Below the pieces are notes generated by a model that ran no database searches, was not told the origin of the DNA, and saw nothing but the letters and a program-made list of their open reading frames with translations. Below are positions 1 through 64,000 of a stretch of 64,000 nucleotides of DNA, piece by piece. Source of the stretch: Octopus sinensis. Its lineage: Eukaryota. Within the stretch, counting starts at the first letter, position 1, and each line of letters opens with the position of its first letter. The position numbers and the translations under genes were made by a program. The stretch spans positions 106,950,001-107,014,000 of the forward strand of contig NC_042999.1 in the NCBI RefSeq assembly GCF_006345805.1, given 5' to 3'.

Positions 1-1650
1 AATCAGAGCTATTAGGTTGAATGTGAGATAGCTATCATCTGACTAAATGAGGCAAAAGGGTAAAATTAATTAATCAATAAATAATTAATAATTTTACCAA
101 GTAGTTCGGTATGTTAAAAGAACCATTATCAGTAAACTTATACAAAAATTCTATAATTATGAGTAACCCATGCTAGCATGGAAAACGGACGCTAAACGAC
201 GATGATGATATTTATAATTAGGATTCAGCAAAATTTGCTTCACCACATACTGAAATTTAGAAATAGCAGCTAAAACTACTATTTCACTACCATAAGAAAA
301 TCTCCCAGACAGCAATACTCATACTTATAGAATTTATATATATACATATATATATGCCAAGTAAAATCACTGTCTCCCACACATACAAGATTGTCCTTTC
401 AGGTGCTGGTTCCACTCAAAAAGCACCCATGCCAGAGCTGCGTTATCACACCCAGCACATTCTATTAAGCAGATGGCATCAGGAAGGGCATCCAGCCAGA
501 CAGCTAGAATTTGGACAGCTCTCTGCTAGCCACCTCCATGCCAAACCATCCAACCCATGCCACCATGGAAAGCATACATTAAAAAATGATGATGATGATG
601 ATGGTGTGTGTGTGTGTGTACACACACTAAGAGTAAATTATCTCTTATCACTCATGTGCTCGGTACCATGACATAGCAACAAAGTTATTTGAGAAGAAAC
701 ATTTCCATTCTACATTATATAAACTAAACTATAACTTTTCAAACTGTATTTTAATTTCACCATTACAGTCAAGCTAATCACTTTGTGCTTGTTTTGGGTA
801 AAGCTATTACTCTCTGGACACTGTCATAAAGATCATATTATGTTTTAATATACTGTCACTTAAGATGATTTCACAGCACATTTTCCAGAGAGAAAAATAA
901 AGGCAAATAGAATGTTATTTAGAAGAACAAACCTATTGTATTTTTACAGAAAGTGTATGAAAACATCATCATTATTATCATCATCATCATTATCATTAAT
1001 ATCATCATCCTCATAATCATCACTATTATCATAACTGTTGCTGCTGCTGTAGTTGTTATCACTTTTACATCTACTTTTTCCATGTTGGCATGGGTTAGAC
1101 CAGAATTCTAAGGCAGTACAGTTAGGATTTACAGATGGATTTCTTAGGTTATACTGAAGTAGGTGAGGTGTATGAGAAATTGAGAGAGTGACAGACAATT
1201 CCTAATGCCAGACATTTACTTGTTTTCAAATAAGACACTTTATTCCATTGGGATAAACAAATGTCACTGCTACACATGTGATGTCAGTCTGAAGACTTGC
1301 AAAAATAAACATTCATATGTATATGTGTGTGTGTGTGTGTCTGCATGTGTGTGTGTATATGTGTCTGTGAGTGTGTGTGTATACACACATGCATGTGCAT
1401 GTGTGTGTGCTTGTCTTGAGAGAAGTGTATAGGTTTCCAAACAGCACTTGTCATCTTAATTGCACACACATGGTATTGATCCAGCTGAGACTGTAGTAAA
1501 AGATGTTTGTGTTGGGAAGAAGAATTGTAAGAGTGGCTTGACAGGAATGTATTGCATGCAGGACATAAATAAAACAATATGCTTTTGGGACCTCAGTTTT
1601 GCACATTGTGTCTATATATGCATATATATATATGTATGTATATATGTATG

Positions 1651-1696
<46 letters not shown>

Positions 1697-1843
1697 TCGT
1701 CAGTGGATTATGTATCTGTAAAGGAAGCCACCATTGAGCTTGACAAGCCATCTATAAAGCCTAGTACTTTATGTATGCAAAACCATTGGTCAATCTATGA
1801 CCGGACACATATATTTAACTACTTGCAAATATATGTGTGTGTG

Positions 1844-1874
<31 letters not shown>

Positions 1875-2746
1875 GTGTGTGTGTGTGTATGTATGAGTGA
1901 GTAATAAAGAGGTGCAGGTGTCAATCCATAATGGCTGTTTCCAACGACTCCTTTAATTGGTTAATGAGAACATTATATCATTGTAAAGAAACCATTTTCA
2001 TCAGATAAATTCATGATCTTCAATCATAAACAACAGTCCGACTTATTCGACATAGTTAACAAAGTCACAGAGTAAAAATATTTTCATTGATACATGTATT
2101 TTTGTTTTTACTTATACTTTTATTTCTTCCTGGCATAAGCAAAACAAGAAGCCCAGCAGACGCACAATGTAGGAATACACCTTTGACGCAGGTCTGACGA
2201 AATAGCACTCTAATGTTTAAAACCGCAAATATTAAGTAAATTTTCATTTGGAACATGTGTGTGAACTGGTGTTGAAAGCACAGTTGGTACAGAAATAATT
2301 GTAACTGGTCGTAAAAGATGTGGGAAAATCTTTGTCCTCTTATTTTGATTGCATTTTACTCTCCCCAAACTGACACAAAGGTTTTACCGTTATGACACCT
2401 GAAGAATTTTGATATTATGCAAGACTAGAATCCGAAAGTGTAGACAGCCTAAATTTCGAGTTGAATGCTGCACAGGAAATGCCCCATCTTGCTACCTTCT
2501 CATTCTACATTGTATATATGTATATAGAGAGTTAACAGGTGAAATCTAGAGATGCTCAATATTGAAAACACGTCGCAGTGGTCCAATGATTTGAACTTAC
2601 ACGCCAAAGTCTTTATCGCAGACTAAGTCCGAGGGATAAGTGGCTATAAGAGGAATCCAGGTGAGCTGATATGAAGATAGTGATACAAATAAACACGCTT
2701 GGGACTGAAATGCAAAATATACATGCATATACACGTGTATGTATAT

Positions 2747-2798
<52 letters not shown>

Positions 2799-5108
2799 AT
2801 ATACAGAGAGACAAACTAAAACTGAAAATATTTCAACTGAAAAATATGCGTTCCGTTTGTAAAATCATCTGACGAGGTGCTTCTGCACCGAGGGACGCAC
2901 CGCGATTGTACAGTATCTCACCCGCCAGCGATCGATGTGGGAGGCGTCGAAACGATTGTTGTGGTTAATAAATTTTCTCGTATATTCCATTTGGCGTCTT
3001 TATCATTTGTTATATACTCAATGAAATTTGAGGAATTCCTGAGGTAGATCCAACGACAATTGTGTATATACCGTAGGTGATGTTTGAGTTTTTGTTTTTA
3101 AAAAAGTGAATCTTATACTCTATTGTCAGGATGAGTGAAAATGTGGAGCTGGTAAATGAAGATATATTTCGTTGGCTACGTGGAGAATAACTAAAGCAAA
3201 CTCGAGAACATTTAACTGAAATATTTATTGCCGGGCATAAATATATTTGGTGTTAGCTATTTATAGTGGACAACGTTAATAATTGCTGACTGGAAGAGAG
3301 ATAAGCTCCCTGAAATTATAGCAAGCTATCTGTGTGACAGCATACCGTCGGTCCAAACATATACGAAGTCAGTTGCGCAAATCTCCAAGTTGACAGAGGG
3401 CCCTTGGTCGTTTGTACTCCAAGCTCTGCGCCAAACGTTTTTATTGGGTACCCTAAGCCACATTTTAGAACGTTTGAGAAAACCATATCACATCACAGTC
3501 TCACCTCGACTGTCGATTAATACAAATTAATGTATGCACTGAATACAGAATAAATGCTAAAAGAATGTCTATGTAAGGATAAGTTCGTAAAATATGCAAA
3601 GCTCTGCAGTTCTTTTTTTTTTTTTTGGCGGGAGGACAATAAAAAAGGAAAATTTCTTGTATGTAGAAAAAATGGATCAGGGTGTTTCCAGAATGCGAAG
3701 CATTTATATGAAAATGGGAAAATGCTTCTGCTGTAGAAATGTCTAGCCCTCTTGATACAACATATCTACAGTAAACTGTGGAATATAATCAAGATGGCAC
3801 TCATTTGCGTTGGATTATAATGCGTAGATTATTGGTTGACGATCAACATACATGATGAAGGTTCTTCTTTTCAAGAAACGACGTAATTGCGTTATTGACA
3901 TGAGCTGCTGTTTACCCGAGTTTGAGCAGCTAACTTCAAAAGAAAATAGTTGAATGCAAGAAATTAACGATTTCTGAAGTCCTTGAGATACGAGAGCATC
4001 AGCGTGTAAAGTATCAAGTCATTGCCATTGTGCAAGCTTGATTATCAGAGGCCGAAGCTTGTCTAAAGCTGTCTGACCAAAAATCGCCAGTTCAGAGGAA
4101 ATGGAAGAGATGAAATTAGGAGCATAAGTATCCGCATTAGAAGCATCTGAAGAGGAGATGTTCATAAAACTGTGTGAAGCTGCCATTTTTAAAACACAAA
4201 TTAGTTGGAATCACTCAAACGAAAGGATATGAAATGATTAACTACTGATTGTTACAACAAAATCGGGAAGGTTCTGGAATAAATGCGCTCCGGAATCATT
4301 GATTCGAGAGATGAAATTTTCCTCGGTGTTGAAACTTGGTTTTGAATTATTTCAAGCAAATGAAAGATAGTCTAAGCGTTAGTAGTCACGCTGTCTTCAA
4401 ACATCATGACTTTAACAGGTGGGGGTTGCAGTAGTAAAAGGTATGAGTAGCGGTGTCTGCTCCTACTTTGATCTTCACACTCTGTTGTTGGTAGTAGTGA
4501 CGAGTTGTTTTTCGTGAGATTTATGTGCCGGGTCTAGTTTTTGCAGCTTTTGCTGGCTTTTTCCTGAATTGAATATCAACAAATGTTATTAGATCAAGAG
4601 AAACGTCTGGATCAACACTGTCGCTTCTTTTTGCTGTAGAGAATGTATCATTGCTGGACCTTTTTGTTGGAGGAAAGTTGCTTATAGAATAACTGAAACA
4701 AGCTCACAACAATTTAACAGAAATATTTATCGCCGGACATAAAGACATCTAGCGTTGGCTGCATACAATGAACAGCATTAATAACTGCTGACTGAGATAT
4801 AGACAGACTACTCTGATATTATAGAAAGTTATCAGTATGACAATATGCAGTCGGCTCAAAAATTTACGAAGTCAACTGCGCAAATGTCCGTAATGGCACA
4901 AGACCCTCGACGGTTTGCGCGCCAAACGGCTTTTATAAGGGACCAGAAGCCAATTTCTAGAACTCTTCAGAAAACCATTTCACACCACAGCCCCATGCTG
5001 ATTAGACGATTAATTGACCGATCGCGTGAAACTAGGGTGGTTACTTCGTGGTGTCTGACCGATTATCTAGCGGTTAGATTCCGAATCACCACCACGCTAT
5101 CAAATACA

Positions 5109-5157
<49 letters not shown>

Positions 5158-6515
5158 TGTGTGTATGAGTGTTCGTTTATATATAACTATAAATATATAT
5201 AGTGTACATATAAAGAAATCTACAAATCAATAAGTGTAGTGTAGCTTGGTTCCATATGAGATTATCTTCTCTCAGAAATTTACTGGAAATAAATCCAAAA
5301 CTTTTGTATATTTTCGTTCGATTTCTTTCTTTATTTTATGACTACAAATAATATTTTAAACAAAAAAAAGCTATTGCTTTCGTTTGTGGCTTTGGTTAAA
5401 TGGGTCTTGATATATTGGTATGATGTTAAGACTGCGTGCTGACCCATAATAAAGCCAACACCAACATTGTTTAAATAACATTTATTTTTACAGAAGTATA
5501 TCGCAACATTTACATAATTACATACTGGCTTGCTAGTAGTGTATTGTGGTGTGCTAGAAGTAAATGTAGTTCATAGTTACATTAATAAAAAAAAAAAATA
5601 AATGCTTCACATGAGTTGGAAAAATCTATTTTCTTCATAGTTCATGATTCCTTTAACCAATTATCAAGCAGCAACCAAGTAATTTTGTCTTCTCAGGGAC
5701 CTATTGTCTATATCCGCATACAATTGTGGCCTGTGCACATGGCGTCCTCAGCCTCATATCTATCACTTCTGGTTTGCTTTTGACTAAGCAGTAGCTCGTT
5801 ACATATTTGCGTGGCGACAGTTGAGGATATTATATTCATTATAAATATTTGAAGAAGAGTATTGTAAACAAAGTGATTCTTTTTAACACCGGTCGAGCAG
5901 ACAGAGAATCATGTATTTGGCTATCTTCCTTGGAACCTTCTCAAATCTCTGGTCCGATTCTGGCATTTTCGCTTTTATAAACCCCAATTACACAGGAACA
6001 TTATATGATATGGGGCAATATTTCACCGGTTATCAGGGCACGTTGCCTGATCTACGTGTAGTCTACTCTTGTAAGGTTTCGATTCCATTCTAGGCCTCAC
6101 TACACATTCAAATATTTCTTGAAGTTTATAAAGTTCTTAAAAAATAAATTGATTTAAATATATTGACTCATAGTAGGTATCACATATGAAGACAAAGTAA
6201 AAAAACACAACTTAGGACAATAATGAATTAAAACTACAGTCAAGTTAAAATAGCTTACCGTCCTATTTCAGCTGCTAAAAGTGTGTGTGTGGGGGGGGGA
6301 GACAACAACAAAATCACAGCCCGCAGGCAAAACAGTTACAATTTTCACAAGATTAATAATTAATTCAACAAGTGTATTTAACTGAAAAATCATAGCGAAT
6401 AAACGCGGAAACTGAAATTAGTCGTTCGCAAACAGGACTCAGTTGAACTGCTGATAGTTAAAGGTAGTTAATAATTAAAGTAAGGTGAATCCATATATGC
6501 AGAATGTTAGTGGGA

Positions 6516-6579
6516 ACCGGGTCCCTGCAAGCCCTACTTCCGCCCTCCCTTATCTGTCGTCCTCTCCACCGACACCACA
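6516..6579 (-). repeat. Truncated 3' LTR remnant (64 bp)
   Basis: accgggtccctgcaagcc...ccgacaccaca matches 10488-10551; homology stops at 6516. Confidence 0.9.
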
Positions 6580-6589
6580 CGCCCCCCCT
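6580..6589 (-). promoter_or_regulatory. Polypurine tract (AGGGGGGGCG) abutting the 3' LTR
   Basis: Purine run on the minus strand immediately before TGTGG. Confidence 0.85.
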
Positions 6590-6646
6590 GATCTACAGAT
6601 CACTGAACCGGCTTTCTCACTCGCTCCCCGCTTCCGAACTCACACC

Positions 6647-7318
6647 TTAACTGGTTTCATAATCAGCCAACCAGGGAGGAGGGTGCCGTTCCCTCTGTGG
6701 TTGCAGTGCGACCCTAGGACTGGTTTCTGGCATGTTGCCGCTGACCTCATCATCCTGTCTACTGGTGTTGTTTTCATCTTGCCCGCTGCTGCTGGTCGCA
6801 TCCTCTGAGGCATGGACAATCCTCAGTATATCCAAAACGTGGCGTGGCATACCATCGACCGAGATGTTATTCTTTGAATTTACAGAGGTTATTGTTCCCT
6901 TTCTCCATTGTGATGTACACCGCGCGTTTGGGGGTTTTACCCAAACTTCTTCCCCAACCTGCACGAAGGCGTGCTCTTCCTCTGCCCCGGGTCGCATTGA
7001 TGCAGTACACGGATGCCTCCACTCGTACCTGAATATCGCCCTGTGTGGCACCGACTCCTCAGCCTGTCCTGATCTGGGCGACATTTTGTACCAAAATACA
7101 GCCTCGATTGGTGAAATGTGACCCCTCTCTGCCATGGCCTTGATGGTACGATGATGCCTTTCCACCACCCCATTTCCACTTGGCCGGTATGCCGCCCTGA
7201 AGAAGCGGTTGACCTTCCACCCATCAAGCATTTCTTTCAGCACATCCGAGCGAAATGCAGTGCCATTGTCCAGAAGCAGTTCATCCACGGGGCCTCGTTC
7301 CAGGAATATCTCATTCAA
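6647..7318 (-). pseudogene. pol: Pol: integrase catalytic core and C-terminus
   Basis: LLLDNGTAFRS and RPSGNGVVERHHRTIK; same frame as 7322..8905 (EEIV*VLNEIF). Confidence 0.9.
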
Positions 7319-7321
7319 TAC

Positions 7322-8905
7322 TTACACAATTTCTTCTGCAGTCCCCGTCTTCATCTCCCTCCATATGGCCAACCGCCCCGGTCCGCAGTCAACCATTGAG
7401 AGGTATGTTCCCTGCCGGTAGTGTGTTATGTCCACCGCCAGTCGTTTCCAGTCATGGTCCACTGGAATACTTTCCGCTTCATGTGCGCCCGGAGCAGGGT
7501 CGATGGACTGGCACCTGTCACAACTGCTAACCACTCTCTGCACGCTCTGTCTTGTTACATCGGAGTCAACTTTTCTGGCTAGGAACAATGTCCTGTCCAC
7601 ACCCATGTGATGCATGGTGTGCAGTCTCCGCAACTCCGAGTCGCTCAGACGGCATACTGCAGCTACAGCCTGCTTCGCATTCTCTGGCACCTGCAACCAG
7701 GCTCGCTTTACCCTGGTCAGGACGTCCGCCCTGTTCTTCTCGGAAGGCACAAAGATCACGCTCAGCTTCAGATTGAACTCAGTGGTTAGTTCACGCAGTA
7801 TTCCCAATCGACGCTTTACCAGCATCTCTGCAGCCCCTTTGGTCAGCACCCTCCGCTCATTGGTGATGACTGCTGTCATCCAGCCAAGTACAGTGGCCGG
7901 ATCAGTCCTGATTTCTATGGTGTGCAACCCCCACTTCAAGGCTAGGTTCACCCCCTTCAACACGGCATCCAACTCCGCCACATTGATATGATTGCAGTCA
8001 TCCGTCTTCCTGTGCCAGGCTGCATCTTCCACCGTGACACCTCCCACTTCTAAGACAACCCCTGTTGCGATGCTACTGGCGTCACACCATACAATTCCGC
8101 TCTTTGATTTGGGAACATACCAGCTGCCCCTCACTGGGTCCTCTGCTCCTACTCTGACCAAGGCTTCCTGCATCATGTCGATCGTCTTCTCCCCCACTCT
8201 ATCATTCCACTTCACTCCTTCGGCTCGTCTCTTGATGAAGCTACATGCTGTCCGGAGCCAACCTGCAATCGGGTAGTGTCCCACCAGCTTCCCACACACA
8301 GAGAACAGTTCCCAGCTACTCATGCTGGCGCCCAGTTCAGGGACCTCATTCCCTCGCCGGAACACAAACGCGCCGGCCTTGTCTCTCCATAGCTTGAGGC
8401 CCAGTGCAGCACCTCCCTCCATTGCCTCTGGTGGCTTGGCGATCAGTCCAAAACTCTTCAAGTGGCCTATAACATCCGTTGCTGGTATTACGGTTTCATC
8501 CACCAGAATGTCATCGATGTACGAATTGGTGGCCCTTTTTGCTCTGTCAACCTTTCCCAGGATGGCCTTGAGAATTGTTGCCATAATCTTTGGCGCTGAA
8601 TTCAGCCCGAACCCCAACCTGGTCAGACAGTACGTTCGGCCCTTATACCTGACGAGCTGGTACTTCCACAATTTCTCAGTCACATGCACCTGTAGGTATG
8701 CCGACTTCAAATCAACAATCGTGGAGGCCCCTGTCATCTGCTTCCACTCTCGCAAGGTGTCTCCGCAAACATCCGTGGCCTCGCCGCCTGTATGACACGA
8801 TACGTGGTCATTCAGCTCTCGAAAGTCAAGCACTGGCCTGACCTTATGCTTTGTGGGCTGTATCACCGCCATCAATGTCAGGACTCCGCTCTCTTTTTTT
8901 CCCAA
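7322..8905 (-). pseudogene. pol: Pol: reverse transcriptase, RNase H and integrase zinc finger
   Basis: RPVLDFRELN, DLKSAYLQV, LGFGLNSAP, SYIDDIL; WCDASS, HINVAELDAV; H..HHMG...CDRC. Ends at a premature TAA (7322-7324) in frame with the next ORF. Confidence 0.9.
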
Positions 8906-9594
8906 GGGATCAATATGCCCTCCTTAATCCACCGCTCCACCTCCCCCTCGAACTCACTTCTGGCATCTCCTTTTAGAGTATGCTGATAGCAACCCACTTT
9001 ATTCTTTAACATCGGGGGCTCTCCCTTCCAGTGCCACTCCATTGTCCACCTTTTGACATCAAATACAGCCCGAAAATCCTGTTCTTCAATGGTCTGCGCA
9101 GCATGCTTTTCCTCACGGTTGTCGCCGGTGCATGGTCTCGCCCTACACGGTTTCTCCGCTAACCCAAGTGTTACACCAGCCTCGTTAATGGTGACACCTC
9201 CCAAGCGGGTGATTGCATCCATACCCATCACCACATCGATCTCGATCACCAAGTGACCAACCACAATTGCTCGCAGCGTCAGCTGTAGTCCCTGCACTAC
9301 AATCCGCGCATCTGTAACCCCTTCGCAGTGTACTTCTCTTCCGTCGACAGCTCTAACACTGCTTTCTCCACTCCACGTCTCTGCCACTTCTGTAGTCATC
9401 AGGGTTGTCGTACAGCCCGTGTCCACAAGGGCTCGCGACATCTTCCCCTCTATCAGAATGTCGTCCACAGGAAGCGACGATAAACGCCCTTCTACTGATC
9501 CGAAGGGACAACTACCGGCGCAGTAGTCTCCCGTAGTCCGTTTTCCCGTAGACATTCGCTGGCTATAGGCCCCGGTTCTCGACACCGGTAGCAA
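8878..9594 (-). pseudogene. pol: Pol N-terminal part: aspartic protease and start of RT
   Basis: ALVDTGCTT catalytic motif and VVMGMDAI flap-like motif; a frameshift to the RT ORF falls near an A7 run at ~8894-8900. Confidence 0.85.
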
Positions 9595-10250
9595 ATCACC
9601 TCAGGCTTGGGTGACACGCAGTCACGCACCATGTGTGGACCTTGGCACCGGAATCACTGCCCTTTGAACGGTCGTACATGTTCTTTCTTCGGCCCTTCTC
9701 CGCTGCTCCTAGCTGGGCCACTTTTCGATGTTGCAGTCGCAGCTACCGACGTCGTCCTGCTGCACGAAACTAGTACGCGTGCCCGAGATATGATGTCCGC
9801 CATCGGCATCGAATGCACATTCGGAAGCTGCTGTAGGTCGACCGACATGTTGTCAGGAAAGCCAGTCACGAACGCCAACCTAACCATCCGGTCCAGCGAC
9901 TCTCCCTCGTAACCCGCCAGTTTAGCCAATCTCCTAAGTTCATTGGCGAACACGTCCATCTGTTGCCCAGTCCATCTTGTTCTACCCAGGCGAGCGTATG
10001 CCTCAAACATTCCCTCCGCAAAGGCCTCCATCAACCGTATTTCCACTTTCTCTGCGCTGAGTTGGTCTGTCTCCTCCATCTCTAAATACAGCGCCAATGC
10101 TGGACCATCCAAGTACAGTGGCATGAAGCTCGCCAGGTCACTTATACCATGGAGCTTCGCCACCAACTTCACTTTCTTCAGCCAAGCGACTACATCTGTG
10201 TCGCCGCAGAACGGTTTTATCATTTCGTGCGAAATACGGGCACTCATCAT
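9555..10250 (-). pseudogene. gag: Gag (capsid-like region plus two CCHC zinc knuckles), with a nonsense codon at 9654-9656
   Basis: ORF 9654..10250 (PFCGDTDVVAWLKKVKLVA...). Reading through the stop gives GQ*FRCQGPHMVRDC and ICYRCREPGPIASEC (second knuckle has H replaced by P). Confidence 0.85.
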
Positions 10251-10271
10251 TCGTTTTTTTGTTTTTTTTAT

Positions 10272-10283
10272 GCCGAAATAGCT
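10272..10283 (-). promoter_or_regulatory. Putative primer-binding site AGCTATTTCGGC, complementary to tRNA-Phe nt 1-12
   Basis: Directly follows the 5' LTR end. The plus strand reads GCCGAAATAGCT, the recalled 5' end of animal cytosolic tRNA-Phe(GAA). Confidence 0.65.
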
Positions 10284-10551
10284 TGTAGTGTGACGGATGA
10301 AGAGGACAACAGAAAAAGAGAAGGAAATACAACGGGCCTTACCTCAGCGAAGATCAGATCTCTCTCGGCAAAGTCAATGCGTCTAGTCGCTTCATCATCT
10401 CAGCTCGAACTGCCCTTCGTTGATCGCCACACGTGCGTGCTCCTTGACCGCTTCTGCTTCCCCCGCGCATGCGCCCTCCAGTCTTGCACCGGGTCCCTGC
10501 AAGCCCTACTTCCGCCCTCCCTTATCTGCCGTCCTCTCCACCGATACCACA
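10284..10551 (-). repeat. 5' LTR (268 bp, TGTGG...CTACA on minus strand)
   Basis: Has TG...CA termini. Its first 64 nt (minus sense) match the remnant at 6516-6579 with 2 transitions. Confidence 0.9.
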
Positions 10552-10596
10552 ATATATTCCTCCGTCTTCCCTTCCTTGGATCTTTCCTTTTCCTAT

Positions 10597-10631
10597 GTTT
10601 CTGACGAAGAGCTCCGCTCGAAATGTTAAAT
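10597..10631 (+). ncRNA. Minimal type I hammerhead-ribozyme-like motif (Penelope-type)
   Basis: GTTT-CTGACGA-A-GAGC-TCC-GCTC-GAAA-TG-TT-AAAT: stem I GUUU/AAAU, stem II GAGC/GCUC, GUU cleavage triplet. Confidence 0.55.
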
Positions 10632-11448
10632 CCTCTTTCTTTCTTTCCTTTCCTGAGCGTCCACGTCCTCGTGTTGTCGTGTTTTCTCTTTGTGTTTTCA
10701 TGTTTGGATTAACTATATATATATAGATATATATATTCCTATGTGTGTGTATATACCGAGGTAAAAAGTAAACACTGAGTGTATTTGGTTAATGTTCAGG
10801 AGATGGGAAAAGAGAAATGTCTCTAACCTTTCGAATATACATTCTCTTTATGAAAGAAAGTATAGATGAGGAAAGAAAGAGAAAAGCAGATGAGGAAAAC
10901 AGAAAAGGAACATGTGTGTATATAACAGTTATAGCTTGCTGACATCATAACTGTCATAGCAATGCTTATTAAGTACATTTGTTGCTTTTGCACAGAATGT
11001 GTCAAATATATTGTAAATGCTCAGCTTTTGATAAACTAAAACTACTGTCTCTTGAAAACCTTTGGGATGTATATGCAATCTATTCTTAAGAACATGTATG
11101 TGCCCATGTGCAAATATGCATATAGTTTGATAGTTTTGAATACATATAGATGTACAATATTTGTGAAATTAGGCAGTGCATTCTATATAGAAAATAACAT
11201 AATGTGGAATAATAGGTGAATCACTACAACATAATGTACACATTAAAAGTAATCATACTTTATTATATGTGGGTAAGTGATAAACATAATTTTCTTATTT
11301 TCTTGTTATATCAGAAGCTTTATTTACATCTTCATACTCTCATTAGTAACTTCCATCCTGTACATTTTTCAGCAACACCTACCAATTGGAAAATTCGAAA
11401 ATTCATATATATGAGTCAAAATGTTGTAATCAGCACAAAGATTTTATT

Positions 11449-11630
11449 TATTTATGTATTAAGGCTACTATTAGCTTCATGTTAAGAACAATATCTTACT
11501 ATTTTAACAAGTTTTCGAACAAATCACATGAAGGTATGGTGTTTGTCTCCATATCCAAGATTGAAAAATTGTTAAGATATTAATATATTTCTTTTAACAT
11601 TAAGCCAATGGTAGCCTTAATACACAAATA
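11449..11630. mobile_element. MITE-like element with ~65-bp imperfect terminal inverted repeats
   Basis: Left arm tatttatgtattaaggctactattagcttcatgttaag versus reverse complement of right arm tatttgtgtattaaggctaccattggcttaatgttaaa. Confidence 0.65.
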
Positions 11631-11830
11631 ACGAAATATATATATATAAGGATAAGATTGTTAATTTAAATATCGATCTTATCAAGTGACCAGCATTGGA
11701 ATAAAAACCTTCAAAGGAAATAATTATTATTAAAGTTATAATTTAGGGTATCTAAGAGATACCTCCACACTGGAAATAGCAGCCAAAACCACATTAAATG
11801 TTCATATAGCACCAGGAGATAATTTTAATA

Positions 11831-11871
<41 letters not shown>

Positions 11872-12031
11872 AAGAAAGAACTTACTGTGAACAAGGCTGC
11901 ATGGCGTTAGGACTTCACCAAGTGAAAAATATGTAAACACGCGATAGATAAGCACAGGACAAAGTACCAAAAGAAAATAACTCCTCTTCAGTTGTCGACT
12001 GTTTTACTACTCCCTATTTCGTACTTTCAAT

Positions 12032-12081
<50 letters not shown>

Positions 12082-13882
12082 TGTGTGTATGTATTTATGT
12101 TTATGTATGAGCATATATGTGTATATATATATGTATATATTTTATGTGATGTTATTCTTGTTTAACCCAGTGTCAGTTGTGTTTGAAAAGATACATTCAT
12201 GATCAAAAGTGTTCCAAATGCAACCAGCCTGCCTTTCATTCAGAGACAATGTATCTATGACTTCATTATTAAATATGTCCCTGTTTTCCTTAGATAGGAG
12301 CATGTGATCTGAAAAGATCTGGCTACTAGAAATTTTAACAGGTTAAATAAACAGGTTCAAACTAGAGAATACTTCATTGGCTCTTATTGCTTACCTGTTA
12401 CATGTGTGTGTGTGTGTGTGTGTTTCTAATTCATTTTGTATGTATGTTTATAGGTATGAATATGTGTGTTTGTAGGTGTGTGTAAGTGTGTCTGTATGTG
12501 TGTGCATGTATGTATATGTGTATGATAACACTAATTAAAAACATTGGATTCAGACACGACCTGGGGTATTTTTGTACAGAAAAAAATCATTACTTTACAT
12601 TGATTTGATCATATATATTTATTTCGACTCTTATTATCTCCTTTGAAGTAAAAATGAAAATTAGATTCTGATAAGAATTTTCCTTTTTTTATGCCTTTCC
12701 TGTCATTAATATGATAAGTATCAACTTTCTACAGTTTCATTTGGAACAAATATAGACATCCAACATTGCAAGAGTTACTGCCATTAATTTGGCAATTTCT
12801 ATCTGTTACTGGGGACAACTTTGACCTTCAGTAACTCTATCATATTAAATTACACACGAAATATTGCAAACAAGTCAAAGGAAATACTTGTAAACCTAGC
12901 AAATAACCTTAGAAAAATCAGTTAAAATTGTCTCCTGAGTGATAAATATTGACCAATCTTTTATTATCATTTGCCAACATGTAGCTTGTTTTTCATTCTT
13001 CCTCTTTCATCCCGTTTCACTCAATTTGTCAAATATCCTCCACTATTCCTATTATTGGTTGTGAAACTGGCATGTTGTGTGTATTTTAGAATATATATTA
13101 GCATAAGATATTGAGTAGAGGGCAAAGTTCTACAAAGCATTTGCAAATATTTATGTCTGAACACTAAACAAAAGTTTCCATCAACAGAACAAAATACCAA
13201 TACTATGAATTTGAGAATGTTCACTTCATTCAAGATACATAGTTTTAAATGTGCAATATGTGTGTTTGCATGCATGTGTATGTGAGTGTGTGTGCATGAG
13301 TGTTTGTGTAGGTGTATATACTCACACACATGCACATATATATCTATATATATATATATGTGTGTGTGTATATATGCATATAAAAAGTGAAACTGAAAGT
13401 AAATCAAATTAGGTATTTAGGTGGAAGGTAAAGTTTGACCTTAAAAAAATATTGTGACAGTAAATCAAGAAATTTTCAGATTTCTGTAGCCTGGGTTAAC
13501 TGAAAATGTACAGATATAATGAAGATGCAAGTATAAATAGATGATGGTAATGTAAATACATCTCACTACATTAAGAGGTTGTGACAGAGTGAAATTTATC
13601 CTGCCAATAGTCATGAAGAATTGAAGAAAGGTCTGCTATTAAATTCAAAGTTTATGTATCTAAAATAGACCTTAATCATACAGTCATTTCTGTTTCTATT
13701 AACATCAACCTGATGACCACTAAATAATAAATAGTGCTCATCAAATCAATATGCACCCATAGTTTCAGAGTGCAACTAATAAAATAATGACAAAAAAAAC
13801 AAAAAAATAATCAACCAGCTGTTCATTCTCTCCCTGTACATAGATACATACATACATACATATATATATATGTGTATGTATG

Positions 13883-13974
<92 letters not shown>

Positions 13975-13995
13975 TATATATGTATATATATATAT

Positions 13996-14027
<32 letters not shown>

Positions 14028-14756
14028 TACATACATGCATATATGTTTGTATGAATGCATAAGCCCTTCTCTCCCTTGCAAGAGATAATTGACAGTTACT
14101 GCAGATCATTAATCATGGATGTTAATTGGCACTTTATAATTATAAGCTCTAAAATATTCTGTTGATCATATATTTCAGTAAGAATATTCTCTGGCAAGTG
14201 TTGTTAATCTGATTTTCAAAAAATTTCTAAGATTACAGAACTGAAACAAAGTTACAGAGTATCAAAGTTGTGTTCACATTCCTTCAATTTTTTAGGGTTT
14301 TTTTTTTAAAATATTTGTTCTTGTTGAGATTAACTCAGTATTTACCTCTATTTATTTCTTCTGTTTATACATCTATTCTTTATATACTTATTTGTATTAG
14401 TATTAATGCAGAACAATTCTTAGAACTTTGGAACTTACTCTCTCATTAACAGTTATTTCCAGTTGCAGCTATACTTTTCTTGCATTTCACAATCTCAATG
14501 AATATATCATCATCCTTATCATCAGCAGCATCATCATCATCATCATCAGCATCATAATCATCATTTAATGTCCATTCTCCATGCTGACAAGGATAGGATA
14601 GAGTGACAAGAGTTGCCAAGCCACAGGGTTATACCAAGTTCTATTGCCTGTTTTGGCATGGTTTCTATGGTTGGATGCCCTTCATAATACCGACCACTTT
14701 ACAGAGTGTACTAAGTGTGTTTTTCTCATGGTACCAGCATCAAATGCATGCATGTG

Positions 14757-14802
<46 letters not shown>

Positions 14803-14857
14803 ATATATATAAATATACATATGTAAATATAATATGTGACAATTATTCGGTAGCCAT

Positions 14858-14903
14858 GATAAAACTTCGAGTTTCAGATGTCGGGGCCATCTCTTCAGTT
14901 ATC
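14858..14903 (-). ncRNA. Type I hammerhead-like motif, left arm (minus strand)
   Basis: Minus strand reads GATAA-CTGAAGA-GATG-GCCCCGA-CATC-T-GAAA-CT-CGA-AG-TT-TTATC. Confidence 0.5.
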
Positions 14904-14924
14904 AGGCCATTTTTTTGATGGCTG

Positions 14925-14985
14925 GATAACTGAAGAGATGGCAGTGTGGGTTTCCGTCCCAACATCTGAAACTGGGAGTTTTATC
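14925..14985 (+). ncRNA. Type I hammerhead-like motif, right arm
   Basis: GATAA-CTGAAGA-GATG-(22 nt)-CATC-T-GAAA-CT-GGG-AG-TT-TTATC; one extra nucleotide before GAAA. Confidence 0.5.
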
Positions 14986-15114
14986 ATGGTTACCAAATAA
15001 TTGTCACATATTATATTTACAGATAAATTCCTCTATTTACATAATATCGAGGTCTCTTTCATTCTTTTGTTGTCTTACCATTTCTATCTATAATATATAT
15101 ATATATATATATAT

Positions 15115-16250
15115 CATCAACAACATCCTTTAACGACTGTTGTCTATATTGTCATGTGTTGGATGGTTTGTCCAGGACTGGTAAACTGTGGGGCTGCACC
15201 AGACATCAGTCTGATTTGGCATGGTTTCTACAACTGCATCCCCTTTCTAATGCCAATCATTCTGAGAGTGTAATGGGTGCTTTTATATGCCACCGGTTTG
15301 GGTGCCAGTTGCATGACACCAGTATCTGCCACAACTACGATTTCACTTGGCTTGATGTGTCTTCTTCTCAAGCATGACATATTGCCAAAGGTCTCCATCA
15401 TTTATCTTCGACTCCATGAGGCCTAACGCTTGAAAGGTACTTTTTATGTGTCATGGGTGCTGGTTACATGACACCAGCTACATTAACTCTGTTACATGAC
15501 ACTGGCTACATTAACTTTGTGAGGCCAAATGCTCAAAAGGTACCTTTTACATGTCATCAGCATGAGTGGCAGTAAAATCACACCAGCGTCAGCCATGGCT
15601 ATGATTTCACTTCACTTGACATGTCTTCTCAAGCACTGCCTATTACCAAAAGTCTTGGTCACTAGTCATTGCCTCCATGAGGCCCAATGTTCAAAGATCA
15701 TACTTTACCACCTCATCCCATGTCTTCCTGGTCTGTCCCTTCCACTGGTTCCTTCCATAGTTAGAGATCGACACGTCTTTACACAGCTGTCCTCATCCAT
15801 ATGCATCACATGACTATACCAGCACAGTCGTCTCTCTTGCACACCACATCTGATGCCTCTTGTGTCCAACTTTTCTCCAAAGATGCTTATACTCTGTTGT
15901 ACATGCATACTGACATTGCACATCCAGTGAAGCGTGCTAGCTTAATTTCTTTCAAGCTTACGCATCTCCTCGATGGTCACAGCCCATATTCCACTTCCAT
16001 GTAGCATAGCTATTCACACACATGTATCATAAAGTCTGCCTTTTACTTTGATGGAGAAGCCCTTTGTTGCCAACAGAGGTAGGAGCTCTCTGAACTTTGC
16101 CCAGTCTATTCTTATTCTTGCAGCTACACTCTCAGAGAATCTACCTCTGCTACCGACTCCGTCACCTAGATAATGGATGTTATCAGCAACCTCTAGCTTA
16201 CCTCTCTGGCATTTGACAGAATCAGTTTTTCTGTGCATTTTTAGCATTTA
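15115..16250 (-). mobile_element. Old, degenerate 3' fragment of the RTE-clade LINE
   Basis: ORFs 16014..16247 (WAKFRELLPLLATKG) and 15705..15923 (GVQERRLCWYSHV) match the RTE ORF end; degenerate 3' UTR and (GAT)n tail follow. Confidence 0.85.
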
Positions 16251-17399
16251 TTGTACTTGTACACCTTCCACATACAAAAATTATTTTCCCAGTTAACTTG
16301 TCTCCTCCATTTTTAACTAAATTAATGAGTTTTATGGGACTTCATTCCATAAATTCACCTTAGATTATATACAAGTACCACTTTCAAATCTTCGCCAGTT
16401 TACACCTGTAAACTTCCAGCAAAGTATGTTGAATCAACATTAGAAATCTTTTTTGGAAACCTCCAAGTTAAAGGACGAATCCACAAGACTTTGGTCAGAC
16501 TGAGGTTATAGTAGAAGGCACTTTTTTTTTAATGTATATGCATATTTAAGAAAAGACATAAGTAATGGGTTTTACACATTCATTTATTTATGCATCATAA
16601 ACTTACAGCTGTTTCTTATTTACATATTAGGTGCATTCATAGTTCTGTTAACTCAATCAGTTGATTAATCAATTGAAAAAAATTGAAAGACCTGAACATC
16701 TTTTGAGTCCGTGCAGGATTCTGTAGATGGACACACCTAAAATGCATGCTTGTGTGTGTATGTGTGTGTGTGAATGTATGTGTGTGTGTGCATGTGTGTG
16801 TGTGTGTGTGAGTCTGTGTGTGTGTGTGTGTATGTGAGTCTGTGTGTGTGTGTGTGTGTGCGTATTTCTGTGTAGCAGTATCAGCAACAAGCAGTGATTA
16901 GTGGGAAGCACTGGACAGACATGGTGTTTTTACACCTTTAACCATTAGTGAAACTTTTTTGCCTCCGGAATAAGTGTAGTGGATTTTCCTTTAGAAGTTG
17001 AAATATGTCACAAACTTATTTTAACATTTTAATTAACCTAGTTAATTAATTTATTCCTAATTACTACATGGCACTGGTGTTGCTATATTTATCCCAACCA
17101 GGCAATGCAATAGTGCAACTGAGTTACCGGTGTGGACTGTTTTTTCAGTTAAATCTTTGGCTTTGTATCTGCCCAGGGTTTTCTATTTTCAGTATTTCCC
17201 ATTAAGGAAGGCTAAAGAGCCAGAAACACACACCTGGAAATCTGATAGAAGGAAGCACTGGGCAAATATAGTCTTTTAACAAAAAAAAAGAAATTTTTCT
17301 CCATGGTAACAGCAGTGAATTTGCCTTTAGAGTTATTTGAAATATCTCACAAATATATTTCAATTAACCTAAAGTTTATGAATTACTGATGCCATGTAA

Positions 17400-17641
17400 A
17401 AAGATCCATGCTGGTGCCACATAAAAGCACTCAAACAGGTGCTGTGTAAAAGCACCCAATACACTCTGTAAAATGGATGGCATTAGGAAGGGCATCCAAC
17501 CACAGAAACCATGCAGAAACAGACTTGGAGCCAGGACAGCTCTCCAGTTGACCAGCTCCAGTCAAACCATCCAACCCATACCAGCATGAAAAATAGATGT
17601 TAAATGATGATGGTGGTGGTGGTGGTGGTGATGATGATGAT

Positions 17642-17660
<19 letters not shown>
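17400..17660 (+). mobile_element. Short RTE 3'-tail fragment or RTE-mobilised SINE. Others lie at ~455-605 (+), ~14510-14745 (-), ~29650-29925 (-) and ~59815-60065 (-).
   Basis: aaagcaccca.tacactc...ggcattaggaagggcatccaacc...catccaacccataccagcatgaaaa...(GAT)n matches the RTE 3' UTR end. Confidence 0.8.
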
Positions 17661-17672
<12 letters not shown>

Positions 17673-19609
17673 AAGAAGAAGATGAAGAGGAGGGCGAGGA
17701 GGAGGATGAGGGGGAGGGAGGAAAATGAGTGGGACCAAACCTGTCATCTGAATAACTGCCGGCTAGAATGTTGATCTTGTTCGGGTATAAAATAAAAGTC
17801 ATTTTGTATACATCAAGGAAGATCATATCGATTTGGGGTACGTTACACTCATTTGAGTATGTAACATTAATGGATTGCAAGACATGGATGAAATAGTATT
17901 GAGAAATGTTAAAATAAATCATGCCTAAATCTAGATAACTGTTTTAAAAAAAAACTATCTGGAAAGTGCCTAAATAAGTTAGTTTATAACTTTATACCTT
18001 CATATAAAAAGTAATTAGCTGGGTGAAACAAAACATTAACTTTGAAAATGATTTGCTCATTGAACATATCTTCATTATTACTGAGGACTAAAAGCATAAT
18101 TTTTATCTTGTGGTCTCATCTCTTTCAGTAATTACAGCTTAGAAGAGAATCAGCCACCAAAACTACATAATGTCTTTTGTTTTGTAGCGAGGAACTTTAA
18201 ACTCACCAATATTAATGGTCCATACCTCTAGTGAAATTATGTCAAATCTCATAAACATTATATATTTCAGTGTAACATTTTTGATAAGAAAATCAAATGT
18301 AGCAAAACGAGATGACTGATGGTGAAAGATTATTAAACAGTATCTGTTTAAACATTTACAACATTATTCACATACCCAAATATCTTTATCAACTAATACA
18401 ACAATAGAAAGTTAAGGACACTAAAGTCAGTTGATACACAAGAGAAACATTTTTCATATTAGATAAAAATTTAATTTTAAACTAATAGAGTTTATTGATG
18501 TAAGGGATACAAAGTAGATGGTACAAAAATAGTAAATACTGGCTTGTTTTGTTTCCAAGCAGAACAATAGATTTGTGGATCACACCTAGTCAGTTGGCTA
18601 AGTGATCGAGGTTAACCTAAAGACACATAACAATGACAAGGAAAGCAACAAGTATTTGATTATTTAGAAAGGGAGGGAACAGATTAAATTTGTTGCCTGC
18701 CAGCCAAGTAATTGTTTGTTGAGTGATCAATGAGAGAATGAACTGCCGACGTATTTTCGAAACCATAATCAAGACCCTAATGTTAAGCAGTGGTGAGACA
18801 ACCACTGGTGAATTTTGGACAATGTTGATGGAACAAGTCTTGGGGCACATCCTTGAATGTGCCCCTGATCCATATGCAAATTGTAGCCACTTGATAATGA
18901 CGATGATGATAGTGCTTGAGGTGGTGTTGTTATGATTATGATGATGAAATAATTCAAGCAAATAAACAAAAATATAGAATTACTGCATCAGCAAATTAAT
19001 TAATATATTCAGTTATTATTATTAAATTCAAAGTCAAAACATGGAAGGTTTCTGAGTTTAAAAAAAGTCAAAGTCAAACTAAAGCTAAACAGAATATCAG
19101 TATTTACTTTAAAACATCCCTGAGATATATAAGGTTCAATATAGCTGAAATTTTGCAATCTCTTATTTAAGTGCTAATATTTTATTGAATTATAAGTTGA
19201 GAAAATTATGCAAAATTTAAACTCAAATTCTAATGAAAAACATATTAGGCATCATGCAATGTATTAATTAAACATTTTTTTTGTCTAAATTAAGAATATT
19301 TATTTTGCTATGCAGTAATTTGATAGCTACTGGCACAAAGAAAATTCAAAGAAGACTAAAGGAAATGAGAAAAAGTGCATTAAGAACATTTTATAGAAAA
19401 AATACACCAAATAACAAATATTTTTAAGAATCATTTAAAGCATAGTGCATAGTGCCTGAATATTTTAGATGTATAACGAAAGTTAAATGTGAAACAATAA
19501 ATAATTTTTTTCGTATCTTCTATAGTATTTGAAAAACCACATGCTGATTTTTTAAAATACAATTTTTAAATAACATATTTTAGTAGCTTATTTAAATTTC
19601 AGCCATTTT

Positions 19610-19825
19610 CTGCACAGTATTTATGGTCCAACATCATTCTGGGACTGCAGAACAGTTGCTTGATATGTCTTTTCAATACACCACAAATGAAAATGATTCT
19701 TAGACAATGATGCAGAGTGGGGCAATGTCTTGGAAGAAACTGTAGTTTTATTTTCTCTAAGTGAGACAAGGAAATTTTTTGCCGTCATTTTCTGTGCCTA
19801 TTTACCATCAACAACTTTGTCATAG
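19610..19825 (+). pseudogene. Short degenerate Helitron Rep-helicase fragment
   Basis: Manual translation LHSIYGPTSFWDCRTVA*...LDNDAEWGNVLEETVVLFSLSETRKFFAVIFCAYLP resembles the recalled Helitron segment GPTSFEDLRTV...LLEDD.EW...LEEA......LR.LFA.IL. Contains internal stops. Confidence 0.55.
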
Positions 19826-20737
19826 TCACCAGGATAAAAGGATAGAAAGTATTATAGTAAGCACAAAAATTCACACCTGGAATTTACCTTCACCATGTAC
19901 AATCAAATACTGGTCCACATTGAAGATTCTGTACAGTACATGACTGGAGGAATGGTTGGAGAAATCTTATCATCATGATCACCATCCTTTAGATTCCACT
20001 TTCCCATACTCACATAATTTAGATTGTGTGACAGGATGCAACGAGCCAGAGAATTGCATCATATTTCAATGTCCCCTTTGGGATGATTTCTATGGCTATA
20101 AGCCCTTCAAAATGTATTCACACACATGTGTGTGTACATGCGTGCATGTGTGTGTCCACACACGTGCATATGTGTGTGTTTTACTATCTCTTCATATTGA
20201 CTTTGTGTGATAATTGTAAGTGGCTGTCAGTATCATGCAAATGGTGTACTTTGCTTCTAATCTTCTATAGAAACAAGTCTGTTCACAAGGAAATATTTTT
20301 TCACTTGGAAACAGGTGAGGGTAAGCAATGGAAATGGCATCTGGTGAAGAAAATGTGTCTCATCAAATGCTAAAAGAACTGAAAAATAAATGGCATATGG
20401 TGACATATGCAAAAAGTATGGAGAGTACCAAGGCAATTGTAATTGACATGGAGAGATGTGCAAGACTAAGAGAATGGTATGGAAATAGGATAGACCCAAC
20501 AGGAGTATGCATGGAGTTCAACAACTTGCTGACAATAATAGATTATGAGGACCTACTGCCTTACATAAAATGGTAAAAAAAGTAAGTAAATGTTTTCTAA
20601 GACTATAACACAGATGCAAAAAGGAAAAAAAAAGAGAAAAAAGGAAAAATGATATAAAAACTTTAGAATAAAACATTTAAAGGATACTGCTTACGAGTAG
20701 GGAGCAGGGAGCCATTTCATCTTCATATATTATTTGC

Positions 20738-20943
20738 TCTTTTACTTGTTTCAGTCATTTGACTGCAGCCATGCTGGAGCACTGCCTTTAGTTGAAGAAA
20801 TCGACCCCAGGACTTATTCTTTGTAAACCTAGTACTTATTCTATCTGTCTCTTTTGCCAAACCGCTAAGTTACGGGGATGTAAACACACCAGCATCAGTT
20901 GTCAAGTGATGTTGGGGGGATAAACACAGACACCCAAGCATAT

Positions 20944-20999
<56 letters not shown>

Positions 21000-21161
21000 G
21001 ACAGGCTTCTTTCAGTTTTTGTCTACCAAATCCACTCACAAGGCTTTGGTCAGCCCGAAACTATAGTAGAAGGCACTTGCCCAAGGTGCCACGCAGAGGG
21101 ACTGAACCCGGAACCATGTGGCTAGAAAGCAAGCTACTTACCACACAGACATTCCAGCACC
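20738..21161 (-). mobile_element. tRNA-derived SINE with CORE-like segment and internal (TA)n
   Basis: Minus strand has a tRNA-like head (...catggttccgggttcagtccc), ttgggcaagtg CORE-like motif and a gactgaaacaagtaaaag tail; same family as 56901-57278 and 57468-57861. Confidence 0.85.
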
Positions 21162-22504
21162 TATTGTTCATCTTTAATTCGTTCGTTCTGTGTTTTTGCC
21201 CACACTGTGGCGTTCTGTTTGTCCTTGTGCTGTCCCATCTGTGTATAAGCCTGAGTCCTTTAATAAAGAAAAAAGTTCATGCTAGTTCCACAGTTTGTGT
21301 ATTGATAGTTCAAAGTTGGAGTTCAAAGTTTACAGTTTGAGTTAACATGTTGGATTTTTGTTTCTTAAAAGATTGTCGTTATGTTCCATATGGTTACTGC
21401 CGTTTGTTTCAATTATATTGTTATTATATTGTTATTACACTGTTGTAGTGTATTTGTTGATCCATAAGGATATGAAATGATTGAAACTAGTAAAAGAGTA
21501 CATTAATAAAAAAAAATCTCAGCTATATTTACACTATGTAACACGATTTTTGTCTTTGACTAGCAACTGTTATTTTCTATTTGCTTACCGCTAGAAAGTA
21601 TGAAATATGGCTAATATTTCCTTCAAATGTTGCTTTTGTTACATTTATTCAAACCCCAGAAGAATCTCTCTCAACACATAGCTAAGATGCTCCCCCACTA
21701 CCTCTGCTCATGATCAGAGATGCACATATTGTCAGTCACTAAAGAACATGTTTTAAGTGGTTGAGGTTAAGCAACTGACAAGCAAATTTTTGGTATTAAG
21801 CAGAATATTTGCTATAACGGTGTTTCTGCTTCAGCAACTCGGTGCTAAAACTGACTCAATGAGGATTGTCTTGAGACTAAATAGCAACAATTTCACTCAA
21901 GAAAATTACTTTTATGGATACAGTTATATGTATGTGTGATAAAAAGAAGTTTACTTCTCAACTATGTGGTTTTACATTTGACTTCTCACTATTTTCTAGG
22001 CAAGTGTCTTCTTCTGGTTAACCAAAGCTTTGTGAATGAAATTTAGTAGGCAGAAAATGTGCAGAACCATGCCAGCAGGATTGTGTCTCTTCTTTGGTTG
22101 TAAACTTAATCTGTCACCCTGTTTAACACCACCACCAGACCCGCCAGAACTTTTACTATACAGAAACTTCTCTATGGCAACCATTCAAGCTAGATCTCCA
22201 ATCTGAGCATAACTCTCTCTCTCTCTTTCTCTAAGCAGACATAGAGGCTCTGAAAAATCTTATTCACAGTGCTGCCATTTTTTTCTCTGACTAAATCCTT
22301 AAATGTAGAAACTTTTGCTCCAAGAGAAATTCTGAAAATATGCAGAATTCTCAGAAATAGTTTACCCAAGTCATGATCTCATGGAAGTAAATAGATATAA
22401 GAATGATGAATTGAATGATATTACATATATTTCATACATTTTCTGTTATTAAAGATGAACACTTTTTGTTTCGTTTTGCAAAGAAATGTTAATGCTGTGA
22501 CAAA

Positions 22505-22515
22505 AGATATATATG

Positions 22516-22549
<34 letters not shown>

Positions 22550-22559
22550 TGTATGTATG

Positions 22560-22593
<34 letters not shown>

Positions 22594-22625
22594 TGTATGT
22601 ATGTATGTATGTATGTGTGTGTGTG
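22505..22625. repeat. (TATG)n microsatellite
   Basis: Direct inspection. Confidence 0.95.
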
Positions 22626-22814
22626 TAATGGATTTTTTTGCTGATTTTTATTTTTTATTCATAATACTGCCAAGGTTTACCTATAATTAGGATATGAAAA
22701 ATGAAATTGATATTGTAGTGAATACATTTTTAGAGGTTGTTGGCAGTGATAATCATGATCAACATTATCATCATTCATGATCATTGCCTTCATCACTGAC
22801 ATCAGCATCATCAC

Positions 22815-22859
<45 letters not shown>

Positions 22860-23039
22860 TAGCAACATTTTCTTTTTCTTATACAAACATATGCGAAAAA
22901 AATGCCATATTTGTGTTGTTGTATGTGTGTGTTTGTGTGTGTAAACAAATATGAATAAATGATAGATTCTAGAGTATAGAGAATGGTGAAATGATAAAGT
23001 AATAAATACTGGGAAATAAATATATATATAAATATGTAA

Positions 23040-23070
<31 letters not shown>

Positions 23071-23807
23071 ATGGTAAAAAGAAATGTCATTGCTGTAAAG
23101 GAAGGGGAAAATGTCTTAGTATGAATGCAAAGCATTCTTTTACTGAGTTCTATATATGTAAAGTGAATGCATGCAGTAAACACAGTCTTGGATATTGAAG
23201 CTACCATGTGTGATGATTCTTCGTCATAGTCTGTCATTGACTAATAATATATGGTGTGCATTTGTGTGTGTGAGAGAGTATGCTGGTATGCATGTGTATG
23301 TATGTAGTATCTGTCCTTAAATGTATGTGTGGATGTGCATGGTGAATTTGTATACGTTTGTGTGTGGTGTTAAGAAAATAATATGATCTTAAGAGCATTA
23401 ACGTTGGTGTTTCTGTTTCAGTCACTTTTTTTCCTTTCGTTTTACATTTTTCTTCTGATTTTTCCTATTTTGGTTTACTGAATGTATGGTGGGTAGAGGA
23501 AAATAAGATTATTTTTTGTTTGTTTTATGTTTTTTTTATTTGTTTCTATTTTTCTCCTTTCTCTCTCTCTTTCTCTCTCTTTCTCTCAAATTCTCTGTAT
23601 GCCATCCATTTTATACAGGAGGAATAAAAACCTGTTGATCATTCATAGTCAGACATTCATAGTCATACTGGATGTGATCAGACAAACAAAGAAAATAGTG
23701 GGGAGAAAGTCAAAAAAGAAAAAAAAAAAGAAAAAAGAAAGAAAGAAAAGTGAAAGAAAGAAACTTGGGGAGCAGGCACTGGAAATCGAGAAGGAAAATA
23801 ATACTAG

Positions 23808-24075
23808 AAACAACAACAAGAACAGCAATAATACCAACAATAACAACAACAATAATAACAATGATAATAATAACAATGATAATGATAATAATAATAATAA
23901 TGATAATAATAATGATAATAATAATGATAATAATGATAATAATAATAATGATAATAATAATGATAATAATGATAATAATGATAATGATAATAATAATGAT
24001 AATAATATAATGATGATGATGACGACAATAACGACGACGATGATGATGATAAAAATAATAATAATAATAACAATA
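23808..24075. repeat. Compound (AAC/AAT/GAT)n microsatellite
   Basis: Direct inspection; source of the poly-N and poly-I ORFs. Confidence 0.95.
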
Positions 24076-24182
24076 ACATTGAATGATGAGTCTGAGTAAC
24101 AACTGTTAAACTAACAATGATATGTGAAAACATGATTACTCATACACATACACTAAGATGCAGACACTCACACATACACATG

Positions 24183-24410
<228 letters not shown>

Positions 24411-26174
24411 AACACGTATGTAGATTTGTACACAACACATACATCCTGAAACAAATCACAATTTCTGATTTTTATAACGATAAGCCACTACTTCAGAGAT
24501 GATGACCATCATAAGTGCTATTCTTAGCAGGAAATTAAAGTTCTCAGTTATTCAAGAACAGTCTTTCAATGCAGCAACACTAAGAACTCACTGAAAAGAA
24601 CAACAGCTGGTTTTAAATCTTGGAAATTTTTCTCTTTCTCTCATTTACCTGCTTGCATTTTTTATAAATTTATATTTTCTTTTTCTTTCATTGTCCTTTT
24701 CTTCTTAACATCAAAATATATATCTCCTGTTATAATTTTCTATGTATCTTGATATTTTTATATGTGGGTTGCTGCTTCAATGTGTTTGCATTCTTTTTTT
24801 TTTTATTTTTACACAATTTTTTTTTCATAGTTGTTTCTTTTTTTCTCTTATTTCTTGATTCTTTTTAAGCTTTGTACAACTAACTGGGTTTTGGTTTTGT
24901 TGAGCGATTGGAATTTCAAATTCTGAACATCACTGTCCATCATTGTACATGTAATCATTAGAAAAGAATTTCTAATCAAATAGAGCATGGAAATAAAATA
25001 AAATAAAAGACTTATAGAAACAACACATGATAATTAGAAAACATGAAGTTTTACTGTGATTAAAAAAAAAAAACATAATTACCGGGTTCTGAATCTGTAA
25101 CTAAAAGGTTTTTTGCATTTACTGCACTAGTAGCTGAAATTACTTCTCTGACACCAAACATTTAAAACCAGTTTGTGGCAAACAAATAAATATTATCTGC
25201 ATGCTAAGTTTATTTAACACAGGGTGTGTTAAAAAGTATGCAAGGCTTAACTGTATTTTATGCTTTGCCGATGAGGTCATGGTGATATTGAAACATGTTC
25301 ATAGTTATTTTCTATATTCACTTAAATTATTAAAATAACATTAGTCATGGAGTAATATTTCATTTTCTTCACTGCATAATGATTTGTAGTTAACTCTTTA
25401 GTGTTACATACATTAAATATGGTCACACCATTTTAAATGTTATTTTTATTACTTTTTGTGTAAATTGTGTCTGGGTTAATATATTTTTCCTGGCTAGGTC
25501 ACTAAAGTGCCAAACACTGTACTTGATGTATTTATTTAGTTTACATCCTGAACATAATTCCCACCACCATTGACTGGTGAGAGATCAAAGAAGAATTAGT
25601 AGTATTCTAAGAGTTGAAAGAAGTTACAATATTATTAAATAAATGAAATTTTATTACTGCTGGAAACTATTAATATTATTAGACCCCACAGCACATTTCA
25701 CAATATTAAATTATGATGTGACAAGATGGAGACTACAGTGAAATATAACCATAATATATTTTGGAAAATATTTGAAAACAAGATTTTATTCAAACACTTA
25801 TAAACTTTACAGGCTGGTTTCAGCCAGCATGCTTTCAACAAAATGGCATTCTTTGAAGGTCAAAAAATGTCAACAAGTGTTGACATTAAAACTAGAGACT
25901 GCAGTAGGCCAACGAACTGAAAATGGGAGCTATATTAAAGCAACAAGATAAGAAGTGGAAGAGACTAGTAAATGGTTGGAACCATCAGGGAGAATTTAAG
26001 AGATGACCGTTTTGCTGAAACTAAAAACTGCAAAATTAATTAGCAGGCATACACATGGTCCAAGTTAATGGGTGATGTACTGAATGTCAAACCAAAAGAA
26101 GCAGCATAATAGTCAACTGCTACAAAGGTAAAGGTGATGCCCTAGATACAAATAATTACAGAGGTATCAAGCTG

Positions 26175-27581
26175 TTGGATCAGGTGATGAAGGTTACAGA
26201 GAGGGTCATAAGACAACTAATTAGAGAGAGAGTTAGTTTAGATGAGATGCAGTTTGGGTTTGTGCCAGGGAAAAGTACCACTGATGCTATATTCCTGGTA
26301 AGGCAGCTGCAGGAGAAATACCTAGCCAAAGATAAGCCCCTGTACCTGGCTTTTGTTGACATGGAGAAAGCCTTCGACAGGGTCCACTGATCCCTCATCT
26401 GGTGGTCAATGAGGAAACTAGGAATAGATGAATGGTTAGTGAGAGCTGTGCAAGCCATGTACAGGGACGCTGCTAGTAAGGTGAGGGTTGGCAACGAGTA
26501 CAGTGAAGAATTCATGGTAGAGGTTGGGGTCCACCAAGGTTCAGTCCTCAGTCCCCTCCTATTTATCATAGTCCTCCAGGCAATAACGGAGGAATTCAAG
26601 ACAGGATGCCCCTGGGAGCTCCTCTATGCTGATGACCTTGCTCTAATTGCTGAGTCACTATCAGAACTGGAGAAGAGGTTTCAGGTGTGGAAGCAAGGTT
26701 TAGAATCGAAGGGCCTTAGAGTCAACCTAGCTAAAACCAAAGTCGTAATAAGTAGGAAGGTAGACAAATCACAAACGCCTTCAGGTAGATGGCCCTGCTC
26801 GATCTGTAGAAAAGGTGTAGGTAGAAACTCTATAAGATGCACCAAGTGTAAGCTATGGACACATAAGAGGTGCAGCAATGTCATAGGAAGGCTAACTAGG
26901 AAGATGGTTTTTGTATGTGGCAGATGCTCGGGAGCATTAACTTCTGAAAATCTGCAGAAAACAACTTCCGTCACTTTCCAGGGGGAAAAACTAGAAGTAG
27001 TTGATAGCTTCCGTTATCTTGGTGACCAAGTCAGTAGTGGGGGTGGGTGTGCTGAAAGTGTAACGGCTAGAGTAAGAATAGCCTGGGCAAAGTTTAGGGA
27101 GCTCTTACCTCTGTTGGTGACTAAAGGCCTCTCGCTCAGAGTAAAAGGCAGACTGTATGATGCATGTGTACGAACAGCCATGCTACATGGCAGTGAAACA
27201 TGGGCCGTGACTGCTGAGGGCATGCATAAGCTCGCAAGAAATGAAGCTAGTATGCTCCGTTGGATGTGTAATGTCAGTGTTCATAGTCGACAGAGTGTAA
27301 GTACCTTGAGAGAAAAGTTGGACCTAAGAGGCATCAGATGTTGTGTGCAAGAGAGACGATTGCGCTGGTATGGTCATGTGGCCAGAATGGATGAAGATAG
27401 GTGTGTGAAAAAGTGCCACACCCTGGCAGTTGAGGGGACCTGTGGAAGAGGTAGACCCAGGAAAACCTGGGTCGAGGTGGTGAAGCACGACCTTCGAACT
27501 CTAGGTCTCACCAAGGAAATGACCAGAGACCGAGACCTATGGAAGTATGCTGTGCGTCAGAAGACCCGACAAGACCAGTGA
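26175..27581 (+). pseudogene. RTE RT domain with inserted PHD finger; nonsense codon at 26388-26390
   Basis: FVDMEKAFDRVH*SLIWW (CGA to TGA), GVHQGSVLSPLLF, LLYADDL, CSIC...CTKC...H..C...CGRC. Confidence 0.93.
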
Positions 27582-27639
27582 GAACAATCAAAATCAAATC
27601 ATATATCAGAAAGCAGGGGTTAAGTAACACATCCGTTCG

Positions 27640-28905
27640 TGTCCGCTGCCAGCCTCGTCTGGCACCCGTGTCGGTGATACGTAAAAGCACCATTCGCTCG
27701 TGGCCGTTTGCCAGCTCTGTCTGGCCCCATGTCGGTGGCACGTAAAAGCACCATCCGTTCGTGTTCGTTGCTAACCTCGCCTGGCCCCGTGCCGGTGACA
27801 CGTAAAAGCACCGTCCGTTCGTGGCCGTTTGCCAGCTCTGTCTGGCCCCGTGTCAGTGGCACATGAAAGCACCATCCATTCGTGTCCGTTGCCAGCCTCG
27901 GCTGGACCCCGTGCCTGTGACACATAAAAGCACCGTCCATTCGTGGCCGTTTGCCAGCTCTGTCTGGCCCTGTGTCGGTGGCACGTAAAAGCACCATCCG
28001 TTCGTGTCCATTGCTAGCCTCGGCTGGCCCCCGTGCCGGTGACACGTAAAAGCACCGTCCGTTCGTGTCCGTTGCTAGCCTTGGCTGGTCCCCGTGCCGG
28101 TGACACGTAAAAGCACCGTCCGATCGTGGCCGTTTGCCAGCTCTGTCTGGCCCCGTGTTGGTGGCACGTAAAAGCACCATCCGTTCGTGTTTGTTGCCAG
28201 CCTCGGCTGGCCCCCGTGCCGGTGACACATAAAAGCACCGTCCATTCGTGGCCGTTTGCCAGCTCTGTCTGGCTACGTGTCCGTGGCACGTAAAAGCACC
28301 ATCCGTTCATGTCCGTTGCCAGCATCGCCTGGCCCCGTGCCGGTGACATGTAAAAGCACTATCCGTACGTGTCCGTTGCCAGCCTCGGCTGGGCCCCGTG
28401 CCGGTGACACGTAAAAGCACCGTCCGTTTGTGGCCGTTTGCCAGCTCTGTCTGGCCCCGTGTCGGTGGCACGTAAAAGCACCATCTGTTCGTGTTCGTTG
28501 CCAGCCTCGGCTGGCCCCCGTGCCTGTGACACATAAAAGCACCGTCCATTCGTGGCCGTTTGCCAGCTCTGTCTGGCCCTGTGTCGGTGGCACGTAAAAG
28601 CACCATCCGTTCGTGTCCATTGCTAGCCTCGGATGGACCCCGTGCCAGTGACACGTAAAAGCACCGTCCGTTCGTGTCCGTTGCTAGCCTTGGCTGGCCC
28701 CCGTGCCGGTGACACGTAAAAGCACCGTCCGTTCGTGGCCGTTTGCCAGCTCTGTCTGGCCCCGTGTCCGTGGCACGTAAAAGCACCATCCGTTCGTGTC
28801 CGTTGCCAGCATCGCCTGGCCCCGTGCCGGTGACACGTAAAAGCACTATCCGTTCGTGGCCGTTTGCCAGCTCTGTCTGGCACCTGTGCAGGTGGCACAT
28901 AAAAA
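27640..28905 (+). repeat. ~60-bp minisatellite, ~21 units of two interleaved variants, in the RTE 3' UTR
   Basis: taaaagcac recurs about every 60-61 bp from ~27684 to ~28896; variants ...ggccgtttgccagctctgtctggcc and ...gtccgttgccagcctcggctggccc. Confidence 0.95.
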
Positions 28906-29695
28906 ACACCCACTACACTCGCAGAGTGGTTGGCGTTAGGAAGGGCATCCAGCCGTAGAAACACTGCCAGATCTGACTGGGCCCGACGAAGCCTTCCAGC
29001 TTCACAGACCCCAGTTGACCCGTCCAAGCCATGCTAGCATGGAAAGCGGACGCTAAATGATGATGATGATGATGATGACCTAATTAAATAAGTAACTGTA
29101 TTTTTTCTTTTAATAGAAGGAAAACAGTGCCCTATTAGCAATAGTTCACAACTCCCAAGTAAAGGAGAGATAATCTCAAGAAATTAAGACTTAATTTCTC
29201 AAAGCTGATTTAAATCCTTAGGGAAAAGTTTGATTCTTGTTGGCAAGCAAAAGACAACTCTGCACATATTTCATTCCATTAGACCTTATCAGGACAGTAG
29301 TCATCTCAAGCCTGCTTTTCAGCTGAAAAGAATTGTTTACTTAGAAAAAACGTAATAAATAATTTTTATCAACCATTATTTGTTTAATTAAAATAAAGTG
29401 AGTTAAGGATAATGGGATATTATACAAAGAAATGGAGGCTCCTTAAGCCATTGCAAAATTGATAAACTGCATGACTTTTGTAGGGATTTCAAGAACATTT
29501 CATTACAGTGTGATATGTATGTGAGAAAATTCTTCTTTGTCATTCTTGTCTATTTTTTATAATGAATGCAAAATTGGCATGTCTATTTTTGACACTGCAC
29601 TCGATTAAAGCCATCAATTTCATGGAATATAATGTTGCATCTAATTAGACCCACATTAACTTGGGAGATATATCATCATCACCATCATCATTCTC

Positions 29696-29728
<33 letters not shown>

Positions 29729-30199
29729 GTCATTATCATTTAGCATCCATATTCAGTGCTGCATGGGTTGGAAGCCCTGACAGGATCCAGCAAGCTGCAG
29801 TGCTGTACCAAGCTCTAGTGTTAGCTTTGGCAAGTTTCAATAGATGGATGCCCTTTCAACCTCTTAACAATGTGTATTGGGTGCTTTTTTTTCATGCCAC
29901 ATCCACCACTGTAGTTGCTAAATATGTTTGTAAGACAGAAAAAAAGAATGGAAAAGAGGTAAGCCCCACTGACTAAGTGGGAGGGCTATTGGTTAGAGAG
30001 AGGTGGCTTTGTGCCAAGTGCTAAGAGGCTAAAGTATGATAGAGGCACACACACAAGTGTCTTGCTATAGAAATGATATATGGCCACCCCACATTATATA
30101 AGAGAAGCAGTAACTGGGAAGAAGAGGAAAATGCTCTGTTGCACCCTCAGTTTTTTCCCTTTTATTCAAAAGTGTTACCAATGGCGTATTTGATTTATT

Positions 30200-31026
30200 T
30201 AATCCCGTTTCTCTATTATCTTTATCTGTATCGCCATTGCCAACTTGGCTTCCTGTCTGTTTGTTTTCAGGCCTCCTCGTGTTATTCCATTCCAAATGAC
30301 TTCCTACAAGTACTATCTCGCCCCCTCTCATTTAAATTATGTTCTACTAATATTTCCAAAGTTTCTAGATGGTGTGTAATATTCCCTACGATTTATATTC
30401 ATTCTCGCTGCTCCTTCCAAAGTTCTAGATGGTGTGTAATATTCCCTACGAATTATATTTCAACCCCATATTTTAAGCGTTGGTCGTAAACCAAATCCCG
30501 TTTCTCTATTATCTTATCGCCATTGTCAGCATGGCTTCCTGTCCTCTCAATTCCTTCTTTGCTTTCAAGGCCACCCTGTTATTCCATCACCAGGATTCCT
30601 TACAAAGTACTATTCCCGCTACCTCTCACTTAAATTATGTTTTACTCCCCCCCCCAATCCCTAACTCCTTATAAACCAGTGTACGATTTTATTTCGTCCC
30701 ATTTCTCGAGCTACTTGATGGCAACACGGATCTCAGAAATATGACCAGATAAGCGTTCTTCACTTTTAACCTGCCATTCATATTCATATTTTTAAGCGTT
30801 GATCGTAAACCTAATCCCGTTTCTCTATTATCTTTATCTGTATCGCCATTGCCAACTAGGCTTCCTGTCTGTTTTGTTTTCAGGCCTCCTCGTGTTATTC
30901 CATTCCAACTGACTTCCTACAAGTACTATCTCGCCCCCTCTCATTTAAATTATGTTCTACTAATATTTCCAAAGTTTCTAGATGGTGTGTAATATTCCCT
31001 ACGATTTATATTCATTCTCGCTGCTC
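30200..31026. repeat. G-poor tandem repeat block directly upstream of RTE copy 2 (612-bp period with ~300-bp diverged subunits)
   Basis: 30200-30412 is nearly identical to 30812-31025; a diverged version starts at ~30495. Confidence 0.9.
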
Positions 31027-31056
31027 TTTCGAGGCGCCCGCCCTCCCACCCCTCCA

Positions 31057-31116
31057 CCAATAACCGGAAGTTTCTACCAATAACCGGAAGTTTCTACCAA
31101 TAACCGGAAGTTTCTA
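31057..31116 (+). promoter_or_regulatory. 3 x 20-bp repeat (ccaataaccggaagtttcta) carrying CCAAT and ETS-type CCGGAAGT motifs
   Basis: Direct inspection; CCGGAAGT also occurs at 49621-49628 in copy 3. Confidence 0.6.
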
Positions 31117-31324
31117 CCGCTGTCTTGACTCCCCCCCCCCGCGTATACATCCACGTCGGTTCTTTTTGATCATATGGAGCAAAAATGGTGAAACGTATGC
31201 AGCTGTATGGAAGTTTCTAACCCAGTCTTACTTACCACCCCACCCCCATCCCCATGTAGGGTTTATTTGATCATATAGCGCAAAAACTGTGAAATGTATG
31301 CAGGTTGAAGTCTAGTGTTTCAGT

Positions 31325-34300
31325 ATGAAATCTGCCAACTGCAAGCTTTCTTTTCAGGTACATGACACGACTGTCCCTCATCCCAGGGTCTCAGAGGCCT
31401 ACACCTCCCACACCCTCAGAGTTGGCACACTCAATGTTGGCACATTGAAAGGTAGGTCTGGAGAGATTGTAGAGCTGCTTGAACGGAGACGTGTGGATGT
31501 ACGTTGTATCCAGGAAGTAAGGTGGAGAGGAGATTCCGCTAGGCTCCTCACAGGCAAGGAACACAGGTACAAGATTTTCTGGGCAGGGAACACTGACGGG
31601 GTCGGGGGCGTGGGTATACTTCTTGCAGAGAAATGGGTGGGTAAGGTAATCGAGGTAGTCAGAGTAAGTGACAGAGTAATTAAAATTAGATTAGTCCTTC
31701 ACCACAGGACAGCTACCATCATCTCGGCATATGCCCCTCAACCAGGACTACCAGAAGGACAAAAAGACCAATTCTATGACACCCTATTGCGGACTACCTC
31801 GTTGACAAATGACAGTGACCTTCTCTTCGTGGCAGGTGATTTCAATGGACATGTCGGACGGCATGTCGGGGGCTTCCATGGCGTCCATGGAGGCTACGGT
31901 ATTGGCTCTCGAAATGAGGAGGGAACCAGGCTGCTGGAGTTCTGCGATGCAAATGACCTTATGGTCTGCAATACCAACTTCACGAAACCCACCTCTCACC
32001 TAGTCACCTACCGTTCTGGCAGACACACCAGCCAGATTGACTACATCCTTGCCAGAAAAAGGGAAAGAGGGCTGCTTATAAATGCCAAAACCTTTCCAGG
32101 CGAAGAATGTACTCCCCAACATAGATTAGTAGTTAGCGACTTCAGGATCAGAGCTAAATGGTTGCCCAGAAGAAGACCTGCTTGGAGGAGAAGGGTCTGG
32201 AAGCTTAAAGATCCTGCAAATGGACAGAGATTTAGAGACATACTACTCGAAGCCTTTGACGAAATAGAAGGGGATATAGCTTCACTTAATGTGGAAGGCA
32301 ACTGGAGATTTCTACGGGACAATCTGCTGACAGCCACTGACCAGATCTGTGGATGGAGCAAAGTACCATCTCGACCCAGAGTAACATGGTGGTGGAACTC
32401 TGTGGTTGACAGGGCTATTAGACAAAAGAGACAGGCTTGGAAGGACTGGAGGAACGGTGGTAGCAGGGAATTGTATCAGACAGCCAGAAGGGAAGCTAGG
32501 AGACAGGTTTATTTAGCCAGAGGGGAAGCGGATAAGAAAAAATTTGCCAATGTTCTGAGCCGTGAGGATGAAAGACTTGAGGTATTTCGTGTTGCAAGAC
32601 AGTGTGTGAGAGAGAATCGTGATGTGGTAGGAGGGAAGTGTGTTCGCATGGATGATGGTTCACTTGCGCTAAATGAGGATGCAAAGAGAGAGGTTTGGAG
32701 ATGCCACTATGAAAGGTTGCTGAATAAAGAAAATGAATGGGATAAAGAGAGTCTGCCGAATGTTGACCCAACAGAGGGACCAGCTATCCGAGTTGATAGT
32801 TCCGTGGTAGCTAAGGCAATTAGAAGCATGAAGACAGGGAAAGCTCCAGGCCCATCAGGAATTACTGCAGAGATGCTCAAAATATCTGGCAGTGTCGGCT
32901 ATAACCTAGTCACCCGTATAGTCAACCAGGTGATACACGAAGGAGTCATACCCAATGACTGGTGTAGCAGCATACTAGTCAACTGCTACAAAGGTAAAAG
33001 TGATGCCCTAGATACAAATAATTACAGAGGTATCAAGCTGTTGGATCAAGTAATGAAGGTTACGGAGAGGGTCATAGCCCAACTAATTAGAGAGAGAGTT
33101 AGTTTAGATGAGATGCAGTTTGGGTTCGTGCCAGGGAAAAGTACCACTGATGCTATATTCCTGGTAAGGCAGCTGCAGGAGAAATACCTAGCCAAAGATA
33201 AGCCCCTGTACCTGGCTTTTGTTGACATGGAGAAAGCTTTTGATAGGGTCCCCCGATCCCTCATCTGGTGGTCCATGAGGAAACTAGGGATAGATGAATG
33301 GCTGGTGAGGATTGTGCAAGCCATGTACAGAGATGCCGTAAGTAAGGTTAGGGTTGGCAACATGTACACAGAATAATTCAAAGTAGAGGTTGGGGTCCAC
33401 CAAGGTTCAGTACTCAGCCCCCTCCTATTTATCATAGTCCTCCAGGCAATTACGGAGGAATTCAAGACAGGTTGTCCCTGGGAGCTCCTCTACGCTGACG
33501 ACCTTGCTCTTATTGCTGAGTTACTATCAGAGCTGGAGAAGAAGTTCCAGGTGTGGAAGGAGGGTTTAGAATCGAGGGGCCTTAGAGTCAACCTAGCTAA
33601 AACCAAAGTACTAATAAGTAGGAAGGTAGACAATCTACAAATGTCTTCAGGAAGATGGCCCTGCTCGATCTGTAGAAAAGGTGTAGGTAGAAACTCTATA
33701 GGATGTACCCAGTGTAAGCTATGGACACATAAGAGGTGCAGCAATGTCAAAGGTAGGCTAACTGGGAAGATAGTTTTTGTATGTGGCAGATGCTCAGGAG
33801 CATTAACCTCCGAAAATCTGCAGAAAATAACTTCCGTCACTTTCCAAGGGGAAAAACTAGAAGTAGTTGATAGCTTCCGTTATCTAGGTGACCAAGTCAG
33901 TAGTGGGGGTGGGTGTGCTGAAAGTGTAACTGCTAGAATAAGAATAGCCTGGGCAAAGTTTAGGGAGCTCTTACCTCTGCTGGTGACTAAAGGCCTCTCG
34001 CTCAGAGTAAAAGGCAGACTGTATCATGCGTGTGTACGAACAGCCATGCTACATGGCAGTGAAACATGGGCCGTGACTGCCGAGGACATGCGTAAGCTCG
34101 TGAGGAATGAAGCCAGTATGCTCCGATGGATGTGTAATGTCAGTGTACATACTCGACAGAGCGTTAGCACCTTGAGAGAAATGTTGTACCTAAGAGGCAT
34201 CAGTTGTGGTGTGCAAGAGAGACGATTGCGCTGGTATGGTCATGTGGCGAGAATGGATGAAGATAGGTGTGTGAGAAAGTGCCAATCCTTAGCAGTTGAG

Positions 34301-34447
34301 GGAACCCGTGGAAGAGGTAGACCCAGGAAAACCTGGGACGAGGTGGTGAAGCACGACCTTCGAACTTTAGGCCTCACTGAGGAAATGACCAGCGACCGAG
34401 ACCTTTGGAAATATTCTGTACGTGAGAAGACCAGGCAGGACAAGTGA
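31325..34447 (+). pseudogene. RTE single ORF (APE endonuclease, RT, PHD finger), 1041 codons with one nonsense codon (TAA, 33374-33376)
   Basis: LRVGTLNVGTL, CIQEVRW, AGDFNGH, SQIDYIL, QHRLVV; RT motifs. ORFs 31325..33376 and 33551..34447 are in the same frame. Confidence 0.95.
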
Positions 34448-36879
34448 GCCCAGCCCACTTATGAATGCCTTTCCTCCCTTGGACACAAAGACCAGTTGAG
34501 GCAAGCGAAGTCGATATAGAACCTCATCCGACGACAGGCACCCATGCCAACCCCCTTTGCTTGCGAAGACATGTTGGGGCAAGCGAAATCGAAATCGAAT
34601 TGAACCAGCCAGGATCCCTGGTCTGGTGGTACGTAAAAAGCACTATCCGACTCGTGGCCGATGCCAGCGCCTCCTCCACTGGCTTCCGTGCCGGTGGCAC
34701 ATAAAATACACCAATCTGACCGTACGACAGGCACCCATGCCAACCCCCTTGCTTGCGAAGACATGTTGGGGCAAGCGAAATCGAAATCGAATTGAACCAG
34801 CCAGGATCCCTGGTCTGGTGGTACGTAAAAAGCACTATCCGACTCGTGGCCGATGCCAGCACCGCCTCGTCTGGCTTCCGTGCCGGTGGCACATAAAATA
34901 CACCAATCCGACCGTGGCCGTTGCCAGCCTCGCCTGGCACCTGTGCAGGTGGCACGTAAAAAGCACCCACTACACTCACGGAATGGTTGGCGTTAGGAAG
35001 GGCATCCAGCTGTAGAAACACTGCCAGATAAGACTGGAGCCTGGTGCAGCCTTCTGGCTTCCCAGATCCCCGGTCGAACCGTCCAATCCATGCTAGCATG
35101 GAGAACGGACGTTAAACGATGATGATGATGATGATGAAATCCAATTAACATCAATAGTTTTTAACATGAAAAACTATCATCTGAGAAAATATGTTCTTTT
35201 ATGATATTGTATTTGTATTAGCTTTTGATGACAAAAAAGGATTCTAAGTTTTGTCATTTAGGTAGAATATAAAATCTTTTGTGAAAAATCACATCCATGA
35301 CTAAAACAAATGTATGGGATTTTGCTACATGTATTAAAAACAGGGAAGCAATGTAGAATACAATTTGCTGGATATTGTTTTAATTAGAGCAAAAATGAAC
35401 TGTGTCGTCATCTGATCTTTGAAGATAATGACCAGCTAGCCATTATCAAATGCATTCCAATCCAGATGTCATTACCAGAGATTCGGGATATAAAGTGTGA
35501 GACATTGGTAGAAAATTGCAGGACCGTGAATTCCCAAAATAAGTTGTTAGATATGTTTTGACAAAGACTGTCAAATGATGATGGCGATGATAATACACTC
35601 TTACAATCAACTGTTCAGAGAAGTCAAGTGATAAACTTGAACCAGAAAATTTTACAGGCATTATACAAAAGAACACCACCTATACCAGAACACCAACCTT
35701 TCTGAGATTAAGATTTGCTTGAAAGAGTTCAATTAATTTACCAACATTAACATGAAATAAGTCATTCAAACTGTGAAGCTGTGTGCAACAAGGTCAGAGA
35801 GCTTGTAAATTAAAAGAATTCATAGAATTTGGTGACGTAGAAGAAAATGAAATATTTCTCTCTTCTGTCATCAGTTGACATGTACAACATTACACCCCCA
35901 GTTACTGCACCCCATCTAGATATAGTTTTTGATTACCCTTATCTAAGATGAAATATATAAGCCTTCCTGGAAAACACGCTTAATCCACATCTTTCTTTCT
36001 CATCTTCAACATTAAATTAGCAGAATAATATTCATCAGGAAATGAACTAGCTAAAATTACCTGACTAACTATCACTCCACATAATGTAGTAAAGCACTCC
36101 AGATTCCAACAATTCTTCAAACAACATCTCTTTTGTCAAAGAACCATGCCAATACCTCTCTGCTGAGAAAATAATCAAAGAATCGATCTCAGTAGCTATA
36201 AAAATGCAAGATATTAGAAATCTGAGGAACTATTCCCTTTTGATTTGGTGATGGGAAGCAGTAATAAAATGCAAGTGATTTTATTAAAAGGATACATTAC
36301 ACAATAACTAAATCTAGCAATTGTGGAGCATTGTGGGATAGATATAGAAAATGAAAGAGAACTTTGTAAACATTAGTAGATGATTTAAAACATATTCAAA
36401 GTTAAACAGGTGACAACCTGGACATCCAGTTCGTTGGCAAAAGTTTAGAGATTTGTTTGAGAAAGATGTTGTAGTACCATAGAATCTATATGTGGGCCAG
36501 TATTGGAGTAAAGATGGTATGGTGAGATTTGAGGAAAATATGGTTGTTATTGCTAATATAAAGGCTTTAGCATTGGCTCATAAGTTTTGATTTTTAATAG
36601 AAGGGAAATAACCAAGTATTGGACTAGCAAGTCAAAGAAGTTGAGTTCAAGTCTATAGCTAATGTTTTTTATGTTTCCCATTTAATCATCATTGATTTTT
36701 AAAAATTTGTAGCTGTTAGATTCTGAAGATAGTATGTTAACCAAAGACAAACTGGAGAAATTTATCTTCCATTTCCATAACTCCATAAAATCATAATTAA
36801 TTCCCAGTATCTTATAGACGTAAAAAAGTGTTTACAGAAGAACGAGAGGATCATTGCTTTCGATGAGAAAAACGAAAGA

Positions 36880-37191
36880 GTGTATAAGTGTTGTAAATTT
36901 TCAAGATTTGTGTTGTATAGTAGGGCCACAGATGTGAAAGCAACCGCTCGCTTCGCGAAGGTAGAGGAGGACGAGTGGAAGGAGGAGGTTCTTCAGGAGC
37001 ATCTGAGGAACCGACTGATCAGAGACGTGACCAAAGAGGTAATGGAGGGCAAACTTGTAATAACCCCGGCAACCACACCCACCCAGAGCCCGGTGGCAAC
37101 GCCGGTCAAGAGCCCTGCAGCAGCAACTACAAGGGAGGAAGAAGGGGAAGCAGGCAGATTTAAACTGCCATGCTCCCTTTCCCAACCGTGA
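36880..37191 (+). CDS. Putative ORF1 C-terminal remnant of the Tx1 element
   Basis: Frame open from ~36781; charged helical region followed by a P/T/A-rich tail; stops 28 bp before ORF2; no zinc knuckle seen. Confidence 0.5.
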   Translation: MYKCCKFSRFVLYSRATDVKATARFAKVEEDEWKEEVLQEHLRNRLIRDVTKEVMEGKLVITPATTPTQSPVATPVKSPAAATTREEEGEAGRFKLPCSLSQP

Positions 37192-37219
37192 GTACATTTA
37201 TTTTTCTCTCTCACCTACA

Positions 37220-40200
37220 ATGGCTAAGCTGGGTTGTATAAATGTACGAGGAATGGGGTCGAAACGGAAACAAATTTGTTTCCTGAACGACCTCACGACA
37301 CATGGTGTAGATATAGCTATTGCAACCGAGTCCAAGATGAGCGAGACCCAAGCGTTCTCGCCTCTTCTAAATAGTTTCGAGAAATTTATTTCTCCTAGCC
37401 GAGGAGGAGGCAGAGGCGTGGCAGTCTTTATCAGGAAGAGCTTGGACTTGCAGGTAAGTACTGTCTTTCTGGACCCAGAAGGCAGGCTGGTTGTCCTGGA
37501 TGTGACTCACGTAAGTAAACAGTCCTTCAGGTTGGTAGCTGTCTACGCCCCGAACGAGGGTAGACAGACGGGTTTTTTTCGGAACCTGGAGCCCTTTTTA
37601 GCGACGTCGAAAACAGTAATCCTAGTAGGGGACTTTAACACTGTCCTTGAAGCGCAGATCGACAGTGTTGGCTCAACCAATAGGAAGGGGAACCCTAGCC
37701 TCAAGGGTCTACTAGAGAGCTTTGATCTAGTGGACCGTTACCGACTGGATGAGCCGAGCGTTCCACAGTGGACGTGGAGTAACAACGACGGCTCACACAG
37801 ATCGTATCTAGATAGGATATTTATTAAGAAAAGAGATAAGGATACGTTTAGTTGTCCACAATTTCATATTGTACCTTACTCGGATCACAAATTTGTGACG
37901 TGTAGGATGCAATTAGACAAGTGTCATAGACAGGGACCCGGGTACTGGAAGCTGAACAAGGCTATTTTGAATTGTGAAGACTTCCGTACCCGGATTAAGG
38001 TGTTAGTTCAGAGGGCATTGTGTGGCACCATCATTAACAATAGATGGTGGCACGCCCTCAAAAGAGCCATTCGTTCAGAGTCCGTTAGATTTAGCAATCA
38101 GCTAAGGATAGATAGGGCTAGTCTAGAGGGCGATTTAGTTAAGAATCTAGACGAGGCAATGGAAGCTGGCTCTGCATCCGGAGTGTTGGCGGCAAGGACG
38201 GTATTGTACCGTCACCTTAACTCCAAACACGAAGGTTGCAGAGTCAGAGCTAAGCTACGCGCTGGGAAACGAGAAGGTATTAACGTGGCCGGATGGGCCC
38301 GTCGTGTGGAGAGTCAGAGAGGCAACAGAGCCTCAATAAAATCTTTAACTGACGAACAGGGACAAAAGATCTATGGACAGGAGGAGATGCAAAAGTTTCT
38401 TCACCAGCATTTCGCCCGCGTGTTCGGGGGTGGTGGTTCGCTGGATCGGGGGAGAGCCTTAAAGGACTTCCTAGCCGGCGGACCGCGGCTCGCGGGGCGT
38501 GAGGTGGAGTGCTGTGAAGGAGCGATCACTCCCGCGGAGATAAAGGAGATACTGGCCGGATGCGACGGGGAGAAGTCGCCGGGGTTGGATGATCTGCCCT
38601 ACGAGTTTTACCAAAGTATGCCGGACTTGTTCGGGGGAATACTGGCGGGCGTCTACACGAACTGGCAGCAGAATGGGAGAATTCCCAGTTCTGTAAGCCG
38701 GGGAGTGGTGACGCTAATCCAGAAAGACCCGAGCAAGGGGGATAACATTAGTAACTACAGGCCCATAACTCTACTTAATGTAGAGTTAAAGATTTTGGCC
38801 AAGGTGTTGGCAAAAAGGTTGACGGTTGTCGTGGAGAAACTTGTAGGGAGAGCACAGACATGTGCAATTCCAGGCAGGTCGATCCAGGACAACCTTCACC
38901 TTATACGCTACACCTTAGATAGGGTGGGTAAATTAGCCGGCAAAGGCGGGGTAATGGTCCATTTAGACCAAAGTAAAGCCTTCGATAGGGTAGACCATGG
39001 GTACCTGGCGACGGTCCTCGAAGCGGCTGGGCTGGGCCCTGAATTTCGCGAGTGGATCTCCGCTATGTATAGCGGCATCAAGTCCACCGTCCAGATAAAC
39101 GGTTACCTAACGGAACCGTTTTCGATCGAGTGTTCAGTGCGTCAGGGGTGCCCCTTGTCACCACTTTTGTACGTATTGGCTCTTGAGCCATTGTTGCGAA
39201 AGTTGGAGAGGCTGGGGAGTAACTCGGATGAAATCGGAGGTGGGAGGACGGTTACTGCTTATGCGGATGACGTCACCCTCATCGTGTCCAAAGAGGCCCA
39301 ACTACCTTGTGTAGAGGAGGCTATCAGAGGATACGAGGCGGTGGCAGGAGCAAAGGTTAACAAGGACAAATCGGTTGGCTTGCGCCTCGGCACCTGGAGG
39401 AGCAAGTCGATATCGTCCAGTGTCGTGGGACACTGGACGGATGGCCCTGTTAAGTTGCTGGGAGTTTGGTTTGGGCCAGACTCCCAAACGGAGAAGAACT
39501 GGAGTGAGGTGACAAGCAAGGTGGAAGCCATAGTACGGACCTGGTCCGCAAGGTTTCTGTCCTTGAAAGGAAAGGCGGAGGTGGTGCAGATGTTCATTGC
39601 ATCTGTAATCACCTACCGCCTGACCGTTGTCCCTTGCCCCGATTCATGGCTTAACAAGTTGGAGCGAATCCTTTTCCGCTTTTTGTGGAAAGGAGGAAGG
39701 CCACTTGTGAGGCGCTCCGTTTGCTGCCAGGAACCGTTAAAGGGTGGGTTAGGAATGCCTTGGTTGATGATGCGCAGACATGCGTTGAGGCTAAGGCATC
39801 TCTGGCACCACCTGGAAGGTGATAAGGTGTGGAGTCCGCTGGCAGGGAGATTTTTCCCGAGACCGGCCTCCTTAGTGAATTTTAAACCCGGTTACATCAA
39901 AAGATGGAAACTGACTCCATGGCAAAAGGAGTGCCGACAGGCACTCACGCTGATCCACAAGGCGGGCAAGGCCGGCTGCGGAAATACCACCTCGGTATTT
40001 TATAGAGGGCTGGTAGAGGCAAAAAACGACGACGTCCTAGGCGGGGCTCTGGGGTTCGACGAAGACCAGCTTACCAACCTGTTTAAAAAAACTTTCAGGT
40101 CGGGGTATTTGGATAATTTCCAAAGATCCCTGGCCTGGCAGTGCTACAGGAATGCTTTACCTGTTCGCGAGAAGTTATCGCGGCACGGAGTTTCAGTGCC

Positions 40201-40608
40201 ACCGACGTGTCCAAGGTGCGAGTTGGACGATGAAACCGTCCAGCACGCTTTTGTTCACTGTCGGAAGTTGTCCGACTTGATAAGTTACGCAGAACACGTG
40301 TTATCGCATCTGGGACGAGTACAGCTGTCGGCTGAGTCTATGATTAGATGATACCGCCAACTGGACTCTCGAAGGAAGGTAAGGCATGTTTTCACTGCAC
40401 GGTTGCAGTAGTAAAAGAATGCATGTGGAGAACAAGAATGGAAGGAGCCGCGATAGGATCCTTTGTCTCCGGCCCCGGCTTGCTCACTTACTTCAGATAT
40501 CATCTGAAGAGCAAAATGGGGCTGGAAAAGAGGATCTTACCACGGGGTGTGTATGAGAAAAGATGGAAGGAAGTGGAAAAAAAGGTGGGTGTCAGAAGTC
40601 CAGCTTGA
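37220..40608 (+). CDS. Tx1/L1 ORF2 (APE endonuclease, RT, CCHC finger); 1043 aa open, C-terminal ~86 aa frameshifted at ~40348
   Basis: LGCINVRG, AVYAPN, LVGDFN, SYLDRIF, SDHKFV; DQSKAFDRVDH, VRQGCPLSPLL, AYADDV; CPRC-x8-H-x4-C; continuation IPPTGL...RW in ORF 40348..40608. Confidence 0.92.
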
Positions 40609-40856
40609 CCATGGAGGAAGGAGAGGAAATAAAAGCTGCGGGGCCTCATAAATTGCCGGGGTGTAAAAACTCCAGTGAGATTATAAGTTCATGTACTGTT
40701 GTTTGTTCTACTGGTCATGTAAAGGACATTTATGTTATAATGAATAATCCAAATGTAAATGAAAATTTTTAAACGAATCTCTTAAATGTTTTTTGTATAT
40801 ATGTCCTGTATTTGTCCTTCTGTGTAATCGATTTTTATAATCATAATAAAGAAATA

Positions 40857-43800
40857 CCCACTCGCTTCAAAATATCTAAAGAATACGCACAGATCATGAA
40901 TGGCTAAAAGTTAAGTGAATCGTCCAACCTCGCTACGACTACCTTCTTTCTTGCACTTATCCTTATTCTTTCTCTATTCTTCAATTTCCATCTCATTGTA
41001 TTGTCCCTCATTCTTTCAGTATTCCCTCATTACCCTGTCTAGCTCAAACATTTTTTTTTTTTTTTTTTTTCGTTTAGACTTGTCTCCAGATTCATAGCCA
41101 CTCTGATTTTTCAATTTTTCAATATTTCGTTTAGTATTGTCTCCCGATTCATACAAACCCATTTGCTAGCTCACGATCAACAGAACCTCTTTACTCAGCT
41201 ACGGTGTTATATTAGCTATCAATAATGATATTCCCTCTGATTTTTCTGATTTTCAAACCTATTTATCTAATGTTTATTTATCGACAATGCCGTCCCCAGT
41301 CAAATTCCCTCACACCGCTTATTGTCACGTGTCCCTTGACCTCTCTCTCTAACTAACCCTCGCATTTATCGTTAACCCCACTCGCTTCAAAATATCTAAA
41401 GAATACGCACAGATCATGAATGGCTAAAAGTTAAGTGAATCGTCCAACCTCGCTACGACTACCTTCTTTCTTGCACTTATCCTTATTCTTTCTCTATTCT
41501 TCAATTTCCATCTCATTGTATTGTCCCTCATTCTTTCAGTATTCCCTCATTACCCTGTCTAGCTCAAACATTTTTTTTTTCGTTTAGACTTGTCTCCAGG
41601 TTCATAGCCACTCTGATTTTTCAATTTTTCGTTTAGTATTGTCTCCCGATTCATACAAACCCATTTGCTAGCTCACGATTAACAGAACCTCTTTACTCAG
41701 CTACGGAGTTATATTAGCTATCAATAATGATATTCCCTCTGATTTTTCTGATTTTCAAACCTATTTATCTAATGTTTATTTATCGACAATGCCGTCCCCA
41801 GTCAAATTCCCTCACACTGCTTATTGTCACGTGTCCCTTGACCTCTCTCTCTAAATAACCCTCGCATTTATCGTTAACCCCACTCGCTTCAAAATATCTA
41901 AAGAATACGCACAGATCATGAATGGCTAAAAGTTAAGTGAATCGTCCAACCTCGCTACGACTACCTTCTTTCTTGCACTTATCCTTATTCTTTCTCTATT
42001 CTTCAATTTCCATACAAACCCATTTGCTAGCTCACGATCAACAGAACCTCTTTACTCAGCTACGGTGTTATATTAGCTATCAATAATGATATTCCCTCTG
42101 ATTTTTCTGATTTTCAAACCTATTTATCTAATGTTTATTTATCGACAATGCCGTCCCCAGTCAAATTCCCTCACACCGCTTATTGTCACGTGTCCCTTGA
42201 CCTCTCTCTCTAACTAACCCTCGCATTTATCGTTAACCCCACTCGCTTCAAAATATCTAAAGAATACGCACAGATCATGAATGGCTAAAAGTTAAGTGAA
42301 TCGTCCAACCTCGCTACGACTACCTTCTTTCTTGCACTTATCCTTATTCTTTCTCTATTCTTCAATTTCCATCTCATTGTATTGTCACTCATTCTTTCAG
42401 TATTCCCTCATTACCTGTCTAGCTCAAACATTTTTTTTTTCGTTTAGACTTGTCTCCAGGTTCATAGCCACTCTGATTTTTCAATTTTTCGTTTAGTATT
42501 GTCTCCCGATTCATACAAACCCATTTGCTAGCTCACGATCAACAGAACCTCTTTACTCAGCTACGGTGTTATATTAGCTATCAATAATGATATTCCCTCT
42601 GATTTTCTGATTTTCAAACCTATTTATCTAATGTTTATTTATCGACAATGCCGTCCCCAGTCAAATTCCCTCACACCGCTTATTGTCACGTGTCCCTTGA
42701 CCTCTCTCTCTAACTAACCCTCGCATTTATCGTTAACCCCACTCGCTTCAAAATATCTAAAGAATACGCACAGATCATGAATGGCTAAAAGTTAAGTGAA
42801 TCGTCCAACCTCGCTACGACTACCTTCTTTCTTGCACTTATCCTTATTCTTTCTCTATTCTTCAATTTCCATCTCATTGTATTGTCACTCATTCTTTCAG
42901 TATTCCCTCATTACCCTGTCTAGCTCAAACATTTTTTTTTTCGTTTAGACTTATCTCCAGGTTCATAGCCACTCTGATTTTTCAATTTTTCGTTTAGTAT
43001 TGTCTCCCGATTCATACAAACCCATTTGCTAGCTCACGATCAACAGAACCTCTTTACTCAGCTACGGTGTTATATTAGCTATCAATAATGATATTCCCTC
43101 TGATTTTTCTGATTTTCAAACCTATTTATCTAATGTTTATTTATCGACAATGCCGTCCCCAGTCAAATTCCCTCACACCGCTTATTGTCACGTGTCCCTT
43201 GACCTCTCTCTCTAACTAACCCTCGCATTTATCGTTAACCCCACTCGCTTCAAAATATCTAAAGAATACGCACAGATCATGAATGGCTAAAAGTTAAGTG
43301 AATCGTCCAACCTCGCTACGACTACCTTCTTTCTTGCACTTATCCTTATTCTTTCTCTATTCTTCAATTTCCATCTCATTGTATTGTCCCTCATTCTTTC
43401 AGTATTCCCTCTACCCTCATTACCCTGTCTAGCTCAAACATTTTTTTTTTCGTTTAGACTTGTCTCCAGGTTCATAGCCACTCTGATTTTTCAATTTTTC
43501 GTTTAGTATTGTCTCCCGATTCATACAAACCCATTTGCTAGCTCACGATCAACAGAACCTCTTTACTCAGCTACGGTGTTATATTAGCTATCAATAATGA
43601 TATTCCCTCTGATTTTTCTGATTTTCAAACCTATTTATCTAATGTTTATTTATCGACAATGCCGTCCCCAGTCAAATTCCCTCACACCGCTTATTGTCAC
43701 GTGTCCCTTGACCTCTCTCTCTAACTAACCCTCGCATTTATCGTTAACCCCACTCGCTTCAAAATATCTAAAGAATACGCACAGATCATGAATGGCTAAA

Positions 43801-46800
43801 AGTTAAGTGAATCGTCCAACCTCGCTACGACTACCTTCTTTCTTGCACTTATCCTTATTCTTTCTCTATTCTTCAATTTCCATCTCATTGTATTGTCCCT
43901 CATTCTTTCAGTATTCCTCATTACCCTGTCTAGCTCAAACATTTTTTTTTTCGTTGAGACTTGTCTCCAGGTTCATAGCCACTCTGATTTTTCAATTTTT
44001 CGTTTAGTATTGTCTCCCGATTCATACAAACCCATTTGCTAGCTCACGATCAACAGAACCTCTTTACTCAGCTACGGTGTTATATTAGCTATCAATAATG
44101 ATATTCCCTCTGATTTTTCTGATTTTCAAACCTATTTATCTAATGTTTATTTATCGACAATGCCGTCCCCAGTCAAATTCCCTTACACCGCTTATTGTCA
44201 CGTGTCCCTGACCTCTCTCTCTAACTAACCCTCGCATTTATCGTTAACCCCACTCGCTTCAAAATATCTAAAGAATACGCACAGATCATGAATGGCTAAA
44301 AGTTAAGTGAATCGTCCAACCTCGCTACGACTACCTTCTTTCTTGCACTTATCCTTATTCTTTCTCTATTCTTCAATTTCCATCTCATTGTATTGTCACT
44401 CATTCTTTCAGTATTCCCTCATTACCCTGTCATGCTCAAACATTTTTTTTTTCGTTTAGACTTGTCTCCAGGTTCATAGCCACTCTGATTTTTCAATTTT
44501 TCGTTTAGTATTGTCTCCCGATTCATACAACCCATTTGCTAGCTAGCTCACGATCAACAGAACCTCTTTACTCAGCTACGGTGTTATATTAGCTATCAAT
44601 AATGATATTCCCTCTGATTTTTCTGATTTTCAAACCTATTTATCTAATGTTTATTTATCGACAATGCCGTCCCCAGTCAAATTCCCTCACACCGCTTATT
44701 GTCACGTGTCCCTTGACCTCTCTCTCTAACTAACCCTCGCATTTATCGTTACCCCACTCGCTTCAAAATATCTAAAGAATACGCACAGATCATGAATGGC
44801 TAAAAGTTAAGTGAATCGTCCAACCTCGCTACGACTACCTTCTTTCTTGCACTTATCCTTATTCTTTCTCTATTCTTCAATTTCCATCTCATTGTATTGT
44901 CACTCATTCTTTCAGTATTCCCTCATTACCCTGTCTAGCTCAAACATTTTTTTTTTCGTTTAGACTTGTCTCCAGGTTCATAGCCACTCTGATTTTTCAA
45001 TTTTTCGTTTAGTATTGTCTCCCGATTCATACAACCCATTTGCTAGCTCACGATCACAGAACCTCTTTACTCAGCTACGGTGTTATATTAGCTATCAATA
45101 ATGATATTCCCTCTGATTTTTCTGATTTTCAAACCTATTTATCTAATGTTTATTTATCGACAATGCCGTCCCCAGTCAAATTCCCTCACACCGCTTATTG
45201 TCACGTGTCCCTTGACCTCTCTCTCTAACTAACCCTCGCATTTATCGTTAACCCCACTCGCTTCAAAATATCTAAAGAATACGCACAGATCATGAATGGC
45301 TAAAAGTTAAGTGAATCGTCCACCTCGCTACGACTACCTTCTTTCTTGCACTTATCCTTATTCTTTCTCTATTCTTCAATTTCCATCTCATTGTATTGTC
45401 ACTCTCATTCTTTCAGTATTCCCTCATTACCCTGTCTAGCTCAAACATTTTTTTTTTTTCGTTTAGACTTATCTCCAGGTTCATAGCCACTCTGATTTTT
45501 CAATTTTTCGTTTAGTATTGTCTCCCGATTCATACAAACCCATTTGCTAGCTCACGATCAACAGAACCTCTTTACTCAGCTACGGTGTTATATTAGCTAT
45601 CAATAATGATATTCCTCTGATTTTTCTGATTTTCAAACCTATTTATCTAATGTTTATTTATCGACAATGCCGTCCCCAGTCAAATTCCTCACACACCGCT
45701 TATTGTCACGTGTCCCTTGACCTCTCTCTCTAACTAACCCTCGCATTTATCGTTAACCCCACTCGCTTCAAAATATCTAAAGAATACGCACAGATCATGA
45801 ATGGCTAAAAGTTAAGTGAATCGTCCAACCTCGCTACGACTACTTCTTTCTTGCACTTATCCTTATTCTTTCTCTATTCTTCAATTTCCATCTCATTGTA
45901 TTGTCCCTCAGTCTTTCAGTATTCCCTCATTACCCGTCTAGCTCAAACATTTTTTTTTTCGTTTAGACTTGTCTCCAGGTTCATAGCCACTCTGATTTTT
46001 CAATTTTTCGTTTAGTATTGTCTCCCGATTCATACAAACCCATTTGCTAGCTCACGATCAACAGAACCTCTTTACTCAGCTACGGAGTTATATTAGCTAT
46101 CAATAATGATATTCCCTCTGATTTTTCTGATTTTCAAACCTATTTATCTAATGTTTATTTATCGACAATGCCGTCCCCAGTCAAATTCCCTCACACCGCT
46201 TATTGTCACGTGTCCCTTGACCTCTCTCTCTAACTAACCCTCGCATTTATCGTTAACCCCACTCGCTTCAAAATATCTAAAGAATACGCACAGATCATGA
46301 ATGGCTAAAAGTTAAGTGAATCGTCCAACCTCGCTACGACTACCTTCTTTCTTGCACTTATCCTTATTCTTTCTCTATTCTTCAATTTCCATCTCATTGT
46401 ATTGTCCCTCATTCTTTCAGTATTCCCTCATTACCCTGTCTAGCTCAAACTTTTTTTTTCGTTTAGACTTGTCTCCAGGTTCATAGCCACTCTGATTTTT
46501 CAATTTTTCGTTTAGTATTGTCTCCCGATTCATACAAACCCATTTGCTAGCTCACGATCAACAGAACCTCTTTACTCAGCTACGGTGTTATATTAGCTAT
46601 CAATAATGATATTCCCTCTGATTTTTCTGATTTTCAAACCTATTTATCTAAGGTTATTTATCGACAATGCCGTCCCCAGTCAAATTCCCTCACACCGCTT
46701 ATTGTCACGTGTCCCTTGACCTCTCTCTCTAACTAACCCTCGCATTTATCGTTAACCCCACTCGCTTCAAAATATCTAAAGAATACGCACAGATCATGAA

Positions 46801-49591
46801 TGGCTAAAAGTTAAGTGAATCGTCCAACCTCGCTACGACTACCTTCTTTCTTGCACTTATCCTTATTCTTTCTCTATTCTTCAATTTCCATCTCATTGTA
46901 TTGTCCCTCATTCTTTCAGTATTCCCTCATACCCTGTCTAGCTCAAACATTTTTTTTTCGTTTAGACTTGTCTCCAGGTTCATAGCCACTCTGATTTTTC
47001 AATTTTTCGTTTAGTATTGTCTCCCGATTCATACAAACCCATTTGCTAGCTCACGATCAACAGAACCTCTTTACTCAGCTACGGTGTTATATTAGCTATC
47101 AATAATGATATTCCCTCTGATTTTTCTGATTTTCAACCTATTTATCTAATGTTTATTTATCGACAATGCCGTCCCCAGTCAAATTCCCTTACACCGCTTA
47201 TTGTCACGTGTCCCTTGACCTCTCTCTCTAACTAACCCTCGCATTTATCGTTAACCCCACTCGCTTCAAAATATCTAAAGAATACGCACAGATCATGAAT
47301 GGCTAAAAGTTAAGTGAATCGTCCAACCTCGCTACGACTACCTTCTTTCTTGCACTTATCCTTATTCTTTCTCTATTCTTCAATTTCCATCTCATTGTAT
47401 TGTCCCTCATTCTTTCAGTATTCCCTCATTACCCTGTCTAGCTCAAACATTTTTTTTTCGTTTAGACTTGTCTCCAGGTTCATAGCCACTCTGATTTTTC
47501 AATTTTTCGTTTAGTATTGTCTCCCGATTCATACAAACCCATTTGCTAGCTCACGATCAACAGAACCTCTTTACTCAGCTACGGAGTTATATTAGCTATC
47601 AATAATGATATTCCCTCTGATTTTTCTGATTTTCAAACCTATTTATCTAATGTTTATTTATCGACAATGCCGTCCCCAGTCAAATCCCTCACACCGCTTA
47701 TTGTCACGTGTCCCTTGACCTCTCTCTCTAACTAACCCTCGCATTTATCGTTAACCCCACTCGCTTCAAAATATCTAAAGAATACGCACAGATCATGAAT
47801 GGCTAAAAGTTAAGTGAATCGTCCAACCTCGCTACGACTACCTTCTTTCTTGCACTTATCCTTATTCTTTCTCTATTCTTCAATTTCCATCTCATTGTAT
47901 TGTCCTCATTCTTTCAGTATTCCCTCATTACCCTGTCTAGCTCAAACATTTTTTTTTTCGTTTAGACTTGTCTCCAGGTTCATAGCCACTCTGATTTTTC
48001 AATTTTTCGTTTAGTATTGTCTCCCGATTCATACAAACCCATTTGCTAGCTCACGATCAACAGAACCTCTTTACTCAGCTACGGTGTTATATTAGCTATC
48101 AATAATGATATTCCCTCTGATTTTTCTGATTTTCAAACCTATTTATCTAATGTTTATTTATCGACAATGCCGTCCCCAGTCAAATTCCCTCACACCGCTT
48201 ATTGTCACGTGTCCCTTGACCTCTCTCTCTAACTAACCCTCGCATTATCGTTAACCCCACTCGCTTCAAAATATCTAAAGAATACGCACAGATCATGAAT
48301 GGCTAAAAGTTAAGTGAATCGTCAACCTCGCTACGACTACCTTCTTTCTTGCACTTATCCTTATTCTTTCTCTATTCTTCAATTTCCATCTCATTGTATT
48401 GTCCCTCATTCTTTCAGTATTCCCTCATTACCCTGTCTAGCTCAAACATTTTTTTTTTCGTTTAGACTTGTCTCCAGGTTCATAGCCACTCTGATTTTTC
48501 AATTTTCGTTTAGTATTGTCTCCCGATTCATACAAACCCATTTGCTAGCTCACGATCAACAGAACCTCTTACTCAGCTACGGTGTTATATTAGCTATCAA
48601 TAATGATATTCCCTCTGATTTTTCTGATTTTCAAACCTATTTATCTAATGTTTATTTATCGACAATGCCGTCCCCAGTCAAATTCCCTCACACCGCTTAT
48701 TGTCACGTGTCCCTTGACCTCTCTCTCTAACTAACCCTCGCATTTATCGTTAACCCCACTCGCTTCAAAATATCTAAAGAATACGCACAGATCATGAATG
48801 GCTAAAAGTTAAGTGAATCGTCCAACCTCCTACGCTACGATACCTTCTTTCTTGCACTTATCCTTATTCTTTCTCTATTCTTCAATTTCCATCTCATTGT
48901 ATTGTCCCTCATTCTTTCAGTATTCCCTCATTACCCTGTCTAGCTCAAACATTTTTTTTTCGTTTAGACTTGTCTCCAGGTTCATAGCCACTCTGATTTT
49001 TCAATTTTTCGTTTAGTATTGTCTCCCGATTCATACAAACCCATTTGCTAGCTCACGATCAACAGAACCTCTTTACTCAGCTACGGTGTTATATTAGCTA
49101 TCAATAATGATATTCCCTCTGATTTTTCTGATTTTCAAACCTATTTATCTAATGTTTATTTATCGACAATGCCGTCCCCAGTCAAATTCCCTTACACCGC
49201 TTATTGTCACGTGTCCCTTGACCTCTCTCTCTAACTAACCCTCGCATTTATCGTTAACCCCACTCGCTTCAAAATATCTAAAGAATACGCACAGATCATG
49301 AATGGCTAAAAGTTAAGTGAATCGTCCAACCTCGCTACGACTACCTTCTTTCTTGCACTTATCCTTATTCTTTCTCTATTCTTCAATTTCCATCTCATTG
49401 TATTGTCACTCATTCTTTCAGTATTCCCTCATTACCCTGTCATGCTCAAACATTTTTTTTTTTCGTTTAGACTTGTCTCCAGGTTCATAGCCACTCTGAT
49501 TTTTCAATGTTTCGTTTAGTATTGTCTCCCGATTCATACAAACCCATTTGCTAGCTCACGATCAACAGAACCTCTTTACTCAGCTACGGTG
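40857..49591. repeat. Tandem satellite array: ~500-bp unit, 17 units (one internally deleted) plus a partial 18th
   Basis: cccactcgcttc starts at ~40857, 41377, 41879, 42238, 42738, 43240, 43749, 44249, 44753, 45253, 45758, 46258, 46757, 47256, 47756, 48256, 48755 and 49259. Unit 3 lacks ~140 bp. Confidence 0.98.
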
Positions 49592-52500
49592 CACCCGCCC
49601 TCCCACCCCCACCACGCATGCCGGAAGTTCCTATTCTCTTCCATTCCGGGGTTGCTTCCCATGAAGACTGCAAATGCTCTCTCCATCCATACCCCTCCCT
49701 ACCCCTAGTCTCGACCTATGTAAGGTAATGTTCATACAGTGCAAAATATGAAAGGCTAGCGTTATGCAGGTTGTACTGAAGGCTACTTTACTACTTCATT
49801 TCTTGCACATGAATTCTGCCGAATGCGAGCTTTCTTTTCAGGTACACGAAGCTACTGTCCACCGTCCCAGGGTCTCTAGAGCCTATGCCTTCCACACCCT
49901 CAGGGTTGGCACCCTCAACGTTGGCACTCTGAAAGGTAGGTCTGGTGAGATAGTCGAGATGCTTGAACGGAGATGTGTGGATATATGTTGCATGCAAGAA
50001 ATAAGGTGGAGAGGAGGATCAGCTAGGTTCCTCACAGGCAAGGAACGCAGGTACAATATTTTCTGGGCAGGGAACACTGACGGGGGGTTGGTGGCGTGGG
50101 TATACTTATCGCTGAGAAATGGGTGGTAGATAAAGTAATGAGGTAATCAGAGTAAGTGACAGAATACTTAAGATTAGATTAGTGCTTCATCATAGTTTAG
50201 CAACCGTTATATCAGCTATGCTCCTCAGTCGGGGCTACCCGATGGACAGAAAGACCGATTCTATGACACTCTACTGCAGACTACCTCATCGACGAACGAC
50301 AGAGACCTTATCTTTGTGGCTGGTGACTTCAATGGTCACGTTGGACAACATGCTGGGGGCTTCCATGGCGTACATGGAGGCTATGGCTATGGCTCCCGCA
50401 ACGAGGAGGGAACCAGGCTGCTGGAGTTCTGCGATGCAAATAATCTTATGATTTGCAACACTAACTTCAGGAAACCTACCAGCCACCTAGTCACTTACCA
50501 ATCGGGCCAACATACCAGCCAAATTGACTACATCCTTACAAGGCAAAGGGAGAGATGGCTGCTTATAAATGCCAAAACCTTCCCAGGTGAAGAATGTACC
50601 CCACAACATAGACTGGTAGTTAGTAACTTTAGGATCAGGACTAGGAGGACAACCAGAAGACGACAAATATGGAGAAGAAGGATCTGGAAGCTTAAAGATC
50701 CTGCAAATGGACAGAGATTTAGGGACATATTACTTGAAGCCTCTGGCGAAGTAGAAGGGGATAGAGCATCACAGGGGGTAGAAGACAGCTGGACGTTTCT
50801 AAGGGACAACCTGCTGAGAGCCACTGACCAGATCTGTGGCTGGTGCAAAGTCCCCTCTCGACCTAGAATAACGTGGTGGTGGAACAATATTGTAGACAGG
50901 GCTATTAGAGAAAAGAGACAGGCTTGGAAGGTCTGGAAAAATGGGGGTAGCAGGGAATTGTATCAGACTGCCAAAAGAGAAGCTAGGAGACAGGTTTATT
51001 TAGCCAGAGGGGAAGCAGATAAGAAAAATTTGCCAATGTTCTGCGCCGTGAGGACCAAAGACTGGAGGTGTTTCGTGTTGCAAGACAGTGTGTGAGAGAG
51101 AATCGTGATGTGGTAGGAGAGAAGTGTGTTTGCATGGAAGATGGTTCACTTGCGCTAAATGAGGATGCGAAGAGAGAGGTTTGGAGATGCCACTATGAAA
51201 GGTTGCTGAATGAAGAAAATGAATGGGATAAAGAGAGTCTGCCGAATGTTGACCCAACAGAGGGACCAGCTATCCGAGTTGATAGTTCTGTGGTAGCTAA
51301 GGCAATTAGAAGCATGAAGACAGGGAAAGCCCCAGGCCCATCAGGAATCACTGCAGAGATGCTCAAAATGTCTGGTAGTGTCGGCTATAGCCTAGTCACC
51401 CATCTAGTTAATCAGGTGATACACAAAGGGGTCATACCCAATGACTGGTGTAGCAGTATAATAGTCAACTGCTACAAAGGTAAAGGTGATGACCTAGATA
51501 CAAATAACTACAGAGGTATCAAGCTGTTGGACCAGGTGATGAAGGTTACGGAGAAGGTCATAGCCCAACTAATTAGAGAGAGAGTTAGTTTAGATGAGAT
51601 GCAGTTTGGGTTTGTGCCAGGGAAAAGTACTACTGATGCTATATTCCTGGTAAGGCAGCTGCAGGAGAAATACCTAGCCAAAGATAAGCCCCTGTACCTG
51701 GCTTTTGTTGACATGGAGAAAGCCTTCGACAGGGTCCCCCGATCCCTTATCTGGTGGGCAATGAGAAAACTAGGGATAGATGAATGGTTAGTGAGAGCTG
51801 TGCGGGCCATGTATAGGGACGCCGCTAGTAGGGTGAGGGTTGGAAATGAGTACAGTGAAGAATTCCGGGTAGAGGTAGGGGTCCACCAAGGCTCAGTACT
51901 CAGCCCCCTCCTATTTATCATAGTCCTCCAGGCAATAACGGAGGAATTCAAGACAGGATGCCCTTGGGAGCTCCTCTATGCTGATGACCTTGCTCTAATT
52001 GCTGAGTCGCTATCAGAACTGGAGGAGAAGTTTCAGGTGTGGAAACAAGGATTAGAATCGAAGGGCCTCAGAGTCAATCTAGCTAAAACCAAAGTCGTAA
52101 TCAGTAGGAAGGTAGACAAATCACAAACACCTTCAGGTAGATGGCCCTGCTCGATCTATAGAAAAGGTGTAGGTAGAAACTCTATAAGATGCACCAAGTG
52201 TAAGCTATGGACACATAAGAGATGCAGCAATGTCAAAGGAAGGCTAACTACGAAGATGGTTTTTGTATGTGGCAGATGCTCAGGAACAATAAACACTGAA
52301 AATGCTCTGAGACCAACTTCCGTCACTTTCCAGGGAGAAAAACTAGAAATAGTTGATAGTTTCCGTTACCTAGGTGACCAAGTCAGCAGCGGGGGCGGGT
52401 GTGCTGAAAGTGTAACTGCTAGAGTAAGAATAGCTTGGGCAAAGTTCAGAGAGCTCTTACCTCTGCTGGTGACAAAAGGCCTCTCGCACAGAGTGAAAGG

Positions 52501-53556
52501 CAGACTGTATGATGCGTGTGTACGAACAGCCATGCTACATGGCAGTGAAACATGGGCCGTGACTGCTGGGGATATGCGTAAGCTCGCTAGAAATGAAGCC
52601 AGTATGCTCCGATGGATGTGTAATGCCGGTACTCACACTCGGCAGAGTGTAAGTACCTTGAGAGAAAAGCTGGACCTAAGAAGCATCAGTTGTGGTGTGC
52701 AAGAGAGACGTTTGCGCTGGTATGGTCATGTGGCGAGAATGGATGAAGATAGTTGTGTGAAAAAGTGCCACACCCTAGCGGTTGAGGGAACCTGTGGAAG
52801 AGGCAGACCCAGGAAAACCTGGAACGAGGTGGTGAAGCACGACCTTCGAACTTTAGGTCTCACTGAGGAAATGACTAGAGACCGAGACCTCTGGAAGTGT
52901 GCTGTGCGCGAGAAGACCCGGCAGGACAAGTGAGTCCACAACCCGTGGCCTTCTACATGGGATGGAGCCAGCCTACGTATGCATACCTTCCCTTCTTGGG
53001 ACACAAAACTCTACTTGTGAAGACGTGTTGAGGCAAGTGAGGATCAGAATCGAAATCGATCAATGGAAATTGCGGATGTGCTACCAGTGCCGGTGGCATG
53101 TCGAAACTCTGCTTGTGAAGACCTATTGAGGCAAGTGAGGATCAGAATCGAAATCGATCAATGGAAATCGATCAATGGAAATCGATCAATGGAAATTGCA
53201 GATGTGTTACCAGTGCCGGTGGCATGTAAGAGAACTTTCTGTTTCGCGACCGTTGCCAGCACCGCCCCGTTTCGTGTCCGTTGCCAGCCTCGCCTGGCCC
53301 TCGTGCCGGTGGCACATAAAAAGCACCATCCGTTCGTGGCCGTTTGCCAGCTCTGTCTGGCACCAGTGCGGGTGGCACGTAAAAAGCACCCACTACACTC
53401 ACGGAGTGGTTGGCGTTAGGAAGGGCATCCAGCCGTAGAAACACTGCCAGATTTGACTGGGCCTGATGAAGCCTTCTGGCTTCACAGACCCCAGTAGAAC
53501 CGTCCAACCCATGCTAGCATGGAAAACGGACGCTAAATGATGATGATGATGATGAT
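49592..53556 (+). mobile_element. RTE-clade LINE copy 3, apparently full length
   Basis: Same 5' motif as copy 2; 3' UTR with a ~98-bp duplication (53006/53104) and 3 x 14-bp gaaatcgatcaatg; (GAT)n tail. Confidence 0.95.
49764..52933 (+). pseudogene. RTE ORF with frameshifts in the endonuclease half; C-terminal 621 aa open
   Basis: ORFs 49764..50129, 50316..51095 and 51068..52933 are collinear with copy 2; the second PHD cysteine is mutated (CSIY). Confidence 0.93.
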
Positions 53557-55140
53557 TCAATCTGGCTGGTAGGATGTTAAAGCTATTCTAAAAGAGCTGT
53601 CAGAAGTGAATGTTATTGAGAATAATGCAATGTTTTGATTTTACAAATTTCACCCCAAAAGAAAAAGAGTGATTCACAACAGTAAGTTGTCCCCTAAATA
53701 GAGAGGAGTCAGAAACTTATTTCCAAGAGATCAGGATTTTTTTTTTTTTTGTTAGTGGGATTTCAAAACTTAGGAGTTAAATTTTATATTCTAGCTTCAA
53801 ACACAAAATCCTTCTGCAGTTCAATAAGTTCTGTTATTTATAAAGCAATACCCAAAACAAAAGCTGTAAATACAGAGCATTTGTTATTAGTACCATCAAT
53901 CAGGAAATGATTAACAAGAAATTCGAAGCATGTTAGCTTCTTTAGTTTCTCAAGCCTGCTTTCAATATCATCATAAAGGGTTTTACCCCCGCATTTCCAC
54001 TCTATACTGTAAAAGAAAGAGATAACACATAATCCTAGTATTATGTTAGATATCACACACAGTAGCTTTGATAACTGCATAAAGCTTATGAGCCACAGTT
54101 TGGCCACTCAACCTGCAAGAAATACCAGCCAAATTCCCTTCAAACTTCACTCTACCATCTTAAAAAATAGAAAGGACTCACTGGACAATTGTGATTAAGT
54201 CCTTTTATATGTTGGAATAGTTACAGCTAGAATGTTTTTGATTACAGGCCTCTTGAATTAAGGATAGCCTAGGGTTAAACAACAACAATGTACTTTATAA
54301 TGGTTGCCAGAGTAATCTATAAGATATTTATATTTGATTTTATATCCCATTTAGCTATTCCATTAGCTACTAAGATACTTAACAATATAGGCTTAATGAT
54401 TCTTCATAACTACAGAAATCTTTGTCTGTGGATTTTCAATTGATATGTCATGTACATTTCCAAAACCTCTTAAGCTAGATATCTGTATTGTTAGTATGGT
54501 TAATCAGTAAATATAACTCATCATAATTAGTACCTTCAAATCAATTATGAATCTTCTGTGAATAACTATGTCTCCACTGCTAATGAACAATACATAACTC
54601 AATGTCTAACACTCCTTACAAATGCAACCTCCCACAGTTTATGACAACTTCTTCGAGATGCCCTAACATCACTTTCATAATTATGTCTGCATCTCAAAAG
54701 CCCAACCCATTTTACAGTAAAGGCCACAGAACAAAAACCATAAATATATGTTTCATGTCACAGTTCTCTTCAATCTCAGATTAATTATTACATTTATGTT
54801 CTATGAGATTAAAATTAAAACCTTAGTTGTCAATAATATACATATGTAAATATGAATTTTCAAATTAGATTGGTAAGGATATACAATCCTAGTGGGTACC
54901 GTATTCACATTTACCAGTTAATAATGCTGGCTAAACTGTGTGAGTGTAGAAAAACTCTAGTTTGTTATTTCACTATCCTCAGTACTTAGTAGATCTTCAC
55001 ATCGGTAAATCCATATGTTTCTTTAGAGACTGCATGTTGTTCATAGAGAAGAAATATATTATTATTAATATCATTATTATTATTATTATTATCATTATTA
55101 TTATTATTATTATTATTATATTATTATTATTATTATTATT

Positions 55141-55697
55141 GAGTGAGAGAGCAGTGCATGCCATCAAAGTGACACTGGGGTAAAATATATGGAGTCCAGT
55201 ATACCCATCATGACTACCTGTCTGATAAGAGTACACCAGGCACATGCATCACAACCATATGTGTGCAACATGGTGATCTCATATCAAGATAAACAGCACA
55301 TGACCTTGCAGGTGGGGCCCAGTTAGAATTTTCTTCTGGTCAAGTAGCCCATCCTGTTCAAAAGGTCCCTGAATAAGGTTTGTTTAAGGATGTTGAATGA
55401 ACCGCTAATGTTTCCAAAGGTGAACTAACCAAACCTCTAAGAATTCCTTTCAATACATGGCTATGATGCTCCCTCACTACTTCTGCTTGTGATCAGAGAT
55501 GCACATGTCATTAGCCATTAAGGGACATGGTCAACTGGTTAAGGTCAAACAACTGACAAGCAAACCTGTGGTATTGAGTAGAATATTTGCTGTATCCCAT
55601 CTTTTATACCAAGACAAAACAATGTACATGATAACACTTCCAATCAGTTAAGATCAGCAGCCATGAGAGCCACTGCCTGGTACTGCATCAGGGCATT
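55141..55697. mobile_element. Unclassified interspersed repeat flanked on both sides by (ATT)n
   Basis: 55430-55590 is homologous to 21650-21815 (gatgctccc..cactac..tgatcagagatgcaca...caactgacaagcaaa...agaatatttgct); (ATT)n at 55060-55140 and 55697-55737. Confidence 0.55.
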
Positions 55698-56014
55698 TAT
55701 TATTATTATTATTATTATTATTATCATTATTATTATTTCTTCTCTATATGTAAATATATAGCTCTGTGTGTGTGTGTGTATGTATGTATAGAGAATGTTA
55801 CTATTTAAAAGTGCTCTGAAGAATAACAATTAGACATTTACTGGTGGTGTAACTCTATATAGAGAGTAGAGAATTTCACAATGCACACACAATTTTACAT
55901 AATAGCTATTGGTGTGGCTCTTAGGAAAGTAGGCTGATGGCAATAGTGTCATTACGTTTTGTGCTTTCTTTTTAGTTATCCTCAGGGTTTATTCGTCGAT
56001 GCCTCTACCAAATT

Positions 56015-56830
56015 TGGAGATGGTCTAATGAATGGGACCTGTGTCTGAACGTGTCAAAGTGCCTTCATCTGCCTGTTGGCTCTCCTCCTGCAACTCAACT
56101 TGATTACGAGCCAGGTCGTCTGCTGCTAGAGAGGACTGATCAGGTAAAGGACCTGGGTATCTTGGTGGATTCCTCCTTTTCGCCTTCGGTCCAGTGCGTC
56201 CATGCTGCCAACAAAGCACACGGAATTCTGTTCCTGATTCGACGTTCATTCGGAATGCTCACAGCAGCCATATTCCTACCGCTCTATGTCACGCTGGTGA
56301 GACCCATATTGGAGTATGGAATTCAAGCCCCTTCTCCTTATTTCCTCAAAGACATACAGCATCTCGAAAGAGCCCAGAAGCTGGCTACCCGCATGGTTCT
56401 TGGTCTCAAGAATTTGTCTTATGAAGAAAGGCTGAAGACGCTCGACCTTTATTCTCTAGAAAAACGATGATGCCGTAGTGATCTCATTCTTGCTCACAAC
56501 ATCATAAGCGGAAAGCGTAACCTCTCGAAAGAGCTGTTCTTCACTTCTGCTCCAGAGCGTCGGCTGCGGGGTCATTCTGAAAAGCTCTATCTGCGACGAT
56601 TTCATCTCAATCGAAGGAGAGGGGCTTTCTCCGTCCGGGTTGCGGATCTGTGGAATAAGCTGCCGGACGAGATGGTGAAAATGCCGACGACCGCTCGGTT
56701 CAAAGTCTCTCTTGACCACAACTGGCCTGAACTCTTTACATGAACACCACCCTGTACATAACTCCATGTCCCCTTACATGGCCTTGCTTTTTGCTTTTTG
56801 AGCCCAAAAATTAACAAACTAACTAACTAA
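56015..56830 (+). mobile_element. CR1-clade LINE 3' fragment with (AACT)n tail
   Basis: KDLGILVD, LYVTLVRPILEY, LERAQKLATR, SYEERL, EKR*CRSDL, FSVRVADLWNKLP; natural stop at 56741-56743. Confidence 0.92.
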
Positions 56831-56900
56831 ACCACTGCACACTATGCATTTAGTGTTGAAACTTTTATCAAGAATGTTAAAGCTGATATTTTTTGTGCAT

Positions 56901-57278
56901 CAACCACATGGTTCCAGGTTCAGTCCCACTGTGTGGTACCTTGGGCAAGTGTCTTCTACTATAGCCTCGGGCCAACCAAAGCCTTGTGAGTGGATTTGGT
57001 AGATGGAAACTGAAAGAAGACCATCATATAAATGTATATATATATATATATATATGTGTTTGTGTGTGTGTGTGTGTGTGTTTGTGCCCCCAAATTTGCT
57101 TGACAACTGATGCTGGTGTGTTTACGTCCCCGTTACTTAGCAGTTCAGCAAAAGAGCTTGATAGAATAAGTACTAGGCTTACAAAGAATAAGTCCTAGAG
57201 TTGATTTGCTTGATTAAAGGTCAGTTCTCCAGCATGACCACAGTCAAATGACTGAAACAACTAGAAGAGTAAAAGAGA
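56901..57278 (+). mobile_element. tRNA-derived CORE-like SINE (head partly missing)
   Basis: catggttccaggttcagtccc...ttgggcaagtgtcttc...gactgaaacaa. Confidence 0.85.
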
Positions 57279-57319
57279 TGCCTTATTATATATATATATA
57301 TATATATATATATCATATG

Positions 57320-57390
<71 letters not shown>

Positions 57391-57467
57391 ATATATACAC
57401 ATACATATATATATATATGTACACATATATATACACATACATACATACATATATATACTCTTTTTCT

Positions 57468-57861
57468 TTTTACTCTTTTTACTTGTTTCAGTCATTTGAC
57501 TGCGGCCATGCTGGAGCACCGCCTTTAGTCGAGCAAATCGACCCCGGGACTTATTCTTTGTAAGCCCAGTACTTATTCTATCGGTCTCTTTTGCCGAACC
57601 GCTAAGTGACGGGGAGGTAAACACACCAGCATCGGTTGTCAAGCAATGCTAGGGGAACAAACATATTCACACACACTTATATATATATACATATATACGA
57701 CAGGCTTCTTTCAGTTTCCGTCTACCAAATCCACTCACAAGGCATTGGTCGGCCCGGGGCTATAGCAGAAGACACTTGCCCAAGATGCCACGCAGTGGGA
57801 CTGAACCCGGAACCATGTGGTTGGTTAGCAAGCTACTTACCAAACAGCCACTCCTGCGCCT
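57468..57861 (-). mobile_element. tRNA-derived CORE-like SINE, well preserved
   Basis: Minus strand aggcgcaggagtggctgtttggtaagtagc...gttccgggttcagtccc...ttgggcaagtgtcttc. Confidence 0.9.
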
Positions 57862-58089
57862 ATATATACACATATATATACACATACATACATATATATA
57901 TACACACACACACATATATACACATACATACATGTATTTATAATTATATATATATATACACATATATATACACACATATATATATATATATATATACACA
58001 CAGGGAGAATTCACAAAAAACAAAAGACGAAGACAGGTGGTGTAGACAACAAACAGATGTATTAGTTTAACGTTCAGTAATTGAAAAAG

Positions 58090-58127
58090 TCTTTAACGTT
58101 TTGAGCCTATGCTCTTCTACAGAAAGA
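58090..58127 (-). ncRNA. Decayed minimal hammerhead-like motif related to 10597-10631
   Basis: Minus strand TCTTT-CTGTAGA-A-GAGC-ATAG-GCTC-AAAA-CG-TT-AAAGA; two core positions deviate. Confidence 0.4.
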
Positions 58128-59428
58128 AACAAGGAGAGAAAATAAAGAATCCGTAGTGTGCTGAGGAACAGGGGATAAACAGAAAGAGGAGAAGCAGAAA
58201 GAGAAGGAGAAGATGAAGGAGATGGAGATGGAAGAGGGGATATGTTAATGCCATAAAAAAAAGGTATCCACTACACTCCTTAAAGTGGCTGGCATTTGGG
58301 AAATGCAGCCAGCAGGAACACTGGAGCAACACATGGCTCTCTGACCCATTGGCTCCCATCAAATCATTCAGCTCATGCCAGAATCAATAGCTGATATAAA
58401 AATTAATGATGATATACGTACTGGTTTGATTCAGGTTGATAGACCCACAGTTGCAAGATTGGCCTTGTGTTCAGAGAAAAGAAATCAATATCATTCTTAT
58501 CCCCAAAACTTTAGGCTTAATGAAATGTGATTCAGATTTATTTATTGGCAGAATTAATGTGTCAGTGATAAAAGTGCCAGTGTTAGATTGTATAATTGAT
58601 GAGCTAATTGCATGGTTATATTTCTAATATCAGTTATTACTACAGTGGAAATGACTGACCGGACTGTCAATTAGATCATATATATTTATATTTACACTAC
58701 ATTTTGATGAGTGTTTTCTCCCGATTCCTTTCAAATGTCTTAATTTTACCCACACACATGCAGATACACATGCGTGCACACAGATCTTCCATCACATGAA
58801 CATACACACAGACATTCTCTCTCTTTCCTTCCCTCTCTCTCTCTCTCTCTCACACACACATTCACAATCTTTTAACACTTAAGTTTGAACTAATAGGAAT
58901 TTGTTGAAAGTCACACGTAATCTCCACTAGAAATGTGCCAGACTATGGAAATGCCTGAATACAACATTATAATGACTGGCTGTTATGAAGAAAGAAATCT
59001 ATTGAAATGGGGTGTCAATATAAAAGGAAAAATATAATTAACAATCTGAACCAAAATCTTTAAATTGTTTTACTTGTTTCAGTCATTAAAGTGCACCCAT
59101 GCTGGGGCACACCCTTGAAGAATTTTTGCTAAATGAATCGATCCCAGTAATTATTTCTTTTTTTTTTTAAGCCCAGTTCTTATTTAAGCAGTCTCTTTCA
59201 CTGAGCCACTCAGTTACAGGTACATAAGTGCACCAACACCAGTTGTCAAGCAGTGGTCAGAGACAAACATAAACACAAATACATGTGAACACACATGCAC
59301 ACACACATACACACACAACTATTACAACTATTAGTGGTTTGTGGTTTAACTACTCTTTCTAGTGAGTCAGATGTCCTGTTATGGTCATCTCTTATGTGTT
59401 TAAATGTACACTGTATTTTTATATGAAT

Positions 59429-59460
<32 letters not shown>

Positions 59461-59469
59461 ATATATATT

Positions 59470-59806
59470 GGGACCCCCTTCGGTCACAGCACTGACCATG
59501 GGATTGCACCTAGAAAGTTACCCTCCTAGTCACAAGTCTGGGCAAGGTGGTTTATGGAAGATCAGCAGTCGCCCATGCATACCAGCCTCCCCTCTCCACA
59601 TCACCAGTGTTATCCAAGGAAAACGCAGCAGCCGATACAGCTTGGCACCTGTGATGTCGCAACTCATTTCTACACCTGAGTTAACTGGAGCAATGTGAAA
59701 TAAAGTGTCTTGCTCAAGAACACAACATGCAGCCCGGTCCAGGATTTGAGCTCACAACCTCATGATCATAAGCTCGACGCTCTAACCACTGAGCCATGCG
59801 CCTTCA
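59470..59806 (-). mobile_element. tRNA-derived SINE of a second family; a related decayed copy lies at ~61429-61670 (+)
   Basis: Minus strand ggcgcatggctcagtggttagagcg (A-box-like), gagctcaaatcc (B-box-like), gtgttcttgagcaagacacttt conserved-domain-like segment. Confidence 0.85.
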
Positions 59807-59817
59807 TATATATATAT

Positions 59818-59859
<42 letters not shown>

Positions 59860-60687
59860 TAACATCTGTTTTCCATGTTGACATGGGTTGGACAGTTTGA
59901 CCAGAGCTGGTTAGGCTAGGGGCTGCACCAGGTTCCCTTGTCTGTCCTAGCCTGGTTTCTATAGCTGCAAGCCCTTCTTAACGTCAACCACTTCATAGAG
60001 TGTACTGGGTGCTTTTAACATGACACCAGCACCAGTGTTTTTCACTTGGCACCAGCACTGGTATCAATTTTGCTGCGATGGGTGAGTCAAGAGTGCATTC
60101 TTTTCAGGTTCTATCTACCAAATCTACTCACAAAGATTAGGTTGGCCCAAGGTTATAGTAGAAGATACTTTCCCAGTATACCATGCAATGGAACTGAACC
60201 TAGAACCATGTAGATGGGGAGCAAACTTCTTACCATACAGCCAAGCTAAAAAATTTTTAGTTCTTAAGCTAGTGTTAACATAGTTAACCTATTAACATTC
60301 AGATTATTCTGTCAAATATAATGTTTATTTATCTACATTGTTTTGAATGCATTAGGCATTACCTTGTAGATTTGAGACTGATTGTTTATTTTTAGAATGA
60401 CATTCAAGAATAGGTATAAGGGGCCTGATCTGACCAGTTTAAATATAAACCAGGTGGAATATTTGAGCTGGATTTTGCCAGTTTAAATGCTGAAGAGTAA
60501 AATGTATGGAGACATTAAAAGTTTAACTTGAATAATTGTTGGTGAAGAAAAAATATTAGTTAATGATTGACATTATTTTGAATCATTTTGGCATGTACGA
60601 GAGCGTTGGATTGGAAGTACCATGGATAAAAAACACACCAATGATGTATACAAGGTGTTGACTTAGCAGGACCGGTACCAAGCCAGG

Positions 60688-61090
60688 CAAAATTTTTAGC
60701 AGCATTTCAGTTATCTTCATGTTCTGAGTTCAAATCTCACAGAGGTTGTCTTCATCTCCTATCCTTCTGGAGCCAATAAAATAAGTACCAGTCAAGCACT
60801 GGGATCAATGTAATTGACTTACCCTATTCCCTGAAACTGCTGGTCTTGTGCCAAAACTTGAAACCATTTAAGGTTGTGAGTTGGAAGAATTGTCAGCATG
60901 TGAGGCAAAATGCTGCTAAGCATTTTGTCCGTCTTGCTGTTCTGAGCTTAAATTCCATTGAGGTCAAATTAGCCTTTCTTACCTTCAGGGGTGATAAAAT
61001 AAGAGCCATTTGAGCACTGGCGCCAATGTAATTGATATACCCTCACCCCAGAGCTTGCTGGCCTTGTGCTAAAATTTGAAACCAATATTA
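60688..61090 (+). mobile_element. Two adjacent decayed SINE copies of the family also found at 63.0-63.9 kb
   Basis: Shared gttctgag.t.aaat...ataaaataag..cca...gcactgg..caatgtaattga...ctgg.cttgtgc.aaa.ttgaaacca. Confidence 0.75.
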
Positions 61091-61824
61091 TGTTCCATGT
61101 AGTTATATTCAGAGTTCAAATCCTTCTCCAGTCCACTTTTATCTTCTGAAGCACTGTGATCATAAGTCATGGGCACAATATGCAGCTGTCTAGTAGGTTC
61201 CACAGGTCATGGTAACCATTTCTAGTCTATGAATGCTGTGGCTTGTTCTCAACAAGTAAATTCCCTTGTGCCCCTTGCATTGATTTGTCCAGGGTCCTAT
61301 AATGACAGCACCTCCAGGAGACAAAAATGAGTACCAATCAAGTATCAGGGTAGATATAATTTTGGCTGTTTTCTCCTCCCATGGTTTTGGGTTTGTGCCT
61401 ATATAAGAAACCAGTATCTTGACATAATGGAGGCATGTGGCTTAATGGTCAGAGTGTTGGACTCATGATCATAAGATTATGGTTTTGATTTCTGGACCAG
61501 GCAACGTGTTGTATTCTAGAGTAAATCACTTCACTTCACATCACTCCAGTCCCCTTGCTGGAAAAAGTGAGTAATCTTTCTAGATGGGGAATTTATATGC
61601 CACAAAGCTGCAAAACTGGACCTTATGAGTCAGCATGACTCAAGAAAGTAACTTCACCTTTACCTTTAGTATCTTGGCAAATGCAGGAGTCAACATAGTA
61701 GGTGTCTTGTTCTATCCCATGGCAGATGTAGCATGCCATGATCTGGTTGTTGAATGGATACATTGAAGGCATAATATAATAATAGATACTCTCTCATTAA
61801 TTTCATTCTTTTTTACCTTTTATC

Positions 61825-62063
61825 TTTTACTTGTTTCAGTTGTTGGACTGTGACCATTTTTGGGTGCCACCTTGAAAGTTTTGGTCAAACAAATCTACCA
61901 TCATATATATATGTGATGGGCTTCTTTCAACTTGTTCACCTAATCCACTCACAAGGCTTTGGTCAACTCAACACTATAGTAGAAGACACTTGCCCAAGGT
62001 GCCAAGCAGTGGAACTGAAACAAGAACCATGTGGTTGGGAAGCAAACTCCTTACCACACAGCC
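61825..62063 (-). mobile_element. CORE-like SINE with internal deletion. Other fragments lie at ~59068-59340 and ~60100-60243.
   Basis: ttttacttgtttcag tail plus agaagacacttgcccaaggtgcca...accatgtggttggga..caaa..ccttaccacacagcca head. Confidence 0.8.
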
Positions 62064-62802
62064 ATAATTACACCTGTTAATTAGGTTTATCAAATATGTG
62101 TGCTCAACAGAATGATGACATGTTCAGTTATAGTGTAGATGGTTAACCATTCTACAGAGACATATACCCTTATTGTAATTTTCAGGAAGAATAAGTGTGA
62201 CTCTGATTTTGCATGACAACATGTGACAAAGTTGGTCCTTTGAAATACAGCTAAGTTCTATTTTGTATTATAGGTTAAGTAACTGAATATTCCACATATT
62301 TTAGAATCTATAAAACAAGTACCTAACTAGGGCAATAGATTTGTAGAACTGTTAAAACATCAGATTGGGATATGTTCTGGTTCTTTGCATTTTGAGTTTA
62401 AATCTCAATAAAATGGTTAGTTATTGGATATTCCATCAGGAACTGGAACCATAACTCAAATGTTTCTGCTAGCTTCTTTCTTTTGTTCTTTTGAGATGCA
62501 GTCAGAGATTTATGAGAGTCAGCTATCAAATATCAAAGCATCTTGTGTCAAATTCTGTTCAACATAGATGAACTTTATCCATTTCCTTAACATCTGAGGG
62601 CAAATACAGCTCAATCTAGATAACCCACAAAAAATCTATTGTTCTCCTGACTTACTTGAACTAGGAAATTTTATAAATATAGAATTCTTCCTCTTTTTAT
62701 CAGGTTCTTTGGTAGAGATACATACCTGCCTTATATCCTCAGTACTGTCAAATAGTTAAAATCCAACTCTTACTCTCTCTCTCTCTCTCTCTCACTCTAT
62801 CA

Positions 62803-62835
<33 letters not shown>

Positions 62836-63008
62836 CTATCTATCTATCTATCTATCTCTTTCTCAATCTCTCTTTTACTCTCTCTCCTCATGGTTGTCTG
62901 AGGTAACATGTTTCTCTTTCTTTCTCTCCTTTTCCTTTCCATTCAACCATCTAGTAGTCAACTATGATAACCACAATTACCTGCATGATTGACAACAGAA
63001 GTAGTCTA

Positions 63009-63860
63009 ATATTTTGGTTTCAAATTTTGGCACAAGGCCAGCAATTTCTGAGAGAGAGTAAGTAAATTATATTGACCCACAGTGCTCAACAGATACTTAT
63101 TTCATCCCAAAAGGATGAAAGGTCAAGTCAACCTTAACAAATTTGAACTCAGAATGTAAAGTCAGATGAAATGCCACTAAGCATTTTACCCACAATTCTG
63201 CCTTTATATTTTGGTTTCAAATCTTGGCACAAGGCTAGCAACTTGAAGGGAGGAGGGAGATTCTTCGTTGATTACATTCACCCAAGTGCTCAACCAATAT
63301 TTATTTTATTGAACCTGAAAAAATGAAAGGCAAAAGTTGACCTCGGCAGAATTTGAACTTTACCTGACATACTTAACAACTCTACCAGCTCACCACCTTA
63401 CTGTCTCTATATATTGATTTCAAATTTTGACAGAAGGCCATCAGTTTTGGAGGCGGCAGTAGGTCAATTACATCAACCGCAGTGTTCAACTGGTACTTAT
63501 TTTATAGATCCTGAAAGAGATGAAGGGCAAAGCTGACCTAGCAGAATTTGAACCCAGAACATAAAGACAGATGAAATGCACTAAGCATTTTGCCCAGTGT
63601 GCTAATGATTCTGCCAACTTGCCACTTTACAGTTTTTATATATTGGTTTCAAATTTTGGCACAAGGCCAACAGTTTGAAAGGAAGAGCCAAGTTGATTAA
63701 ATTGACCCCAGTGTTTAACTGGTAATTATTTTATCAATCCCAAAAAGATGAAATTCAAAGATGATCTCCGCAGAATTTGAACTCAGAGCATAAAGTTTGA
63801 TGAAATGCCTCTAAGCATTTTCCCCGACGTGCTAACAATTCTACCAGCTCACTGCCTTGC
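63009..63860 (-). mobile_element. Four head-to-tail SINE copies of ~200-230 bp
   Basis: atatt(t)ggtttcaaattttggcacaaggcca recurs at ~63009, 63206, 63411 and 63640. Confidence 0.85.
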
Positions 63861-64000
63861 AGTTTTTATATATTAACGACACAAAGTAGTTGTGTGTAGT
63901 ATAAGAGTAAATAAATCCAATTTAACCATAATCTTGTCATTTCTACCATTCATCTATAATACATGCATCCATTACATTCCAGTGACCCTGGTGTTCAAAC

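What the first reader, a model, noticed from the sequence alone, without database searches (positions are those of the whole stretch)
40857..49628. 8.7-kb satellite array sealed between two LINEs: do these RTEs carry, and amplify, 5' tandem arrays?
Seen: the array starts exactly at the Tx1 3' end and stops mid-unit (ctacggtg) at the RTE copy 3 5' motif. The missing rest of the unit does not follow the RTE tail, so simple insertion into an array is not supported. The other full-length RTE also has a G-poor tandem block at its 5' end. Units are near-identical, CpG-retaining and strongly strand-asymmetric, contain CACGTG and internal sub-duplications (tttcgtttag..ttgtctcc twice). Inference: these RTEs may use exchangeable, expandable upstream repeat arrays as promoter or leader modules and seed satellites at new loci. 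Alternatives are Tx1 3' transduction or local expansion after a deletion. No target-site duplication was found to decide between these.
Basis: partly seen in the sequence, partly recalled or inferred. Interest (0 to 1): 0.75.

Follow-up and report, generated by a model that had tools for sequence, protein, structure and literature searches.

The report
RTE retrotransposon's amplified 5' leader array
The 8.7-kb "satellite" is most likely the 500-bp upstream leader of the adjacent octopus RTE retrotransposon, copied about 17 times in tandem, much like the repeated promoter units of mouse L1 elements and not previously described for RTE elements in the literature searched.

Summary
A 500-bp unit repeated 17.4 times (40857-49591, units about 99% alike, G-poor, CpG not depleted) lies between an L1/Tx1-like LINE and the 5' end of a full-length RTE. 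It does not resume after the RTE tail. The other full-length RTE has an unrelated 306-bp x2.7 block of near-identical base composition at its 5' end.

An RTE copy at a non-orthologous Octopus bimaculoides locus has, directly upstream of the same 5' sequence, about 350 bp similar to the satellite unit. That stretch has the same odd composition and is collinear up to the junction. A more distant RTE relative has a 276-bp array in the same place.

The array is therefore best read as an RTE-borne leader module that expanded locally. It is not a satellite that the RTE landed in, and not a Tx1 by-product.

Promoter function, carriage through RNA and seeding of arrays at new loci remain inferences. 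Whether 40856 is the true Tx1 3' end could not be checked. No target-site duplications were found. The source genome could not be searched, so the unit's genome-wide distribution is unknown.

Verdict: a new variant of a known kind, of moderate to high interest.

The parts
36741..40856 (+). 5'-truncated L1/Tx1-like LINE. It holds an ORF1 C-terminal remnant, an intact ORF2 (37220-40351, 1043 aa) and a 505-nt 3' UTR ending AATAAAGAAATA. The 5' limit is uncertain (36741 to about 36920) and the true 3' end is unverified.
   Evidence: Pfam finds Exo_endo_phos, RVT_1 and zf-RVT. An open frame runs from about 36781, with a GC step at about 36920. There is no second copy in the window. The best database relative is 59% identical.
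40857..49591 (+). Tandem array of a 500-bp unit, about 17.4 copies. It starts at unit position 228 and ends at position 57. It is G-poor, has CpG o/e of 1.09, and carries one CACGTG and a 49-bp internal sub-duplication per unit.
   Evidence: Only one ORF of 70 aa or more lies in the whole array. No Rfam family matches it.
49592..53556 (+). RTE-C, a full-length RTE LINE. It has a 217-nt non-repeated leader (49592-49808), a start codon at 49809, an ORF broken by about 4 frame-shifting indels, a 3' UTR with 14-bp and 63-bp repeats, and a (GAT)n tail.
   Evidence: Pfam finds the endonuclease and RVT_1. The alignment to RTE-B is 88% identical. The 5' motif is shown, and the tail.
30200..31035 (+). 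Block B, about 306 bp x2.7 in tandem, directly 5' of RTE-B. Its base composition is almost the same as the array's (G .12, T .38, CpG o/e 0.92), but no homology to the array is detectable.
   Evidence: It shows weak similarity to the O. bimaculoides module (1 of 164 controls reach its score).
31036..35137 (+). RTE-B, a full-length RTE with one in-frame stop. Its leader carries a 20-bp x3.2 repeat (CCGGAAGT core) and a 101-bp x2 duplication. It encodes a C-terminal PHD finger, and its 3' UTR holds a 192-bp x2 repeat and ends in a (GAT)n tail.
26100..29078 (+). RTE-A, a 5'-truncated RTE copy. Its 3' UTR 61-bp repeat has expanded to 21 copies, and it has no upstream array.

Best explanation
The 500-bp unit is the upstream leader module ('monomer') of the RTE subfamily to which RTE-C belongs. 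The 8.7-kb array is that module amplified head-to-tail at this locus.

The anatomy is monomers, then a 217-nt non-repeated leader (a tether), then the ORF. This is the layout of mouse L1 5' UTRs.

Shown:
- The array is joined in sense orientation to the RTE 5' sequence.
- Unit-like sequence and the same junction are present at a different locus in another octopus species.
- Other RTE 5' ends in this lineage carry tandem modules that are also not CpG-depleted; the two octopus ones (block B, the L088 stretch) share the array's G-poor composition, the L001 array is G-rich.

Inferred:
- The module is part of the RTE transcript and acts as promoter or leader. It behaves like a CpG island in a strongly CpG-depleted genome, with an E-box about 50 bp upstream of the array's 5' end.
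- The copy arrived with one or a few units, starting near unit position 228.
- Unequal exchange then expanded it to about 17 units, which accounts for the roughly 99% identity and for variants shared between non-adjacent units.

The Tx1-like element is probably just the neighbour. Either array plus RTE-C inserted into its 3' end, or Tx1 inserted later at the array's edge.
For: (1) The array abuts the RTE 5' end in sense orientation and does not resume after the tail, so this is not an insertion into a satellite.

(2) P0152 of Octopus bimaculoides is 82% identical to the RTE-B N-terminus. Its locus L088 shares only transposon matches with the window, so the loci are not orthologous.

(3) L088 aligns to RTE-C from window 49587 onward. 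The roughly 350 bp upstream of that point in L088 resemble the unit:
- The gapped local score is 67, against a mean of 33 (sd 4.2) for 300 dinucleotide shuffles; none reach it.
- The score ranks first against 180 natural 1-kb windows (maximum 58) and 164 natural 400-bp windows (maximum 54).
- With strict scoring, a 34-nt block scores 34, against a control maximum of 35 in 778 windows.
- The similar blocks are collinear up to the junction CGGT(G/A)CACCC.

(4) The L088 stretch 9450-9797 has G .115, T .39 and CpG o/e 1.16, against G .24 and CpG o/e 0.2 just upstream. This matches the array and block B. Windows of that composition are rare: 4 regions in the window and 2 in L088, and three of these six lie directly upstream of the three RTE 5' ends.

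(5) L001, the contig of a 67%-identical RTE, has a 276-bp-period array from the contig end to 185 nt before the ORF, with CpG o/e 1.75.

(6) Direct repeats occur in the 5' regions of 17 of 58 wider RTE relatives, and in 0 of 58 ORF-internal controls.

(7) Variants are shared by non-adjacent units, for example m07 and m17, which indicates in-situ exchange.

(8) Mouse L1 precedent: monomers plus a tether, 3-4 monomers on average, rare loci with more than 10, and unrelated 5' UTRs acquired repeatedly (PMC9022269).
Against: Only one outside copy (L088) links the unit to an RTE. That similarity is diverged, heavily gapped and, block by block, only modestly above natural low-complexity matches. In L088 the module is not a clean tandem array.

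The unit and block B show no detectable homology, so 'module exchange' rests on two cases.

Four long-read contigs and most of the 58 short contigs of more distant RTE relatives have no large 5' array.

No TSD brackets array plus RTE. RTE-C looks older (about 4 frame-breaking indels, CpG o/e 0.5) than the near-identical units, and the neighbouring Tx1 ORF2 is intact. The order of events is therefore unsettled.

No transcription or promoter data exist for this element. The unit's genome-wide distribution could not be examined, because the source genome is in none of the searchable collections.
Confidence: 0.6

Rival explanations
1. An RTE-independent satellite existed here first. RTE-C retrotransposed next to it or into it, and the downstream part of the array was lost (a target-site deletion, or an insertion at the array's edge). 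Tx1 did the same on the other side.
For: Both boundaries fall mid-unit, as expected for insertions into an array. Large deletions at LINE insertion sites are known for L1 (own knowledge). The units are much more alike than expected from RTE-C's decay.
Against: This needs two independent insertion-plus-deletion events that remove every outer trace of the array. It does not explain unit-like sequence at the same junction in O. bimaculoides at a different locus. It also does not explain the same arrangement at RTE-B and L001.
Confidence: 0.12
2. A one-off event at this locus. Either the reverse transcriptase jumped from the 5' end of the RTE RNA onto a satellite or other RNA (a chimeric retrocopy), or a unique spacer between the two LINEs was amplified de novo.
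For: End-to-end template jumping and U6-L1-type chimeras are known for LINE reverse transcriptases (own knowledge). Two RTEs share a 5' motif but have unrelated upstream arrays. An imperfect microhomology (CGGTG versus CGAGG) lies at the junction.
Against: The junction and the upstream sequence are shared with L088, so they were inherited and not made here. De novo amplification of a unique spacer would leave non-periodic sequence at the edges, but the periodicity runs base-to-base between the two LINEs with a 500-bp period. A jump of this kind could still be how the module was first acquired in an ancestor.
Confidence: 0.1
3. The array belongs to the Tx1-like element. It could be a 3' transduction from a source copy lying beside a satellite, a repeated Tx1 3' UTR, or the specific target of a site-specific Tx1-clade LINE, as Tx1L targets the 400-bp PTR-1 repeats in Xenopus.
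For: The array begins 6 nt after the Tx1 AATAAA with no poly(A). Tx1-clade elements are typically site-specific, and Tx1L sits in a tandem repeat (own knowledge). LINE 3' UTR repeats do expand in this window, as in RTE-A (x21).
Against: No unit sequence lies upstream of the Tx1 copy, so the target is not on both sides. There is no poly(A) or TSD at 49591. The unit resembles sequence upstream of an RTE in L088, where the window-wide BLAST gave no match to the Tx1 copy. The unit shows no similarity to the Tx1 3' UTR.
Confidence: 0.06
4. Assembly artefact: the array's length, or one of its junctions, is a mis-join or a collapse in a long-read assembly.
For: Most differences between units are homopolymer-length indels, typical of long-read errors. 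Arrays are prone to mis-assembly (own knowledge).
Against: The units carry distinct markers: a 139-bp deletion, and substitutions shared in a patterned way. The right-hand junction is matched by an independent assembly of another species. Assemblers rarely create junctions exactly at element termini (own knowledge).
Confidence: 0.05

Closest known systems
Monomeric 5' UTRs of mouse L1 (A, Tf and Gf monomers plus tether; also rat, horse, elephant, opossum L1)
   Same: Head-to-tail repeats sit directly 5' of the LINE body in sense orientation. A non-repeated tether separates them from the ORF. The outermost unit is truncated and copy number varies, with rare loci above 10 monomers. Related bodies carry unrelated 5' modules, and the modules are CpG-rich (PMC9022269).
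   Different: This is the RTE clade (single ORF, PHD finger, microsatellite tail) in a cephalopod, not L1 in a mammal. Units are 300-500 bp, against about 200 bp. The sense strand is strongly G-poor. This locus holds 17 units spanning 8.7 kb. Promoter activity is untested, and only one other copy has been seen with the module.
Satellites born from tandem repeats inside retrotransposons (for example Ogre LTR-element UTR repeats in Lathyrus, PMC7004042; centromeric retrotransposon-derived repeats in maize, PMC3648361)
   Same: A short repeat that is part of a mobile element expands into a satellite-like array that remains attached to, or near, the element (for the titles and abstracts).
   Different: Those cases involve LTR elements in plants and mostly 3' UTR repeats. 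Here the source is the 5' leader of a non-LTR RTE in an animal. Whether the unit forms RTE-free arrays elsewhere is unknown.
Tx1L in PTR-1 repeats of Tx1D (Xenopus), and other site-specific Tx1-clade LINEs
   Same: An L1/Tx1-like LINE is joined to a repeat of about 400-500 bp, with no poly(A) at the junction (family behaviour from own knowledge).
   Different: In those cases the target repeat flanks the LINE on both sides, with a short TSD. Here the unit lies only 3' of the LINE. Clade membership of this LINE was not resolved.
HDV-like ribozymes at the 5' end of RTE and R2 elements
   Same: Such a ribozyme would explain a fixed RTE 5' terminus regardless of the upstream sequence (own knowledge).
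   Different: No ribozyme family matches, even at E up to 10. The G-poor leader of RTE-B lacks the complementary segments needed for a double-pseudoknot fold (sequence inspection).

Membership tests
RTE-clade non-LTR retrotransposon | A single ORF with an N-terminal AP-type endonuclease followed by reverse transcriptase | tested here: met
   Pfam finds Exo_endo_phos (and Exo_endo_phos_2) plus RVT_1 in RTE-B and RTE-C. The ORF is about 1040 codons and continuous in RTE-B apart from one stop. Relatives are RTE-like proteins, annotated 'craniofacial development protein 2-like'.
RTE-clade non-LTR retrotransposon | A 3' end made of short tandem repeats instead of poly(A) | tested here: met
   All three copies end in (GAT)n.
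LINE with monomeric 5' promoter array (mouse L1 type) | Head-to-tail repeats directly upstream of the LINE body, in the same orientation, separated from the ORF by a non-repeated tether | tested here: met
   The array at 40857-49591 is followed by a 217-nt leader. Block B at 30200-31035 is followed by a 289-nt leader. The L001 array at 1-845 is followed by a 185-nt leader.
LINE with monomeric 5' promoter array (mouse L1 type) | The same monomer type and the same monomer-to-body junction on independent copies of the subfamily | tested here: inconclusive
   One independent copy (O. bimaculoides L088) has unit-like sequence collinear to the junction, but it is diverged and not cleanly tandem. The source genome could not be searched.
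LINE with monomeric 5' promoter array (mouse L1 type) | The monomers drive transcription and are part of the element's RNA | not testable with these tools
   The evidence is indirect only. CpG o/e is about 1 in a genome at 0.2-0.3. An octopus RTE transcript with a 5' UTR of about 600 nt has been reported, but it may belong to a different family (PMC9115989).
Site-specific LINE inserted in a tandem-repeat target (Tx1L/PTR-1, R1/R2 type) | The target repeat is present on both sides of the insertion, with a precise 3' junction | tested here: not met
   No unit sequence lies upstream of the Tx1-like copy or downstream of RTE-C.
LINE 3' transduction | The transduced flank ends in a poly(A) or element tail, and the whole is bracketed by a TSD | tested here: not met
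   There is no poly(A) at 49591 and no TSD for Tx1 plus array.
Self-cleaving ribozyme-bearing repeats (HDV-like at LINE 5' ends; hammerhead retrozymes) | A match to a ribozyme covariance model in the unit or in the RTE leader | tested here: not met
   Rfam gives nothing at gathering thresholds for the whole window, and no ribozyme family at E up to 10 in the last 1.4 units of the array with the RTE-C leader, or in block B with the RTE-B leader. Rfam models can miss divergent HDV-like folds.
Tx1 clade of L1-like LINEs | Phylogenetic placement of the RT with Tx1 reference elements | not tested
   Only the domain content is established: APE, RT and zf-RVT. No reference set was available. L1-Tx1 families are reported as active in O. 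vulgaris (PMC13282606).

The most novel reading that the evidence does not exclude
Octopus RTE subfamilies carry interchangeable monomer promoters that behave like CpG islands, joined to the element body at a fixed breakpoint. These monomers travel with the element through RNA. At some insertion sites they expand into multi-kilobase satellite arrays. RTE retrotransposition would then be a routine source of new satellites, and of dispersed unmethylated promoter arrays, in cephalopod genomes.
Probability: 0.35. Interest if true: 0.75.

Novelty: new variant of a known kind. Interest (0 to 1): 0.6.

Why it matters
Repeated promoter units at LINE 5' ends are known essentially from mammalian L1. Finding the same architecture in the RTE clade of a cephalopod would show that it arises convergently in distant LINE lineages.

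It would also give a concrete route from a mobile element's leader to a satellite array. RTE elements are the LINEs reported as transcribed in the octopus brain (PMC9115989). Knowing what drives their transcription, and that the driver is a CpG-retaining, copy-number-variable module, would make their regulation testable through reporter assays, methylation state and transcription start site mapping.

It also matters for annotation. Such arrays would otherwise be filed as anonymous satellites, and full-length RTE consensus sequences would be cut short at CACCC.

Tried and rejected
- Exact look-up of the Tx1 ORF2 found nothing on record.
- Protein searches showed that the source genome is not in the collection. 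The best RTE hits were 82% (O. bimaculoides, partial) and 67%; the best Tx1 hit was 59%.
- Exact-pattern scans for the unit in metagenome, viral and prokaryote-genome contigs gave 0 hits.
- TSD searches under eight insertion models found nothing convincing. The only candidate is a 10/11 match, by rough estimate about as likely by chance as 0.3.
- The unit shows no similarity to the Tx1 3' UTR, the Tx1 upstream flank, the RTE leaders or the RTE-C downstream flank. It shows none to block B or the L001 array either.
- No other copy of the Tx1 3' UTR lies in the window to define its end.
- The ribozyme idea (HDV-like or hammerhead, rolling-circle origin) found no Rfam support. Variants shared between units point to exchange, not to a single rolling-circle burst.
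- Large 5' arrays as a general trait of the wider RTE clade are not supported. Only short 5' duplications are enriched.
- The L001 leader shows no significant homology to the window's leaders.
- Literature searches for the assembly accession, a sequence motif and Tx1L/PTR-1 gave nothing usable.


Full report
**What is there**

The window is AT-rich, microsatellite-rich animal DNA. TRF and a unit-versus-window BLAST define one large array at 40857-49591, with a 500-bp period and about 17.4 units. One unit carries a 139-bp deletion. The array starts at unit position 228 and ends at position 57, and there is no copy of the unit elsewhere in the window.

Units differ by 0-5 substitutions in all but one unit (m08, 9 in one clustered stretch). 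Most other differences are homopolymer-length changes. Several variants are shared by non-adjacent units, for example m07 and m17.

The sense strand has G .11, C .27 and T .38, with GC skew -0.43. CpG o/e is 1.09, while non-repeat background in the window is 0.2-0.28. CACGTG occurs once per unit, and a 49-bp sub-duplication (TTTCGTTTAG...TTGTCTCC) is present. The array is non-coding: it holds one ORF of 70 aa or more in 8.7 kb.

**Neighbours**

To the left lies a 5'-truncated L1/Tx1-like LINE. Its ORF2 (37220-40351) is intact and carries an AP endonuclease, a reverse transcriptase and a zf-RVT domain. An AATAAA sits 6 nt before the junction and there is no poly(A).

To the right lies RTE-C (49592-53556). 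It has endonuclease and RT domains, an ORF broken by about four frame-shifting indels, 3' UTR repeats and a (GAT)n tail.

The window holds two more copies of this RTE family:
- RTE-A (26100-29078) is 5'-truncated, and its 61-bp 3' repeat has expanded to 21 copies.
- RTE-B (31036-35137) is full-length, with a single in-frame stop.

RTE-B and RTE-C share the 5' motif CCCGCCCTCCCACCCC. It occurs twice in the window against 0.08 expected. They also share a CCGGAAGT-containing segment.

Directly upstream of RTE-B is a 306-bp x2.7 tandem block at 30200-31035. Its base composition is almost identical to the big array's (G .12, T .38, CpG o/e 0.92). No homology to the array is detectable (z 0.5).

All descriptive points hold, with two corrections. 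The array ends at 49591, not 49628. The claim that it starts exactly at the Tx1 3' end cannot be verified, because no second Tx1 copy is available. The missing part of the unit does not follow the RTE tail. No TSD was found under any of eight insertion models, not even for RTE-A alone, so TSDs are uninformative for this family here.

**Where the window comes from**

The source genome is not in the protein or contig collections. A protein annotated in Octopus bimaculoides (P0152) is 82% identical to the N-terminus of RTE-B, with the same start. The next relatives, an RTE at 67% and a Tx1-like protein at 59%, both come from one fragmentary NCBI assembly. The window is therefore from an octopod; the species is unknown.

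**The decisive comparison**

The P0152 locus (L088; O. bimaculoides chromosome CM046602.1) shares only transposon matches with the window. Its RTE body is closer to RTE-B than to RTE-C. It is therefore a different locus, not the ortholog.

Its RTE aligns to RTE-C from window 49587 onward, that is, from CGGT(G/A)CACCC. The roughly 350 bp upstream of that point in L088 resemble the satellite unit:
- The gapped local score is 67. Dinucleotide shuffles average 33 (sd 4.2), and none of 300 reach it.
- The score ranks first against 180 natural 1-kb windows (maximum 58) and 164 natural 400-bp windows (maximum 54).
- Under strict scoring, a 34-nt block (ACTC.GATTTTTCAAT...) scores 34, against a maximum of 35 among 778 controls.
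- The similar blocks are collinear up to the junction.

Single blocks are no better than the best low-complexity chance matches. The case rests on collinearity, on position next to the RTE, and on composition. L088 9450-9797 has G .115, T .39 and CpG o/e 1.16, while the sequence just upstream has G .24 and CpG o/e 0.2.

A scan for 350-bp windows with this composition finds only four regions in the window and two in L088. Three of those six are the segments directly upstream of the three RTE 5' ends.

Block B also shows weak similarity to the L088 module; 1 of 164 controls reach its score.

**Further relatives**

The contig of the 67%-identical RTE (L001) carries a 276-bp-period array. It runs from the contig end to 185 nt before the ORF and has CpG o/e 1.75, but it is G-rich.

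Among 58 more distant relatives from metagenome contigs, 17 have direct repeats in the 5' region, mostly with 28-100 bp spacing. None of 58 ORF-internal controls do. Large arrays are not seen next to four relatives on long contigs. Tandem duplication of the 5' region is thus a recurrent habit of the clade. Large modules appear specific to the cephalopod lineage.

**Mechanism**

The best reading is that the unit is the upstream leader module of the RTE-C subfamily. The layout (monomers, then tether, then ORF) is that of mouse L1. There, monomers are the promoter, copies carry 3-4 on average, a few loci exceed 10, and unrelated 5' UTRs are acquired repeatedly (PMC9022269).

The attachment and the cross-species junction are shown. 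The following are inferred:
- The module is transcribed and promotes transcription.
- The copy arrived with one or a few units beginning near position 228. L088's module seems to begin near position 256-310.
- Unequal exchange then expanded the array.

An E-box lies about 50 bp upstream of position 228. An octopus RTE transcript with a 5' UTR of about 600 nt has been reported, close to module plus leader (about 550 nt in L088). It may, however, belong to a different RTE family (PMC9115989).

**The Tx1 side**

Two orders of events are possible. RTE-C looks more decayed than Tx1, which favours a later Tx1 insertion at the array's edge. That order requires loss of any array sequence to the left of Tx1.

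Alternatively, array plus RTE-C inserted into the 3' end of an older Tx1. A 10/11 match, TAG(T/G)ATGTTAA, lies at 36730-36740 and again 13 nt after the RTE-C tail at 53570-53580. It would fit this order as the Tx1 TSD, but by rough estimate such a match is about as likely by chance as 0.3. This is unresolved.

**Rivals**

- Insertion into an independent satellite needs two insertion-plus-deletion events. It does not explain L088, RTE-B or L001.
- A one-off template switch, or de novo amplification of a spacer, is contradicted by the inherited junction. The exact periodicity between the two LINEs also argues against spacer amplification. A template switch could still be how a module was first acquired.
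- A Tx1-linked origin fails the both-sides-target, poly(A) and TSD tests. It also finds no support in L088, where the window-wide BLAST gave no match to the Tx1 copy.
- A ribozyme-defined 5' end finds no Rfam support.
- Mis-assembly cannot be excluded for the array's length. It is unlikely for the right-hand junction.

**Verdict**

This is a new variant of a known kind: a monomeric LINE 5' end, and a satellite derived from a mobile element. It occurs in a clade and phylum where neither has been described in the literature I could search. The key missing piece is the genome-wide distribution of the unit.

Noticed in passing
window 27630-28904; 34531-34915; 53146-53390: The RTE 3' UTRs are also built of tandem repeats: 61-63-bp units, 192 bp x2 and 14 bp x3.6. 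In the 5'-truncated RTE-A, the 61-bp unit has expanded to 21 copies (1.3 kb, GC about 0.6). Both ends of this RTE family are therefore prone to expansion.
   Followed up: partly
window 33551-34447 and 26409-27581 (also relatives P0001-P0005): This RTE lineage encodes a PHD-type zinc finger C-terminal to the reverse transcriptase. The domain is shared by many relatives from marine and soil metagenome contigs.
   Followed up: no
window 31056-31118 and 31151-31303: The RTE-B leader contains ACCAATAACCGGAAGTTTCT x3.2 (the CCGGAAGT core is ETS-like) and a duplication of about 101 bp. RTE-C and the O. bimaculoides copy keep one (C/T)GGAAGTT copy each.
   Followed up: partly
window 36730-36740 and 53570-53580: A 10/11 match, TAG(T/G)ATGTTAA, lies just before the likely Tx1 5' limit and again 13 nt after the RTE-C tail. 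If it is the Tx1 TSD, array plus RTE-C is one insertion inside the Tx1 3' end. By rough estimate about 0.3 such matches are expected by chance.
   Followed up: partly
window 2926-3350 (- strand): This is one of only two further segments in the window with the G-poor, CpG-retaining composition (the other, 57251-57650, overlaps a TA repeat). It is CpG-rich and of unknown nature (possibly a promoter or another element's end).
   Followed up: no
window 6647-10604 (- strand): Fragments of an LTR retrotransposon pol gene: aspartyl protease, RT, an RNase H-like domain and DUF7047.
   Followed up: no
window 15623-16295 (-), 17448-17612, 29672-29910 (-), 59841-60032: These are older RTE fragments and short elements sharing the last 165-200 nt of the RTE 3' end, including GGAAGGGCATCCAGC. 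They are likely 5'-truncated copies or SINE-like riders. The same motif occurs upstream of an RTE relative in L083.
   Followed up: no
L001 291-989: The 276-bp array upstream of the RTE relative is spanned by a called 232-aa basic, repetitive ORF, with only a weak Pfam HC2 match. It is unclear whether this is a real ORF1-like product or an accident of the repeat.
   Followed up: partly
window unit positions 459-475 (e.g. 49490-49506); L088 9655-9671; L001 1004-1017: The motif CTC(T/A)(G/A)ATTTTTCAA recurs upstream of the RTE ORF in all three species' copies. It is not significant on its own.
   Followed up: partly
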